Assembly (NCBI GenBank): GCA_004022145.1
Contig: RCNU01000001.1
DNA from: Paecilomyces variotii
Taxonomy: Eukaryota
Strand: one strand, 5' to 3'
DNA length: 64,000 bases
The notes beneath the pieces were generated by a model that made no database searches, was not told where the DNA came from, and saw nothing but the letters and a program-made list of their open reading frames with translations. The stretch's first letter is position 1, and each line of letters opens with the position of its first letter. Positions 1 to 64,000 of the stretch are shown in pieces. The translations under genes were made by a program, and so were the position numbers.

Positions 1-1205
1 GAAGCCCAATATTGGAGTCTTCACGAACCCAAAGCATGATCTCTGGCTGGCAGACGCGAAGCCAACGGTGGAGGAGGTGAAGAGTGGAAAGGACCTGAAG
101 CCGGGTGAGGTGACGGTTGAGGTCCGCAGCACGGGTATCTGCGGGTATGTCTTGCGCTGTTCTCGTCATCCTGCTGAATCGCTGCTGATGATAATAATCC
201 GATTATTCTAGATCAGATGTCCATTTCTGGCATGCTGGCTGTATCGGTCCCATGATCGTCACGGGCGACCACATCCTGGGCCATGAATCGGCCGGGCAGG
301 TTATTGCCGTCGCTCCCGACGTGACCAAGCTCAAGGTCGGCGACCGTGTTGCCATTGAGCCCAACATCATCTGCAATGAGTGCGAGCCCTGTCTCACTGG
401 TCGCTACAATGGCTGTGAACGAGTGGAGTTCCTGTCCACCCCGCCAGTGGACGGTCTGCTACGACGATACGTCAACCACCCCGCCATCTGGTGCCACAAG
501 ATCGGAGACATGAGCTACGAGAACGGTGCGCTGCTGGAGCCTCTCAGTGTCTCTCTGGCAGCCATGGAGCGCAGTGGGATCCGTCTCGGGGACCCCGTCT
601 TGATTGCTGGAGCTGGTCCGATCGGTCTGATCACCCTCCTCAGTGCCAGCGCTGCAGGGGCCACACCCATTGTCATCACCGATATCGACGAGGGCAGGTT
701 GAAGTTCGCCAAGTCTCTCGTCCCTGGCGTCCGTACGTACCAGGCGAGGACCGGCGTGTCTGATGAGGAGAACGCACAGGGAATCATCGATGCGTTGAAC
801 GATGGCCACGGCAGCGAGCCCGATGCCATCCGTCCCCGTCTCGCTCTGGAGTGCACTGGTGTGCAGAGCAGTGTGTGCTCTGCTATCTGGAGTGTCAAGT
901 TCGGAGGCAAGGTCTTCGTCATCGGAGTCGGCAAGAACGAGATGACCATTCCGTTCATGCGTTTGAGTACATGGGAGATTGACCTGCAGTACCAATACCG
1001 TTACTGCAACACCTGGCCCAGAGCCATCCGACTCGTCAGGAACGGCGTCATCGACCTCAAACGGTTGGTCACTCACCGTTTTACATTGGAGGATGCCCTC
1101 AAGGCCTTCGATACGGCCTCGAACCCTAAGACCGGCGCCATCAAGGTGCAGATCATGAGCTCTGAGGAGGATGTCAAGGCCGCCAACGAAGCCGACAAGG
1201 CGTAA
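1..1205 (+). CDS. ladA: L-arabinitol 4-dehydrogenase (Zn-dependent MDR family), 5' end outside window
   Basis: Exon 2-144 reads [15 protein letters not shown]...RSTGICG. Intron 145-211 (GTATGT..CTAG) joins it to [18 protein letters not shown] catalytic-Zn motif, structural-Zn CxxCxxC(x7)C, GAGPIG NAD-binding motif, [15 protein letters not shown] typical of fungal LAD. Confidence 0.92.
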
Positions 1206-1582
1206 AAATTAGCCCCTGCTACATTGATGTCTGGAAGGCAGATATTCTCACTCATCCACATATGTTGCTTCGCCACTCGGCGGTCCCTTTATTCGTTTTT
1301 GATGATGATGACTCCATGTATATAGTTCTTCGGTTGAATGGGTCTTGAGAAGTGGTGTCTTAGGTAGGGTCTGTGATAGAGAGCGAAATGAAAAGATTTC
1401 TCCTTTAATCAGTCATGTCTTTGACAATTCATATTCAATCACTAACACTCTAGAACCCACAGTTCGAACGTTACATCATGCTGGAGTTATCGTCTATCCC
1501 ATGAACACCATGGAATACTAAAAGTACACACAATCTATCAGATCACCACTTTTTGTCCCCATGCACGCACACATACCAAATA

Positions 1583-2428
1583 CTATTTCCTAAGCACAAC
1601 CACAGCGCGTATAAACCCCCTCACCCCATTACTCAACCAACACTCCTCTCCATCCACTATCTCATCAACCCTAACAACCCTTTCAACACAGAATCCCGTC
1701 TCCAGCGCATACCGCCTCGTCGTCCCCGCATTCCCACCACTTGATAACGGAGGCGTCACCCACGCAACCCCATCTTCATCCGAACCCAATCCTCTATCTA
1801 TTATCTCGACCCTCCGCCGAAAGTACGGCGTCGTAATACTCCCCTCCATAACTTCCCCCTTGGGATTAAAAACCAGTACCTCCTCTGGGTCCACAAAAGA
1901 CGTGATCCCCACCCTCTCTCGCGCGGAGGTATATTCCTCTCGGACTGTAGTTTTATGAGTCGTGAACGCGGACGGTTTGATCGGTCGAGTATCCAAATAT
2001 AACCGCCAGGGAGGCGGAAATTGCTGCTTCTCAGCAGTCTCGAAATTCACGCTCTGCGGAATAAATAACGAACGAGGAGAACATGCTGCCGCGGGGTTGA
2101 CGTCCACTGTGCAATTTCCATGTGAATCGAGAGCGATTCGTAAACGCCATGGTTTCGTCCGGTCGGGGATCGATTGGTCGAGGAATTGAGCGAATTGAGT
2201 CGTATCGCGCTGGAGGAAATCGATGGCTTTGGGCCAGTTGAAATGTGTGGCTGCGTTGAGTAATCGATCGCGGTGGAAGCGGAGGAGGTAGTATGGTGAG
2301 TCTTTTGGGTCGGGGTAGATGATGTCTGTGGCGGAGTTTGATATGGTTGTGGGGATTGAAGGGTCGTAGCGGAGGGTAGAGATTATGGAGAATGATTCTG
2401 GAGGTGTAGAAGGCGGTTGAGATGCCAT
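1583..2428 (-). CDS. PLP-dependent aminotransferase class IV protein, ABZ2-like 4-amino-4-deoxychorismate lyase
   Basis: Motifs IISTLRYDP, YYLLRFHRDRL, FTTHKTT, EVLVFN..GEVMEGSITTPYF, GGNAGTTRR, LSNGVRGF. Probable start at MASQPP (2428); no intron needed. Confidence 0.8.
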   Translation of the reverse strand: MASQPPSTPPESFSIISTLRYDPSIPTTISNSATDIIYPDPKDSPYYLLRFHRDRLLNAATHFNWPKAIDFLQRDTTQFAQFLDQSIPDRTKPWRLRIALDSHGNCTVDVNPAAACSPRSLFIPQSVNFETAEKQQFPPPWRLYLDTRPIKPSAFTTHKTTVREEYTSARERVGITSFVDPEEVLVFNPKGEVMEGSITTPYFRRRVEIIDRGLGSDEDGVAWVTPPLSSGGNAGTTRRYALETGFCVERVVRVDEIVDGEECWLSNGVRGFIRAVVVLRK

Positions 2429-2780
2429 TGTGGGTTTTTGTGATTGATTGCGCGCTGTGGTGATGAGTGGTGTGTAGGTTGTGCTGTTTAGGTATGTACT
2501 TTTTACCCCGCGGGGCATGCGATGCGAGGCGTGCAGTTTCCGAGCTCTAATTCAGGTACCGCGGTCCAGTAATTGCTGAGGAGAGGTTGAATACGGCAGG
2601 CTTATATGCTAGTCATCCTTCTAGAAAACCACAAAGGTCCTCTGGGGAAGAATGCGGAGTATCGGGACATTATTTCTTAGATCATCCAAATTCCAGAACG
2701 TGATGATGCGGGGAGATAAGTTGGCTTAGTCATCGTTGATTGTGACTTTGGCATAATTTGGATGAGTTCAGCTCGAGCCC

Positions 2781-4280
2781 CTAGATACCTGTTAACTCAT
2801 CAAGCATCTTCATCAGCTCCAAGATATCCTTTGATGTCGGCCATCTATTTCCGACTACAATCTTAACTCTGGCTCCCGTATCTGACACACAAATGACATT
2901 GACGCCAGCTTCGACCAATAACTTAACGACTTCTAAGAAGCCGTTTGAGGCTGCCCAATGCTGCATCACACCAGTGGTCAGTATCCCTCGGTGATATGAT
3001 TCAAATATATCTTGCAAATCACTCACTAGCGGCTCCCAAAGAAAAGCAGTTTTGATCGATGGATTTACACCCTGGCGAAGTAGAAGCTCCACATCACGTG
3101 CATGGCCACCAGCTGCGGCAACATAAAGAGAGTTGACACCATTGACAAGTACATGCTTATGAGCACCGGACTCAATCAAAAGATGAGAGATCTCTTCATG
3201 GCTTGCGAGTACGCAAACCAAAGTCCAAAATTTCTGCCCGTCGTTGCGCCTCTTGTTGACATCCGCATTGTGGTTGATTAGGAATGACACCATGCTCAAG
3301 TGGTTGTGAATAGCGGCGATATGGAGGCAAGTCTGACCTTTCGAATCTCGGGAGTCAATATCTACTCCACGAGAAAACAGAGCTTCTGCTACATCAATGC
3401 AGCCTTGTGCCGAGGCAATGAACATTGCTGTTCGAATAATATCAGTAGATATATTTCTTGGAAGCCGCTCCAGTTGAAGCTGTAAGCGTGTCAGGTCGTT
3501 TCTATACGTTGAGTAAAGGATATCGGAAGCGACAATTGGAAGTAGGCGCTCGATATCCGGGCGTGATGCTGAATCCCAGGTGTCTGTGACAATCCACTCC
3601 GCGACTGTTTTGTATGAGGCAAGAATCGTGTGACGGTCCATAGAAAGGCCAGAAGCAGCCCATATAGAAATGAAAGACCCACAGTCTTCCATGATTTTGG
3701 CGAGTAGTTCTTGGTGGCTTGCTTCGGTTTCACTTGAGACCACTTCAATACCGTCTGCCATTGGAGTATCTTGTGTCGACTGGCCTGGTGTGGATCCTGC
3801 TGGAGTCACAATCATGAAATCCTCCGGTGTCTCGGGTGTAGCAACTGCACGTTGTTATTAATGGAATATAACTGGAGGGATAGGTGGTTCAGAACCTTCT
3901 GCTTGTGCCTTCTCGTAAGTTGTTACATGTCGTGCAATCTCCTTTCGAATCGTGTTGCGATCTTGTAGATTTCCCTTTCTGAGAACGTTACTCTTCTTGC
4001 CTAAAGCAGCTCGCTTTTCGATGCGACGATTGACCCATATCCAATCTTTGCCCCTGTTGTTCTTGCGGAATTCCCATTTCGCAAACAACCTTTTGTAGGT
4101 GCCTTCGCTGGCGAAAATATTAGGATTAACTGGAACGCAGTTATGAAAAGATAACATAAATTTTAACTACCTCGCGTCAATGCCATGATTCTCTTTCATA
4201 TACTCCATCACATGTTTCAGTGTTCGATCCTCATCGATATAAAGCCTCGAAAGGAGATACTTGTGATCAGACAGCGCCAT
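2781..4280 (-). CDS. Clr5-domain / ankyrin-repeat protein
   Basis: Exon 1 from 4280 reads MALSDHKYLLSRLYIDEDRTLKHVMEYMKENHGIDA, spliced to SEGTYKRLFAKWEFRKN...KEIAR (Clr5-like), then to VATPETPEDFMIVTP. Ankyrin repeats follow (GQTCLHIAA..NHLSMVSFLINHNADVN; NSLYVAAAGGH; WEPL/HWAASNG). At least three introns inferred. Confidence 0.75.
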
Positions 4281-5014
4281 GTTGGTGAAGAAGCAACGCT
4301 AACTGATAAGAGTCGTCCAAAGTAGGTAAACAGTGATGATCAGGTATGAAATAGCCTGGATGTCTTGATATTCCGTGCGTGTTTGCGGGAATCCTTGGAT
4401 TTAAGCAAAGACGGTTGGAAGTGTCTCCTTCTTATAAGTTGCTCAGGAGCTTAACGACGGCGATGCGACCACCCCGTAGTCGTAGTTCACAGCCTCGTCT
4501 GTTGATGCGCCTGGATGCAGATAGATTTTATTGGTGGAGACCAGAAGATCGAGTGGGTATTGTTAGTGTCCGCCTATCCTGGTTGGGCTAGATATTATTG
4601 GCAGAAACCAAAAGTTCGGGTGGGGTGTCTTGCAGGTGGCAGGTGCCTACCGCAGGACCGGGCGATCCCCAAGGCTGGCCTTATCTCATTTGTTCAGGCC
4701 AGAAGTTCTTCTTTACTTTGAATTCAATTTGTCTAAAGTAGACCCATACCGACACCTCAAACATTTTACCGTTGACAGGATGGATCCGGACAGGTTGACC
4801 ATACTATGCTGGGGCTTTTCAGAAGGGCCTGTTGACGTTTTCTAATACAATTCTATGGTCAACACTCGCTGGGTCCTATTGCATAAATACCCCTTCTTTT
4901 ATCTCTGTAGTTTTCTCCAAATTCCAAACCCATTCCTGATATCTTCTCTGAGCACTCGCAGTTCTTTCTTTTTCTCCAACTCTTCGTGATTATCTTTGTA
5001 CACATCATTTTACT

Positions 5015-5754
5015 ATGTCTTCTTACATTGCTAGCTTGGATCTGCATCCTAGAAGAGACGGGTATCTAACTGGACCCTTAGCACATGGCGAAAACCCAGC
5101 GGAAGAAATATTGTTTTTTCAATCATCCTCGGAACAGATTGGCGTACCTGGAAGTTTTACGTACAATCCTTGCATGCAGATCCAGCAGACTGTACATAAC
5201 CCCGGGATTATTATACCCTCTACATCGGTTCGGGGTGACCAGACTACTGTTGGAGAATGGACTGGAGATCATACAACCCAGTACTATCCAGGCGCAACGA
5301 CTGGGTTCGCCAATTTTCGATCATCGAGTTACAATGAATCTACATCTAACGATTATGGAGCCAATCTTTTCCGACCCCCAGCCCACGAATCAATCAAAGG
5401 AGAAGACGGTAACGATCACGTGGCTGGTGCTGACATGCTCCAGGACAATCAGTATGCGCCCAGAAGAAAGTATGTCCTTCTCTTATCAGTGTCTTAGTCA
5501 ATATCTTTTATTCATGTGTTCTAATATGATCATCTTCTTTTCTTAGAAGAACCAATCCCGGTCCCTTAACATGCGGCTGGGAAGGTTGCACATCCACCGA
5601 CGTATTCTCATGCGATCGAGCGTTATGGAGACACATTAAGACCATGCATGTCTCCCCAGATGCATTTGAGTGTCCTGTCAAACGATGCGGGAGGTCCTTT
5701 GGACGCAAGGACAAATGCCAGGACCATATACGATCTAGTCATAGAAAAGGATAG
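5015..5754 (+). CDS. C2H2 zinc-finger protein with two C-terminal fingers
   Basis: Exon 5015-5469, intron 5470-5546 (GTATGT..CTAAT..TTAG). Exon 2 reads RTNPGPLTCGWEGCTSTDVFSCDRALWRHIKTMHVSPDAFECPVKRCGRSFGRKDKCQDHIRSSHRKG*, i.e. two Cx4C..Hx4H fingers. This frame is absent from the ORF track. Confidence 0.8.
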
Positions 5755-6419
5755 GATGTCGATACCCCACTCTCAATTTGTTCCATCCGGGTTATCTAGA
5801 GAGGAGTGCAATTCATGGTCGTCTAGATAGAGTTCCTCGTGTCGTCACTCATGTTGATATTATTGTTGAACTCGCAATTGTATTCTCAATAGTCAGAATT
5901 TCCTAACTGTCTGGAATATAGTGGATTTGCTTCCAAGTCCTCATTCGTATCAAGTAGCGTATCGGTCATTCGTCAAGCATGAGAAAGATATCGAGATCGA
6001 TTAGTTTTTCACGAATCCCTGAGCTATAGATTATCTTGGTTGGCATAATGACACTGCCAGAAACCTCTCCTGATATATCTACGGTATATCAAGATAGTGC
6101 TTTGATGCTATGTTCAATTATGACGCATACATTTGCACCTCCCGAAAGGGAGGCCTCAGGATAGATTCAGTATACTAAACCATCATGGATAGATGGAAGG
6201 AACTACTCATCTATGACAGGGAAAAAAATAGTCTTTTAATTCTCGAGTGGCCTTTTTACCTCCAAAGAGAAGCTTTGTAGCGAAGGTTACTATAGTGCCT
6301 GGTCTAGGGTAAGTAAAAATGTTCGTGTATTATTTGAACGCCTCGAGGGCGCGGTGTACAATTCCAAGATGATTCATTCCACTCTCATATAGTCATGTCC
6401 TCCTATACATGAGATTCAG

Positions 6420-7515
6420 CTACATACATTCTTGTGCAATCCCTCGGTATCCATCATATTGGTTTCCTCCATAATCCCCAACGTCCTCTGGAATAGGCTC
6501 CAATCCATCGTAATTATCTTCATCCTGTTCATCCTGTTCATCCTGTTCATCCTCTTCTGCAATATCTGGCTGTGCGGGTTCAGGAGAGGGCTCACGCGAA
6601 GATCCACGCGATGATGCAGGTGCGCACCGATCAGATAATGTCCCACTGGGACTCGGAGGTAGCTCAGGAGGAGGTGGACTGGTTGAGACTTCGGGAGATC
6701 TACCCGTCACCTGATCCGTCTGATTAACACGAGGAGAAGCCTCTTTGAGCATCGATATCTTTTCCATGAATAACGACACCATAGTGGCAACCAGGAATTT
6801 ATCAAAAACAGAAACCTGTCCCAAGTCTTCAGTGAAGTAACCTTGCGAGAATAGATCTTCATCTTGCTCGAAAGCTATCTTGAGTTTTTCACGGAGGTAG
6901 AGTGAGTACCACTCGTTATCGTCGATTGGTAGTTGACGGTAGACTTCTCTCGCCAGGTCCAGGATCGTATGTATGGGTACATACTCGTCGAGTAGTTCCA
7001 TCTGAGCCCGCGCATGATCCTCTAGACCCGGTAGCTCATATATTTTCGCAGCGCAGAAGGCAAGAACACTCCACTTATATTCCACCCACTCTTTGGGACC
7101 ATCGCATTCCCGAGGCCTCAGAGTCTGGTATTCTCCGGTGTAAAGGTAATGTATAAAAGTATGGGAAATTTCCGCGTCAACACCGGTGAGATTGATCAAT
7201 AGCGGTGTGGATGAGTAGTATGATGTAAATTTCGACGAGCCTAATGTACTCTTCAGTACTGGCGATTGTTCAACGAAGTGTCGATGGACCGTCCATCTAT
7301 GCTCGCCAGGCCCGATTATGAGCTTGACATCATCGGTCAGGTATGGCCTGTCGAATTCGAATCAGCAACTGCTCACCATAGAGCGAATAGAAGAGAAGAG
7401 GGGCTCACGAAGTCTCTGGTTCGGTAATATCCTCAGGAGAGCCATTGGGAGTCTGGATAGGCTCTTCTGAGACCGAACTGGGCCGTTTTGCTTTCTTACC
7501 CCTCTTGTTGACCAT
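6420..7515 (-). CDS. BTB/POZ-like domain protein with Pro-rich and acidic C-terminus
   Basis: Exon 1 from 7515 (MVNKRGKKAKR...EPETS), intron 7408-7348, then PYLTDDVKLIIGPGEHRWTVHRHFVEQSP...INLTGVDAEISHTFIHYLYTGEY...AFCAAKIYELPGL, a fungal BTB-like pattern. Confidence 0.72.
6521..6550. repeat. Coding 9-bp tandem repeat (CATCCTGTT)x3 encoding DEQ repeats
   Basis: Directly visible; translates on the minus strand as EDEQDEQDEQDED. Confidence 0.85.
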
Positions 7516-9098
7516 ACTTAGTATTTATCGTCTCCTTTCTGACCAGCACAAAAGAAGATGGTCTACCATATAAAACGGACGTGCTTAGAGAATCAAAACA
7601 AGCTATCAATAGTTTAGACCATGAAAAACATATTTATACATCACGGTCACTACCGCCGCCTTTATCATCCTGAGGGGTAGAGAGATGCATGCCTGAGTTG
7701 TCCATTGCCCCTCTTGTCAAGAGGCATTACAGAAAGCATCCTGTCGCTATCGTTTGGTTCTCAGTTCCTTGTCATGTCTCAAGCAGCCGCGCGGCACAGC
7801 AGCGTGCAGTTAACCGACCATTCAGGGACAAAATACTCTAGGCATACAAGGCCACTAACCCTAACCCCCGTCGGTAGGTGTCCACGTCACCTACGAGGCA
7901 GACCTGTGCCCTCATATCTCACGCGTGAGTTTCAAGCGATAAGGCAGACAAGCAAGTAAAGGACATGGATTGTGCGCGGTGGCAAAGATCTATGGTGAGT
8001 TGAGCTCCGGGGTGTAGCTTCTATCGCCAGCGGCGTTGTGTACTTACAACTTGCATGGAATTGGTTTAGCCTCGATTGAACGATGCCCAGGGACTTAGCG
8101 AAAGTCCATCCATCGTTTTGTACGAGCCTGCTATCGTTCAACCTTAGCAACGAATATGTTCCGATCTACTTTTCGATCAAGCCAACTAGACAGTTTGCTA
8201 GCACATGCTGCTCCAGAAAACCTGTATTCCAGAACACTCAATCGAGGTCTGACTCCTCTTCATATCATGCGACTATGTTAAGCTTCTTTCGAAGCAGTCT
8301 TATCCCTCCCATCTGAGTATCATCGCTTTTCTTCAAAATCAGTGACACCATCTGGGTGGACTTATTGATAACTTGAATCGATTCTCCCACGGTAATGCGC
8401 TGGCTGCCCGAAGATCATTCCTCGCTAGGGATTCGTACTTAGCGCGGGTGAGATTTCGCGCTGCAAATATTATCGTCGGGGCGTATTATCTCTTGTGTTC
8501 ACCGACATCGCCGTGTGCAGAATGTCTGGGTTGGAAGGTAAGTCAGGTTTTCCAATATGTGTGTGCTGCCATAGAGTGAGACAAGGTATCCTGGATCTTG
8601 GATAGATCAGAAGTAGCAGCGACCACATTCACCTTATATACCATGTCTTTGTTGGTGTGGACACGATCTACCTCTGGGAGACCGCCCCCAACCAGTAGTC
8701 TAACGTTGATCATTGGCCTGGATGAATCTAACGTTCTAGCGCGGACCGACTAGAAAGCCCCCGCGGGGGAGGAAAGACGACACGGGAAAATTATATTGGA
8801 TAGACGAATCAAGGGGTTCGCTAGTGAGGCCACCAGTTAGACCATGCATGGCGTACAGGACAAAGCCCCTGGGTTGGGATTTATGCACACGGCAGACCGG
8901 TCAGAAGACTCGCAAAAAGCCTTCATGAAGCTCGATTTATGCGCGCCGGACCTTGACACTTCCGACGCCGACACATTGGTAAATGCCCATGGAAACGGTT
9001 TATAAGTCTATATAGGGCCGAGAGATCACGATGGGCGCCCAGATCGCGTGGAATGCGCTCATTGTGGTTGTGAAGGCGAAAACAAGGAGTGACGGGCC

Positions 9099-10950
9099 AT
9101 GTCGACCACTGACAGTGAGTTGTCGCAGACATCAGCTTGTACTACAATGAGAGCCATGCTAACAGAACGGCAGACTTCTCCGCGCTCGTGGACTCGAAAC
9201 CGCGCGACGAGACCAGCGCTATCGAAGGCAGTGTGACCAATTCTTCCGCAGAAGCAACTCAATGCCAGGATGTCGAACGCCATGCGGTGGACACTGTGCT
9301 GTCCGAGAAGCAGGAGATGGAGACAACAGTTCGGGATCCCGATATCGTCGGCTGGGATGGCCCCGATGACCCTGAGAATCCGTTGAACTGGTCCGGGAGG
9401 AAGAAGGTGGTCGCAACGGCGACTATCTCACTCATCACACTTCTCACGTATGCGCCCTGATCTGAAGGCCGATTCATACAAAGACTGACCGATAGGTAGA
9501 CCCCTGGGTTCGTCCATGTTCGCACCAGGTGTACCCGAAGTTATGGCGGACTTTCACTCTACGAACTTGGAGATTGCGTCGTTTGTGGTTTCTGTATATT
9601 TGCTGGGCTACTGCTTCGGTCCGCTTCTCATTGCTCCTGTGTCAGAGATGTATGGACGAATGATAATCTACAATGTCTGCAATATCCTGTACGTCGTGTT
9701 CACAGTCGCCTGTGCCGTCGCGCCCGACATGGCCAGCTTGATTGTCTTCCGTCTTTTTGCCGGCATAGCTGGCAGTTCACCCTTGACAATCGGTGCCGGT
9801 TCCATCTCAGACATGTTTCGGCAGGAAAAGAGAGGTGCCGCGATGGCGGCATGGGCATTAGGTCCACTGCTTGGTCCAGTTATTGGACCAGTGGGTACGT
9901 ATATGTCTCTTATAAATGGCCCTGGCACTTTTGACTGACCATGTTTAGCGGGTGGTTATTTGGCCCAAGCCAAGGGATGGAGGTGGACATTCTGGGTACT
10001 TGCCATAGCAGTACGTTTCTATCAGTGCAACCTAGCTCGAAACTGAGACTGACGGAGCACAGAGCGGTGCTGTTGCAATCAACACATTCGTCTTTATGCG
10101 CGAATCATACGCCCCTACCATTCTGCAGCGAAAGACGAACCGCCTGCGCAAGGAAACCGGAAACCCCAATCTCAGATCGGCTCTGGATACTGGCCGTTCA
10201 CCAAAGGAACTTTTCCTTTTCTCCATTGTGCGACCAACAAAGATGCTCTTTCTATCACCAATCGTGTTTCTTCTATCGCTTTACACTGCCGTAATCTATG
10301 GTTATCTTTACCTTCTGTTTACAACCATGACAGAGGTCTTCGAAGACAATTACGGTTTCTCCCAGGGGAGTGTCGGCTTAGCGTACTTAGGCATTGGTAT
10401 CGGATCCATCACGGGTCTGGTGATGCTGGGTGTAATTTCGGACCGTCTTTTGAAGTATCTCACTGAAAAGAATGGCGGCGTTTCCAAACCAGAATACCGT
10501 CTGCCCCCTATGATACCCGGAGCGCTTTTCGTTCCATTGTCGCTCTTCTGGTACGGGTGGACAGCAGAGAAGCATGACCACTGGATCCTGCCAATCATTG
10601 GCACGGCCTTCCTGGGAGTGGGAATGCTCAGCGCCTTTGTAAATCATCCACTTCGCTCTCCTTAACCCTGATCGTTTTGCTGACTATTTGCAAAGATGAC
10701 GGTCTCTACATATCTTGTTGACGCTTACACCATACACGCCGCTTCTGCCATGGCCGCGAACACTGTATTCCGCTCATTGGCAGGCGCTGTACTTCCACTC
10801 GCCGGAGGTAAGATGTATGCAACCCTCGGCCTTGGATGGGGCAACTCGCTGCTTGGCTTCATCGCACTGGCAATGAGCCCACTGCCCTTCGTATTTTACA
10901 AATATGGCGAGCGCATCCGGACTAGTAAACGGTTCCGAGTACAGTTTTAG
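9099..10950 (+). CDS. MFS multidrug transporter, DHA1 family
   Basis: Micro-exon MSTTD (9099-9114) and intron 9115-9173. Motifs VGWDGPDDPENPLNWS, APVSEMYGR, GPLLGPVIGP, RESYAPTIL, KPEYRL, YLVDAY...ASAMAA, GLGWGNSLLGF. Several GT-AG introns. Confidence 0.92.
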
Positions 10951-11480
10951 TCCGGCGGAGAGTGGATAAAAAGAAGCTGAGTGCAGTCAATGATTCCTCT
11001 CAATGTGAGTACGGCGCATATGGGGCTTATGAGAGTGGTTTCTAGAAGAGAATGTATAATGTAGAGTTATGAAGTATATAATTAACCAGATGCTACTTGA
11101 TCTTAACCTAGGTCGCAAATATGCAATAAGAACAGAGTTCGTCGAATCTGGAGAAGTGGATTTAGTATCTCTAGTCCCGCGAAGAGGGAACAGGGCGCGG
11201 GGTCGTTCAGCGGGGAAACCTCTTGTCTGTGGGGAATGGGGTATTTCCGTGCCAATATATAGAAGAGCTCTGTAGAATAGATAGTATCACAGCATATAGG
11301 AAGGGATAGAGAGATTCAAGAGGTGCTCGATGGGAGCTCGGCACTTTATACCCGTTGAGTGTTGCACATATATCAGAACCACACCGCGGCCTTTGAAACA
11401 CCCCCTGAAGTACACCGCCTATTCATTGATATTTTAACAGCTGCGTAACACCCATTCTAAGGTATTCATAGTGCTTTACA

Positions 11481-12858
11481 ATGGCTTCATCAACGCGGCC
11501 TTCTGGCTTCTCCCGCAATCCGCCAACTGGAATAAAGGTGGTCATAGTAGGGGCTGGCTTCGCCGGACTAACTGCAGCCATCGAATGCGATAGAAAAGGC
11601 CATGATGTCGTCCTGCTAGAAGCCTTTCCTGAATTGAAGATCTTGGGTGATATCATCTCCTTTGGCCCCAATAGTGGCAGGATCTTCCAGAAGTGGGAGG
11701 GCGTCGAGGAAAAGCTCGATCCGATCTGTCACAAGAGCGATGGCATCTTATTCAAAACGTATCTCGGAGAGAGCCTCGTTACCCAATATTGGCGCGATGA
11801 GGAGTCATTCGGAAAGAAGTTTAACGGACACAGAGGAGAGATCCACGAGATCGTCTTCAATCACGCCTTGGAACGTGGTGTTGACATCAGGCTAGGCCAG
11901 AGGGTCACTGATTATTTCGAGACGGACACAGAGGCGGGGGTTATAGTCAACGGGAAGGACAGAGTTGTTGGAGATGTTGTTTTCGCCGCTGAGGGCGTGA
12001 GATCGCCGGGAAGAAAGATTGTGCTGGGCTACGAGGATAAACCAAAGTCGAGTGGCTATGCAGTGTACAGAGCATGGTTTGATTCGTCGCGATTAACGCA
12101 TCCCATCACCAAGCATATGGTGGAAAACGGGGATGCCCACGTCGCATGGATCGGTCCAGATGTTCACTTCATCGCAGCTTCGCTGAAAAATGGAAAGGAT
12201 TTCAGTTGGGTTTGCACACACAAGGTATGCGGTTTTACCTCAGTTCCTGAGATCCTTCCTTGAAGTGAGGGGAACATGGGGCTAAATACGCAATGATAAC
12301 CATCAGGATGAGGCAGATATCGAAGACACCTGGTCAACCCCCGGACAGGTCGAAGAAGCACTGAAGGTAGTGGAAAACTGGGATCCAATTGTCCAAGAGA
12401 TCATCAAGGCCACTCCTCCTGAACACCTTGTCGATTGGAAATTAGTCTACCGGGATCCCCTGCCGACATGGATCTCTCCGAAGTCGAGAATGTCTCTCAT
12501 CGGAGATGCGGCGCATCCTTTTCTCCCGACGTCAATACAAGGGGCCAGTCAGTCAATGGAAGACGGGGTCAATCTGGCGGTTTGTCTGGAGCTCGCTGGG
12601 AAGAACCGGGTGCAGGAAGCTCTTCGCGCACATGAGAGGATCAGATACGACCGCGTGCTTCAAGCACAGAAAACAGGCGTCACCACCAGAGAGCAGTGGC
12701 ACAAGGCTGACTTCGATAACTTGAAGAAGAACCCAGATGTCCTGAAACTAAAGCGGGAACCCTGGTTACTGAACTTTGATTCGGAGAAGCATGCGTATGA
12801 TGTTTACAAGAGCACTGTGGCTGAGATGAGAAGAGAAGAAGGACGAGCTCATCTGTGA
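11481..12858 (+). CDS. FAD-dependent monooxygenase (salicylate hydroxylase / MAK1-like)
   Basis: IVGAGFAG Rossmann motif, AEGVRS (DG-motif variant), LIGDAAHPFLPTSIQGASQSMEDG. Intron 12225-12306. Confidence 0.9.
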
Positions 12859-13771
12859 GACGCAGAGAAATGCATGTTAAGTTGGATTCGAAGAGTTCGT
12901 GGCATATATACCTACTCTTATAATATTGGGTCGTGGAGCGATTATATCAAACATTCTTGGGCTTATGGACAGCTAATATTTCTGATAAACGAGCACATGC
13001 CGCGGTTATGTTCTCGCACTGTATAACTGGCAAAAGCATTGTTACTGTGCTGCAATAAATCATAGCAGACACGTATATGATTGAGTCGCACTGTTCCCCA
13101 ATCAGACACTCAAAAAGCGCATAGTCTCTGTCGAATCCTGAAGGGCACGGAAACATAGTCTGATTTCAAAAACCTAGCTACCAGCTAGGTTGTTTGAATT
13201 ACTTGCTTGCTTCTAGTTCTAGGAGTTGAACCCAGATTTTATCTCCTATAGCATATAAAGGAAATCTAGATTCTAGTGATTTAGTAGGATCTACCCTAGA
13301 ATTAGGACATAAAAGAATCTGCTGCAAATCGATGATATGACAGATCACCTGGACATATGCTTTGTGTGTCGACACAGTCTTCAATCTATATATTTAGGGC
13401 TCTCCGCATGCCCCAGATGTCCCCGCGAAAGCGCTTTGCCGCGGGATAACTTGACCTTACAAGACAGGCTCAGGCCCCCTTGCAGATGATACTCGAGGAT
13501 GTATGCAATACACAAAGCACTAGACGATGGTTATGAGCGGAGACAGCCGAATCAACATTGCTGTGGAGATCAATGATCAAATCTAGATCGATCTTGGGCT
13601 CGTCTAAGTAAGATCTGTTAATTATTGCCAAGAGCCAGCACTTACCATGCCTAACTATGTGTATGTAGGATTTCATTGACCTATCACTTTCGCGCGCTCT
13701 CTGTACCCGATTGTAACCGCAGAGAAGCAAGAGCGGACTCCCTAATCACTCGCAGCTCCGCCAATATCGAG

Positions 13772-14032
13772 CTTATCATTTGGTGGATCGATCGCGCCAG
13801 GAATGCGTGCGATCTTATCTGGGTGGCGCGCTAATCGCACCTTGACCGCCAGGAGCCCAGATTGGACAGCAACACGATCGCACTTCCATCCTGGTCGTGG
13901 TCGGCTCTTCAGATATTCATACTTTGTGGGCGGATCGGTCCTTCAAAGGAAGTGAGGGGCCCGTCGGGGAGAATTTGTTTCCTCGGTTCTTGGAGAACTT
14001 TGGTGGCTACTTATCGGAGATCGCGGCTTATC
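13772..14032. promoter_or_regulatory. Cluster of four CTTATC (GATAAG) boxes upstream of the GGT gene; putative AreA/NIT2 sites
   Basis: CTTATC at 13772, 13814, 14010 and 14027, all within 290 bp of the predicted ATG at 14053. Confidence 0.45.
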
Positions 14033-14052
14033 TCGTAGGTCATACTGTGATC

Positions 14053-16347
14053 ATGGCCGACGTCGTTAGGCAGACCTCCGAGAAAAGCCAGGTACGGTAT
14101 GGAACACTGTACTTAGTGAGAGGGGATGCTGACGGTGTACAGGCGGGCCAGAATATCGTACCCTTGAACCCGTCTGACAGCAGATCTCGGAGATGGTCGT
14201 CCACGGCAAGATCCCTAGGGATGGCGCTACTGATGGTTGTGTCGGCTCTCACACTGCTCAGTAACTTCGCCCGCGCACCTCCAGGGTTCCTGCAGAATCT
14301 ACCAGGAGGTTACCACGACAATAGAGAAGAGGGAAAGCTAGGCGCTGTGGCCAGTGAGAATGCGATCTGTAGCCGATATGGAACAGATATGCTCAAGATA
14401 GGCGGAAACGCTGCGGATGCCGTGAGTATCTTACCCCGGAAATGCGGGCCCTACAGGGATAGAAGAAACCGATGGCTGACACGAGAGATGGACAAATACA
14501 GTTGGTAGCAACGGTTTTCTGCGTGGGAGTGACCAGTAAGTGTGCCCCGACCACGCCATCGCAGCTTAAATGACGAATCCCGAAGCTACGGGCTAACTGG
14601 ACATCCACTCGACAGGCATGTATCACAGTGGCATTGGAGGTGGAGGCTTCATGCTGGTCCGCTCATCTGATAACGAATATGAGTTTATCGACTTTCGAGA
14701 GACGGCGCCGGCTGCGGCGTTCCAGGATATGTACAACAATAACACTAATTTGTCGGTATACGGTGGTTTGGCAAGGTATGCTAAATTATTCCACATACTA
14801 AGTACGTATATTGCCGCATCTGACCCTGATCGACAACTAGTGGAGTTCCTGGGGAAGTACGGGGCCTGGAGACTCTCCACCGCAAGTATGGCGTTCTGCC
14901 CTGGTCGACGGTGATGCAGCCCGCGATCCGGACGGCCCGCGAAGGATTCACTGTCGGTGAAGACCTTGTCAGGTACATGAATGCTGCCGTTGGTGACGGC
15001 GAAGACTTCCTCTCCAAGAACCCAACATGGGCCATCGATTTTGCACCAAATGGAACCCGGGTCGGACTGGGTGACACGATCACTCGGAAACGATATGCAG
15101 ACGCCCTCGAAAGAATCGCCAAACAGGGTCCAGATGCCTTCTATACCGGTTTTATCGCGGAGACGATGATCAATGCATTGCAAGCGGCAAATGGCACAAT
15201 GACATTAGAGGACTTGAAAAACTACACCGTTGCGTTCAGGAACATATCACAAATAGACTACCGCGGATATCAAATAACGAGCGGAACGGCTCCTTCAAGC
15301 GGAGTCATCGCCCTGAGTGCCTTGAAGATTCTAGAAGGCTACGGCGATTTTTTCACAGCCGAAAGCGTCAATCTCAGCACGCATCGTCTGGACGAGGCAT
15401 TGCGGTTTGCTTATGGACAGGTATGTTGCAGACCATGCGTAACCCTTCATCTACTCAATAACTAAATTTTCGTCAAAAAGAGGACAAACTTCGGAGACCC
15501 GTCATTTGTCGAAGGAATCTATGAATATGAGTACGATATATTGAAAAGCTCCACTGCGCAGAACATTCGTAGAAGGATATCCGACTTCCACACACAAAAT
15601 GTCTCTGCGTACAATCCTGACGGTATCGAGAGTCTTGAAACGTATGTAATACACAAAAATCGCCCATCATGCCGACAAGACGCATTCTAATCATCTCCCA
15701 GACCGGGAACATCCCACATAGTCGCGGCCGATCATACAGGTCTAGCTATCTCGCTCACTACGACGGTCAATCTCCTGTTCGGAAGCCAGTTGATGGTCCC
15801 TGAAACTGGCATTATCATGAATAACGAAATGGACGGTATGTCAAAGACATCATCTTCTGCAGGAATATAGATATCATTCGCTAATCTATACGATTCAGAT
15901 TTCTCCGTTCCTGGTAAATCCAACGCCTTCGGCTACGTACCCTCCCCAGCAAATTACATACGACCAGGCAAACGACCCCTATCCTCAATCACACCAGCGA
16001 TCGTGACCCATCCGAACGGAACTTTATTCTTCGTCGTCGGTGCCGCGGGAGGAAGCAGAATCATCACGTCAACTGTTCAGAACTTGATTCATGCCCTCGA
16101 TGAGAATCTTTCGGCCCCTGAAGCCTTGGCCAAGCCCCGTCTTCATGATCAGCTTATCCCGAACCAAGTTACCTTCGAATATTCTTACGATAACTCGACT
16201 GTGAGTTTTATGGAGAGTCGTGGACATAATGTCACCTGGGTTGCGCCGGTTGAGAGCTCTGCTCAAGCGATCCGCGTGTTATCGAATGGGACGTTTGATG
16301 CTGCGGGGGAGCCGAGACAGCGAGATTCTGGTGGATTCGCTGTTTAA
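14053..16347 (+). CDS. ggtA: Gamma-glutamyltranspeptidase with N-terminal signal anchor
   Basis: [41 protein letters not shown], nucleophile segment [52 protein letters not shown]. Multi-intron gene. Confidence 0.92.
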
Positions 16348-16802
16348 ATGTGTCATGGAAGCGGAGAAGAATGTCAATGGTTGCAAGGGGAGGAGGGGGG
16401 CCGAATGGACTGGATCTCACTCTTACTATATAAATTCCAGGGTATCATGCGGAAAAGATGGGCGTGGAATAGAGTTCGATATGGAGCATTCTAGACGGCG
16501 TTATGTTAAATTCTCTGGCAGTGCATCATGTCATGCCGAAATGGTTCTGGAAGATTTATATCGGTATATTATTATCCCTATTGATTTGGATCCTTTGCTT
16601 GATTATTACAAAATTTGCTATGTATATCCATTTACAAGGCCCTAGTCCCATAGAAGAATCAAGATATTCAACATTGAATTATGTGATCACAGAGTGCTTC
16701 CTGCTCTGTAGAAAGCGTAGTTTGAATTGTAAAGTTTTTACTAAACCGGCTAGTATCCAGAATCGAAGTTGATACTTGGTCAGATAAACTCATTCTCCCT
16801 CA

Positions 16803-19324
16803 TCACTGGGACTTTTTCGCAGCGGCGTTCTTAGACTGCCCCGCCACTGACAGCATCTGAATAAGTTTGACGCCAGCATCAATAGTCTGTTGGCTTGTTT
16901 TCTGCCAGGACCAGAATCGAGTGGCTTGTTCGGAAATTTGCAAGCGGCCACTGTTTGTTCGAGTAAACTTGGGAACGAACTCGTCCTCTAGGGTCACGAA
17001 ATTAGGCTTTTCACCCGTGAAGGCCGGATTTATCCCTTCGACTGAACCAGGGGGGATGCGCGAGTTACGTCGCGCCCGCGATAGCTTCGCAGCCTCATCC
17101 GAGAACGTCTCGAGGTAACGCTTCCGTATAGAATACCAGTATTGCTCCTCGCGGCGGAGAGTCTCGGCACCGATTTTCTGCAGAATAGTTCGGACCAGAA
17201 ATTTGGCAAGAAGAAATGCCTGTTCCGTAACGAATAGCGTCAATAGCAGAGATGACAGCTTCACTGTTTGGATATCACCTCGGTAAAGATGGACGATTGC
17301 CGCGCTGGAAAGGCCACCGAGCCAGGTGAGAAACTCAAGTACTTGAAGCCATGGTCCGATGGAATCAGCACGAATAGGAGGCGGTCGTTGACACTCCAAA
17401 CTAATCTTCAAGAAATCTCCGCGGAGTTCAATCCAGTTGTTGATTAAGAAGCCTAGAGGAACAAGTGGCCATGCTGCTCCGAACAGGACCAGGTAACCGA
17501 ACTGAAGACACATCTCCAGAATATCCTCCTGAACATCGTACAACTCAGCATCACACTGGTGTCTGACTGTTTTTAGGAATTGTGATTCCTCAGGCATGTC
17601 GTTCAGCAAAAGATCCAGAGTTTGGGAACGCGGACGTCGGCGAGCGTTGTTCTCTAATTTTCTGTTCTTGTACTCACGGTACATTCGCCAAAAGAGACGT
17701 TTGATGTACGGAATAACCATCTCTTCCCCAAAGCTTAATACCTGCGCAGTCACCGTGAGATATATAATCTCCTGCTGGAGTCGTGCTGGATCCACGTGAA
17801 GGTCTGGATAATGTTGCTCGGTTACCGGCCCACCCCACAGAAAGGAAGATCTTGCTGCCTTGACACGGAAAACGTCCAGGTACGGGACTATTTTGGCGCC
17901 GTAGGGGACGTAGATGAATGCCGTCAAAAATATCGGAAGAAATGAGGTAATAAAGTTGAGCACAAATGTCTTTTGGGTCAGCGCTCGTTCGTACTGGTCT
18001 GAAGTGCGATAATTCTCGTAATCGGTCAATCGAGTCCCGAGATCTGTAAGGAAATTGGTTATTGTTGGCGACAGAAGCGAGAGTATAACCGTGGGCAAAA
18101 GGTCCTAATCATGTATTAGACATTATATCAAATGCGTAGTTAAGCCAGGAGCACTTACCAAGTATATCTTGAAGGGTCCTTGGTACACCTCCGAGAGGAA
18201 TACTTCCATTGCAAATGTGAGGACGATCAAGACCCCCAGAACAGTACTGGCCAAAACTGCGAAGGGGAGCTGTAGAAGCTGACGAAGAATTTGTTTACTG
18301 GTTGAAAATTCCCGTCTGATCTCTCCTGTGACTGGATCTAGGACTTCTCTATCCCACTGATACTGTTCCCTGTTCACCTTGAGTGCCCCGACGCCTTTGA
18401 CGCCCCATCTAATGCTAAGGTCTTTTTCTTTCAGCTTCCAGTACTCCACGAAAACGAGACTCCATAAGCAAGTCAGCGCCGCAAACGTGATGGAGTACGG
18501 GCCCCAAAACGCCCAGCAGATGAATCCAGACACTGCTGGGAAAACTAAGAAAATCGAGTAGCATTGGATGAAAGCAAAATAATAGGCGACCTGGCAGATA
18601 GGTACTCAGCATAGATTCTTCTGCAGATTGCACTGTGGGCGATTACCTTTTCACCGAACAGACTCCGTATCTCATCGAAATCTTCCGCTCTCAGGATGGT
18701 CGCCTTGCTCCATCTACGGAGCAATTCATCGTTGGTGCTCTTGCTGTGAAGGGGAAACGAGGCCTTGACATTTGACCATTTTCCCAGGTTCGCGATGATG
18801 CCTGCACCGCCCTGTTCTTTTTGCCAAGTCACGAGATGGTAGATTGCTCGAAGCTCTTCCGCTTCGGTTTCTCCCTCGACGAGCGCGTGGGCATCATCAT
18901 CTGGGAACGCATGCGAAATGCCATACAACCAGTCTTTTACTCTGAGATCGATCTGTCAGTGCGGGAAGCCCCGCCACGCCACTGCATGCCACGAGGGTAG
19001 ATAGAGGGCTTACCTAGACTTGTACATCTCAGCTCCCAGCAGTTCCCGCGGTACCTTGACGAAGACGAGCAAAGAGGCGCCAGTGCCATGGCGCACTTCC
19101 ATCTGGAGACCGACCGCATCGAGATCATTGATCAGAGTCTTGAACTCCTCAATTGCTTGTTGAGTGCCTAGGACCAGTCAGCCGTCTTCCACAGGCGTCC
19201 CGACCGCACCTTGGCAGGCTAGCGCTTTCTTATCCATACCAACACCATCAAATTCATAGTGGATGACCCAATCCACCCCGAAATTCTCGTTCTCTGCCTG
19301 GTGCTGACCGAGAAACAGGGCCAT
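16803..19324 (-). CDS. Anoctamin / TMEM16 (Ist2-like) channel-scramblase
   Basis: Start MALFLGQHQAENENFGVDWVIHY. Motifs FPLH, IRSLFGEKVAYYFAF, EYWK, YENYRT, QKTFVLNF, EMCLQFGY, NNWIELRGD, RPPPIRADSIGPW. Several introns. Confidence 0.9.
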
Positions 19325-20190
19325 CCTTCCGTCATTGATCGAGAATGGGATCCAGACGGCGTGGGAGTTGAAATGAGAGAAAGAAACAAAGAATCGAAAA
19401 TTATCCTACGACAACGCTTTGACTAGCATAATAACAATCGACGTTAGGCGCGCCGAGGTCATCACCGTTCCACCCGTTAATGAGCGGACTTCAGAGCCCG
19501 CCTGTCCAGCGCTCGACAACGTGGCTAATTGGGTCGGGCGGGGAACAACTCGCTTGCTCAGAAACGACGGGCTCTTTCACCATTCAGCCCTAGAAGGCGA
19601 TTACGAATGCTAAATGCGGACGACAATCAATAATAGGTCACTGCAGAACCCGACTGCAGATCTGCCAGGTAACGAATAATCGATTGCTTTTCGAGCACCC
19701 ACGTGGATCTCGTTCAACTGTCGATGTCAATCCGGAAATACAATAATGATCGTCGGGGCTTCCCGAGACTGTTTAGAAACTAAGTACTCCTTAGTCCTGT
19801 ACTAGTTAACAAGGTTGGGAAAGGGGGACTATCTAGTTATCTCAACGATATGCGGAGTAATCTCTGGCTGAATACTGCTTCTAAAAAAAGGTCGGCGCTT
19901 AGTTAGTCGTTCATTCCATGGTAGTTAAACACGATGTCCGATGACACGTAAATCATGTCATCTCTAATGAACCAGTGTGGCGAGAAAGTTAAGGATGTGT
20001 ATTAGCAACAAGACGATACTTAGACCAGGCTCAGCGAGCCAGTGTCAGAATTATAGCCACAGTAAATCATTCGTGCGAAGCGTTACCAGTTTCTACCATA
20101 TACTCACCTGTGGTCAATATCCCGACCGAGGATAGCAGCCTGTAGCTTCCTTTCTATATCCCTATTTTAAGAAGTTTATCCATGTAATTA

Positions 20191-20991
20191 TTAAGTATCA
20201 AACTGAGTTTTTTTTTTCTTTACTTTAATTCCTAACTCCACATAATCTTCAGTCCCAATTCTCATGCTATCACCAATTCGATCGCCAAGATCCGAGTCTT
20301 CTCCGTTTCCCTCTTTATGGGATTCACAAGTGGATTCGGCCGCCTTATCAATAAACTGACTCTTTTACAGAGTCCTCTTGAATCGTTTTCTGACGCTACT
20401 AGCAATATTTATTTTCCTTTCCCGCTTGCGAATAGGGGCTGTGATTACATCCTCATTATCATCCTCAAGCTCAGATTCATCCGAGGGGAAAAAGTATGCA
20501 CGGAAATCTATGTAGTCCCCTTTCTCGTCAAAGACGCTATCTGATCCAGGATCCTCCCCCGATATATCGGAATCATTGGAGGCTTCTGACTTGCTTGTCT
20601 CGTACCACTCTTCTTCCACTGCGGGCTTCTATGAGTCAATCTTCTGTTTAGTAAAAGAACGATCTCTGTAGACAGCTTGTTCATTCGCCTCAAATATCCG
20701 ATAGCGTTCTAACACATGCAGATAGCCTGTCTCAACCTAGGTCTGAAGCTATTTACATTGCCATTTAGGTAAGAAATCTTTCTCCTGTATGCTCTCTTGA
20801 AGCCCTTTATTTCCCAGTCCTTCGATTTGAGAGCTCAAATTAATGATCATATGCCCATAGCGTAGCTCTACGAGACTGAGCCGGGCAATAAGATGTGGTC
20901 TGTGCGGCAACACCACCTCCGCGGAGTTCAGACTGAGCTGAGCTGAGCTGAGCTCTCCCAAAAAGTGAGACCTTGATCTCCCAGAGTCCAT
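20191..20991 (-). pseudogene. Probable decayed coding relic with RIP-like nonsense mutations; family unknown
   Basis: One reading frame continues about 267 codons through internal stops TAG (20751), TAG (20739), TAG (20631) and TAA (20367), with no TGA. It contains an acidic tract followed by basic KR clusters. Confidence 0.4.
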
Positions 20992-21287
20992 GGACTCTGG
21001 CTAGTCTACTCCACTCGGTTGATCACTCCTACGAGCTTGAACACCTCCATGCTCTCCTCAAGACTCTGGCTTATTCGAAAGGGGGTCCGTGGCTTTGAGT
21101 TTGGCTGAGCGGTTGAGTCGTTGCCTTCATTTCGACGGGACCTCCGGTAAAGATCCTCCTCTCATTGAACCTCTCTTGTCTGCTGTCTGATCCTTGTTGC
21201 CATCTGAGACGAGTCAACGAACCGACCGAAAAACGGGCCACCAGTGTTTCCAGCTTCCATTCAGCTACCACATACCCAGCGCTCGAC

Positions 21288-23431
21288 ATGGATCCTACGA
21301 TGCACGAAGCACCATCCATCGGCCATCAGTCTGCTGAGATCGAAGAACACACTTCAGCTGATACCAAGCAATTCTCTATTTACTCATATACAGGTAACAT
21401 AGCTGACTATGATGACGATGAGATCTTCTGCTCGCTCGACATGGACAAGGCGAACGAACTGGTCGGCTGGATTTTAAATCATCCTTTCTTACAATCCCGA
21501 AGTGGGAAAGCCTCAAAACGCCGTCGATTCTATGCGGAGATTCGTGACAAAGCAATACTGGCCGGAATGGACCCGTCTACCACGGAAGCTTTGTTGGTCT
21601 ACGTCGACAAGTTGTGTGCAGAGAGGCGGAATCGGTTTTCGCGCAAGAAGCCAGTCACACGCGATGAAGGGGTCGAACAGGGACGCAAAAATACAGAGAT
21701 CTTGAGCAAAGATGAGAAGAGACAAGGGCAGGAGACCATGCGAAACGTGGATGATGAGCCAGTGGAAAAACAGGACCACGTTTCAGTAATTCCTTTGCCT
21801 GTGGTGTCGGAACCACAGGAAATACAGCTAGACAAGCTCGACGATGAACCAGTGGAGTGTCTTCCAGAGGGACCTACTATACCACAGAATCACCCCCTGA
21901 CTGCAACTGATGGGAACGATAAGGAAGGTCCACTGACATCCAAGGATAAAGACCACTTTCCTTCTGGCTTCTATGATAAAAGCACTGCGGATGTTGCTGT
22001 CTCACCATCGCTGAAAACAAGGCAAAGAAATCATAGAAAGATGGAAGCCAGGAAAGCAAGGAGGGCCGAAAGGAGAGCAAGCTATCGGGCAGCGCACACA
22101 GCATCATCCAAAGATTCTCCACCCAGAGCTGGACGAAATCCTGCTCCAAAGGCGTCTGATCCGGATCGCAGCGCCCGTCAACCACTCCATGGTTTGGAGG
22201 ATACATTCTTGGATGGCTCGGGTTTTTAGACACCGATGATTCGCAAGGCATGACGGCAAGCGATGAGGTGATGTCAAAATACTTCAAAAAACCCCAGTTT
22301 CAAACCAAAAGACAGCGCGAGAGCCCACAACGAAAGAGTCCGATAGGCTCTACTAATTCCTTAGGAGTGACTCCTGTTTCGCAGGAAGTTATGGTATCCG
22401 CCCTCCTGGAGTTTGACTTCTTTCCCTCAGACTCGTCCTTGAGTGATGTACCAAGCGACGTGAGTTCAATCTTAGGGGATGGAGATGTTCCTGTGTTATC
22501 TCGTCAGGGCTTTTCAGGAGAGATCCAGTGTCCCACACCTTCTGAGTCGGAGCCTGTGACGCCAGTCAAAAACCCTTTAATCAGACCTCTCAGTCATCCT
22601 GGTCCGACAAATCGTGTGCAAGTCCCTAAGGTATCTCCGTATTTCCCAGGGCAGCCAAATCAACCTGAGTCCTGCCTTCCGTTCCCACCTATTTCTGCCT
22701 CTTCTTTTGGTCTGATCCAAGAGCAACTAGCGCATGACCCTTTTCGCCTGCTCGTCGCTACGATTTTTCTCAACAGGACTCGTGGCGGAGTAGCGATTCC
22801 CGTCCTCTTCAAAGTGTTCGAGAGGTATCCCACCATCGAATCTATGGCCGATGCAGACTTGACAGACTTGGTCGCCATGATCAATTGCCTGGGTTTTCAA
22901 AACCAACGTGCAAAGAAATGCATTGCACTGGCACAGACTTGGCTTGCAGCGCCTCCAACGAAAGGGCGGCGTTACCGCAAGTTACACTATCCGAAAAAGA
23001 TGGATGGTCGTGATGTCGGTATTAATGAATGCATTTCTGACGATGATCCTCGTGTCGCCTGGGAGATTGCTCATCTTCCAGGCGTTGGGGCCTACGCCAT
23101 CGATAGCTGGCGTATCTTTTGCCGCGATGAGCTACGCGGGCTATCTACGGACTGGAAAGGGGCCGGGGCCGAGGATGGTTTCACTCCTGAATGGAAATCC
23201 GTGCATCCTATGGACAAAGAACTGCGCGCCTATCTCACTTGGATGTGGCTCAAGGAGGGCTGGGTATGGGATCGAGAGACCGGGCGGCGACATCTGGCAG
23301 ACGACAAGCTGATGCGCGCCGCACGGAGAGGAGGCATCGCTCATGAAGAAGAAGGTCAGTGGGTTTTGGAAACATCTCCGGTAAAGGCAGCTGGATTTGC
23401 CAAGCGCATATTGGAAGATGATATGGCTTAA
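21288..23431 (+). CDS. MBD4-like HhH-GPD G:T/G:U mismatch DNA glycosylase with long disordered N-terminus; frame broken at about 22223-22229
   Basis: C-terminal ORF has FGLIQEQLAHDPFRLLVATIFLNRT, LGFQNQRAK, the HhH LPGVGAYAIDSWRIFC and DKELRAYLTW. The upstream ORF joins if one T is added to the T5 run at 22223-22227. The start codon and the joining are inferred. Confidence 0.75.
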
Positions 23432-24211
23432 CTGGGTTTCTTTGTGTGACCATTTTAGACGGGTTGTATAAGTGTTTTCACCTCCCAACAGGATTGGACT
23501 GTTTTGTGTAACGATAAATCGAATCAATATTCCGGTCATCTGCACAGCTCACTCTCTGTCGTAGTCTACTTGTATACTGTGCACCTAGATCCCGAGTGTC
23601 AAGCAGATCCAGATGATAGTCAGCCTAGTCTGGATGCGTGCCTGAGGCGTCAACTTGCTCGAGATCAACTCTCCGCCCAACACTTGCTTTCGGGCACTTC
23701 GCTTCTCTTGGGGATTATCTTTGGGTTCCCTTGCAGACTCCGGTCCCTGAACACTACATGAGTTAGCGAAGATACTGGTTCGATACTACTCTCTCGTCCC
23801 CGCCCTCCCACGTCACTGCGATTTCGCTTTCTGCTGCGGGACGCGGAGACTTCTCACCGCAACCAAGCGACACTTGAGGCACACAGACGGTTTACTTAGG
23901 CCCGCGGGCACGAACCAAACACTCAGCGAGCGCCCAAGTTATCCCCTTCCATCCTACAACCAGTGAAACGTACTCTTGCGGCGACCAAACCTGATCTAGA
24001 TGCTGCATCGTGTCGAACAGATCTGCTCCTGGACAAGACGAGCAGCAGGCTTCCAACGGCGTCAGGCACGGGCTGAGCGATATTCTCCCTGCAGCTGCTA
24101 GGCGCCGTGCCCCTTTCACAGTCACCCTACGAAGCGCCGCGCTACAACTAGACGAAACGCCGATTCGGAGGCGAAAGAGGGACACGTGGGACCGCGGCCA
24201 CTTTGTGCGCC

Positions 24212-26785
24212 ATGCCCTCGAAATCCCGCGAGAAGGATCACGAGAGGGATCGAAGCTCGACAGTGAAGTCGAGAGATAAGGACTCGAAGAAGGACAAGGA
24301 CAAGGAGAAGATACGTCATTCGCGATCGTCCCACGGAAAGTCGAGTGAGCTCTCAACCAAGGAACAGAGCCGAGGCGGCACCGTGGGACGCTCCGCCACT
24401 TCATCCACAACAACATCTACAAGCTCACGAAGACGCCGCAGGTCCTCAATGGCAGACGTGGATAGTGCTGGCCGGGGTGGTGCAGCTTCGTTCCTGGAGT
24501 CTAGGACTAGCTTACCCTACCCATCATTCTCGAAGGCTCACAGCAAAGAGGCGGTCGGAAGCAGGGACAACGTTGATCGCGGCTTGAGCATTTTGACGCC
24601 CGATCCCACAGATGTCGACTCAACCAAAGAAAAATCCGGCTCTTCTGGGAAGGGGGCGTCAAATGGGACAACTTCTCGGAGCGATAATCATAATGCGCCC
24701 CCGAGTCCGCCGCTTACGAGCGTGGACCAACGGTCGCAGCGCAAAGACAGTACTGCCGGGAACAGATCGTCGGACGAGAAGGCTGGCGAAAAGGTGAAGA
24801 CGGAGAAGACTAAGGTCAAGATCAAGTCTCAGTCATCTTCAAGCCTCAGTGCGAGGAAGGATGATAAGTCAAAGAGCTCCAAGCCCCACGGTGAAGTCGA
24901 CTCGCCGCACCGAGCGGCTAGCCACAGGGCATCGAGCACGAGAATGCACGATGAGGTGAAGCTGCCCAGGAGATCTGCTACGACGTCTTCTCCGCGTTCC
25001 TCTCCCAGGCCTGCAGAGGCAGCTTCACAGGCCACAAATGAATCAGATGCGACCTCTGTAGCGCCGAATCAGCCACCAGCGTATCAGAGACCTGCAACAT
25101 CCCACACAAGACCTCCATCGCGGAGCCAGGCGCGATCGTCCATGTCACATAGATCAGACCTTCGCAAGCAGACACCTATCGAGGTATTCGTGGAGCCTAA
25201 CATTTCGCCCACTTCTGCAAGATATGGTGCTCCCCCGCCCCCGCCTCCGCCGCCAGAAATGCCTATATCTATTCCGAGAGTCGACTACCTTCTCCAAAAT
25301 GGTGGACTCAACTACAAAGTGCCGAAAAATCTTTTAGCTGCTGGAGAGCCTCTCGGTATGACGCAGCAGTCGTTCCAACCTCAGGTGGCCGTGGGGAAAG
25401 TCTTCGAGCCCTACAACCGGCTGTTGGACGATTACACCCACATTATGACAAAAAATGGCTCCATTGCCGTAGCAACTGGCTACAGATCAGTGGCTCGAAG
25501 ACTGCTGGACCGGTTGGAGGCTGTTTTCGCGCGGGACATATCTTCGGAGTCATGCGAATGCTTGATGTGCGAGAATAGAGCCCCTGATGAGCATATATCA
25601 GGTGTTAGCTGGGGTGAGGTCCTGGAGCTGGTCTCTGGACGAAGGGAACTTCCGAATTGGCCCCCTTTTACAATCGCACCTTCGTTAGGTGACCGCGACG
25701 TTTCAGGCGAGGAACACATTCCGATGCAGAAGCTAGATATCGATGTCCCTGAAGAATATCGGGACCATTACATCCGACAGTCGCGAAAGACAAAGCTAGC
25801 TGTCGACAAATGGCTGACAGAACAGTCGGCTAGTGCTCCTGACGAGGTAGACGATGAGACACTGACTTTCGCGATAATGACCCACCTAGACCCGGAGAAA
25901 CGAGCTCTCTTTCGTGCTCTCCTCGGTCACTCGACCTCAATACCTACGTCCCCGGCGCAACCAAGAGCACGACCTGCGGTGTTGATGTCGTCCGGGCTAG
26001 CTATTCAACGGTTGTACAGATTGTCGTCCGTCCCCAGGGACCCGGAAACTGCCATATACATGTTAGAGAATATAAATATGCATAACGTTCTGGCGACCCT
26101 TGCGGCAATTAGTGACGACGAATGGGACATTCTCATTTCAGGCCGCTTTGATGGATTTCTACGCAGCGGAGCGGAGGATGCATTTATTCCGTCAATGTCA
26201 GGATCTGTACCTCCAAGGCCGCTAAGTCAGTCAACAAATCGGTCGACTACACCGTTCAACGGTTCCTCACGTGGGTCCTATATGGACGGCAGTTACCGTC
26301 CTGCAAGTCAGCCTTATGGCACAAATGGTGTTCCCGCTTCGTTTGGGGCTCCGATAGCTATGGATGAAGAGACAGAGATTGCGGCTCTTGCTGAAGTTGA
26401 GCGGGACATTTATCTCAGCATGGAGGCGCTTGAAGATGCTTTTGAGGTACTACATTGCAAGGCCGAGGCTGTTCGTCGTGCACTGCGCGAACGAGGTGCT
26501 GGTCTTGCAGTGGCAAGCCAAGCTCGTCGTGGTTCTTATGTTGAGGCGAGACTGGGTACACCAGCATCCGCCCTTCATTCCTGGGAAGATGGCCCTGAAG
26601 ATGACGGCATTGACGACGACATGTCCCTTGCTCCGGATGATTCCGCTAGCAACATCAGCTCTAACCGAAGACGACGTCCCAAGCGACGGACTGAGCGCCG
26701 CACTCCGGCTCCAGTCGAGGAAGAAGACGAAGAAGAGGATGCTCACATCAGCAGGCGTGATACGAGGAGTTCGAGAAAGCGCTGA
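24212..26785 (+). CDS. Hypothetical protein, about 857 aa, with Ser/Arg/Lys-rich disordered N-terminus and structured core
   Basis: Long intronless ORF with coding-like composition. Structured segments ATGYRSVARRLLDRLEAVFARDIS, CECLMC, WGEVLELVSGR, DEWDILISGRFDGFL, and a coiled-coil-like stretch LAEVERDIYLSMEALEDAFE. Confidence 0.8.
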   Translation: MPSKSREKDHERDRSSTVKSRDKDSKKDKDKEKIRHSRSSHGKSSELSTKEQSRGGTVGRSATSSTTTSTSSRRRRRSSMADVDSAGRGGAASFLESRTSLPYPSFSKAHSKEAVGSRDNVDRGLSILTPDPTDVDSTKEKSGSSGKGASNGTTSRSDNHNAPPSPPLTSVDQRSQRKDSTAGNRSSDEKAGEKVKTEKTKVKIKSQSSSSLSARKDDKSKSSKPHGEVDSPHRAASHRASSTRMHDEVKLPRRSATTSSPRSSPRPAEAASQATNESDATSVAPNQPPAYQRPATSHTRPPSRSQARSSMSHRSDLRKQTPIEVFVEPNISPTSARYGAPPPPPPPPEMPISIPRVDYLLQNGGLNYKVPKNLLAAGEPLGMTQQSFQPQVAVGKVFEPYNRLLDDYTHIMTKNGSIAVATGYRSVARRLLDRLEAVFARDISSESCECLMCENRAPDEHISGVSWGEVLELVSGRRELPNWPPFTIAPSLGDRDVSGEEHIPMQKLDIDVPEEYRDHYIRQSRKTKLAVDKWLTEQSASAPDEVDDETLTFAIMTHLDPEKRALFRALLGHSTSIPTSPAQPRARPAVLMSSGLAIQRLYRLSSVPRDPETAIYMLENINMHNVLATLAAISDDEWDILISGRFDGFLRSGAEDAFIPSMSGSVPPRPLSQSTNRSTTPFNGSSRGSYMDGSYRPASQPYGTNGVPASFGAPIAMDEETEIAALAEVERDIYLSMEALEDAFEVLHCKAEAVRRALRERGAGLAVASQARRGSYVEARLGTPASALHSWEDGPEDDGIDDDMSLAPDDSASNISSNRRRRPKRRTERRTPAPVEEEDEEEDAHISRRDTRSSRKR

Positions 26786-27703
26786 AGAGCGCATATGCAT
26801 CACATGCCTGTATAGCAATGACCGACATGTACGAAGATTTCATTCCGCCCTGAGTTCAGGCATTTAATGAAACGTGACGAAATATTACGAATTGATATGA
26901 GATGACATGATATCATTCCCCCATCCATGACTTACGCGGATTTAACATGATCACCACGCCTTTCTTTTAACATGTTTTTGGGAGGTCAAGAAATTTCAAG
27001 ATTATTGGCTTCGCATACCCATTTCCATCAGTTTGTGTTCCTTCCAGTTCAAATTTCAAACGAATGTCAATCTAATGACACTTACACGGTGGGGCATCAA
27101 AGCTTCTGACATCCTTTCTTATACGTATGGCCGCCGCAATCATTCCACCGGGCGAATTGCCAAGTCATATCGAGTTGCTTTATGAATGGCCTGTCCCCGC
27201 GCACGATATCTGACATATTCTAAATGCAAGTGTTGATATTGTCGCAGGTAATAGGTTAATGTCAGCCTGGTGCATATGTACATACATACAAACGTCCGGT
27301 GGCAGTAGATAGTTCGAAACCAACGACCTAGTTGTTTAATTCAATGAGCTACGTCCAATACTCTATTTCTCTTCCGCGTTAAGCGATTCATGAACATTCA
27401 AATCCAGATCCTTCATGAAATTAGGACATAATAATGGAGTCAGCCTTCCGCTAGATCTAGCGTCAAACAAACAATTGGCTATTTGCCTGAAAGTTCGGTA
27501 TACTGTTTGCTTCCCTTCGCCTTGAGAAGTAATGAGCATTTTTCCTATTGCGACTTCCACAAGTCGCAATGGGAGACTAGTTCATCTGGTCCGCGGAAGT
27601 CCCGCGCCCTCCATGTAAATCCACCTAATAGGAATACATCTCCCACCAAGGACCTTGATTGCTCCGAGCTCTGCATTTCTAAGAGGATACTTGTCTCAGT
27701 TCC

Positions 27704-29860
27704 TTAGAAATCACATTCCATCCGTGCTTGGATCCTCTCTGCAACTTCTAAGATAAATCCTTCTCGGAAAGCAGGTCCTACAATTGATATACCAAATGGT
27801 AGACCATCAATGAAGCCCGCTGGTATAGCAACAGCCGCCAGATCCAGAACGTTGACAGCACTTGCAAAAATGCCTAGTTTCAAATTGAGCTCAAAAGGAT
27901 CCTCTTGCACTTCCTTGATTGTTGGATGATTCGGTGCAGTAGGTAGAATGAGAATATCACATTTCTCGAATTCACCTTCCACAAGTCTTGATAACCGTTG
28001 TGCTTCGTAGAGGTCGGTGAATGCCTTGGATGCGGATATGGAAGAGCCTGACTCGAGGACTTTGGCTGTTACAGGAAGAAGTGATGGTTTCTTCTCTGCA
28101 TGTTTTAAAAACTCATCCAAAGCGGCGGTTCGCTCTGCAATAAAGGCACCTTTGTACACGAGGTCTGAGGCGGCAAGATAAGAATCCCAGTCGAATGTGA
28201 CTTCTTCAGCATGAGGCAGACTTCGAAGTAGTGAATAGGTCTTTTCAAATTGTTTGATATATGGAGAAGAGAGAACATCGTTCAGTAGGTCACGAGGAGG
28301 AACTGAGAAAGTATAGGTGCCTTCTTTGTGCAAGAGAGATCTGTTAGTCAAGGCAGCCAATGGTGGTGAGCTTCGTGCGTATGGGTCTTTGGGATCAAAT
28401 CCCTTAGACACGAGCCACACGTTTCTTGCGTCAGTGAGCGTTTTTGCGAAGAAAGAGACACAGTCAAGTGTGCGACAGGCTGGAACAAGCCCTCTCGTCG
28501 AAACAGTGCCCTTAGTTGGCTTGAGTCCCACAACATTGTTGAAGGCCGCGGGAATTCGACCAGATCCTGCTGTGTCGGTTCCCAGCGCAAAGGAGACTTG
28601 TCCTAGAGAGACAGCCACGGCGGAGCCAGAACTTGATCCTCCGGAGATACGAGTATGATCGAAAACACAATGGCAGACTCCATATGGAGATCTCGTGCCC
28701 ACAAGCCCTGTTGCAAACTGATCCATATTTGTCTTCCCAATAAGAAGTGCGCCAGCGGACTCCAGTCTCTTCACAACGTCAGCGGACATATCCGGGACGT
28801 ATTCAAATGATGGACACGCTGCAGTCGTAGATATTCCGGCAACATCGATGTTGTCCTTGACTGCAAACGGTATACCAAATAGAGGCAAATGGAGGTTTCT
28901 CTCTTCCTCTAGTTGCTGAGCTCGCTGCAACAGCTCTTCACGTGGCGCTAAGCTGATCCATATAGATGGGTGTTCCGGGTTGTCTGATTCGATTCTCCTA
29001 AGAGCTTCTTGCACAACGGTTACTGGCGAAAGACCAGCAGCATAGGCCTTCTTCAGCACCTCCATATCCATCGAACCCGTCCATTCGGGGACTTGGCTTC
29101 TATTCCTAGCTGAGAGCGGCGATAACGCCAGGAGCAGTGGCTTTGAGGAGCTCACAAATCCAAAGAGACCTTCCGAGAAGTGAATCATATCTAAGGACGC
29201 CGACCTGAAGGTCGGCACGAACCCATCCGTGCAATCGCTGAGGATGCAAGCCTCGAATCCTCGATCATTGGCCTCCCTAACTGTGGTGGTCACACAGCAC
29301 TCCACAGTCACGCCGGCAACGATGAGGTGAGTAATGCCTCGGTCAACTAGATGCTGGTGCAAGGTGGTCGAAAAGAAGCCGCCTTTTCCTGGCTTATCGA
29401 CGACATATTCCCCGGCCACTGGTTGAAGTTCGTCTACAATATCGTGGCCGTATTCTCCTCTTGTGAGAAGCCTTCCCATCGGACCTAAATCCCCAATCAC
29501 CATGGAATGCCGAGTTCTCGGGGCTCGTGCCTGCCTCAAGAGTTTGGGGGTTGGTAAGTCGCGCAAATCTGGCCGGTGGCCTTCTCGTGTATGGATGACA
29601 TGCATTCCACACTCACGAAATGCGCTCAAGACCGACAGGGTCGGGCTGATAGTAGCTTGTACCTTGTCAACCCCCGTATCTCCGGCTTGAATGTACCCAA
29701 AGCCATCCTTGAGCAAGAAGTCCCGCTGCATGTCAATGATGAGTAGGGCTGTCTTTGCGGGATCAAACTGGAACGCATATGGCTGAGCCTCGATAGAGAG
29801 TCTACCATCGCCGTTCTCGATCATGGCTCTCATCTTATCCAGGTGAGTTGCGGCAACCAT
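27704..29860 (-). CDS. Fusion protein: isochorismatase-family cysteine hydrolase (BiuH/TrtA-like) plus allophanate-hydrolase (AtzF-like) amidase domain
   Basis: N-domain: IIDMQRDF, HTREGHRPDL, GPMGRLLTRGE, DKPGKG, GVTVECCVTTTVREANDRG (Asp-Lys-Cys triad). C-domain: FAVKDNIDVAG, GKTNMDQFATGLVGTRSPYG, GGSSSGSA, LGTDTAGSGRIPA (Ser-cisSer-Lys triad). Single uninterrupted ORF. Confidence 0.9.
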   Translation of the reverse strand: MVAATHLDKMRAMIENGDGRLSIEAQPYAFQFDPAKTALLIIDMQRDFLLKDGFGYIQAGDTGVDKVQATISPTLSVLSAFRECGMHVIHTREGHRPDLRDLPTPKLLRQARAPRTRHSMVIGDLGPMGRLLTRGEYGHDIVDELQPVAGEYVVDKPGKGGFFSTTLHQHLVDRGITHLIVAGVTVECCVTTTVREANDRGFEACILSDCTDGFVPTFRSASLDMIHFSEGLFGFVSSSKPLLLALSPLSARNRSQVPEWTGSMDMEVLKKAYAAGLSPVTVVQEALRRIESDNPEHPSIWISLAPREELLQRAQQLEEERNLHLPLFGIPFAVKDNIDVAGISTTAACPSFEYVPDMSADVVKRLESAGALLIGKTNMDQFATGLVGTRSPYGVCHCVFDHTRISGGSSSGSAVAVSLGQVSFALGTDTAGSGRIPAAFNNVVGLKPTKGTVSTRGLVPACRTLDCVSFFAKTLTDARNVWLVSKGFDPKDPYARSSPPLAALTNRSLLHKEGTYTFSVPPRDLLNDVLSSPYIKQFEKTYSLLRSLPHAEEVTFDWDSYLAASDLVYKGAFIAERTAALDEFLKHAEKKPSLLPVTAKVLESGSSISASKAFTDLYEAQRLSRLVEGEFEKCDILILPTAPNHPTIKEVQEDPFELNLKLGIFASAVNVLDLAAVAIPAGFIDGLPFGISIVGPAFREGFILEVAERIQARMECDF

Positions 29861-30036
29861 TCCGTTCGAAAAATGAGAAGATATGCTCCACAAGAGAAAG
29901 GCCCGAGAGTTGAAGAACAGGACTTGGAACGTAAAAGAGACATACTCTACTCTCGAGAAATAGTATCTGTCTCCCTCGCAGCCGCTTAATGCTCCGGCCC
30001 GTCGGGCTGGCCGCGGGAAGAAGACGGCAAGCCCAG

Positions 30037-30094
30037 CTTATCATGAAGTAATATTAAAGCTTTATCTTCCAGCGGTCTTCCCAGCGGTCTTATC
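30037..30094 (-). promoter_or_regulatory. Three GATA boxes interleaved with a CCAGCGGTCTT direct repeat upstream of the fusion gene
   Basis: CTTATC at 30037, TTTATC at 30061, CTTATC at 30089. CCAGCGGTCTT at 30069-30079 and 30081-30091. About 180-235 bp upstream of the ATG at 29860. Confidence 0.55.
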
Positions 30095-30951
30095 AGCCTA
30101 CACCGGTCCTGGGGGAATTTGGAAACTAGGTATAGTCTGCGATGGGAACAGTAACCTAGTGCGGAAGGTGAGGGGTTTCGCCTGCTAGCTCCCCAGGGCC
30201 GATAATAAATACACAATGAGGGGGTAAGCGGGGCATGAATCAATTATTATTAGAAACCTAGTGCAATGTGGTCAATGTATTTTATATTTCATTTTAGAGT
30301 GGTATCACTTAAATAGTACAACATGTACATACATTAAGGACGGACGGACAGTGATTACCTGAAGCAAGCAAATCTAGAATACGTTCTACATATTAGGTAG
30401 TGCGGTAGGGATAGGGTCTGTTAAGTAGTAAGTAAGTACGGGGTTACGACGGGGAAGGCGTCAATGTATTATCTTCGCGGTACTCCGATTAATTCCAAGT
30501 TAAAGTATTTGCCTCCTCTTCTCAAGTTTTCAAAGTCCTTTTGCAGAAAGGATCAATTGATAAGCTGGTCACCAGCTAGCTATAAGCAGGAAATATGCCG
30601 TACCTACCTAAGTCATGAGATTGGGGGCTGAAACGTCGATATCCCACTTGATGATCTGGCCTACATCGCCCATCTCAAGCATTTGATAATAGGCCATGGC
30701 CGTATGTATTCTTTCTTATTAAAAACAAGGGAGATGCACCCTGTTACATGTCATGTGATGCGGATGACTCACCTTGCGCAATCAATCGGTTCCTGAAGTA
30801 TTCAAGAGTACAACAGTAAGACTTCAAGGAGGATTCCTGGTTTATTTTGCCATCGAACATTCGGGTAATAAGAGTATCCCTATTCTTTTTTTTTTTTCCT
30901 TTTTTTACCACACAACCAACCATTTAGGGATCACAACTTAATGTTTGCGCA

Positions 30952-31757
30952 ATGACACTACCCGCCATCTCCATCGTTGGAGAAGAACACGCAAATCAGG
31001 CAGCCGAAGTGATTGCGGCAGCCTTCTCTAACTCCCCCTTCACAGGATATTTGCTGCGCAACGCGGATTCCACATGGCTGTCCAATCAGATCCCTTCTGA
31101 GATCATCCTTCCTCATTTTCAAGAGAGCACACCTAAGAAACTCAAGTATGGCGCCGAGCTGGTAGAAGCAGGAAACTGGGCTGCCGTCGCTGTATGGTGA
31201 GTCTAGTAATTTTGTGATGCAATTACTTGGTCTATAAGACCTGCATGTTCTATGTGCTATTGACGTCCTATCTTTTTTTCCTTTTGAGTGGGTGGGTTAG
31301 TTATTGACTAAGATTGCAAGGTTCCCACCTGGACGTTCCATTCCCATAGAGGATAATCCGGACCCCCGAGTGAAAGAGTACCGCGACACGTTCGCACAAA
31401 TCAAGAAACAGCATCTACGTGGTCGGGAGTATTGGTATCTCAATCTGATAGGCAGACATCCAAATCGAACGGATGCCGGTGCGTACTATGAATCTCCCAT
31501 GAATGTGTGATAATGAACTGAACTGAAAATAAATAGGCGCTGTTCGAGCTTTAATCGACCCATACTTGAAAAAGGCCCGAGAGCAGGGCGCGGCAGTATG
31601 GCTGGAAGCCATTACTGAGCATGGAAAGCAGGTCTATGAGCATTTATCTTTTCGGACAGTAGCAGAAGTGCGCATAGGGGTTGGAAAGACCAATTCGAAG
31701 GGCGAGTTTGACGAGAATGGGGAAGGTATTTTGGTATATGGGATGATGGCTGAATAG
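30952..31757 (+). CDS. GNAT-family N-acetyltransferase
   Basis: Three exons splice in frame: AAVAVW/FPPG, YWYLNLIGRHP..G/AVRALIDPYLKKAREQGAAVWLEA..HGKQVYEHLSF (GNAT motifs A and B). Confidence 0.85.
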
Positions 31758-34700
31758 AATGAACGGGTGTCTAGGACTAGAAATGCCCATAGAGCGAGAA
31801 GCCGAAATTATGTCCTGTGGAATGAAGTATATATTTCGAAGGAAAGAGAAGACCCCCTCATACTATCATACGTCCATACATTTCCCTCCATTACAACATC
31901 CCCCTCTGGGAGCCAGCTCGAGGTAGTACACACATGGCTTATTTGGCGGCTCAGCTTACCTTCAAATGTAAATGCTCAACCTGAGCTATTTCCTCGACAA
32001 GATGGTCGAATCACCACACATGGAGGCCTTGGATGTAGTGATTGGCCACTGAGGCACTCATCTCACCCCTGTATCTATATATTCACAATAGAGGAGACCT
32101 TTGCTGCTTATTCTGTTCTATGCATTTAACCATAAAATGCATGAGACCACAGAGATTGCAGCTGGTCAACCTCGTTCAAGCAATCAATCATCGACGTCGA
32201 CAGGTAAAAGGAAGCTGTAAATAGTTGCCTCATAGTAGGCGAAAACATAGATTCTTTTCTCTGGCTCATACACTATTCAATAACCCTAGAGGACACCTTC
32301 TACGCACACAAAGTATCAGAGAAAGAAGAGCCATGTATTATGAGTCTTGTTCGATTACTAAAATAAAATTTATGGCCATGTGGTAAAGGGCGCAGACCTG
32401 ATTCGTTCCTCCTTGATATCAGGAGAGTTCCAGGATTCACCCAAAAACTGGTGTCAAATATGTCTTTTCATTCTCTTCCTGACACTAGTGGGCTCATCTA
32501 TCACGCCCACTGTTAGTTACTGTTGCCACCGCCATGTACAAGGTAAGCTTAATACTAAAAGATCACCATCTGTTGGAAATAAGCACCCTTGAAACATATA
32601 GAATGAGAGACGGTTCGAAGATCCGGAAGAAGAAAGCAGTCGGCGTGCCCTCTCATCTGTGTATGAAGATCATAGTTTCCAGAATTCTCTAGCGATGCTC
32701 CACAAAGACGCTAACTAAATGATATCAATGAACGGCAAACCGGAATGATGGTTATATACCTTACTCGGTACTACTCTGTAATAAATCAACGGTAATGAAC
32801 CGGACAACTGATAAGGCTGTGCCGCAATGCCTAATTATACTAAACAGACCATTAGTTGGCCGCAGCAGGCCTACAAGACGGCGTCTCCGCCCACGCCTCT
32901 AGTTTAATGGGCTATTTTTGGGATGGTCCAGTCTTCATCTCTCATAGATAGCAGAAATAAAGTCGCCGGCCTAGTGGATCTTGAAATATATTAGTCGCCG
33001 TCCAGATTGTACCGACTCCCGAGGCAAGAAGTCGGGAGCTCCTCCATTGAGTACATACTACATACAGCAGTGCTATCTCTACTAGAGAGTTGGTAGGGGG
33101 TCCCACATCCACCCGATTCCGCGGTGACCGGTCGAGTCTCAGAAGATGTCGTTAGGGCGAAAAGGAATTTGACTGTCTTCAGCATTGCGCAATTACAACT
33201 GTGCCGCAATTGGAGTGGGGTTTGGTTTTGGGTTCCCTGTAAACTGGACGGGCATTCTCGACTTAACTAGCTATTCACGGTGCATGGTGAGAAATTGATA
33301 TCGAAATTTTCTATTGCCTCAAGCAAAAAGTATTGGTGTCATTCGAGCGTCAGTTGAAATAAGCTATTGTGCCAATTTTGCTATTACACATGCACGGCAT
33401 TTGCCGCTAGTAAGTACATATGACATGTCCAGTGCACACTGGTCGCGATGTCATGGTGAATGAGCCCAGGTGATGATTGGTAGGTAGATATATGGCAATA
33501 AAAGGAATTTCGAGGTTCCCAGGATAACAAATCAAACTCGAGTTGTATACCTGGTTCCTCCCTGGGGCAAATATTGACACAGGTGCAATTCTGAGAATTT
33601 GTAATCACTAACTACGCGAACAAACTGACTAGTTAAAAAAAAAAGCGATTGAGCAGCATTGACAATCGTCGCTGCGCCGGATGAAAGGCAGTATTATCCC
33701 TGTTCGCATATTGAAGCTGAGCTTTGACTGGCGAACTGTGCACAGCACGCTGCGGCAGGATCCCTAACGATAGACATCAGGGGTTTGATCTGGGAACGCC
33801 ACGCGAATAACTCCTCTGGATGATTTACATTTAACAGTCATCGGGCGGGTACTATCTGTGGTTTCTTTGTAGTATTCCGTTAAATGCCGTGAGATGACAT
33901 CGAGCTTGCTTGGTCCAACGATGTGATGCGTGAATCTTCAAAAGTGGAGGGGTTCTCAATATATCATATACACTATGCAACACATGTCCAAAGCGTCCGG
34001 CGAAGAATAGCCTAGAAAGAAGTACTAAAGTCCCCTGACGAGAAAAGAGAAAGGCCTGATCACTCTCTATCAGCAATTTGCACCCATGCGTGGAAGATCT
34101 ACTACGCCACAAGAGCTTCATTGGGTTGATCGCCAATTAAGCGATCGAATAATTGACGCGCATGCGCTGTCAAGCAGCGGTGTCGAGGCCGTCAGACTTG
34201 TCATATGCAAAAACAAACCATGTGGAAAAAACACACCTTAGTTACTTAGTAGTTATCTGCGGCCCGGGACGAGGGAACGGACGGCGAAGCGCTCCGGACC
34301 TATCTATACGATGCGAATTCCATAAACTTGTGTCAGTGTATATGGCATGGTATCTGCCTATCATCCCGCTTGTCGTCTGTTATAGATCATGTTTTGAACC
34401 CAGCTTTTGTGGATAGCTCATCTTGTTCAAGGATGAATGCATGCAGTCCTTCCTGTTTCTTGACGGCAAGCCGAGTGGCAAGCATGGGCATAAAAGTCTC
34501 TATATTGTCACTATCTAAACGCCTATCCCCGAGAGCACAGCATAACTTCTTATATTATTATTAAATAAGGAGTACGCCGTACGCCGATCGTTACCCCAAC
34601 ATTTCGCCCGGAACAGTTTACCCGTCACTAATAATCGCCGGCGGGACTGAAAATCGATGAATGAAAAGGCCATCGGAAATTCGCCTGGCCTGTGCTGTCG

Positions 34701-37473
34701 AATCGTTCCTCTCCACACGCGAAAAAGATTATTTGACTAGATAGACTAGTCTGGCCACGTTCTCCCGGATACCCCCGATGTCTAACGTGGCGTGTAATCC
34801 ACACCATTCTTGTGGTCGATTTCAGAGCCTGGATGAACTTTGCTGTGACTTGCGTTCCCTGTTAGACCTCCCTCAAGCATAAAATATGTCATTTCTTGTT
34901 TCACGCTGGCCCTAACTGAAATAGTTCAAAGCTGCGTCAAAGGATCGACTTATTCCAAATGGTTATCGGACGGAAGGAGAAAGGGGGAAGTGTAGCAGAG
35001 ATCTCCAGGTTCTGTGCAGTAAATGCACCATCATGATGGGGAACTATTACCCCATATTAATCAGAGCCATTATTTCTCTTCGATTAGCGGCGCGGCGCAG
35101 CAGGCCCAGGTGGCAGTCGACCGACTAGGAAAACACTGATCTTCAATCCGCTGCAGAGGATAAGCTGTTTGGGCTCGGCCGAGAGCTATTCGTACCTCGT
35201 CCCGAGGCTGCTCTATGCGGCTCTGAGTACATTGTTGCTATTATTGCCCCTGATTATCCCGGGCATCGATTCACAGCTCGTTCGTTTTCGCTTCAAAGAG
35301 TTAACTGTGTCTCTGGGTTCTTATGTAGGGATATGAGGGGTTATTGATGCCGGTTGGCTGTTCCCCCTGGAGCCTTCAGGATAACAATGAAATGATCCCA
35401 GTAATAGCTGCCAATGGCAACATATTGTAGAGCTAGTCAGTTACTGCAAATGCAAGAAGTTTTCACTAACCATGCATGCCGGGGGAAAGTCCACTTGAGA
35501 AGACAAGCAACGACAAGACAAGCCAAGATGAACATAAGCACAACAGAGGCAGCATTGGCAGTGGAGGTACAATATGACTGACACGAAAAAAATAAACTCT
35601 TTCAAGTAGGAAAAGAAAGGGAGCAAAAAGTTATGGCCAAACTGGGGTTCGATCCCAGGGCATTATTTGTGTTAGCGATACGTGATAACGGATGCCAGGG
35701 CATGGATGGGAGAAATAAAAATATTGTAGACAGAGGAGAGCAAGTATCTAGCTGAATTCGACAGAGCCTCTTCGGAATCATCCTGCCGAAACTCCCACAA
35801 CTAGATACTCCGTACATTTTTACTGCGACAGAGGATCATGATTATTCATGTCAGTCAGCTATCTACGCTACCTGGTCAAGCATGCGCCAGAAGACTGCCA
35901 AGAGAATTTAGCAGCGTGATATGACTCCCATGCCGACCAGGGAACTTGACTCTAACCATGCGGCCTCGCTCGACGAAAAACTCTTTACTCATCGGCAGTG
36001 GGTTCGCGGTAACGGATGACAAAACTTGATGCTGAATTTGCGCCGCTCTATTACTGATTTACCACTCAGCGCCGTCAAGACTGAGCTCGACGGGCCCGCC
36101 ATGTGGAGAGCTCGTATTCTCCAACTTCATTTTTGCCCCTGACAGGGCATCAGACCGTGGTCCCCCCGCGAGCTGGTCACTCCGCATCCGTGTACCTGTT
36201 TACGAACCTGAAGCTTATTTTCTTCCAGTCTATCGATCATCCAAGTCGATGGTTTCGCATTATCGCGTCGACCACGCCGCCTACAATCAATCGAGGTGGG
36301 AATCCGTCTCCCTGCAAAAGGGAGAGGGGCGTCCAGGAGCTTCTGGCGCCTTCATGACAACGATAACGCCTTCTGTAAGTAGAGAGAATCTTCGGGTGGC
36401 ACCCGAGGCAGTGCGACGACGGCAGTTAAACAGCGCCAGTTTCGGATAGGGAACCGGGCACAATCTTGCAGTACCATAGGGTCAGCACGGCATATTATTA
36501 TTCTAGTGTGCGGAGCAACAATAATACACAGAATCCCCTAAAGATGTGTGGGTCGGATCTTGGGGTCCCCGCGCTCCCCCAGACCAAGTCGACCGGCCGT
36601 CCATTGCTAGATGTACCATGGACACATCGTGTCAGCCAGATCTCGATGGCAAGAGATCAGTGCTGGTCACCAGGTGGCAGAAACATACCAACATCGGACG
36701 TTTATTCTGTCCATCTGATGGGAAAATAAGCTATGTTCATCTCTATCTGCATGTCAGTTTGATGTCCTATACTGCAACGGTTCACCGGTGGCGTAAGCCA
36801 AACCCAAGACGATGACACTTGATCCCGGCACGAGGGCCGGTGCGTTCGCTGTCTCTCAAACGCCCAATCCAGGCTGATGACCATCTTCTCCAAATCCATT
36901 GTCCAACGAAAACTGTCTCTAACAATGCCGTCCGCCAACGGTGGGTCAGGGGGACAAAACCTGGTACCTGGAGCTATGGCGTGGCAACCTCTCTCGCTTA
37001 CGTCTGGGCGTTCGCGGATTGATGCCTCGTATTGGCGATTAACTGTGCCAGCGAAAGCTTCGACGGACTTTTCCACGTCTTCTATAGTGCAGCCCTAGTC
37101 GACAAGTGGAAGCCCTATGATCCACGCCTCTAGGGGATGCCGGCCCGAAAGACGCAGCCAGATGAGGACTGGCGGTAACTCTCTGACGAGACATCAAACG
37201 TTATGGTGATAGGAAACTGATTCTGCTCGGAGGATCGTCTCGGGGGATCTGTGTCTCCCCTTTCCCTTTTACGACTCGGGCCAGTTTCTGCAGCGATCGC
37301 TGAGTCTCGATGTCTGTGGTCCCCGCCCTGAGCAGGTGTTTTAAGGGCCGATCTCAGGTACTATATCTGGGAAGGCTCTCGGCGTCTGGTCCATCTTGCG
37401 GTCTCTGAAATTTCCTGGAAAGGGAAACAATGCGCCTTGACGGAAGCTATCCACTATTGCGAACGAACTCGCA

Positions 37474-38839
37474 ATGAACCTCATCCAGGCTGTGAAGCTG
37501 GTGCGCGCCCTCGACAGGGCGAAGGCAGAGGGAACACTGGAGGAAAAACTGGTACCCTCGCGGCGGCCATACGATAATTAGTCCTTTGCCAGATGTCCAG
37601 CGAAAGGGTCTCATCGCCATTTCGGTCCTTGCAGTGATCTCGGTGCTTGCAACACTGTCTTTGCTGCTCTTCATCTCCTATCGTTTGATTTTCTGGAAGA
37701 AAAGCTACGCTCGTTACATCGGTTATAACCAATATGTCATTCTTATTTACAACCTCGTTTTGGCGGACCTCCAACAGTCTATCGCTTTCCTGATATGTAC
37801 CCACTGGATCGCGCACAACAGGATAGACTCACCATCAACAGCCTGCTTCCTTCAGGGCCTATGGCTGCAGATTGGTGATCCGGGCTCTGGCCTGTTTGTC
37901 CTGATAATCGCAGCCCATACGTTCATGATGGTCACACTGGGCCGCAAACTCTCACATAGGGCATTCGTCGTGTCTGTGATCGGAATATGGGTCTTTGTGG
38001 GCATACTGGTGGTCATCCCTATCGGCTCTCATGGTGGTGTAGATGTTTTCATTCCGTCAGGGGCTTGGGTATGTTGTTCTGCAGTGCTTTGATCCCTTGA
38101 TGTCATTGCTGATGTGCGCGCATAGTGCTGGATTGACGACGCATTCGAACCCGATCGATTGTGGACGCATTATATCTGGATCTTCCTGGCCGAGTTCGGC
38201 ACCGTCACTTTGTACGCTATTATGTTCTTCCAGCTGCGCCGGCGGATCCATCAGTCTGCTATCCTAGGCAATAGCCAGAGGGAAAGTCTGCAACGTCTGA
38301 GACGTGTCGTCAGTTACATGGTTGTCTACCCACTTGCTTATTTGGTATTATCCCTTCCACTTGCGGCTGGCCGCATGGCATCTGCTCGGGGAAACACACC
38401 TGGCATGGCCTATTTCTGTCTCTCAGGAGCAATGATGACCAGTTCCGGTTGGGTCGACGTGCTCATATACACATTGACCCGCAAGAATCTCATCATCGAA
38501 TCCGAACCTAGCCGCGATCGCAGCTACAACCACATCTTCAGCAACGGCCCGAAGAGTGGTGGTGTCGGAAACAACATCACGCTCATTACTGTCGACAAGA
38601 AAGCGAACCGGAGTGCCCTCCGGGGTCACGATGCTGACGACTCATCCCATGCCCGCGACGGTTCCACAGACGATATCGTCCCGAAGGGACCTGAGTTTGG
38701 CAAAGTGTACCAGGAGACAACTGTCGAGGTTACTTCCGAACCAGCGTACCCAGACGACCAAAGCGGACGCTCGAGTAGGGACCTGCCGGAAGAACCGCGT
38801 ATGCCTGAACGTACTGCGACTTCGAACAGAATGTGGTAG
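37474..38839 (+). CDS. Git3/Gpr1-class G-protein-coupled receptor (GprC/GprD-like), with an apparent 1-nt frameshift near 37555
   Basis: Seven hydrophobic segments; YNQYVILIYNLVLADLQQS, CFLQG, GAW/CWID (intron 38069-38125), YMVVYPLAY..LSLPLAAGRM, GWVDVLIYTLTR. The 7TM frame lacks an ATG ahead of TM1; the likely start at 37474 is one base out of frame. Confidence 0.82.
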
Positions 38840-41624
38840 ACGGCAATCGACGGACGGCGCCCAGGAGCAATGGAAGCATGTCATTCTTTTGTATACCTCT
38901 ATATGTGCAGGGCGGCTACCTGCAAGCATTGTAATTCCACTTTCCCATTTCCCTCGTTTCTTGTACGTTCTGTACCTTTACACACGCATGAACCCGATGA
39001 TAATATTTCCTGAAACCAAGGGGCGAGTCCCCGTCCGCAACATATACATATAATCCCTGGCATGTATTTTTCCTTTCCCTTTCTTATCTATTTAGAACTC
39101 GTCTTTCCGCTTCTTCAGCTTCCTGTATACTGATGTCCAAGAGTTTTTCATCTATCGACGTTGATGATGTAAATGACCGTGGTGGATACAAGAGTCTAGA
39201 AGCAATTCGCGTGCGAGAGAATATGCAAATACGACTTCTTCTTCTACTCTATAATTTTTTTGTTCTGCTCATATTACTAGCTCAGAAAAGTGATTTGATT
39301 CTTCAACCCTCCTGGACTAAATTCTCTCCAAACCAGAATATTACAATATCTGAAGAAACAGACTCCATATCATTGGGAACCTTAAGCCTCGTGTTGCCCT
39401 ACCAAGAACCTAAGATGCTAATCCCACCCACTAAGTAGGCCACCAAAATACGAGATAGCCCCATAGTAACTAGTTGTTATGGTGGCAAGGCTCACAATAC
39501 CGCCACCAATTCTCGGCTGAATTGACCCTGGAGTACATCTGAAACGCTATGAAAAGCTTATTATCATGTTTGGCCGAACACCTTTCTTTCCAATGTGACG
39601 TCTACAACAGGAACGCTTACCTTACCCTCGTCCTTATCAGTGCAGCTGAGGAACGGCTCAAAATCGTATTATCCCATCAGGTTGGTATGAAATAGCCCAT
39701 TTCAACCGCGCACCCTAACTAGGTAGTGATATAACATCCTTTTAACGGAGCCGAAAACCTTTCTTCCTTTCGGGGAAAGGGAGGTGATCTGAGCTTTTCA
39801 AACTAACCTCGTGTTTTAGAATGTATATCATTCGGCAGATACTTAGCAGATGGTGGCAATTCTCCGATCTGATTATTCAGTTAGTTAGTTAGTCTAGATC
39901 CTTCGGTAGCTACGACAAAACGAAGAACTAACTATCCCTGTCAAGACTATGCTAAGTAACTAGACTATACTATCCACAGCATATGCTAGTCAACTAACGC
40001 ACATACTTTAAGAGAGAGACTCACCCTAAACCATGCACGGTATGGGGGTACGGGAGCGGAAGTACGCAGCACGGAGCAATAGCGGATACACCCCGGTTTC
40101 AGTGTTCAGGGATGATGATAGTTAATGCATTATTATTATTATTATTAATCGTTGTTGTTCTTTTCCCAGTTCGTTAGTTATAACTTGTCTAGTTACCTTT
40201 TAGATAGATACCCTGTATATATAAAAAAAAAGAAGCTCAAGCATTAACCGCACTAACTAACTAGAGTACCATAATCAAGTCTCCAGAGACGAAGAACCGG
40301 GGTCTATCAAAGTATATACTCCGTACTACATCGGGGTACAAGTAGTTACCCCACCCAGCCGTATCCGGGGAAAAGGAACAATTGATAACATGACAAAAGC
40401 GCACTTTTAGGACTGCATGACACGGTACATACAACTCCCGTTTTCCCCGAACTTTTGTAGTTACCCCCTGTCCCCTGCGTTATGCTCTTGGCTCCTCCCC
40501 GTTCCCTGAGATAAGATAAATTATGCTTGTTAACAGCTAATGAAAGGAGGAAAAAAAAAGGAACTGAAACTTCGGGTCTGTGCTACTCCGTAGTTTGCGT
40601 GTGATTATGTTGGTTTTGGGTAGTTGCGTTATTATTGCAAGGGTGATATTTGCTGGGGAATTTTACTTTACTTTCCAATCTCTGAAGAATAGACGGGCTA
40701 ACTATTGTGTGTATAGTAATTAGTTAGGTCATGATGAGAGGAAGGATAGATAGCTTGTTTGCTTGACATGTACTCTACTCTAACTTCGGTAGTACCCTAC
40801 ATGTAACTGGGAAAGGGAGGTCCTTAGTAGAAGTATATATATCAAACCGTCCTCGGAAGTACTCCGTATAGATAGACTCTCATACAAATCTGGACCTTCG
40901 AAACCAAGCCGGCTCCTGGTGTAAAGAATACCCAGTGTAACTAATATACGGAGGATAATATCATTTACTCAGACATCCTTACTGATCGCCAATCATCTTG
41001 GTATTTAGCTAGCTATAGGCGGACCGTGCAGATCCACCGATCGACGCAAGTTAGATAGGATATTGGGATTATATCAAATGATAACCGGATCAGGTCGTAT
41101 CTTTCAGTTCTGTGGATGTTGTCCTTTTTCATTCTAATGCATTGGAGCGGAAGGGATCGTAATAGAGAGTGTCCTTTTTAGGGGGGATAGACCGGATAAT
41201 ACTAAGGGCTGGTAAAAAGTATATGGATAGATGGTTAGATCTCCTGGCTGGGGTAGGGCCTGAGATGGATTATGGCGATCTTGTCCGTTAGTATCATACG
41301 GTTGGATGGTCCCGTTTGAGGCCCACCTAGAAGATGGAGAAGTGTGATATCCCCAGCTTCTACTAACGCGGTAAATCGTCCGGGATTGTTGAGTATTTCC
41401 GTTGTAGATACATGTCTGTATATTTCTAGCTGCGAAGATCATAAGTCGTAACTCTTTTTCTGTGTGTGTTTAACCTAGTAGGAATGTAAGAGAATAGAAC
41501 TTAGTGGGTCATTATGTATAATATCGTTTATACTATATACATATAAACATTATCTGTAGCATGCCACATCTATCTATATATAGAGGATAAGAAATGCATT
41601 GTTCGCGGTTAGGGCATCAGATTA

Positions 41625-44049
41625 TTAGATAGCCATCAAGATGACACAAACCATAAACAGCACAAGACTCGTCAAGTTCCAGGTGTCGCGGGAAGCTGCT
41701 CCGGTGAAGACAGGTGCGCTTGGGCCAGAAGCGGAGGTCTCAAGAGGAACAGGGAGTGAAGTAGACGTGTGAAGACCGCTTGCGGATCCGAAGGTCGCAG
41801 TTCTAGTCGGCGCAAAGGAAATGAACGAGCCGTTTGATGATGAGTTTGACGCGATTGTCGGCAGGGATGAGAACCCAGGTGTCTGAGTCGCTGGCTTGAT
41901 GGGTGCGGTAGCAATCGAAATGGGAGAAGTGGTCTCAGAGATGCCTGGCGCAGGTAGGACTACAGTGCTGACAGGGACCAGAGTAGTGCTGATCTGCTTC
42001 GATTTAGCAGAATCAGAGCACTTTGATTGGCCATTGGAGCAGCCAACTACAGTGACAGCCATCGATGAGTACACAGTTGAAGTAACTGATCCTTCAGAGG
42101 CTGCGGAGGGCACACTGGGGTTCGATCCCATGGGGCTTCCAGTGACTGCAGGCTGATTGCCTTCAGTAACTGTCTGCACGCTAGTAGCAGCGACGAGGGT
42201 CTCAGTAGTGACATATGTGCTCTTAGCTGAAGCGGGGCAGTTTGTGACCGTGGATGGACAGGCTGTGATCGTTGCGGTCCTCGTGGAGAGCACTGTTGAG
42301 GTAATGAATTGGGTTGTGTCAACGTCACTTGATGCCTGAGGTAGTCCAGGAGCAGATGCAGCTTGGGTCTCTGTAAGCGGGCAGACAGTGGTCGAGACGA
42401 GGACAGTCTCAGTAGTGAGGTACGTGGTTTTAGCCCTGGCAGGGCAGTTTGTCACTGTCGAGGGGCAAGCCGTGATGGTTGCAGTTCTCGTCGAATAGAC
42501 CGTCGATGTTGTGAACAGGGCGGTGCTGTCAGAGCGGCTTGACGCTACTGGCGCTGCGGTCACAGACGCCTCCTGGGTCTCGGTGACTGGGCAGATAGTA
42601 GTAGAGATGGCAATCGTCTTGGTAGTGAGATATGTAGTCTTAGACCTCGCAGGGCAGTTCTGGACTGAAGAGGGACACGCAGTGATAGTTGCAGTTACCG
42701 TGGAGAAGATCGTCGACGTAGTAGACTTTGGAGATGTCGATGGCTGGGAGGACTGGATATCCGTTGCTCCAGTAGTAGATCTGGAAGGAGGAAGGATACT
42801 CGCCGGAGTGGACGACGCGGATGAACCCGAAGCAGATGGATTGCGTCCGCTGGGGTCCACAGACGGCGATGGTAAGATAACCGCAGAAGAACTGAGAGGC
42901 AACCTGCTAACGCCTCCGGTAGGGACTTTCACTGCAGAACCAGAAGCAGACACCGGCTTAGAAGACGGCGACCCGGAGGAGCTGAAAGAAGGCAGTCCGC
43001 TAGCACCTTTGGTAGGAATCGCAGGACTAGCAGCTGGAAATACCGTGGAAGACAGCGACGGGGATGACCTGGCGGGCGTACGAACAGGACTGCTTGAGAC
43101 CACTGAAGATGACGCCGATACCGATGGCGTGTTCGACCTGATCGATGTACCAACAGGTTTTCTCGCAGAAGAACTAGATGCAGAGAAAGAAGACGAAGAC
43201 AATGGCAGTGCAGACGACTTGCTCGGGCTCACAGCAGGTGTTCTCGCCGATGGGCTAGAGAAAGCAATCGGCGTTGAAGACGGAGATGGGGACACTCTGC
43301 TCGAGGAGATCGAAAGAGGCATGCGGCTCGAAACTAGCATCGAAGACGGAGTGGGAGTTGGAGTAGACGATGTCGTACAACAAACCTCCGTCGTCAGTTC
43401 AATGTTGTCCACTTCTAACTCCAAGTTACCAATTGCGTACGGATATTCACACAACCCGTAGAAGATCAGAGTGGGGTTGGAGCTCGTAGGTATCCATGAG
43501 CTCGTGACCGTGTACCATTGATCAACAGTATTTGGTAGGATTGGCTGCTCAGTTTGGGCGATGGAGCTTTGGATGTTATCGTGATAAATACCAACCGAAC
43601 AGACACCCCCGTAAACGTTTGCGCGGGAAAGGTTTACCTTCCACGTAAAAGATGCCGTGTAGGTTGCACTCGTATCAAGTCCCTCGAGCTGTTGAGTAAG
43701 GTATAGTTCATAACCCTCATTGTAAGCAGTTTGCGAGCTAGGAAGATATTACAGTATTAGCTCTTGTTTCTTTTCTATGAAGTCATGCTGGCACCCCTCT
43801 TTTTTCTTGAAAAAAAAAAAAAATGTAGTAGAGATTATTAGATCAGGCTTACAGGTAATGAGTCCCATCGGGAGCATCTCCAGTGACGACTACCGGTGTT
43901 CCGCGTGTCACGGTCCAGTCTGTGAGTCCATCTTCGAAGGACGGATTGGAGACGGCCTGCTGGTCATAGCAGGTAGACGAGGACACAGCCACACAGGCCT
44001 TTCCCAGCAGAAGCGCAGCACTGAGCAGAGATGCTCGAGGCCCGATCAT
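41625..44049 (-). CDS. Secreted, probably GPI-anchored Ser/Thr-rich cell-wall protein with N-terminal carbohydrate-binding-like domain
   Basis: Signal peptide MIGPRASLLSAALLLGKACVA, then NPSFEDGLTDW. Intron 43852-43738 links to LSQTAYNEG...LIFYGLCEYPY. Ser/Pro linker, Cys-containing repeats, C-terminal FTGAAS plus hydrophobic tail. Confidence 0.85.
42185..42715 (-). repeat. Three internal protein repeats STxxSTxTATITACPSxVxNCPAxxKxTYxTT
   Basis: TATITACPSSVQNCPA, TATITACPSTVTNCPA and TATITACPSTVTNCPA are visible in the translation, with a degenerate fourth copy (VTVVGCSNGQSKC). Confidence 0.85.
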
Positions 44050-45790
44050 TTTGGGTGATTATCTCCCTGGAATCGAAAGTCTGCCCCTCAGGTAGTTCTA
44101 TTCCGACCAAGAACTGAGAATCTTGATATAAAAAGAAAAGAAAGAAGAAGGAGGAGGAGATCTTGGTTTTAAACGAGAGACAAGGATCAAACCTCACAAT
44201 GGGACAGAGTGAAAGAAGATATATTATACATCGTGGGGCCCCAGACAGATGTTGATATACTGGCCATCTAGTCGTTCCAGGCCATGCTTCGTTATCAGCT
44301 AGCCTGCTGGGCTGAATGTATCTTGCTGAGCCGTGCTGAGGTCCACCGCGGTTTTCGGACTTGACCATCCATTTGGCATAGACTAGATAGAAGAAGCGAT
44401 GATGGCTCTAGGACGAATCTACCAAAAGACACTAGCCCGTCCAAGAGTGGAAAATGTGTTCTTTAGAGTTTCTGTGCCTCTTGGTCTTGCTCAGCATCAC
44501 GAGGTTTGTTGCCATCAAGCTTCGTGGCATCATGGTAATTGCAGGCGACGTTAGCGCTGTTGAGCGTGGTCCCGCTAGTTAGTCTATCTTGATTTTGAAC
44601 AGTGGAAGAGAAATTCTATGCAGTTACCAGGAGAGGGTCTGTTGAATCATCTGCAGCCAGAGTCAGCGCCTGAACGTATATTCCGTTGTTGCGTGCCAGT
44701 ATGAATTCTTAAGGAGATGTGATAATCTTCAGTAGACAGCGGGGGGAATCACATCTGATCCCATGGAACTGAGAGTAGGATACCCCTGGTCTTAACGGAT
44801 CTTGGGACCTGCAGCACTCGAGTAAACAAACAGTCGCCAAAACCTCCCATGGTTCGTCTCCAAGTTGAACATTGACGCTCGGGAACAGCCGATCGGGTAC
44901 CTGACAGTCCCTAAACAGATAATAACACTCTATGGGAAATTCGCTAAACGTTCGAGGAGCTATTATTTGGTATTTTCAGCCCAGACCGGGGACTCCGACA
45001 GTTCGGGTCGATCTAGAACTGATCGCTAATTCTTTTCCAGGTTTATCCCCGCCGCCACGTGGAAATCGACCGAGCATCTGGCCGTCAATAATAATTATTG
45101 ATTTAGCCAGCGCGCTATCCAACTCCATGCCATGGGCCAGACAAAATGTCCAAGCGTCTAAATCGAAGGAGATAACAATAATGACTTGAGGAACACGCGG
45201 GGCTAAGATTTACAATCTTTGGGCACCTTCACATTATCAGTTCAATTACTTATGATTATTATTATTCTGGCATCGTGACCCGGATACTTACTTACTGCTT
45301 CCATTGGGTCATCCTTTCGCCCGATTCAGGGGAAATCAAGTTGAAGGCGCCTTCTAGCCAAGCTTAGCACAACGCCAACCGAGTGTTTTGACACTAATAA
45401 TCCCAATGTAGGTATAAAAGCCACCCAGCCGGCAGTCACCTAAGTCGTAGAGTATCAGTACTACGTAGAAGAAAAAGAAAAAGAAAAAGAAAACCAATAA
45501 CAACCCAGCAGTATATATAACTGATGATAGCAAGATGTCAAATATATTGTTGGAGCCTGCCTACAGGCAGACCTCTTGGCGAGTTTCTCCCACGCCTTCT
45601 AGCTCTACCCACAGAGATAAATAGGCGAGCTACCTAGTAGTTGCTAGAGAATTCAAGCTTAGCGAGCTTCGCTCCAGATAACTAGTTATATTATATAGGT
45701 ATCAATGACATGTTACCACACATCCAGTCAACAACAACTCCCCATATGCTTCAGTCAACCCTCCTCATATCACACACTCCTTTCCCTCTC

Positions 45791-46351
45791 TCACAATTTC
45801 TCATTCACCCACTGACTCTTCCAGCCCGTCCCGCTCCTCTTATACAACTGCGTAATCGGACATCTCCTCTCCGTCTCATTCGCAAATTTCTCAAACTGCG
45901 CATCATCCTTCGCATCCGTCTGCACATGCACATTCAACTCCACATTATCCCAATTCGCATTCCCTTCCTTCCCCTCAACCAGAACCGCAGGATCCAGATC
46001 GGCTTTCACCGTGACCTTCCAGTCGCCCAAGGTAATACCGAGATCTTTCGCGACGAGCGAGCCGGTCACTTGCGTGCAGGAGCCGAGACTGCTCAGTGCG
46101 TATGCGAGGGGAGTGGGCGCGGCATCTTTGCCGCCAAAGGAAGGGTAGGCGTCTACTTCGATGAAGTGAGGGCTGCCTTTGACTTTGACGCTTTGCGCAA
46201 CGCCACGGCCTTGGCCGTCGACGCGGAAGGCGATTTTGTTCAAGGCGCGAGACGATTGAGAGAAGGAGCGGATGTATTGTGGTTGTGGTTGTGTGAAGGG
46301 ACGGAGTGCCCTTGCGACGAGGCGGTAGGATGTCCGAGGATGGGATATCAT
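45791..46351 (-). CDS. OsmC/Ohr-family protein with probable mitochondrial presequence
   Basis: DAYPSFGGKDAAPTP...LSSLGSCT and ETERRCPI give the two conserved Cys. The N-terminus is Arg/Ser-rich and acid-free, ending in RSFSQS. Intronless. Confidence 0.82.
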   Translation of the reverse strand: MISHPRTSYRLVARALRPFTQPQPQYIRSFSQSSRALNKIAFRVDGQGRGVAQSVKVKGSPHFIEVDAYPSFGGKDAAPTPLAYALSSLGSCTQVTGSLVAKDLGITLGDWKVTVKADLDPAVLVEGKEGNANWDNVELNVHVQTDAKDDAQFEKFANETERRCPITQLYKRSGTGWKSQWVNEKL

Positions 46352-47071
46352 GGTGGCGGAGGTTGTGGCAATTTGATGGTCTCGGGTAACGAAAAATGCT
46401 TTTCTGTGAGGATATATTATGCTGACCTGGCGAGATGTCCAGGTGCGCTGCAGCCTTTAAAAATGAAAATGAAGGGATGCAGAAAATCTGACTAAATACG
46501 TTCCATGACGTGATCGGAACCGCACATGGTGCTATGAGATCCCCGAAAATATTATTAAATGAGCTAAGGATCTTCAGTATTGTTAGATCCCGTTGCACCG
46601 GGAATTGCACGGGCTTTGGTCCGATCAACATCTTATCATTCATTCTTGGTGTACATACAAATCTGGACCGAGACTCCGGGGCAACTCAAAAGACACTTCT
46701 TTACCTGTATATATATATATATATATGTACAGTATATCATTGTATATCCACGTAGATATCCTCTCAAGGTAATAATTATATTCAAGCCCCTTCCTATAAG
46801 CACGCCCCACCGAAAATCAAACTAAGACAAATTGTATTGAGAACTGTGATGGGTATTCATTCGTGAACATCATGATAACAGACACATGTCGACAATCCAA
46901 GCCGATGTTTCTAAATATAATAAGCTATGTACTACCGACCTCCTTTCGAGGTCAGTCGCAAAGGCCGGCCAAGACGCTGTGGAAAATGCGCCGCTCCGAT
47001 ACTTATACTATTGAGACGGAAAATCTCATCGGCGTGAAGTGAGAGTACTTGCGGTAGGATATCTCCTCCAC

Positions 47072-49792
47072 TCAGGCTTGAGCGGCATCTTCAGAGACTT
47101 CATGCGGTCGGCCAAGTCCAACGCCTGCTCTCCTGCCTTGGACGATTGCTAACAGACATTGGCCTGCACCCTCCAAGTCACCTAGCAGTCCCACATGTCC
47201 GCGTTCACTTTTGACGAGCCCATCTCGGATGATCCGGTACCCTTCGGGCAACATGGCGGCGGAAGCAAGACACACACCGTCGCCAGCAGCGTAAGCAAGG
47301 TCGTCGTAGGCATCCTGGTGCTTTATGTGCTCGCGCGAAGTGACTCTCGCCCCGTATACTGTGGGTACTGATTTGCCGAATAGCACTGCAAACGGGGGAT
47401 ACCGATTGTTTTCCTGGTGGGAAGGATTGAATGCGAGTTCCTGTTTGAATTGACGGACCTCGGACAGTGTTCGCCGCAGGTATGCGACGGCCTCGTGCTT
47501 CGGGATTGTAGTTCCCATCCCAGCAGTTGTAGTTGTGCGCGGGTTCGTGGTCGGACCGATTGCTCCTTGCATTGCAGGTGCTGCTGTAGTGATCTGTTGT
47601 TCGCTCCCAGAATGACGCGGTTTGGACATTTGCTTCAACTCTTCGCCATTTCGTGGCACATGTCGTCCCTGCTCTTGTTCGCGGCCCGTCTTAGGAGCTG
47701 ATGGATCCTCGTTCGTCCCATCTTTCCCGCCAAGTACTGTAGAGAATCGCTTTCCGACCTTTGGCAAGGACGGAAGCGAGCTGGGGATATCCATAAGGCC
47801 CTTCCTCGAATCGCCGCCCATTGGCGGCAGAGGCGCTGTTATGCATGGGGACAGTCTATACTCGTCCCATGTATCGACATTGAAAAAGTCAACCAAATAT
47901 TCTTCCTTTGTTTTCTTGTTTATAAAACAACGGCCATCCTCCGGCAGCAGTGCATAACTCGTGCGGAAGGTAAAGTTCACCTGTGCCGTAAGGACACGGG
48001 AACTTAGAAGGACTTCATCTCCATTTCGCAAGGGCCCTAGAATATTGACGCAGTGCTGAGGGACACCGGCATAGACGACGCCGGCGAACAAGTCCGGTCG
48101 TTGATTGACAGCATGCCTCGTGATCAGGCCACCGAGACTGTGTGCAACGACGAAAGCGCCTCTTTTCTCCGGCGGTGTATCAGGGCTGTTCGATGGTAGC
48201 TTCTCCAAAAACTCGATCAACCTGCGTGACAAGAGATGCGGACTCAGCCGCCAGTCATATCCATAGTCCCACACCCGAAGTTTTCCGTCTCTCGCATTCT
48301 CGCATTTTCGTAGTTTGTTCATCAACCTCCGACAAATGTCAACGGGGCCAATATGTGAAAGGGTGCCGGATGCTATGATCTTCTCTTCCATCTTCCCCTC
48401 ATCTTCTGGCGTCAGGCCAACTTCAAGGTCGACTTTACGGATATTCAGACCAACTTTCATGGGTACCCAGAGTTGGCGGTGCGGTGGCTTAGCGGAGCGA
48501 AGGACAGATCCTCTGTATCCGCCTAAAACGACCACATCGCCGGTCAGCACTGACGTTGCTTGTGTCAAGGCAGGATACAAAACTTCCTTCTTCGTCTTAG
48601 CCGACCGAGTCTTGGATTGTGAGTCAAACTTCGCTCGTCCGCCGTCAACTGCATGCTCTGTGTGTCCCAGTCGACGCTGATGCACGTCACTGACAAAACG
48701 GCCGTAACCCCAGTCGCTCTTCATATCATGAAAATTCAACCCCGGCATGCTCAATAGTCTACTACTCGAGTCTTGAAGACTGTCCTTAATCGCCTTGAAG
48801 CGAACATTTACCTGCGAATGCACATTCTCATAGCGCGAGCGGTCTTCCAAGGAAGATGTCCGTGACAGATTCCTCAGATATATGGATTGGTCAGACGCTG
48901 ACCTGCGTAAAGCGAGCGGTGGTCCAACTGTAGCAAGGCCGGGTCTCTGTTGGTAGGAATGTCTCGCCATGGTTGATTTATTCAGAGGCTTAAGTTCGGA
49001 AATTGGCTCCTCACCCGCGGTGTTGGTATAGTCTGCACTAGTATATGGCCGCCGCTGATCAACTTGGGGCGCATCTTCAAGGGCTTGCTTTTGCTTCACT
49101 GGTTCCGACCTGGCACTCACGACTTTTGTTGACAGACTTCGGGAGCGGTTATGACCTGGTCCGGAGATCAAGGAAGATAGAGAAGATCGCTTGGTTAGAG
49201 AGTTGAAGTCGGGAAGAAACTTCTTCAGCTTGATATTGGCCACTCCTTCTCCAGTCCATGCACGCGGGCGAGTAGGTAGACCACTCAGGATAGTTCTTGT
49301 AAACCGAGAACGTGGACCCTCCTTCCCATCTTTGGGAACTGTCGTCGGGAACTCGGTTTGTCGAACCTCTTCTGCTTCTCGCTCATCTTCCTCGTCCGTA
49401 GCCTGTTTTGCATCGAGAGAGTCCGGTTCGGTGGTTATCGAGTGTAGATATTCTGGCCCACCTTCTTCGTCTGGAATCGTGCCAAAGTAGCTGCCGCCTT
49501 GATTCATCGCCCTGGCTTTCTCCTCCGCTGGTGTACTTCTTGCCTTCATCCGCGACTGCGCATGGCTGATACTGACTCCTATGACGTCGTCCGCCTCGTC
49601 TTCGTCCGCAGAATCCACCATCTTGAGAGGATCGTCTTCGTTTTCAGAACTAGTAGTTTGCTCCGACGTGTCGACACCTGTTCGTGAGGAGTCATTGACC
49701 TCACTATCAGAGGCAGACACATCCAACATTTCCGACTCTATTGCGCCTGGCAGCTGCAGCACGCCACCAGCGCGTGTGTTTGTCGCGGCCAT
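47072..49792 (-). CDS. Alpha/beta-hydrolase-fold protein (LCAT-like; yeast YJR098C-like) with long acidic N-terminus
   Basis: VVLGGYRGSVLR, WDYGYDWRLSP, nucleophile elbow VAHSLGG, AAGDGV, GHVGLLGD (Ser-Asp-His). Confidence 0.78.
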   Translation of the reverse strand: MAATNTRAGGVLQLPGAIESEMLDVSASDSEVNDSSRTGVDTSEQTTSSENEDDPLKMVDSADEDEADDVIGVSISHAQSRMKARSTPAEEKARAMNQGGSYFGTIPDEEGGPEYLHSITTEPDSLDAKQATDEEDEREAEEVRQTEFPTTVPKDGKEGPRSRFTRTILSGLPTRPRAWTGEGVANIKLKKFLPDFNSLTKRSSLSSLISGPGHNRSRSLSTKVVSARSEPVKQKQALEDAPQVDQRRPYTSADYTNTAGEEPISELKPLNKSTMARHSYQQRPGLATVGPPLALRRSASDQSIYLRNLSRTSSLEDRSRYENVHSQVNVRFKAIKDSLQDSSSRLLSMPGLNFHDMKSDWGYGRFVSDVHQRRLGHTEHAVDGGRAKFDSQSKTRSAKTKKEVLYPALTQATSVLTGDVVVLGGYRGSVLRSAKPPHRQLWVPMKVGLNIRKVDLEVGLTPEDEGKMEEKIIASGTLSHIGPVDICRRLMNKLRKCENARDGKLRVWDYGYDWRLSPHLLSRRLIEFLEKLPSNSPDTPPEKRGAFVVAHSLGGLITRHAVNQRPDLFAGVVYAGVPQHCVNILGPLRNGDEVLLSSRVLTAQVNFTFRTSYALLPEDGRCFINKKTKEEYLVDFFNVDTWDEYRLSPCITAPLPPMGGDSRKGLMDIPSSLPSLPKVGKRFSTVLGGKDGTNEDPSAPKTGREQEQGRHVPRNGEELKQMSKPRHSGSEQQITTAAPAMQGAIGPTTNPRTTTTAGMGTTIPKHEAVAYLRRTLSEVRQFKQELAFNPSHQENNRYPPFAVLFGKSVPTVYGARVTSREHIKHQDAYDDLAYAAGDGVCLASAAMLPEGYRIIRDGLVKSERGHVGLLGDLEGAGQCLLAIVQGRRAGVGLGRPHEVSEDAAQA

Positions 49793-51361
49793 GATCGGAA
49801 AACACACTGCGCGCGCGGACGGGTAAAAAAAGGATGTTGATTGATAAGAACAAAGAAATTTCTTGGCTTCAGAATGCGGGCCCCGTTGCTACCCCGCCAA
49901 GCTCGCTCTCCATATAATTGTAGAACCTGGGGTAGATGTAAGATCCATTGAGCGACTGTCAGGTTGGCCTCGTTGGGAGATAAAAAAGGATGTCGTAGTC
50001 GGGTCTTCCGTCCCGGTTATGAACGGGGAATATCGAATATCATAAATAATCATAAATGGAGAATAAGCCGATCCCCTCGCTTCGTTTGTGACAAAGCCAG
50101 GAGTGAGAGGCGACACGGATACGGAAGTAAGAGCTAAGTTTTTGGACTCCACCGTCTGGAGTTCAGAACCACAGGCGCTCGTCCGGGAGCTTCGGGAGAT
50201 CGAATGAGATCGAAACGACGTGCCAGCGGATCCAACGAAACCACTCACCGTATTCGTATCGGAGAATGCTCGAGAGCTATATTTCCAAGGGCAAGAGGCG
50301 TTTCGGACGTTTGCTTATATATCGGCCCGCGCTTTGCTGTGCGCTCTCATGAAGTCATCACAGCTAGAATGTACTAGTTACCGTAATACCCGATGGATCT
50401 TTCCAACCTTCGGAGCCTGGTTCATCCAGCACAGCCTCAATAGAATAGACGGCTTCACGTTAGATCGATGCAGTTCGTCAGCCTGGCGTCCCTAGTGCTG
50501 TCCATCAGAAAGTAGTGAAAACACACAGTGTTGAATACCATTATCGCAGCAATGATGTCTGGAGGCCAAATGTGAAAAAGAAGAAGAAAAAGAAAAAGAA
50601 GTTGATAAATTGATTCTCTTCCTGAACCGGAAGCCTCGGTCGGGCCTCAATCACGTGCTCACCATCTTGGCCTGAGGCAGTAAAGACAAGATTCAAGAAA
50701 ACAGCTAGTTATAAGCGACTTGGTTTCGAATTTGATTCCTGATCTGTGACAGTCTGGAACGTACAGTAGTACATGTGATTGCTCCGGCAGATCCCCTCCT
50801 TGGGACTGGTTAGTGAATGCTGCCTTGGGTATGAAAAGGACCGATCAGCACACTCATCGCTCTAGAAAGACTAGTATGAGATAGGTCCACTAGCTTCTGC
50901 TGACTAGAGGCGCTAATAATGACGCGCTATGAATAGAATATTGAATGTTAAATTGGAAAAAGGGAAGCCACTACTAATTCGACATTATTGTTATCCACTC
51001 ATGTCAGGAGAAGGAACTTCAAAATAAGACCAGACAGTTAAGGACAGTCTATATTGAAATGTGTTCAGGCCGTGTCTAGAAACGAACTACTTAAAATGAA
51101 GAATAGGCTGAAACGATGTTTTCGAACTAATGAGGTGCTTAAAATCCATTTAACAGAAGACACGACGGTGATAGAATACTGAATATTGTATCAAGAGACC
51201 AGTGAGCTAGTCCTCAACTTCTTGCACAGTGCACTAAACATCCCTGAAAATCAATTGCAGTTTACCTGTGGTATCTCTCTGTCCTAATCGTCAAAGTCAT
51301 ACAAGTCATCACTAATATACAGGATTCTTGAAATATTCAGTCAAAACATAAGTCGAACTGT

Positions 51362-52279
51362 TTAGAACCGTCTCTGCGTGCCTTCGCGAGCCTTGGTAGA
51401 CTCGGCGAAGTTGCCAGTCTGGATCTCACGCTGTCCTTCACGGGTGACAGCCTCGTTCTTGGCCACGCCCTCCTTATCTCCAAATGCATCATCGACAGCC
51501 TTGCCGATGGATCCGCGAATGGATTCACCAACACCCTGTGTTAAATATCAGTACCGTCTCATCCTCAAGTTCATGGCTGGCTATTAGCTTACATGAATGC
51601 CGGCGAGAGCACCCTTGAGACCACCGGTCTTGCTTCCACTGGTTCCTGTGGTACCGGTACTGTCAGTAGTACCGGTTGTGCCAGTCGTTTTAGTCGTGGT
51701 TCCCGAATTGCCGTAACTGTTGGACGCCGTGGCAGAGTCCGTTCCTGCTTGGTAACCGGTTCCCGTGGCCGGGTTGTATCCCGTGGATGCACTTCCGGCG
51801 TTGTTCGTGTTGCTACTTGTAGGGAGAGGGGCTGAAGGAGCTCCAGTAGATGATCCTCCAACGACAGGTGCTCTGTTTGCACCGGTACCCGTCTGGTTGG
51901 TGGTCTTCGTGGTTGTTTCCCCGGTCTTGCTGTTCACTCTAGGATCCAGCTTGTTCTCAATGCTCGAGGGATGTGGTCCATTGTTGGCGCTGGCTGGGTT
52001 CGAAACCTGCGTGGTAGCACCTTCATGTGCGTTGCCGGTGGTGGTCGTTCCAGGAGCATATTGAGCGCGGTTGTTCAGGTCGCTGTCGACGCGGGGGTCC
52101 AGCTTGTTTGCGATGTTGGAGGAATGCGGTCCGGCGGTACTTGATGCTGGACCATGTTGGTAAGAACTCGTGCTCGCTGCATCACCGGTGGAGGTTGTGG
52201 TACCTGTTGAGCTATCGACTCGAGGATCGAGCTTGTTTCCCAAGCTGGTAGAGTGGGGTCCCTGCTGAGTAGATGTCAT
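51362..52279 (-). CDS. Hydrophilic Gly/Thr-rich protein with GPHxSxxxNKLDPRV repeats (stress/conidial-type)
   Basis: Three GPH..NKLDPRV repeats. Intron 51592-51536 joins LAGIH to GVGESIRGSIGKAVDDAFGDKEGVAKNEAVTREGQREIQTGNF...RRF*. Confidence 0.8.
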
Positions 52280-52998
52280 TGTGGGATTTTTATAAGCTGA
52301 GCCGTTCTTGATCGGGAGAAAATGGTATCAATCAATATAAAATCTTGAGCTGGTATGGAGTATTAATTCCATGTTTTGCCAGGCGAGCAGCTACCAGTAT
52401 ATATATACCTAGGTATATATATATGTCCACCTACATCATCGCTGGCAGGTGACGTCATGCTGAACGTAGTCCGGAAATGTCAACAAACATCAACATCAAC
52501 ATCATTGTCACTGTCAGTATTTCCTCGGCTGAAAATACTTGGAAATAATGGTGCCGATCATCGGTCCAGAGGGTCTATCGTGAATGTCGATGAAACAATC
52601 CTACTCAATAACTCAATACGGAGTACTCGCAGTTATGCACATGTTATACGACTTATGAACTTCATGCCACTATCGACTCATCGAGGCATCAACCGTCTTG
52701 CAAAGGGAGCTTAACTTCACTTGGGCAGTTGATCTCCGCGCGCTAGACTTACGGGCCGGTTTTATTGCCCCCAACAGGGCTGACCCCGCGAGCCGAGGCT
52801 CTGAGATCTCGGCGATGCCGACAGTATGCACGCGAAAGGTCAGGGTCCAGAACCACCGACAGTTAATGTGGATGTCCGTTGCTCTCTCTTCACTGTCACC
52901 CTCGAGCCTTGAGCTTCATTAATATATTCTCCCGAGGTTGCTTCTACATATTACTGCACTGAACCTTTCACAGTCTCTTTCCTGTCGCAGTTGTCAAA

Positions 52999-54139
52999 AT
53001 GACCAGGTCAAATAAACAGGTGATCTACGTGAACCCACCATCCCCGGCCATTGATCCGTCCTTGGAGAAAGGGACGTTTGGTCTGAAGGTAACGCCTGTT
53101 CCAGATCAAGTGCCAGAGGATAAGGTGCTGGTGCGGGTTCATTATCTGTCCCTCGATCCGGCTATGCGCCAGTGGCTCACTGCGAAGCGGTCATACATAG
53201 CGCCTGTTGAGCGTGGCGCTGTGATGCGTGGCCATGGTATCGCCCAAGTCATCGCCGTTGGCAGCAGCCTCAGGAATCAGTACAAGGTGGGCGAATGGGT
53301 CACCGCCATGCCAGGATGGCAAGAATATGCCCTGCTGGGAGCAAAGGAGATACGGAAAGTGTCTATTCCAAAGGGAGGTCGGGTTACGGATGTCTTGTCG
53401 GTTCTAGGATTGACCGGTCTGACGGCATACTTTGGCATGTTGGAGGGGGCAGGCGTCAAAGCTGGAGATACTGTTGTTGTCTCCGGTGCAGCTGGTGCGA
53501 CAGGTTCCGTGGCCGGCCAAATCGCTAAGATCAAAGGAGCAAAGCGAGTGATAGGTCTTGCAGGTAGCAAGGACAAATGCGATCATCTGAAGAATGAGTT
53601 GGGCTTCGATTTTGCCATCAACTATCGGGATGCCGACTGGAGACGGCAGCTCAAGGATGCGACACCGGAATATATCGATGTATTCTTTGACAATGTCGGC
53701 GGGGAGATCCTCGATGCCTGTCTGTCGCGTGCAGCTCAGAATGCCCGCTTTGCCATCTGCGGTGCTATCAGTCAGTACAACGCGGCGAAACCTCAGGGAC
53801 CCTCCAGCTACATGAACATCATTGTAAGACTCCTGATTATATTGTCTCCATAATGGACGAGTGAGGCTAACGTACATACTATAACAGTCCATGCGAATAA
53901 CAATGAAGGGCTTCATCACGTTCGACTACGCCAAGCAGTACCCCACTGCGTTGAAAGACCTGGCAACATGGTTGAGCGAGGGCAAAATCAAACGCAAGGA
54001 GCATATCGTCAAGGCCGGCGTAGAAGCCGCTCCCCAGGCGCTCGTCGACCTGTTCGCAGGTCGCAACACCGGCAAGATGATGGTTGAGGTGACTCCAATG
54101 AGCGAGGCCGTCACTGAAGCACCCAGGTCAAACTTGTAG
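52999..54139 (+). CDS. NADP-dependent oxidoreductase (prostaglandin reductase / CurA-like MDR)
   Basis: YLSLDPAMR, GLTGLTAYFG, VVSGAAGATGS, FFDNVGG, CGAISQYN, GRNTGK. Intron 53824-53887. C-terminus ends in SNL. Confidence 0.9.
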
Positions 54140-55115
54140 TCTTCTCCTTTGTATACACGGCATTGTACTGTACGAGTACTTCAGTAGCTCCATGGTGTCG
54201 CAGCTCTCACAGGCGGAAGTATATCCCGATAATGTGGAGCAGCTGTTGCCCTTGTGAGGCTGTTCTACAGTAGCGTACGTATGTAGATACATACATACAC
54301 CTAGAATTTTGAAGATCAGAGGCCCAGACTCTTCCATTGTTCCCAAGGAACTGCTCATTTTCCCACGGGGAATGACCCCACGTGGTCATTTGGACCCTGC
54401 CACGGTTCCAGTTATGGTTCGTAGGATATTCTGAATTGGCCTAAGTATATCATCATAGTGGTTGGCGGTGCTAAGTCAAGTGGCAGCGACAAAAAGGAGA
54501 AAAAAACGAAAAAAAAGGAAACAAACAATTCCTAATCATAAATCAGCACGTATTATTGACAGAAAGCTGTCCCATCCATGTCTTGGTAAAACATCAAAAA
54601 CAAGCTGTTGTGGCGCTGTTGTTCGCATGTAAGTAACGTCATGCTGATGGCGACTCCGCAACCACCAACAATTTGCATACTCGATTCGACAACAGAGAAC
54701 AACTCCATTCCAAGAACAGCAGCAGCCCATCATTACACCAACATCCACTGGCTAACTAGCTCAAAACTTGTTCTAATTGACGTAGAGATATTATTTCCCT
54801 GCTGATCCAAGACTCAATAACCCGGCTATGGCAACGATCATCAAGAACTGATGCCAGGAGCCGTGGAAAACAAGGGTCCTCATACAACATCCACCTTGTC
54901 GCGATCCAGCTGCCATTGGTCTATTATTTCACAGCTACGAAAGTACATATTGGTATAGTATCTTAACGGTCTAGAGTTGTCTATGGTATTCTCATGCTCT
55001 GTTCCTTTGCTTGAGGGGTTTCCAAGTGGTGGGTTATTCTCTTGGTTCGATTACTCAACTCGACTGTTCACGTCAAAGCCATCTCTCTCTTCTATCCTCT
55101 TTTCTTGGCTTCAAT

Positions 55116-56312
55116 ATGTTACCGTCAGCAAGTAGACGTCATTGTCTTACCTCCTTGGCAACAAAGCCAGGAGTCAGTGCAGGGAGCTGCAGAGCACTTA
55201 AAACCAGCCAGGTCCGGCCCCTGCTGCAGCAGCCTTTCACTATTCATCAGTCATTGTCATTTTCATTGTCTTCGTCTTCCTCTTCCACTCTTCGTCAGTA
55301 CAGTACGAGTCCGAAATTGCAGATATCATCGGAATTGAAAATGGCCGCGCAACAGAATAACGAGATGTTCAAACTCTCGGAGCTGTTTAATGTCAAGGAC
55401 AAAGGTATGGGTGTTCTCTCTTTCCTTTCAACTGTTTCCAATGTATACGTTAGACCATTCATGGCTAACATGTAACTTCTCACAGTTGCCTTGATTACGG
55501 GTGGAGGCTCTGGTATCGGCCTGATGGCCACACAAGCCCTCGCCGTCAACGGAGCCAAGGTATACATCGTCGGCCGGACATCAGAGAAGCTCGACAGGGT
55601 CGCCGAACTCTACGGGAAGAATATCCCCGGCCAGATCATCCCCATCAACGCCGACATTTCAAAGAAAGAAGAAATGCAGAAGCTCGTCAAGGAGATCGAG
55701 TCTCGGGAAAAGCACGTCTCGATCCTAATCAACAACGCCGGTATCTCCAGCACAACGACTGCGACCGAGCCCGAGGACCCGCACGAGCTCCGCAAGAACC
55801 TGTTTGACCAAGAAGCCGCCAACGTCGAGGACTGGGAGAATGTGTGGCGCACGAACGTCTATCAACTCTATCTCATGACGACGGCCTTCCTGCCGCTCTT
55901 GCAGAAGGGCACTGAGGCCGAATACGGCTTCTCCAGTACAGTCATCAATATCTCTTCGATCTCCGGCATTGTCAAGACCTCTCAGCACCACTTCGCCTAT
56001 AACGCCTCCAAGGCGGCAGCGATCCATCTGAACAGAATGCTTGCGCACGAGGTAGCGTCGTCGAATCTGAAGATCCGAATCAATAACATTGCTCCTGGTG
56101 TCTTCCCTAGTGAGATGACTGCCGGTGAGAGCGATGAGAAACAGAAGAGCGCCATCCCGCGTGAGAAGTACGAGTCGAAGGTCCCTGCTGCTCGGCCCGG
56201 TCATGAGCGTGATATGGCCAATGCTGTCCTCTTCGCTGCTACGAATCAGTATGTGAACGGACAGACCATTGTTGTTGATGGCGGGTATGTCTTGGCTGCT
56301 GGGACGGTCTAA
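55116..56312 (+). CDS. Short-chain dehydrogenase/reductase; alternative start at 55341
   Basis: VALITGGGSGIG after intron 55405-55485, NNAG, NISSISG, YNASK catalytic motif, IAPGVFPSEMT. Confidence 0.9.
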
Positions 56313-56867
56313 CCTGATCTATAAGCCGGGAAAAAAGGATGTTAATATAATAGCTGGATGCACGGCAAATAAAAACGCTGTATTATAGTGCAAAGAAGCA
56401 TAGTAACGATCATGTATGATTATGTTTAATCTCAACCGTTATGGACGATCTAATTTGGAGTTTGATGAACATAGACAGTAAATGAAGATCATACTCCCTT
56501 CATCGCTCGATGATGCTAAAAAGTATATACGGTCAAATACATTCGACCCGCAGCAAGACTTGAGCTTTAAAACAGGTCGCAAATCTATCGTAGTTCAAAG
56601 TAAATGATGTCCTCTATACATCTTAGGTATGTCCTTCTTCACAGCTTTTGTCTTTTTGTAATCGTCCCAAATGCGACATGACACCATTGATGCTTCCAAG
56701 TTGAACATAGAACCAAGAGAAAGGAAAAGAGCCGAAACGTGATCCCTCCAAGACCAAAGACATAATCAAAAGCAGGGGCAATTTCTTTTTTTTCTGTTCC
56801 GTGACGTCGATGCTCAGTTACGAGAAAATGTAGAAGGATATAGTAGACAAGGTTATTGCATAAACGT

Positions 56868-58076
56868 CTAAGCGGTTCTCGAGTTGGCGATGTTCATGAC
56901 GAGAATATCCGTGGCGCCAACCTCGGTCAGCTGGTCCATAACCGTCGCGATGGATTTCTTCTCGACCATGGAACTGACGGCCACCCAGCCATCGTCCTCC
57001 AAGGCGGTCACAGTCGGCGCTCTCTTGCCGGGAGTGATCCTAGACGCGGTAGCCAGCTCCGTGCGAGGGATGTTGTACTGGCAGAGAACGTATCGTTGAG
57101 CGGCTGTAAAGCATATGTTAGCACCCTGTGAACAGTTTTTTTCTGGGTGATTAGTAAAAAAAAAAACATACTAATAACACCACGTATTCTCGAGGCGATG
57201 AGCTCGACAAGTTCGTTCTTGGTGCCTCTCGACTTCACCAGCACTGCGGTGCTCTCCATGACGGTGTCGATCGCCTTCAATCCAGCCGCCTTCATGGTCT
57301 CACCAGACTCTGCGCAATATGTCAGTATGAAGACACAGCAAGGGTCTTATATCTCCGGCTCATGCCCATGTTACTTACCAACCAGGTCGACGATACCATC
57401 GGCCACGCCTAGCGCACATGCGGCCTCAACGCTACCACCGACGTACTTGATCTTGGTCGTAAGCTCGCTCTTTTCACTTTTGCCTTCCAGCTTAGCAAAG
57501 AAAGCCTCCGTGAGTCCCGTGAAGCTGGTCACGACATTACGTCCGATGAGCTGCTTGGGGTCGGTGATCGTTCCCTTCTCCGGCACTTGAACCTGCAGCT
57601 TGCAGCGGCCGAAGCCTAGGTCCATAACTTCCTCGACACCAGACGTCTCGCCGGCTGGCAGAGCAGCATCATGTTCTCCAACCTGATCCTGACCGGTGAT
57701 ACCCAGGTCCACTCGTCCCTCTCCAACGAAGGTAGGAATGTCCGCGGCAGGAAGGAAGATAAGCGCGATGGGCAGGTTTTTGACGAGGGCAATGTCGAGA
57801 CGGGTCTCGCGACGGAACTGGATATCACATCCTGCGAGCAGATCCAGAGTAGCCTGCTGGAGTCGACCCTCTAGACTCAGTAATCTGTTAGCCTTTTGCG
57901 CTTCTAGTTCCGGGGCAATGGCCTGCGAATCTTGGTATTTCGAGAGGGAGGCAGCGGGCACTTGCTCTTTGGGACTGCGAAAAGAAGTCTTCCTTCTAGG
58001 CTGCTAGTTGTTAGCAGTCTATACCTCAATCGCATAATCGAGCGCAATTGTCGACTGACTGGTTGACCAAATCCAT
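56868..58076 (-). CDS. HIS1: ATP phosphoribosyltransferase
   Basis: Spliced product MDLVNHLEGRLLFAVPKKGRLQQ..LPAADIPTFVGEGRVDLGITG..FGRCKLQVQVP..GGSVEAACALGVADGIVDLVESGETMKAAGL..ITPGKRAPTV..NSRTA*. Four introns, one of them GC-AG. Confidence 0.95.
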
Positions 58077-59310
58077 CTTGGCTCTGTGAGCGCAACGGGC
58101 GCGGTGGGATACTGTCTAGTCGCGAAAGAAAAGGGGTCCAACGGAGCAATTGCAGACGATCAGTAGCCGTCAATATCTCCCAGGAGAACGAACGGAGAGA
58201 TAATCTCAAGTATTCGCAGGAGAGTGGGGAGTATCTCAACCAGCGGTTTCGGAGGGGTATGAGTCGAAGGCGGAGCTGGGCGACAAAATTTGGAGGGGCC
58301 TTAGAACTCCCGCAGCAACAGGAACGCCGCAGCGGCCACACGTGGGCTTCGCGGACTACGGAACGGTCAATACTAAGTAGGATAGAGTACGCGGATATCG
58401 ACAGCGGCTAGTTGGAATTGGTTCAATGTATGTCTCTTCCTTGCATTTTTTGATACTGACATCCATCTTCATCTCGTCCGTGATGTTCTTTCCCACCACC
58501 CAGAGAGCCCTGAGCCCTCGCGTAAATGCTCACCGCCCACGTGCCCTCGTGTCCGCTGTCCGATTAGATAACTTGGTTAACATCGCCAGCACAATCATTC
58601 GTCTCTTTCATCAATTATCTATAATTCAGACGCGAGCTGAACCAGAGGATATCATGAAGATCAATCAAACCATCTATTCTGTTCGATACTACATGACATT
58701 CATCCAGAAACCTGCTAGAGAATTATAACCCCCTCAAGCATTGCCGCATGCAGTACAAGTATCCCCAAAATCTGACGTACCTTGGACGAAATCGCCATAA
58801 CTGCCTGTACCATAAAGACTGGATGCTAAGCTAAGTCTAAGCCTTTTCGGATGATCGGATCTTCGCTTGGCGTAATACCAACTTCTCGGATCTGCAGCAA
58901 CATCAGTTGATAAGAAATCAAACAAGGATGCCCGATAAACAATACCCATGTTGTTACTTACGAGCCAATCTTGATCCAGCCTTGCCCAATCTGACATGCC
59001 CATCTATCTACCGTGAAGCGAAACGACCCGACATAAAGTTAGCTCCCGTGCAGATCTTCATCGTGGATTGATTGATGATGTAGACATAAAATCATTTACC
59101 TTCGAGTCCATCTGAGTCTTTCGAATCTCCGAAAAAATTGTCGAATTGTCGTTGAACGAGATGCGCACTGCGTGCGTGTTTGGATGTGGATGTGGGTGTT
59201 GCTTGTTGCTTTCGCACAGCATGCATGTAATAATATACGACAGTTCGGAAACTTTCCTAATGTTTACGTCTTCTATTCCAGGCTGTGGTATTAGTTGTAG
59301 AGGAATATAA

Positions 59311-61666
<2,356 letters not shown>

Positions 61667-61975
61667 TTAGTAGAGTCTGATGCACTCTGCGCAAGAGAGA
61701 CGATAGCAATTGGAAAAGGCATCATCTGTCGGACATAATCGAGTGATAACAGATACATTATAGGACGGGCTCAGCGCAAATTCTGTAGTATAATAAGAAC
61801 ACGATAATATATATAATATATAACAGGACGGTTAAGTGACCAACTACACACATAGTATTGTACAAAGGGGTATCCTGCTCTATTTTACTTTTACATTACC
61901 AACAGCCGAAATAAATATCGCCATTTGCACACGGTTCTTACTGGAAGACCAGTAACGAGGCAGCCGCTTCATCTA

Positions 61976-64000
61976 TTACAATGCATCCGCTCCCATCATC
62001 AGCTTGTCAATAAGTACGTTCGTATCTTTGGGGCCATCGTCCACGATATCATGCACCGTCTTTACGAGAGCTCCGAGTCTCTTGCGACGAATCGTCTCTT
62101 CCAATTCTGCACTCTTTTGCTTGGCCACTTCCAGGACGGAATGAGGCAGGTTCGCTAGACGTGCGACGTTCAATCCGTAACTACGATGCGCGACACCCTC
62201 GCCTACCTCGTAGAGAAATGTGATCTCTTCGTCGGTCCCGGATCCGGACTCGGTGAAGCGCATGTGCACATTACGTAGTTGATGGTCTGGGAAAGACTGG
62301 GCCATGCTGGAGAGATGCTGATAGTGCGTGATGAAGAGGGTAAGACTGCGAGTTGAGCGGAGCATGTAGTCCAGGACGGCTTGTGCGATGGCCACTCCGT
62401 CGTGGGTGGATGTTCCGCGGCCAAGTTCATCAAGGATGACTAGCGAACGGGGAGTAGCTTGTTTAAGTATGTCTGCTGTCTCTGACAGCTCGACCATAAA
62501 GGTCGATTCACCAGCCATCATATTATCAAATGCGCCCATACGTGTGAAAACGGCATCAAGCATGCCAAGAGTCGCAGATTCCGCCGGCACATAAGAACCT
62601 ATCTGGGCCATGATTGCAATGAGAGCGACCTGTCGGACATAACTCGACTTTCCGCCCATATTAGGGCCTGTGACGAGAAGAGCGCGCGTCTCATCGGTGC
62701 TAAGGTTAGTATCATTTGGGACATAGCTGTCGAGAAGGAGCTGCTCGACCATTGGGTGACGACCTTTCTCTATAGAGATGCGCGTTTCTTCTGTGTATTG
62801 GGGCTTGACGTAGCCCGGCTGGCTGGCAATGGCTGCCAGAGAAAGCAAGCAATCCAGCGTTGCCAGTGATTGAATGCAGTCTCGAAAAGACTGATAATTG
62901 GCCGATATTTCCGCGAGAAACGCCATGAACGCCTTATCACAAGCAGCAGCCAGTGCCTCTTTGTGCTGATCCCGCTGACGGATCATCTTGATAACGTCCG
63001 GCGTATGGAAGCGCGAAAGCTTCTTCGTGCCGCTGATTTTGGCCCAGGAGGCAGGGACACGTTTCATAGATGGGGAGTTATTATCGACCTCAATGAGATA
63101 TTCGATACCAGCAACAGTGACGTAGTCGACTTTCTTCTTTCCAAGGGTCTCAGCTGCTACCGAGAGGTGCTCTTGTAACTCATGCTCGATACTTGCGATA
63201 CCGAGCTTTTGCTCAGTGATATCTTCGGTCTCGTGAGATTCCCTGAAGAAAGAGTATTTGTCATCGTTCTTTGCGGCGTGCATGTTGATTTTATCCAAGA
63301 AGCTGACCACGTCGTCTAGAATGATAGGGAGATAAGCAATGGCCTCACTGATCGCAGTGCAGCTGAACCCAGAATCCGCAGGTGTCTTGACATCAGAGAA
63401 CTCATTCGCGATCATCTGCATTGTTTGGAGGACAGTGAGAAGCTCGGGGCGGGTGCACTATTACTCATAAGTAAGCATGTGCGCTGCTAACGAAAAATAA
63501 CATCGCCATACCTTTCCGTAGTATATCCTGATAAGACTCTTTTCCAAGTCACTTTTCACCTTACCCAGTAGAGCTTTCAAGCGTTCGACGTGGACGGTCC
63601 GCTCCGGACTTTTCAGCTCCTCAACTGCGCTAACTCGCTCTTCCAACTTGGCTTTATCAAGCAAGGGCCGGCCAACCCATTTGCGAAGTAGTCTCTGTCC
63701 GAAGCGAGTACGCGTTCGATCCAGCGTCCAGAATAGACTGCCTTTGGTAGAATTGTCTGTTTGGTTCTGGTAGATCTCGAGACTCATCAACGTGTTGCCA
63801 TTGAGAAGCATGTGGGATCTTGCAGAGAATGACTGGAAATACTTGGTCAGGTCGAAGACATGCTCGAGACCGTACTCAGACATGTGTTTGATCATCGCAG
63901 ATAGACATATAGTGACTTGTTCTGGAAGATTCAACACTTTCTGGAGGAGATTGCTGGCATGGGTATCATTGGCGGTGCCGGGGGCCTTCATCTTAGTTGC
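61976..64000 (-). CDS. MSH3: DNA mismatch repair protein MSH3 (3' part; 5' end outside window)
   Basis: [52 protein letters not shown], Walker [46 protein letters not shown]. Confidence 0.92.

Follow-up and report, generated by a model that had tools for sequence, protein, structure and literature searches.

The locus described here raises the question of whether a single fungal gene could encode two steps of ureide breakdown in one polypeptide. It lies in a window of 64,000 nucleotides from Paecilomyces variotii (contig RCNU01000001.1), by which we mean the whole stretch of DNA that was analysed. A sequence-only reading had claimed an intronless open reading frame (ORF) that joins a biuret/triuret-hydrolase-type domain, with an intact Asp-Lys-Cys triad, to allophanate hydrolase (AH), and that lacks the biotin carboxylase domain of urea carboxylase. 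The features discussed below are collected in Table 1.

Table 1. Positions in the window of the fusion gene, its domains and key residues, and the upstream region.
Feature	Position	Strand	Basis
Whole intronless ORF, 718 codons + stop	27704..29860	-	ORF listing, translation
Cysteine hydrolase (isochorismatase-like), residues 37-227	29180..29752	-	Pfam PF00857, E 1.3e-35
Asp43, predicted catalytic Asp (= TrtA D24, BiuH D36)	29732..29734	-	Alignment; 41/41 fused orthologues
Gly60, at TrtA Asn41 position (Tyr in BiuH)	29681..29683	-	Alignment, signature table
Lys156, predicted catalytic Lys (= TrtA K129)	29393..29395	-	Alignment to TrtA, orthologue conservation
Glu187-Cys188-Cys189 motif	29294..29302	-	Alignment, signature table, orthologue conservation
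Ser229-Glu230, at TrtA Gln202-Gly203 (BiuH Gln215)	29171..29176	-	Alignment
Poorly conserved interdomain linker, roughly residues 246-262	29075..29125	-	Alignment of fused orthologues
AH amidase (N) domain, residues 263-714	27719..29074	-	NCBIfam NF006043; PDB 4GYR
Lys335, amidase-signature triad Lys	28856..28858	-	78/78 bacterial AHs, 41/41 fused
Ser409, first Ser of GGSSSGS	28634..28636	-	78/78 bacterial AHs, 41/41 fused
Ser433, predicted nucleophile in GTDTAGSGR (= K. lactis AH Ser177)	28562..28564	-	Alignment to 4ISS
Tyr569 to Arg577	28130..28156	-	Alignment to 4GYR, constant offset 29
Upstream region, 7 HGATAR (GATA-factor type) sites	29861..30860	-	Motif count

The gene model stands as it had been described. 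The first ATG of the minus-strand frame is at 29860 and the stop codon at 27704-27706, within a stop-to-stop frame of 27704-30037. Translation confirmed the codons of Asp43, Lys156, Cys189, Lys335, Ser409 and Ser433, and both motifs that had been quoted, DQFATGLVGTRSPYG and GTDTAGSGR, are present in the product. Pfam identifies exactly two families in the 718-residue protein, Isochorismatase and Amidase, as expected for the claimed fusion, and it gives no match there to biotin carboxylase, carboxyltransferase or BCCP, in agreement with the claim that the urea carboxylase part is absent. The linker lies between the end of the BiuH profile match at residue 245 and the start of the AH profile match at residue 263. 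A P. variotii protein of equal length is 97% identical to the product.

Contigs from RNA libraries (three metatranscriptome runs of one study) are colinear with the ORF, with no joints or gaps, and a single contig spans 27517-29862. They agree with an unspliced gene, with DNA carry-over in the libraries being possible; this RNA evidence consists of contigs alone, which give neither level nor strand, and stretches that they leave uncovered are uninterpretable. Below 27517, one RNA-library contig continues into unlike sequence. In the upstream region, control by nitrogen through the GATA-type sites is too weakly supported, because at least seven HGATAR sites are also found in 7.8% of the 1-kb windows of the 64-kb stretch. 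Contigs from the RNA libraries X2 and X4 stop at 30025, within this region, a weak hint that comes from one study. Pfam scans of ORFs across the window (22 + 33 + 13) revealed no nitrogen-catabolic cluster near the fusion gene.

The triad claimed for the N-terminal domain is borne out by alignment to TrtA. Asp43, Lys156 and Cys189, the last in the nucleophile position of TrtA C162, are invariant in 41/41 fused orthologues; Lys159, three codons past Lys156, corresponds to TrtA K132, and V184-T185, ahead of the nucleophile, aligns to the cis-peptide V157-T158. The best PDB matches of the domain are TrtA (6XIX, E 9e-61) and the biuret hydrolases 6AZO (BiuH, E 3e-56) and 6XJM, and the best NCBIfam model is that for BiuH, at 234.1 bits. 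RutB matches with a PDB E of 1e-24 and an NCBIfam score of 96.5 bits. Nicotinamidase reaches 33 bits, and the check for clustering with nicotinamidases, which had been proposed with the original claim, thus came out against them. The domain is, on these alignments, a member of the BiuH/TrtA subfamily, to which it is closer than to RutB or nicotinamidase.

Within the subfamily, the designation as a biuret/triuret-hydrolase-type domain holds in so far as TrtA and BiuH are its best relatives, but not as an identification with BiuH. The curated cut-off of the BiuH equivalog model (NCBIfam NF050097) is 370 bits, well above the score of the fungal domain; in a calibration with bacterial proteins, those with a BiuH signature scored 374-424 bits (4/4) and those with a TrtA signature 241-292 bits (7/7). 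Mean identity of the domain is 55.7% to TrtA-type sequences (n=81) vs 45.8% to BiuH-type sequences (n=10). The earlier account had carried over from bacteria the step in which BiuH makes allophanate. Because the BiuH cut-off is failed and the glutamine that binds the distal amide is missing, allophanate production by the fungal domain is something that we infer, rather than something to be read from its sequence.

In both BiuH and TrtA, the distal amide is bound by this Gln. In BiuH, the mutations Q215A and Q215E raise the KM more than 25-fold (PMC5806882). In TrtA, the specificity residue Q202 is partnered by N41; less than 10% of triuret activity remains in the mutants N41Y and Q202E, and Q202E has tenfold increased biuret activity (PMC7948467). 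In the fungal protein, another residue stands in for the substrate-discriminating Gln, and the next position holds a residue that is acidic or an amide; an ungapped local alignment pairs LDMIHFSEGLFGF with LEMLTAQGGIVGW in the region of TrtA Gln202-Gly203. Among the fused orthologues, S, Y, Q, A or F is found at TrtA position 202, and E, D, Q or N at position 203.

The domain departs from both known consensus patterns. From that of TrtA (F35, N41, A134, E160, Y187, Q202, I205), it keeps or conservatively replaces four residues (F35 to F54, E160 to E187, Y187 to F214, I205 to L232) and has lost three (N41 to G60, Q202 to S229, and A134 to G161, a Ser in most orthologues). From that of BiuH (Tyr, Tyr, Ser, Asp and Thr at TrtA positions 35, 41, 134, 160 and 187, plus Gln215), it differs in having F54, G60, G161, E187 and F214 at the discriminating positions, and S229 for the Gln. 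The Glu-Cys-Cys motif is invariant in the fused proteins; its Glu187 is TrtA-like, there being an Asp in BiuH, and Cys188, which takes the place of a Val (TrtA V161), marks fusion-type sequences in the sample examined. The residues that would contact the ureide end of the substrate (D43, E93, K159, the V184-T185 peptide and E187) are all kept. Since the distal Gln is gone, and its mutants impair both BiuH and TrtA, neither known specificity can be assumed for the domain.

The fusion-type signature was found in 94 of 185 domains examined, the remaining 91 being bacterial. Gln202 is kept in all 91 of the latter; the TrtA-type domains among them (n=81) all keep N41, and all but three keep Gly203 as well. 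We regard the fungal domain, by comparison of these residues, as carrying a third, fusion-type signature within the BiuH/TrtA subfamily. Its best solved relative is TrtA (6XIX, 6XJE), with which it has in common the triad, E72, K132, the Val-Thr peptide, F29, F35, E160 and an aromatic residue at 187. It differs from TrtA in having Gly for N41, Ser for Q202, Glu for G203, Cys for V161 and Gly or Ser for A134, and in being fused to an amidase. BiuH (6AZO; NF050097) is alike in fold and triad, and its product, allophanate, is the substrate of the AH family to which the fused partner belongs; however, Q215 has no equivalent in the fungal domain, the profile score is below the cut-off (234 vs 370 bits), and of the five discriminating residues only the Ser is found, in most orthologues.

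The C-terminal half was correctly recognized as allophanate hydrolase. It passes the AH subfamily model NF006043 (541.7 bits vs a cut-off of 487), with residues 263-714 matching profile positions 6-448 of 600, and Pfam assigns residues 282-702 to Amidase (E 1.9e-86). The equivalog TIGR02713 is narrowly missed (497.4 vs 511.05 bits), since of its 563 profile positions no more than 2-413 are open to a match. The best PDB matches are G. bethesdensis AH (4GYR, E 1.8e-118) and AtzF (4CP8, E 4e-112), with which the triad and a Tyr/Arg pair are common, and 77 of the 81 columns that are conserved in at least 95% of 78 bacterial AH amidase domains are identical. The differences from these two enzymes are the added N-terminal hydrolase and an altered T-N-x-x-x-L motif, in which the fungal fused proteins keep N667 in 1/41 and L671 in 0/41 cases. 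An AtzE-type (carboxybiuret) amidase was considered and rejected, the scores of 196-199 bits being far under the cut-offs.

We take Ser409 to be the triad's cis-Ser, in keeping with the general pattern of amidase-signature enzymes. Tyr569 and Arg577 align to Tyr299 and Arg307 of G. bethesdensis AH, the residues that bind the carboxylate of allophanate; the Tyr is kept in 78/78 bacterial AHs and 41/41 fused proteins, and the Arg in 78/78 and 40/41. Ser433, which is kept in 78/78 and 41/41, was placed by an alignment to 4ISS calibrated with the numbering of 5I8I, and the role of its equivalent, Ser177 of K. lactis AH, is that given in PMC5770610.

The fused partner is nevertheless not a complete allophanate hydrolase, a point overlooked in the sequence-only reading: the amidase domain is there, but the AH C-terminal domain (Pfam PF21986, AH_C) is absent from the fusion protein, and likewise from all 43 fused matches among the best 120. 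A profile built from 69 bacterial AH C-domains, run against all six translated frames of the window, gave no match up to an E of 10, and hence no hidden exon. The same absence characterizes 9 of 78 bacterial AH genes, which have no C-domain after the amidase domain, and a 50-kDa amidase fragment of AtzF is reported to stay active (PMC3944691). By analogy with these cases, the AH amidase domain should be able to work without the C-domain.

The fusion is not peculiar to P. variotii. The same two-domain protein makes up 43 of the best 120 database matches, and the E-values and this recurrence place it beyond chance. It is present in Eurotiomycetes, Dothideomycetes, Sordariomycetes, Leotiomycetes, Pezizomycetes, Lipomycetes and one basidiomycete, and is thus widespread across Dikarya, neither rare nor lineage-specific. 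The fused orthologues of Aspergillus californicus and Dipodascopsis uninucleata have lost the amidase triad and kept the hydrolase triad, which suggests that the first domain is useful without the second in some lineages. The literature searched contains no description or characterization (activity, growth) of the fusion, although papers or supplements outside that literature may refer to it or to homologues in fungi.

In the trees of both domains the fused proteins group together, with support values of 99 (22 of 60 rows) and 100 (18 of 56 rows), and neither tree singles out a specific bacterial donor. A rooted quick tree of the hydrolase domain separates fusion-type and TrtA-type sequences from BiuH-type sequences and outgroups with a support of 100; the branches leading to the outgroups are very long, and the competing topology is not rejected, at a p-AU of 0.132. 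The outgroup consisted of three distant hydrolases, and no true RutB was found in five bacterial genomes. Fungal Dur1,2 was considered as the source of the amidase domain and rejected, since in four fungal proteins of the urea amidolyase type the AH domain falls outside the fusion clade (support 99).

Bacterial gene order offers a plausible starting point. Of 16 bacterial loci that have a hydrolase near AH, six carry the hydrolase gene directly upstream of the AH gene on the same strand. The gaps between the ORFs are 3-18 nt in loci L001-L003. None of the eight loci that matched both halves has a single-ORF fusion. Such an unfused pair, adjacent in equal order, fits an operon that turned into a fusion. 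Because the upstream hydrolase is TrtA-type in four of the six loci (L001, L027, L050 and L053), the ancestral AH neighbour may have been trtA. In the green alga Chlamydomonas, a BiuH-type domain is fused to a TrtA-type domain, so that a fusion within this pathway does not have to link successive steps.

The closest known systems are the bacterial trtA-(trtB)-biuH-atzF operons, as in Herbaspirillum sp. BH-1 and Rhizobium leguminosarum bv. viciae 3841 (PMC7948467). They contain the same enzyme families and triads and likewise constitute an ATP-independent route to ammonia, with the hydrolase-AH order alike in the six loci mentioned. The operons differ in comprising separate genes rather than one ORF, and the fungal protein in lacking the AH C-domain; moreover, bacteria usually have two specialized hydrolases, TrtA and BiuH, both of which carry Gln where specificity is set, whereas the fungal protein has one domain without that Gln. 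Dur1,2 urea amidolyase (5I8I) is also a fungal fusion of AH to an enzyme that makes allophanate; however, its partner is the ATP- and biotin-dependent urea carboxylase, and the AH C-domain is retained. The AH domain of the fusion protein matches K. lactis AH at 320 bits, vs 399 for bacterial AHs. Finally, the synthetic BA2H (biuret hydrolase - P2A - allophanate hydrolase) encodes the same pair of activities in one ORF for a eukaryote, having been designed for plant transformation; it is man-made, is cleaved at P2A into two proteins, and uses bacterial BiuH and full-length AH (PMC13155557).

On balance, we think it probable that the product of the gene is a bifunctional ureide amidohydrolase that needs no ATP and takes biuret and/or triuret via allophanate to ammonia. 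The N-terminal hydrolase (Asp43-Lys156-Cys189) would strip a terminal amide nitrogen from a small acyl-urea. Among the known substrates of the BiuH/TrtA subfamily, biuret alone yields allophanate directly (PMC7948467). Biuret would be the most likely first substrate, giving ammonia and allophanate, and triuret may be accepted too. The C-terminal amidase, with Lys335, Ser409 and Ser433 as its predicted triad and Tyr569 and Arg577 holding the carboxylate, would then convert allophanate to ammonia and N-carboxycarbamate, which would break down without the missing AH C-terminal domain. Fusion would set a 1:1 ratio and hold the two sites near each other, such that allophanate may be used before it decarboxylates to urea. 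A closed channel between the active sites is not implied; for the K. lactis urea amidolyase, the one precedent that has been studied, the data in PMC5770610 favour diffusion of allophanate through solvent over channelling. As for origin, a bacterial pair in which the AH gene directly follows the hydrolase gene may have become a single frame early in fungal evolution.

A further proposal, which we offer tentatively and hold to be rather unlikely, is that the fusion-type domain represents a third specificity class of the BiuH/TrtA subfamily. The Asn41-Gln202 pair, which fixes substrate length in both known enzymes, would have given way to a Gly and a small or aromatic residue with an acidic or amide neighbour, and the enzyme would take triuret as well as biuret, or a natural ureide not yet described; an early fungus would have acquired a bacterial operon pair, which then merged to form a single gene.

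Other explanations of the locus have to be weighed against these. It is most improbable that the ORF is an artefact, whether from contaminating bacteria or chimeric assembly, or as a functionless relic in decay. An intronless gene with two bacterial-looking halves might suggest as much, but the same contig carries ordinary fungal genes on both sides (anoctamin, HhH-GPD, GPCR, HisG, MutS), the GC content of the gene is 0.50 vs 0.49 for the window, and the RNA-library contigs are colinear. In addition, both triads are kept in 41 full-length fungal orthologues, and the fusion gene has introns in other lineages, as where the gene model of P0122 breaks off after AVK. A second scenario, that the N-terminal domain is a strict triuret hydrolase, we consider unlikely. 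Triuret would be converted through carboxybiuret to biuret, another enzyme would carry out the biuret step, and the fusion would merely keep operon neighbours co-expressed, with no direct passing of product. F35, E160 and the aromatic residue at 187 are common to the domain and TrtA, identity to TrtA-type sequences is 55.7%, and the domain groups with TrtA-type sequences in the rooted tree (support 100), although the alternative topology is not rejected (p-AU 0.13). The TrtA-type hydrolases directly upstream of bacterial AH (4/6) and the Chlamydomonas fusion, by which consecutive steps are not required, are also consistent with the scenario. However, N41 and Q202 are both replaced, and in TrtA a single mutation at either position costs more than 90% of triuret activity; moreover, the pathway would stall without a biuret step, unless the domain takes biuret or a separate BiuH exists.

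It is also doubtful that the fusion-type clade acts on neither biuret nor triuret, its substrate being instead another acyl-urea, a guanyl-urea, a diamide or an undescribed product of purine oxidation. With a diamide, for example, malonamide could be converted to malonamate and then to malonate, the second cleavage being made by the amidase domain. Such a substrate would account for the distal pocket having been rebuilt in a fixed way in 94 of 185 domains and for the change in the otherwise conserved T-N-x-x-x-L motif of the amidase (N667 1/41, L671 0/41), and a distal group that is cationic or rich in donors would sit well beside an acidic side chain. Yet the amidase domain passes the AH cut-off and keeps 77/81 AH-conserved positions, including the Tyr/Arg pair, the contacts to the ureide end (D43, E93, K159, V184-T185 and E187) are all retained, and the neighbouring genes point to no candidate compound. 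A ureide amidohydrolase acting on biuret and/or triuret is the reading that we retain.

Finally, we note what the fusion may mean beyond this locus. Many of the fused proteins are labelled 'glutamyl-tRNA amidotransferase subunit A' or 'hypothetical' in the database matches, and these current labels are misleading. The fusion protein also amounts to a natural experiment on the discrimination between TrtA and BiuH, in which evolution has altered the residues flagged by mutagenesis. As an intronless, eukaryote-adapted ORF that may carry both steps, it could be viewed as a natural counterpart of the synthetic BH-AH construct (PMC13155557). Urea fertiliser contains both biuret and triuret as impurities; biuret is toxic to plants, and oxidised uric acid is a further source of triuret (PMC7948467). 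How the two compounds are broken down has been established for bacteria only, and a conserved one-gene version in many fungi, plant pathogens and soil moulds among them, would widen the range of organisms that mineralise them. If the fusion-type class does take both triuret and biuret, one fungal polypeptide would replace the bacterial set of TrtA, BiuH and AtzF.

The 718-codon intronless frame claimed in the sequence-only reading is borne out by translation as a single open frame, and both motifs singled out there, DQFATGLVGTRSPYG and GTDTAGSGR, are found in the translated fusion protein (P0001), in which Pfam recognizes only two families. Its closest database match is a Paecilomyces variotii protein of 718 residues (97% identity), and the flanking genes are ordinary fungal ones (gamma-glutamyltranspeptidase, anoctamin, HhH-GPD, Gpa2-type receptor, HisG and MutS); together these indicate that the window comes from a chromosome of a Paecilomyces-like mould (Eurotiales). 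Metatranscriptome contigs from three libraries of one study, representing a strain about 97% identical, are colinear with the ORF and have neither joints nor gaps, which fits an unspliced fusion gene but is not proof of transcription.

A 5501-base RNA-library contig of a related strain agrees with the window between 29862 and 27517 and, below 27517, continues into unlike sequence, so that the region 3′ of the fusion gene is strain-variable or the contig is chimeric. The region directly 5′ of the gene has a GC content of ~0.45-0.47 and a longest open frame of 123 codons, with no Pfam match in its 13 longest frames; it may be either an extended intergenic region or a decayed element.

Features of the fusion gene and its surroundings (positions in the window; residues of the fusion protein)
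Feature	Window position	Strand	Residues	Evidence or remark
Fusion gene	27704-29860	-		718 codons; ATG at 29860, stop at 27704-27706
Isochorismatase domain		-	37-227	Pfam, E = 1.3e-35
Amidase domain		-	282-702	Pfam, E = 1.9e-86
Match to NCBIfam AH model			263-714	Positions 6-448 of 600
T-N-x-x-x-L motif	27848-27865		666-671	Altered in fungal fused proteins
Span of one metatranscriptome contig	27517-29862			Colinear with the ORF
Region 5′ of fusion gene	30040-36035			~6 kb
Open frame	24152-26782	+		877 codons, no Pfam match; converges on 3′ end of fusion gene
Open frame	47075-49888	-		938 codons, no Pfam match

The N-domain does not cluster with nicotinamidases or generic isochorismatases, the outcome that the sequence-only reading had set against its own proposal. 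Its best solved relative is the triuret hydrolase TrtA (6XIX, E = 9e-61), followed by the biuret hydrolases (BiuH) of Rhodococcus (6XJM, E = 1.4e-56) and Rhizobium (6AZO, E = 2.9e-56), with RutB far more distant (E = 1e-24). The proposed biuret/triuret-hydrolase type is thus upheld by structural relatives, but the domain misses the cut-off of the curated BiuH model (234 versus 370 bits). Among the fetched bacterial loci, that model gives 374-424 bits for proteins with a BiuH signature (4/4) and 241-292 bits for those with a TrtA signature (7/7). Mean identity of the N-domain is 55.7% with TrtA-type and 45.8% with BiuH-type proteins. In the unrooted hydrolase tree, the fusion-type sequences (22 of 60 rows) form one group (quick-tree branch support 99) and the 10 BiuH-type rows another (100). 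Rooting with three distant hydrolases places fusion-type and TrtA-type sequences together (100), although these outgroups sit on very long branches and the alternative grouping is not rejected (p-AU 0.13). The triad Asp43-Lys156-Cys189 is unchanged in all 41 fused orthologues.

Seven positions separate TrtA from BiuH according to the accessible text of PMC7948467: F35, N41, A134, E160, Y187, Q202 and I205 in TrtA numbering. Tabulated over 185 domains, they define three clean classes, of which the bacterial BiuH-type is essentially the one predicted in that text.

Residue signatures of the hydrolase domains at the seven positions, in order
Class	n	Signature
Bacterial TrtA-type	81	F, N, A/S, E-V-C, Y, Q-G-G-I
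Bacterial BiuH-type	10	Y, Y, S/A, D-V-C, T/I, Q-G-G-V
Fusion-type	94	F/Y, mostly G, S/G/A/T, E-C-C, F/Y, [S/Y/Q]-[E/D/Q/N]-G-L

The fusion type has lost two residues of TrtA, Asn41 and Gln202, which contact each other in that enzyme (PMC7948467, accessible text). The distal amide is bound by Gln202 (Gln215 in BiuH), a residue contributed by the partner subunit, as stated in the portions available of PMC7948467 and PMC5806882. The latter gives a KM increase of more than 25-fold for BiuH Q215A and Q215E; the former gives less than 10% remaining triuret activity for TrtA N41Y and Q202E, together with a tenfold higher biuret activity for Q202E. A full amidase domain is present in 42 of the 94 fusion-type sequences and a partial one in 29, whose gene models are cut at introns or contig ends; the model of the homologue P0122 stops directly after AVK. 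Another 18 are cut within the hydrolase domain, and five have a complete hydrolase domain with the amidase part undetected. No clear stand-alone fusion-type hydrolase was found among the 94.

The C-domain scores 541.7 bits against the NCBIfam model for allophanate hydrolase (AH; cut-off 487), versus only 196-199 bits with the AtzE models. It matches the AH structure of G. bethesdensis (E = 1.8e-118), that of AtzF (E = 4e-112) and, more weakly, that of K. lactis (E = 1.5e-94). Across 78 bacterial AH amidase domains, 81 columns are conserved at ≥95%; the fusion protein is identical at 77 of them, including Lys335, Ser409, Ser433, Tyr569 and Arg577. Tyr569 and Arg577 align with what we take to be Tyr299 and Arg307 of the G. 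bethesdensis enzyme. Ser433 is aligned with Ser177 of K. lactis AH, the nucleophile according to the accessible text of PMC5770610.

The AH C-terminal domain (PF21986) was not found in the fusion protein with Pfam or NCBIfam, in any of the 43 fused matches among the best 120, or in a six-frame translation of the whole window. This loss is not unique to the fusion protein, because the amidase domain is also the end of the gene in nine of the 78 bacterial AH genes examined (loci L002, L003, L012, L017, L028, L049, L055, L057 and L065, several of them Methylophilaceae). For AtzF, an amidase fragment of 50 kDa is reported to be active (PMC3944691). In L057 the terminal amidase domain belongs to a 1677-residue frame. 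A T-N-x-x-x-L motif, conserved at ≥95% in the 78 bacterial AHs, is altered in the fungal fused proteins (Thr in 16/41, Asn in 1/41, Leu in 0/41); it might touch the missing C-domain or else belong to the pocket. Apart from that missing domain, every sequence test identifies the C-domain as an AH amidase domain.

As judged from these alignments, both active sites are intact and conserved. The N-domain would take the terminal amide off biuret to give allophanate, which the C-domain would then cleave. A route from biuret and/or triuret through allophanate to ammonia is, in our estimate, somewhat better than an even bet. Among the known substrates of this hydrolase subfamily, biuret alone yields allophanate, whereas the product of TrtA is carboxybiuret, and decarboxylation followed by BiuH is then required (PMC7948467, accessible text). 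The N-domain resembles TrtA most closely, and it may be a strict triuret hydrolase that is fused for co-expression only, but we think this unlikely. The rebuilt distal pocket may be an adaptation that lets a TrtA-derived domain take biuret, or both substrates, in agreement with the gain in biuret activity of TrtA Q202E (PMC7948467, accessible text). It could equally be a sign of a different substrate, and we think an N-domain acting on something other than biuret or triuret just as unlikely as the strict triuret hydrolase. That the fusion ORF is an artefact is scarcely credible: the RNA-library contigs run through it uninterrupted, and the hydrolase triad is constant among the orthologues. For the route through allophanate, we do not claim channelling, because mutant mixing with K. 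lactis urea amidolyase argues for diffusion of allophanate through solvent; the fused K. lactis enzyme is more efficient despite this (PMC5770610, accessible text).

Fused proteins with both triads intact where checked occur in Eurotiomycetes (Paecilomyces, Talaromyces, Elaphomyces, Capronia), Dothideomycetes (Macrophomina, Neofusicoccum, Elsinoe, Zymoseptoria, Cucurbitaria, Dissoconium, Eremomyces), Leotiomycetes (Rhynchosporium), Sordariomycetes (Clonostachys), Pezizomycetes (Geopyxis) and Basidiomycota (Meredithblackwellia). When 1.84 billion representatives were searched exhaustively without a profile, ten of the best 150 had the two-domain architecture; all six of those with a name are from fungi, and none of the ten has an added AH C-domain. 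The fused proteins of Aspergillus californicus (P0248; Eurotiomycetes) and Dipodascopsis uninucleata (P0253; Lipomycetes) keep the hydrolase triad, but neither the amidase triad nor the Tyr/Arg pair survives (the changes in P0248 are K335Q, S409Y, S433G, Y569D and R577H); their amidase half is predicted to be a dead yet retained domain. In the amidase tree, the fused proteins (18 of 56 rows) form one group (support 100). A recent copy of the fungal urea amidolyase Dur1,2 was rejected as the source of the fused amidase, because the AH domains of four long urea amidolyase-type proteins (Fusarium, Vanderwaltozyma, Lachnellula and the chytrid Nowakowskiella) fall outside this group (99).

We conclude that the fusion is real, conserved and probably functional. 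Neither of the two enzyme families is new, nor is the pathway, and homologues in "some fungi and phytoplankton" are mentioned in the accessible text of PMC7948467. In full-text searches of the open literature we found no description or characterization of the fused architecture, of its Dikarya-wide spread or of the fusion-type signature at the specificity site; an earlier mention in closed-access papers or supplements is possible.

The origin of the fusion may be reflected in bacterial gene pairs. Scanning a single genome for each prokaryotic species gave at least 80 AH loci, and 16 of those listed have a BiuH- or TrtA-type gene within the 6-kb flanks. Six of these 16 have the hydrolase gene immediately 5′ of the AH gene in the same orientation; it is TrtA-type in L001, L027, L050 and L053 and BiuH-type in L002 and L003. 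The ORF-to-ORF gaps in L001-L003 are 3-18 nt, and the AH of L003 has 462 residues and no C-domain. None of the eight listed bacterial loci that match both query halves holds a single-ORF fusion. Genes of both hydrolase types lie near the AH gene in L027, L037, L050, L053, L054 and L003, which is the published bacterial operon layout; in these loci the two types are told apart cleanly by the seven discriminating residues. The fusion protein aligns with nearly the whole BiuH profile (positions 3-220 of 221), its AH profile match starts at position 6, and the linker is ~17 residues. Adjacent gene pairs, short gaps, near-complete profile matches and a short linker fit a fusion in which two operon neighbours lost the stop codon that separated them, most simply once the pair had been transferred into an early fungus. 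The transfer is something we infer, since the hydrolase (60-row) and amidase (56-row) trees resolve no bacterial donor lineage and the GC content of the gene is similar to its surroundings.

Finally, we note other fusions among the homologues P0293, P0268 and P0274. Chlamydomonas reinhardtii CHLRE_10g448500 (498 residues) is a tandem fusion of BiuH-type and TrtA-type domains, and in proteins of Spirogloea muscicola a TrtA-type domain is joined to a copy that lacks the Asp and the Cys and is apparently inactive. The enzymes of this pathway have thus become fused in eukaryotes in at least two different ways.
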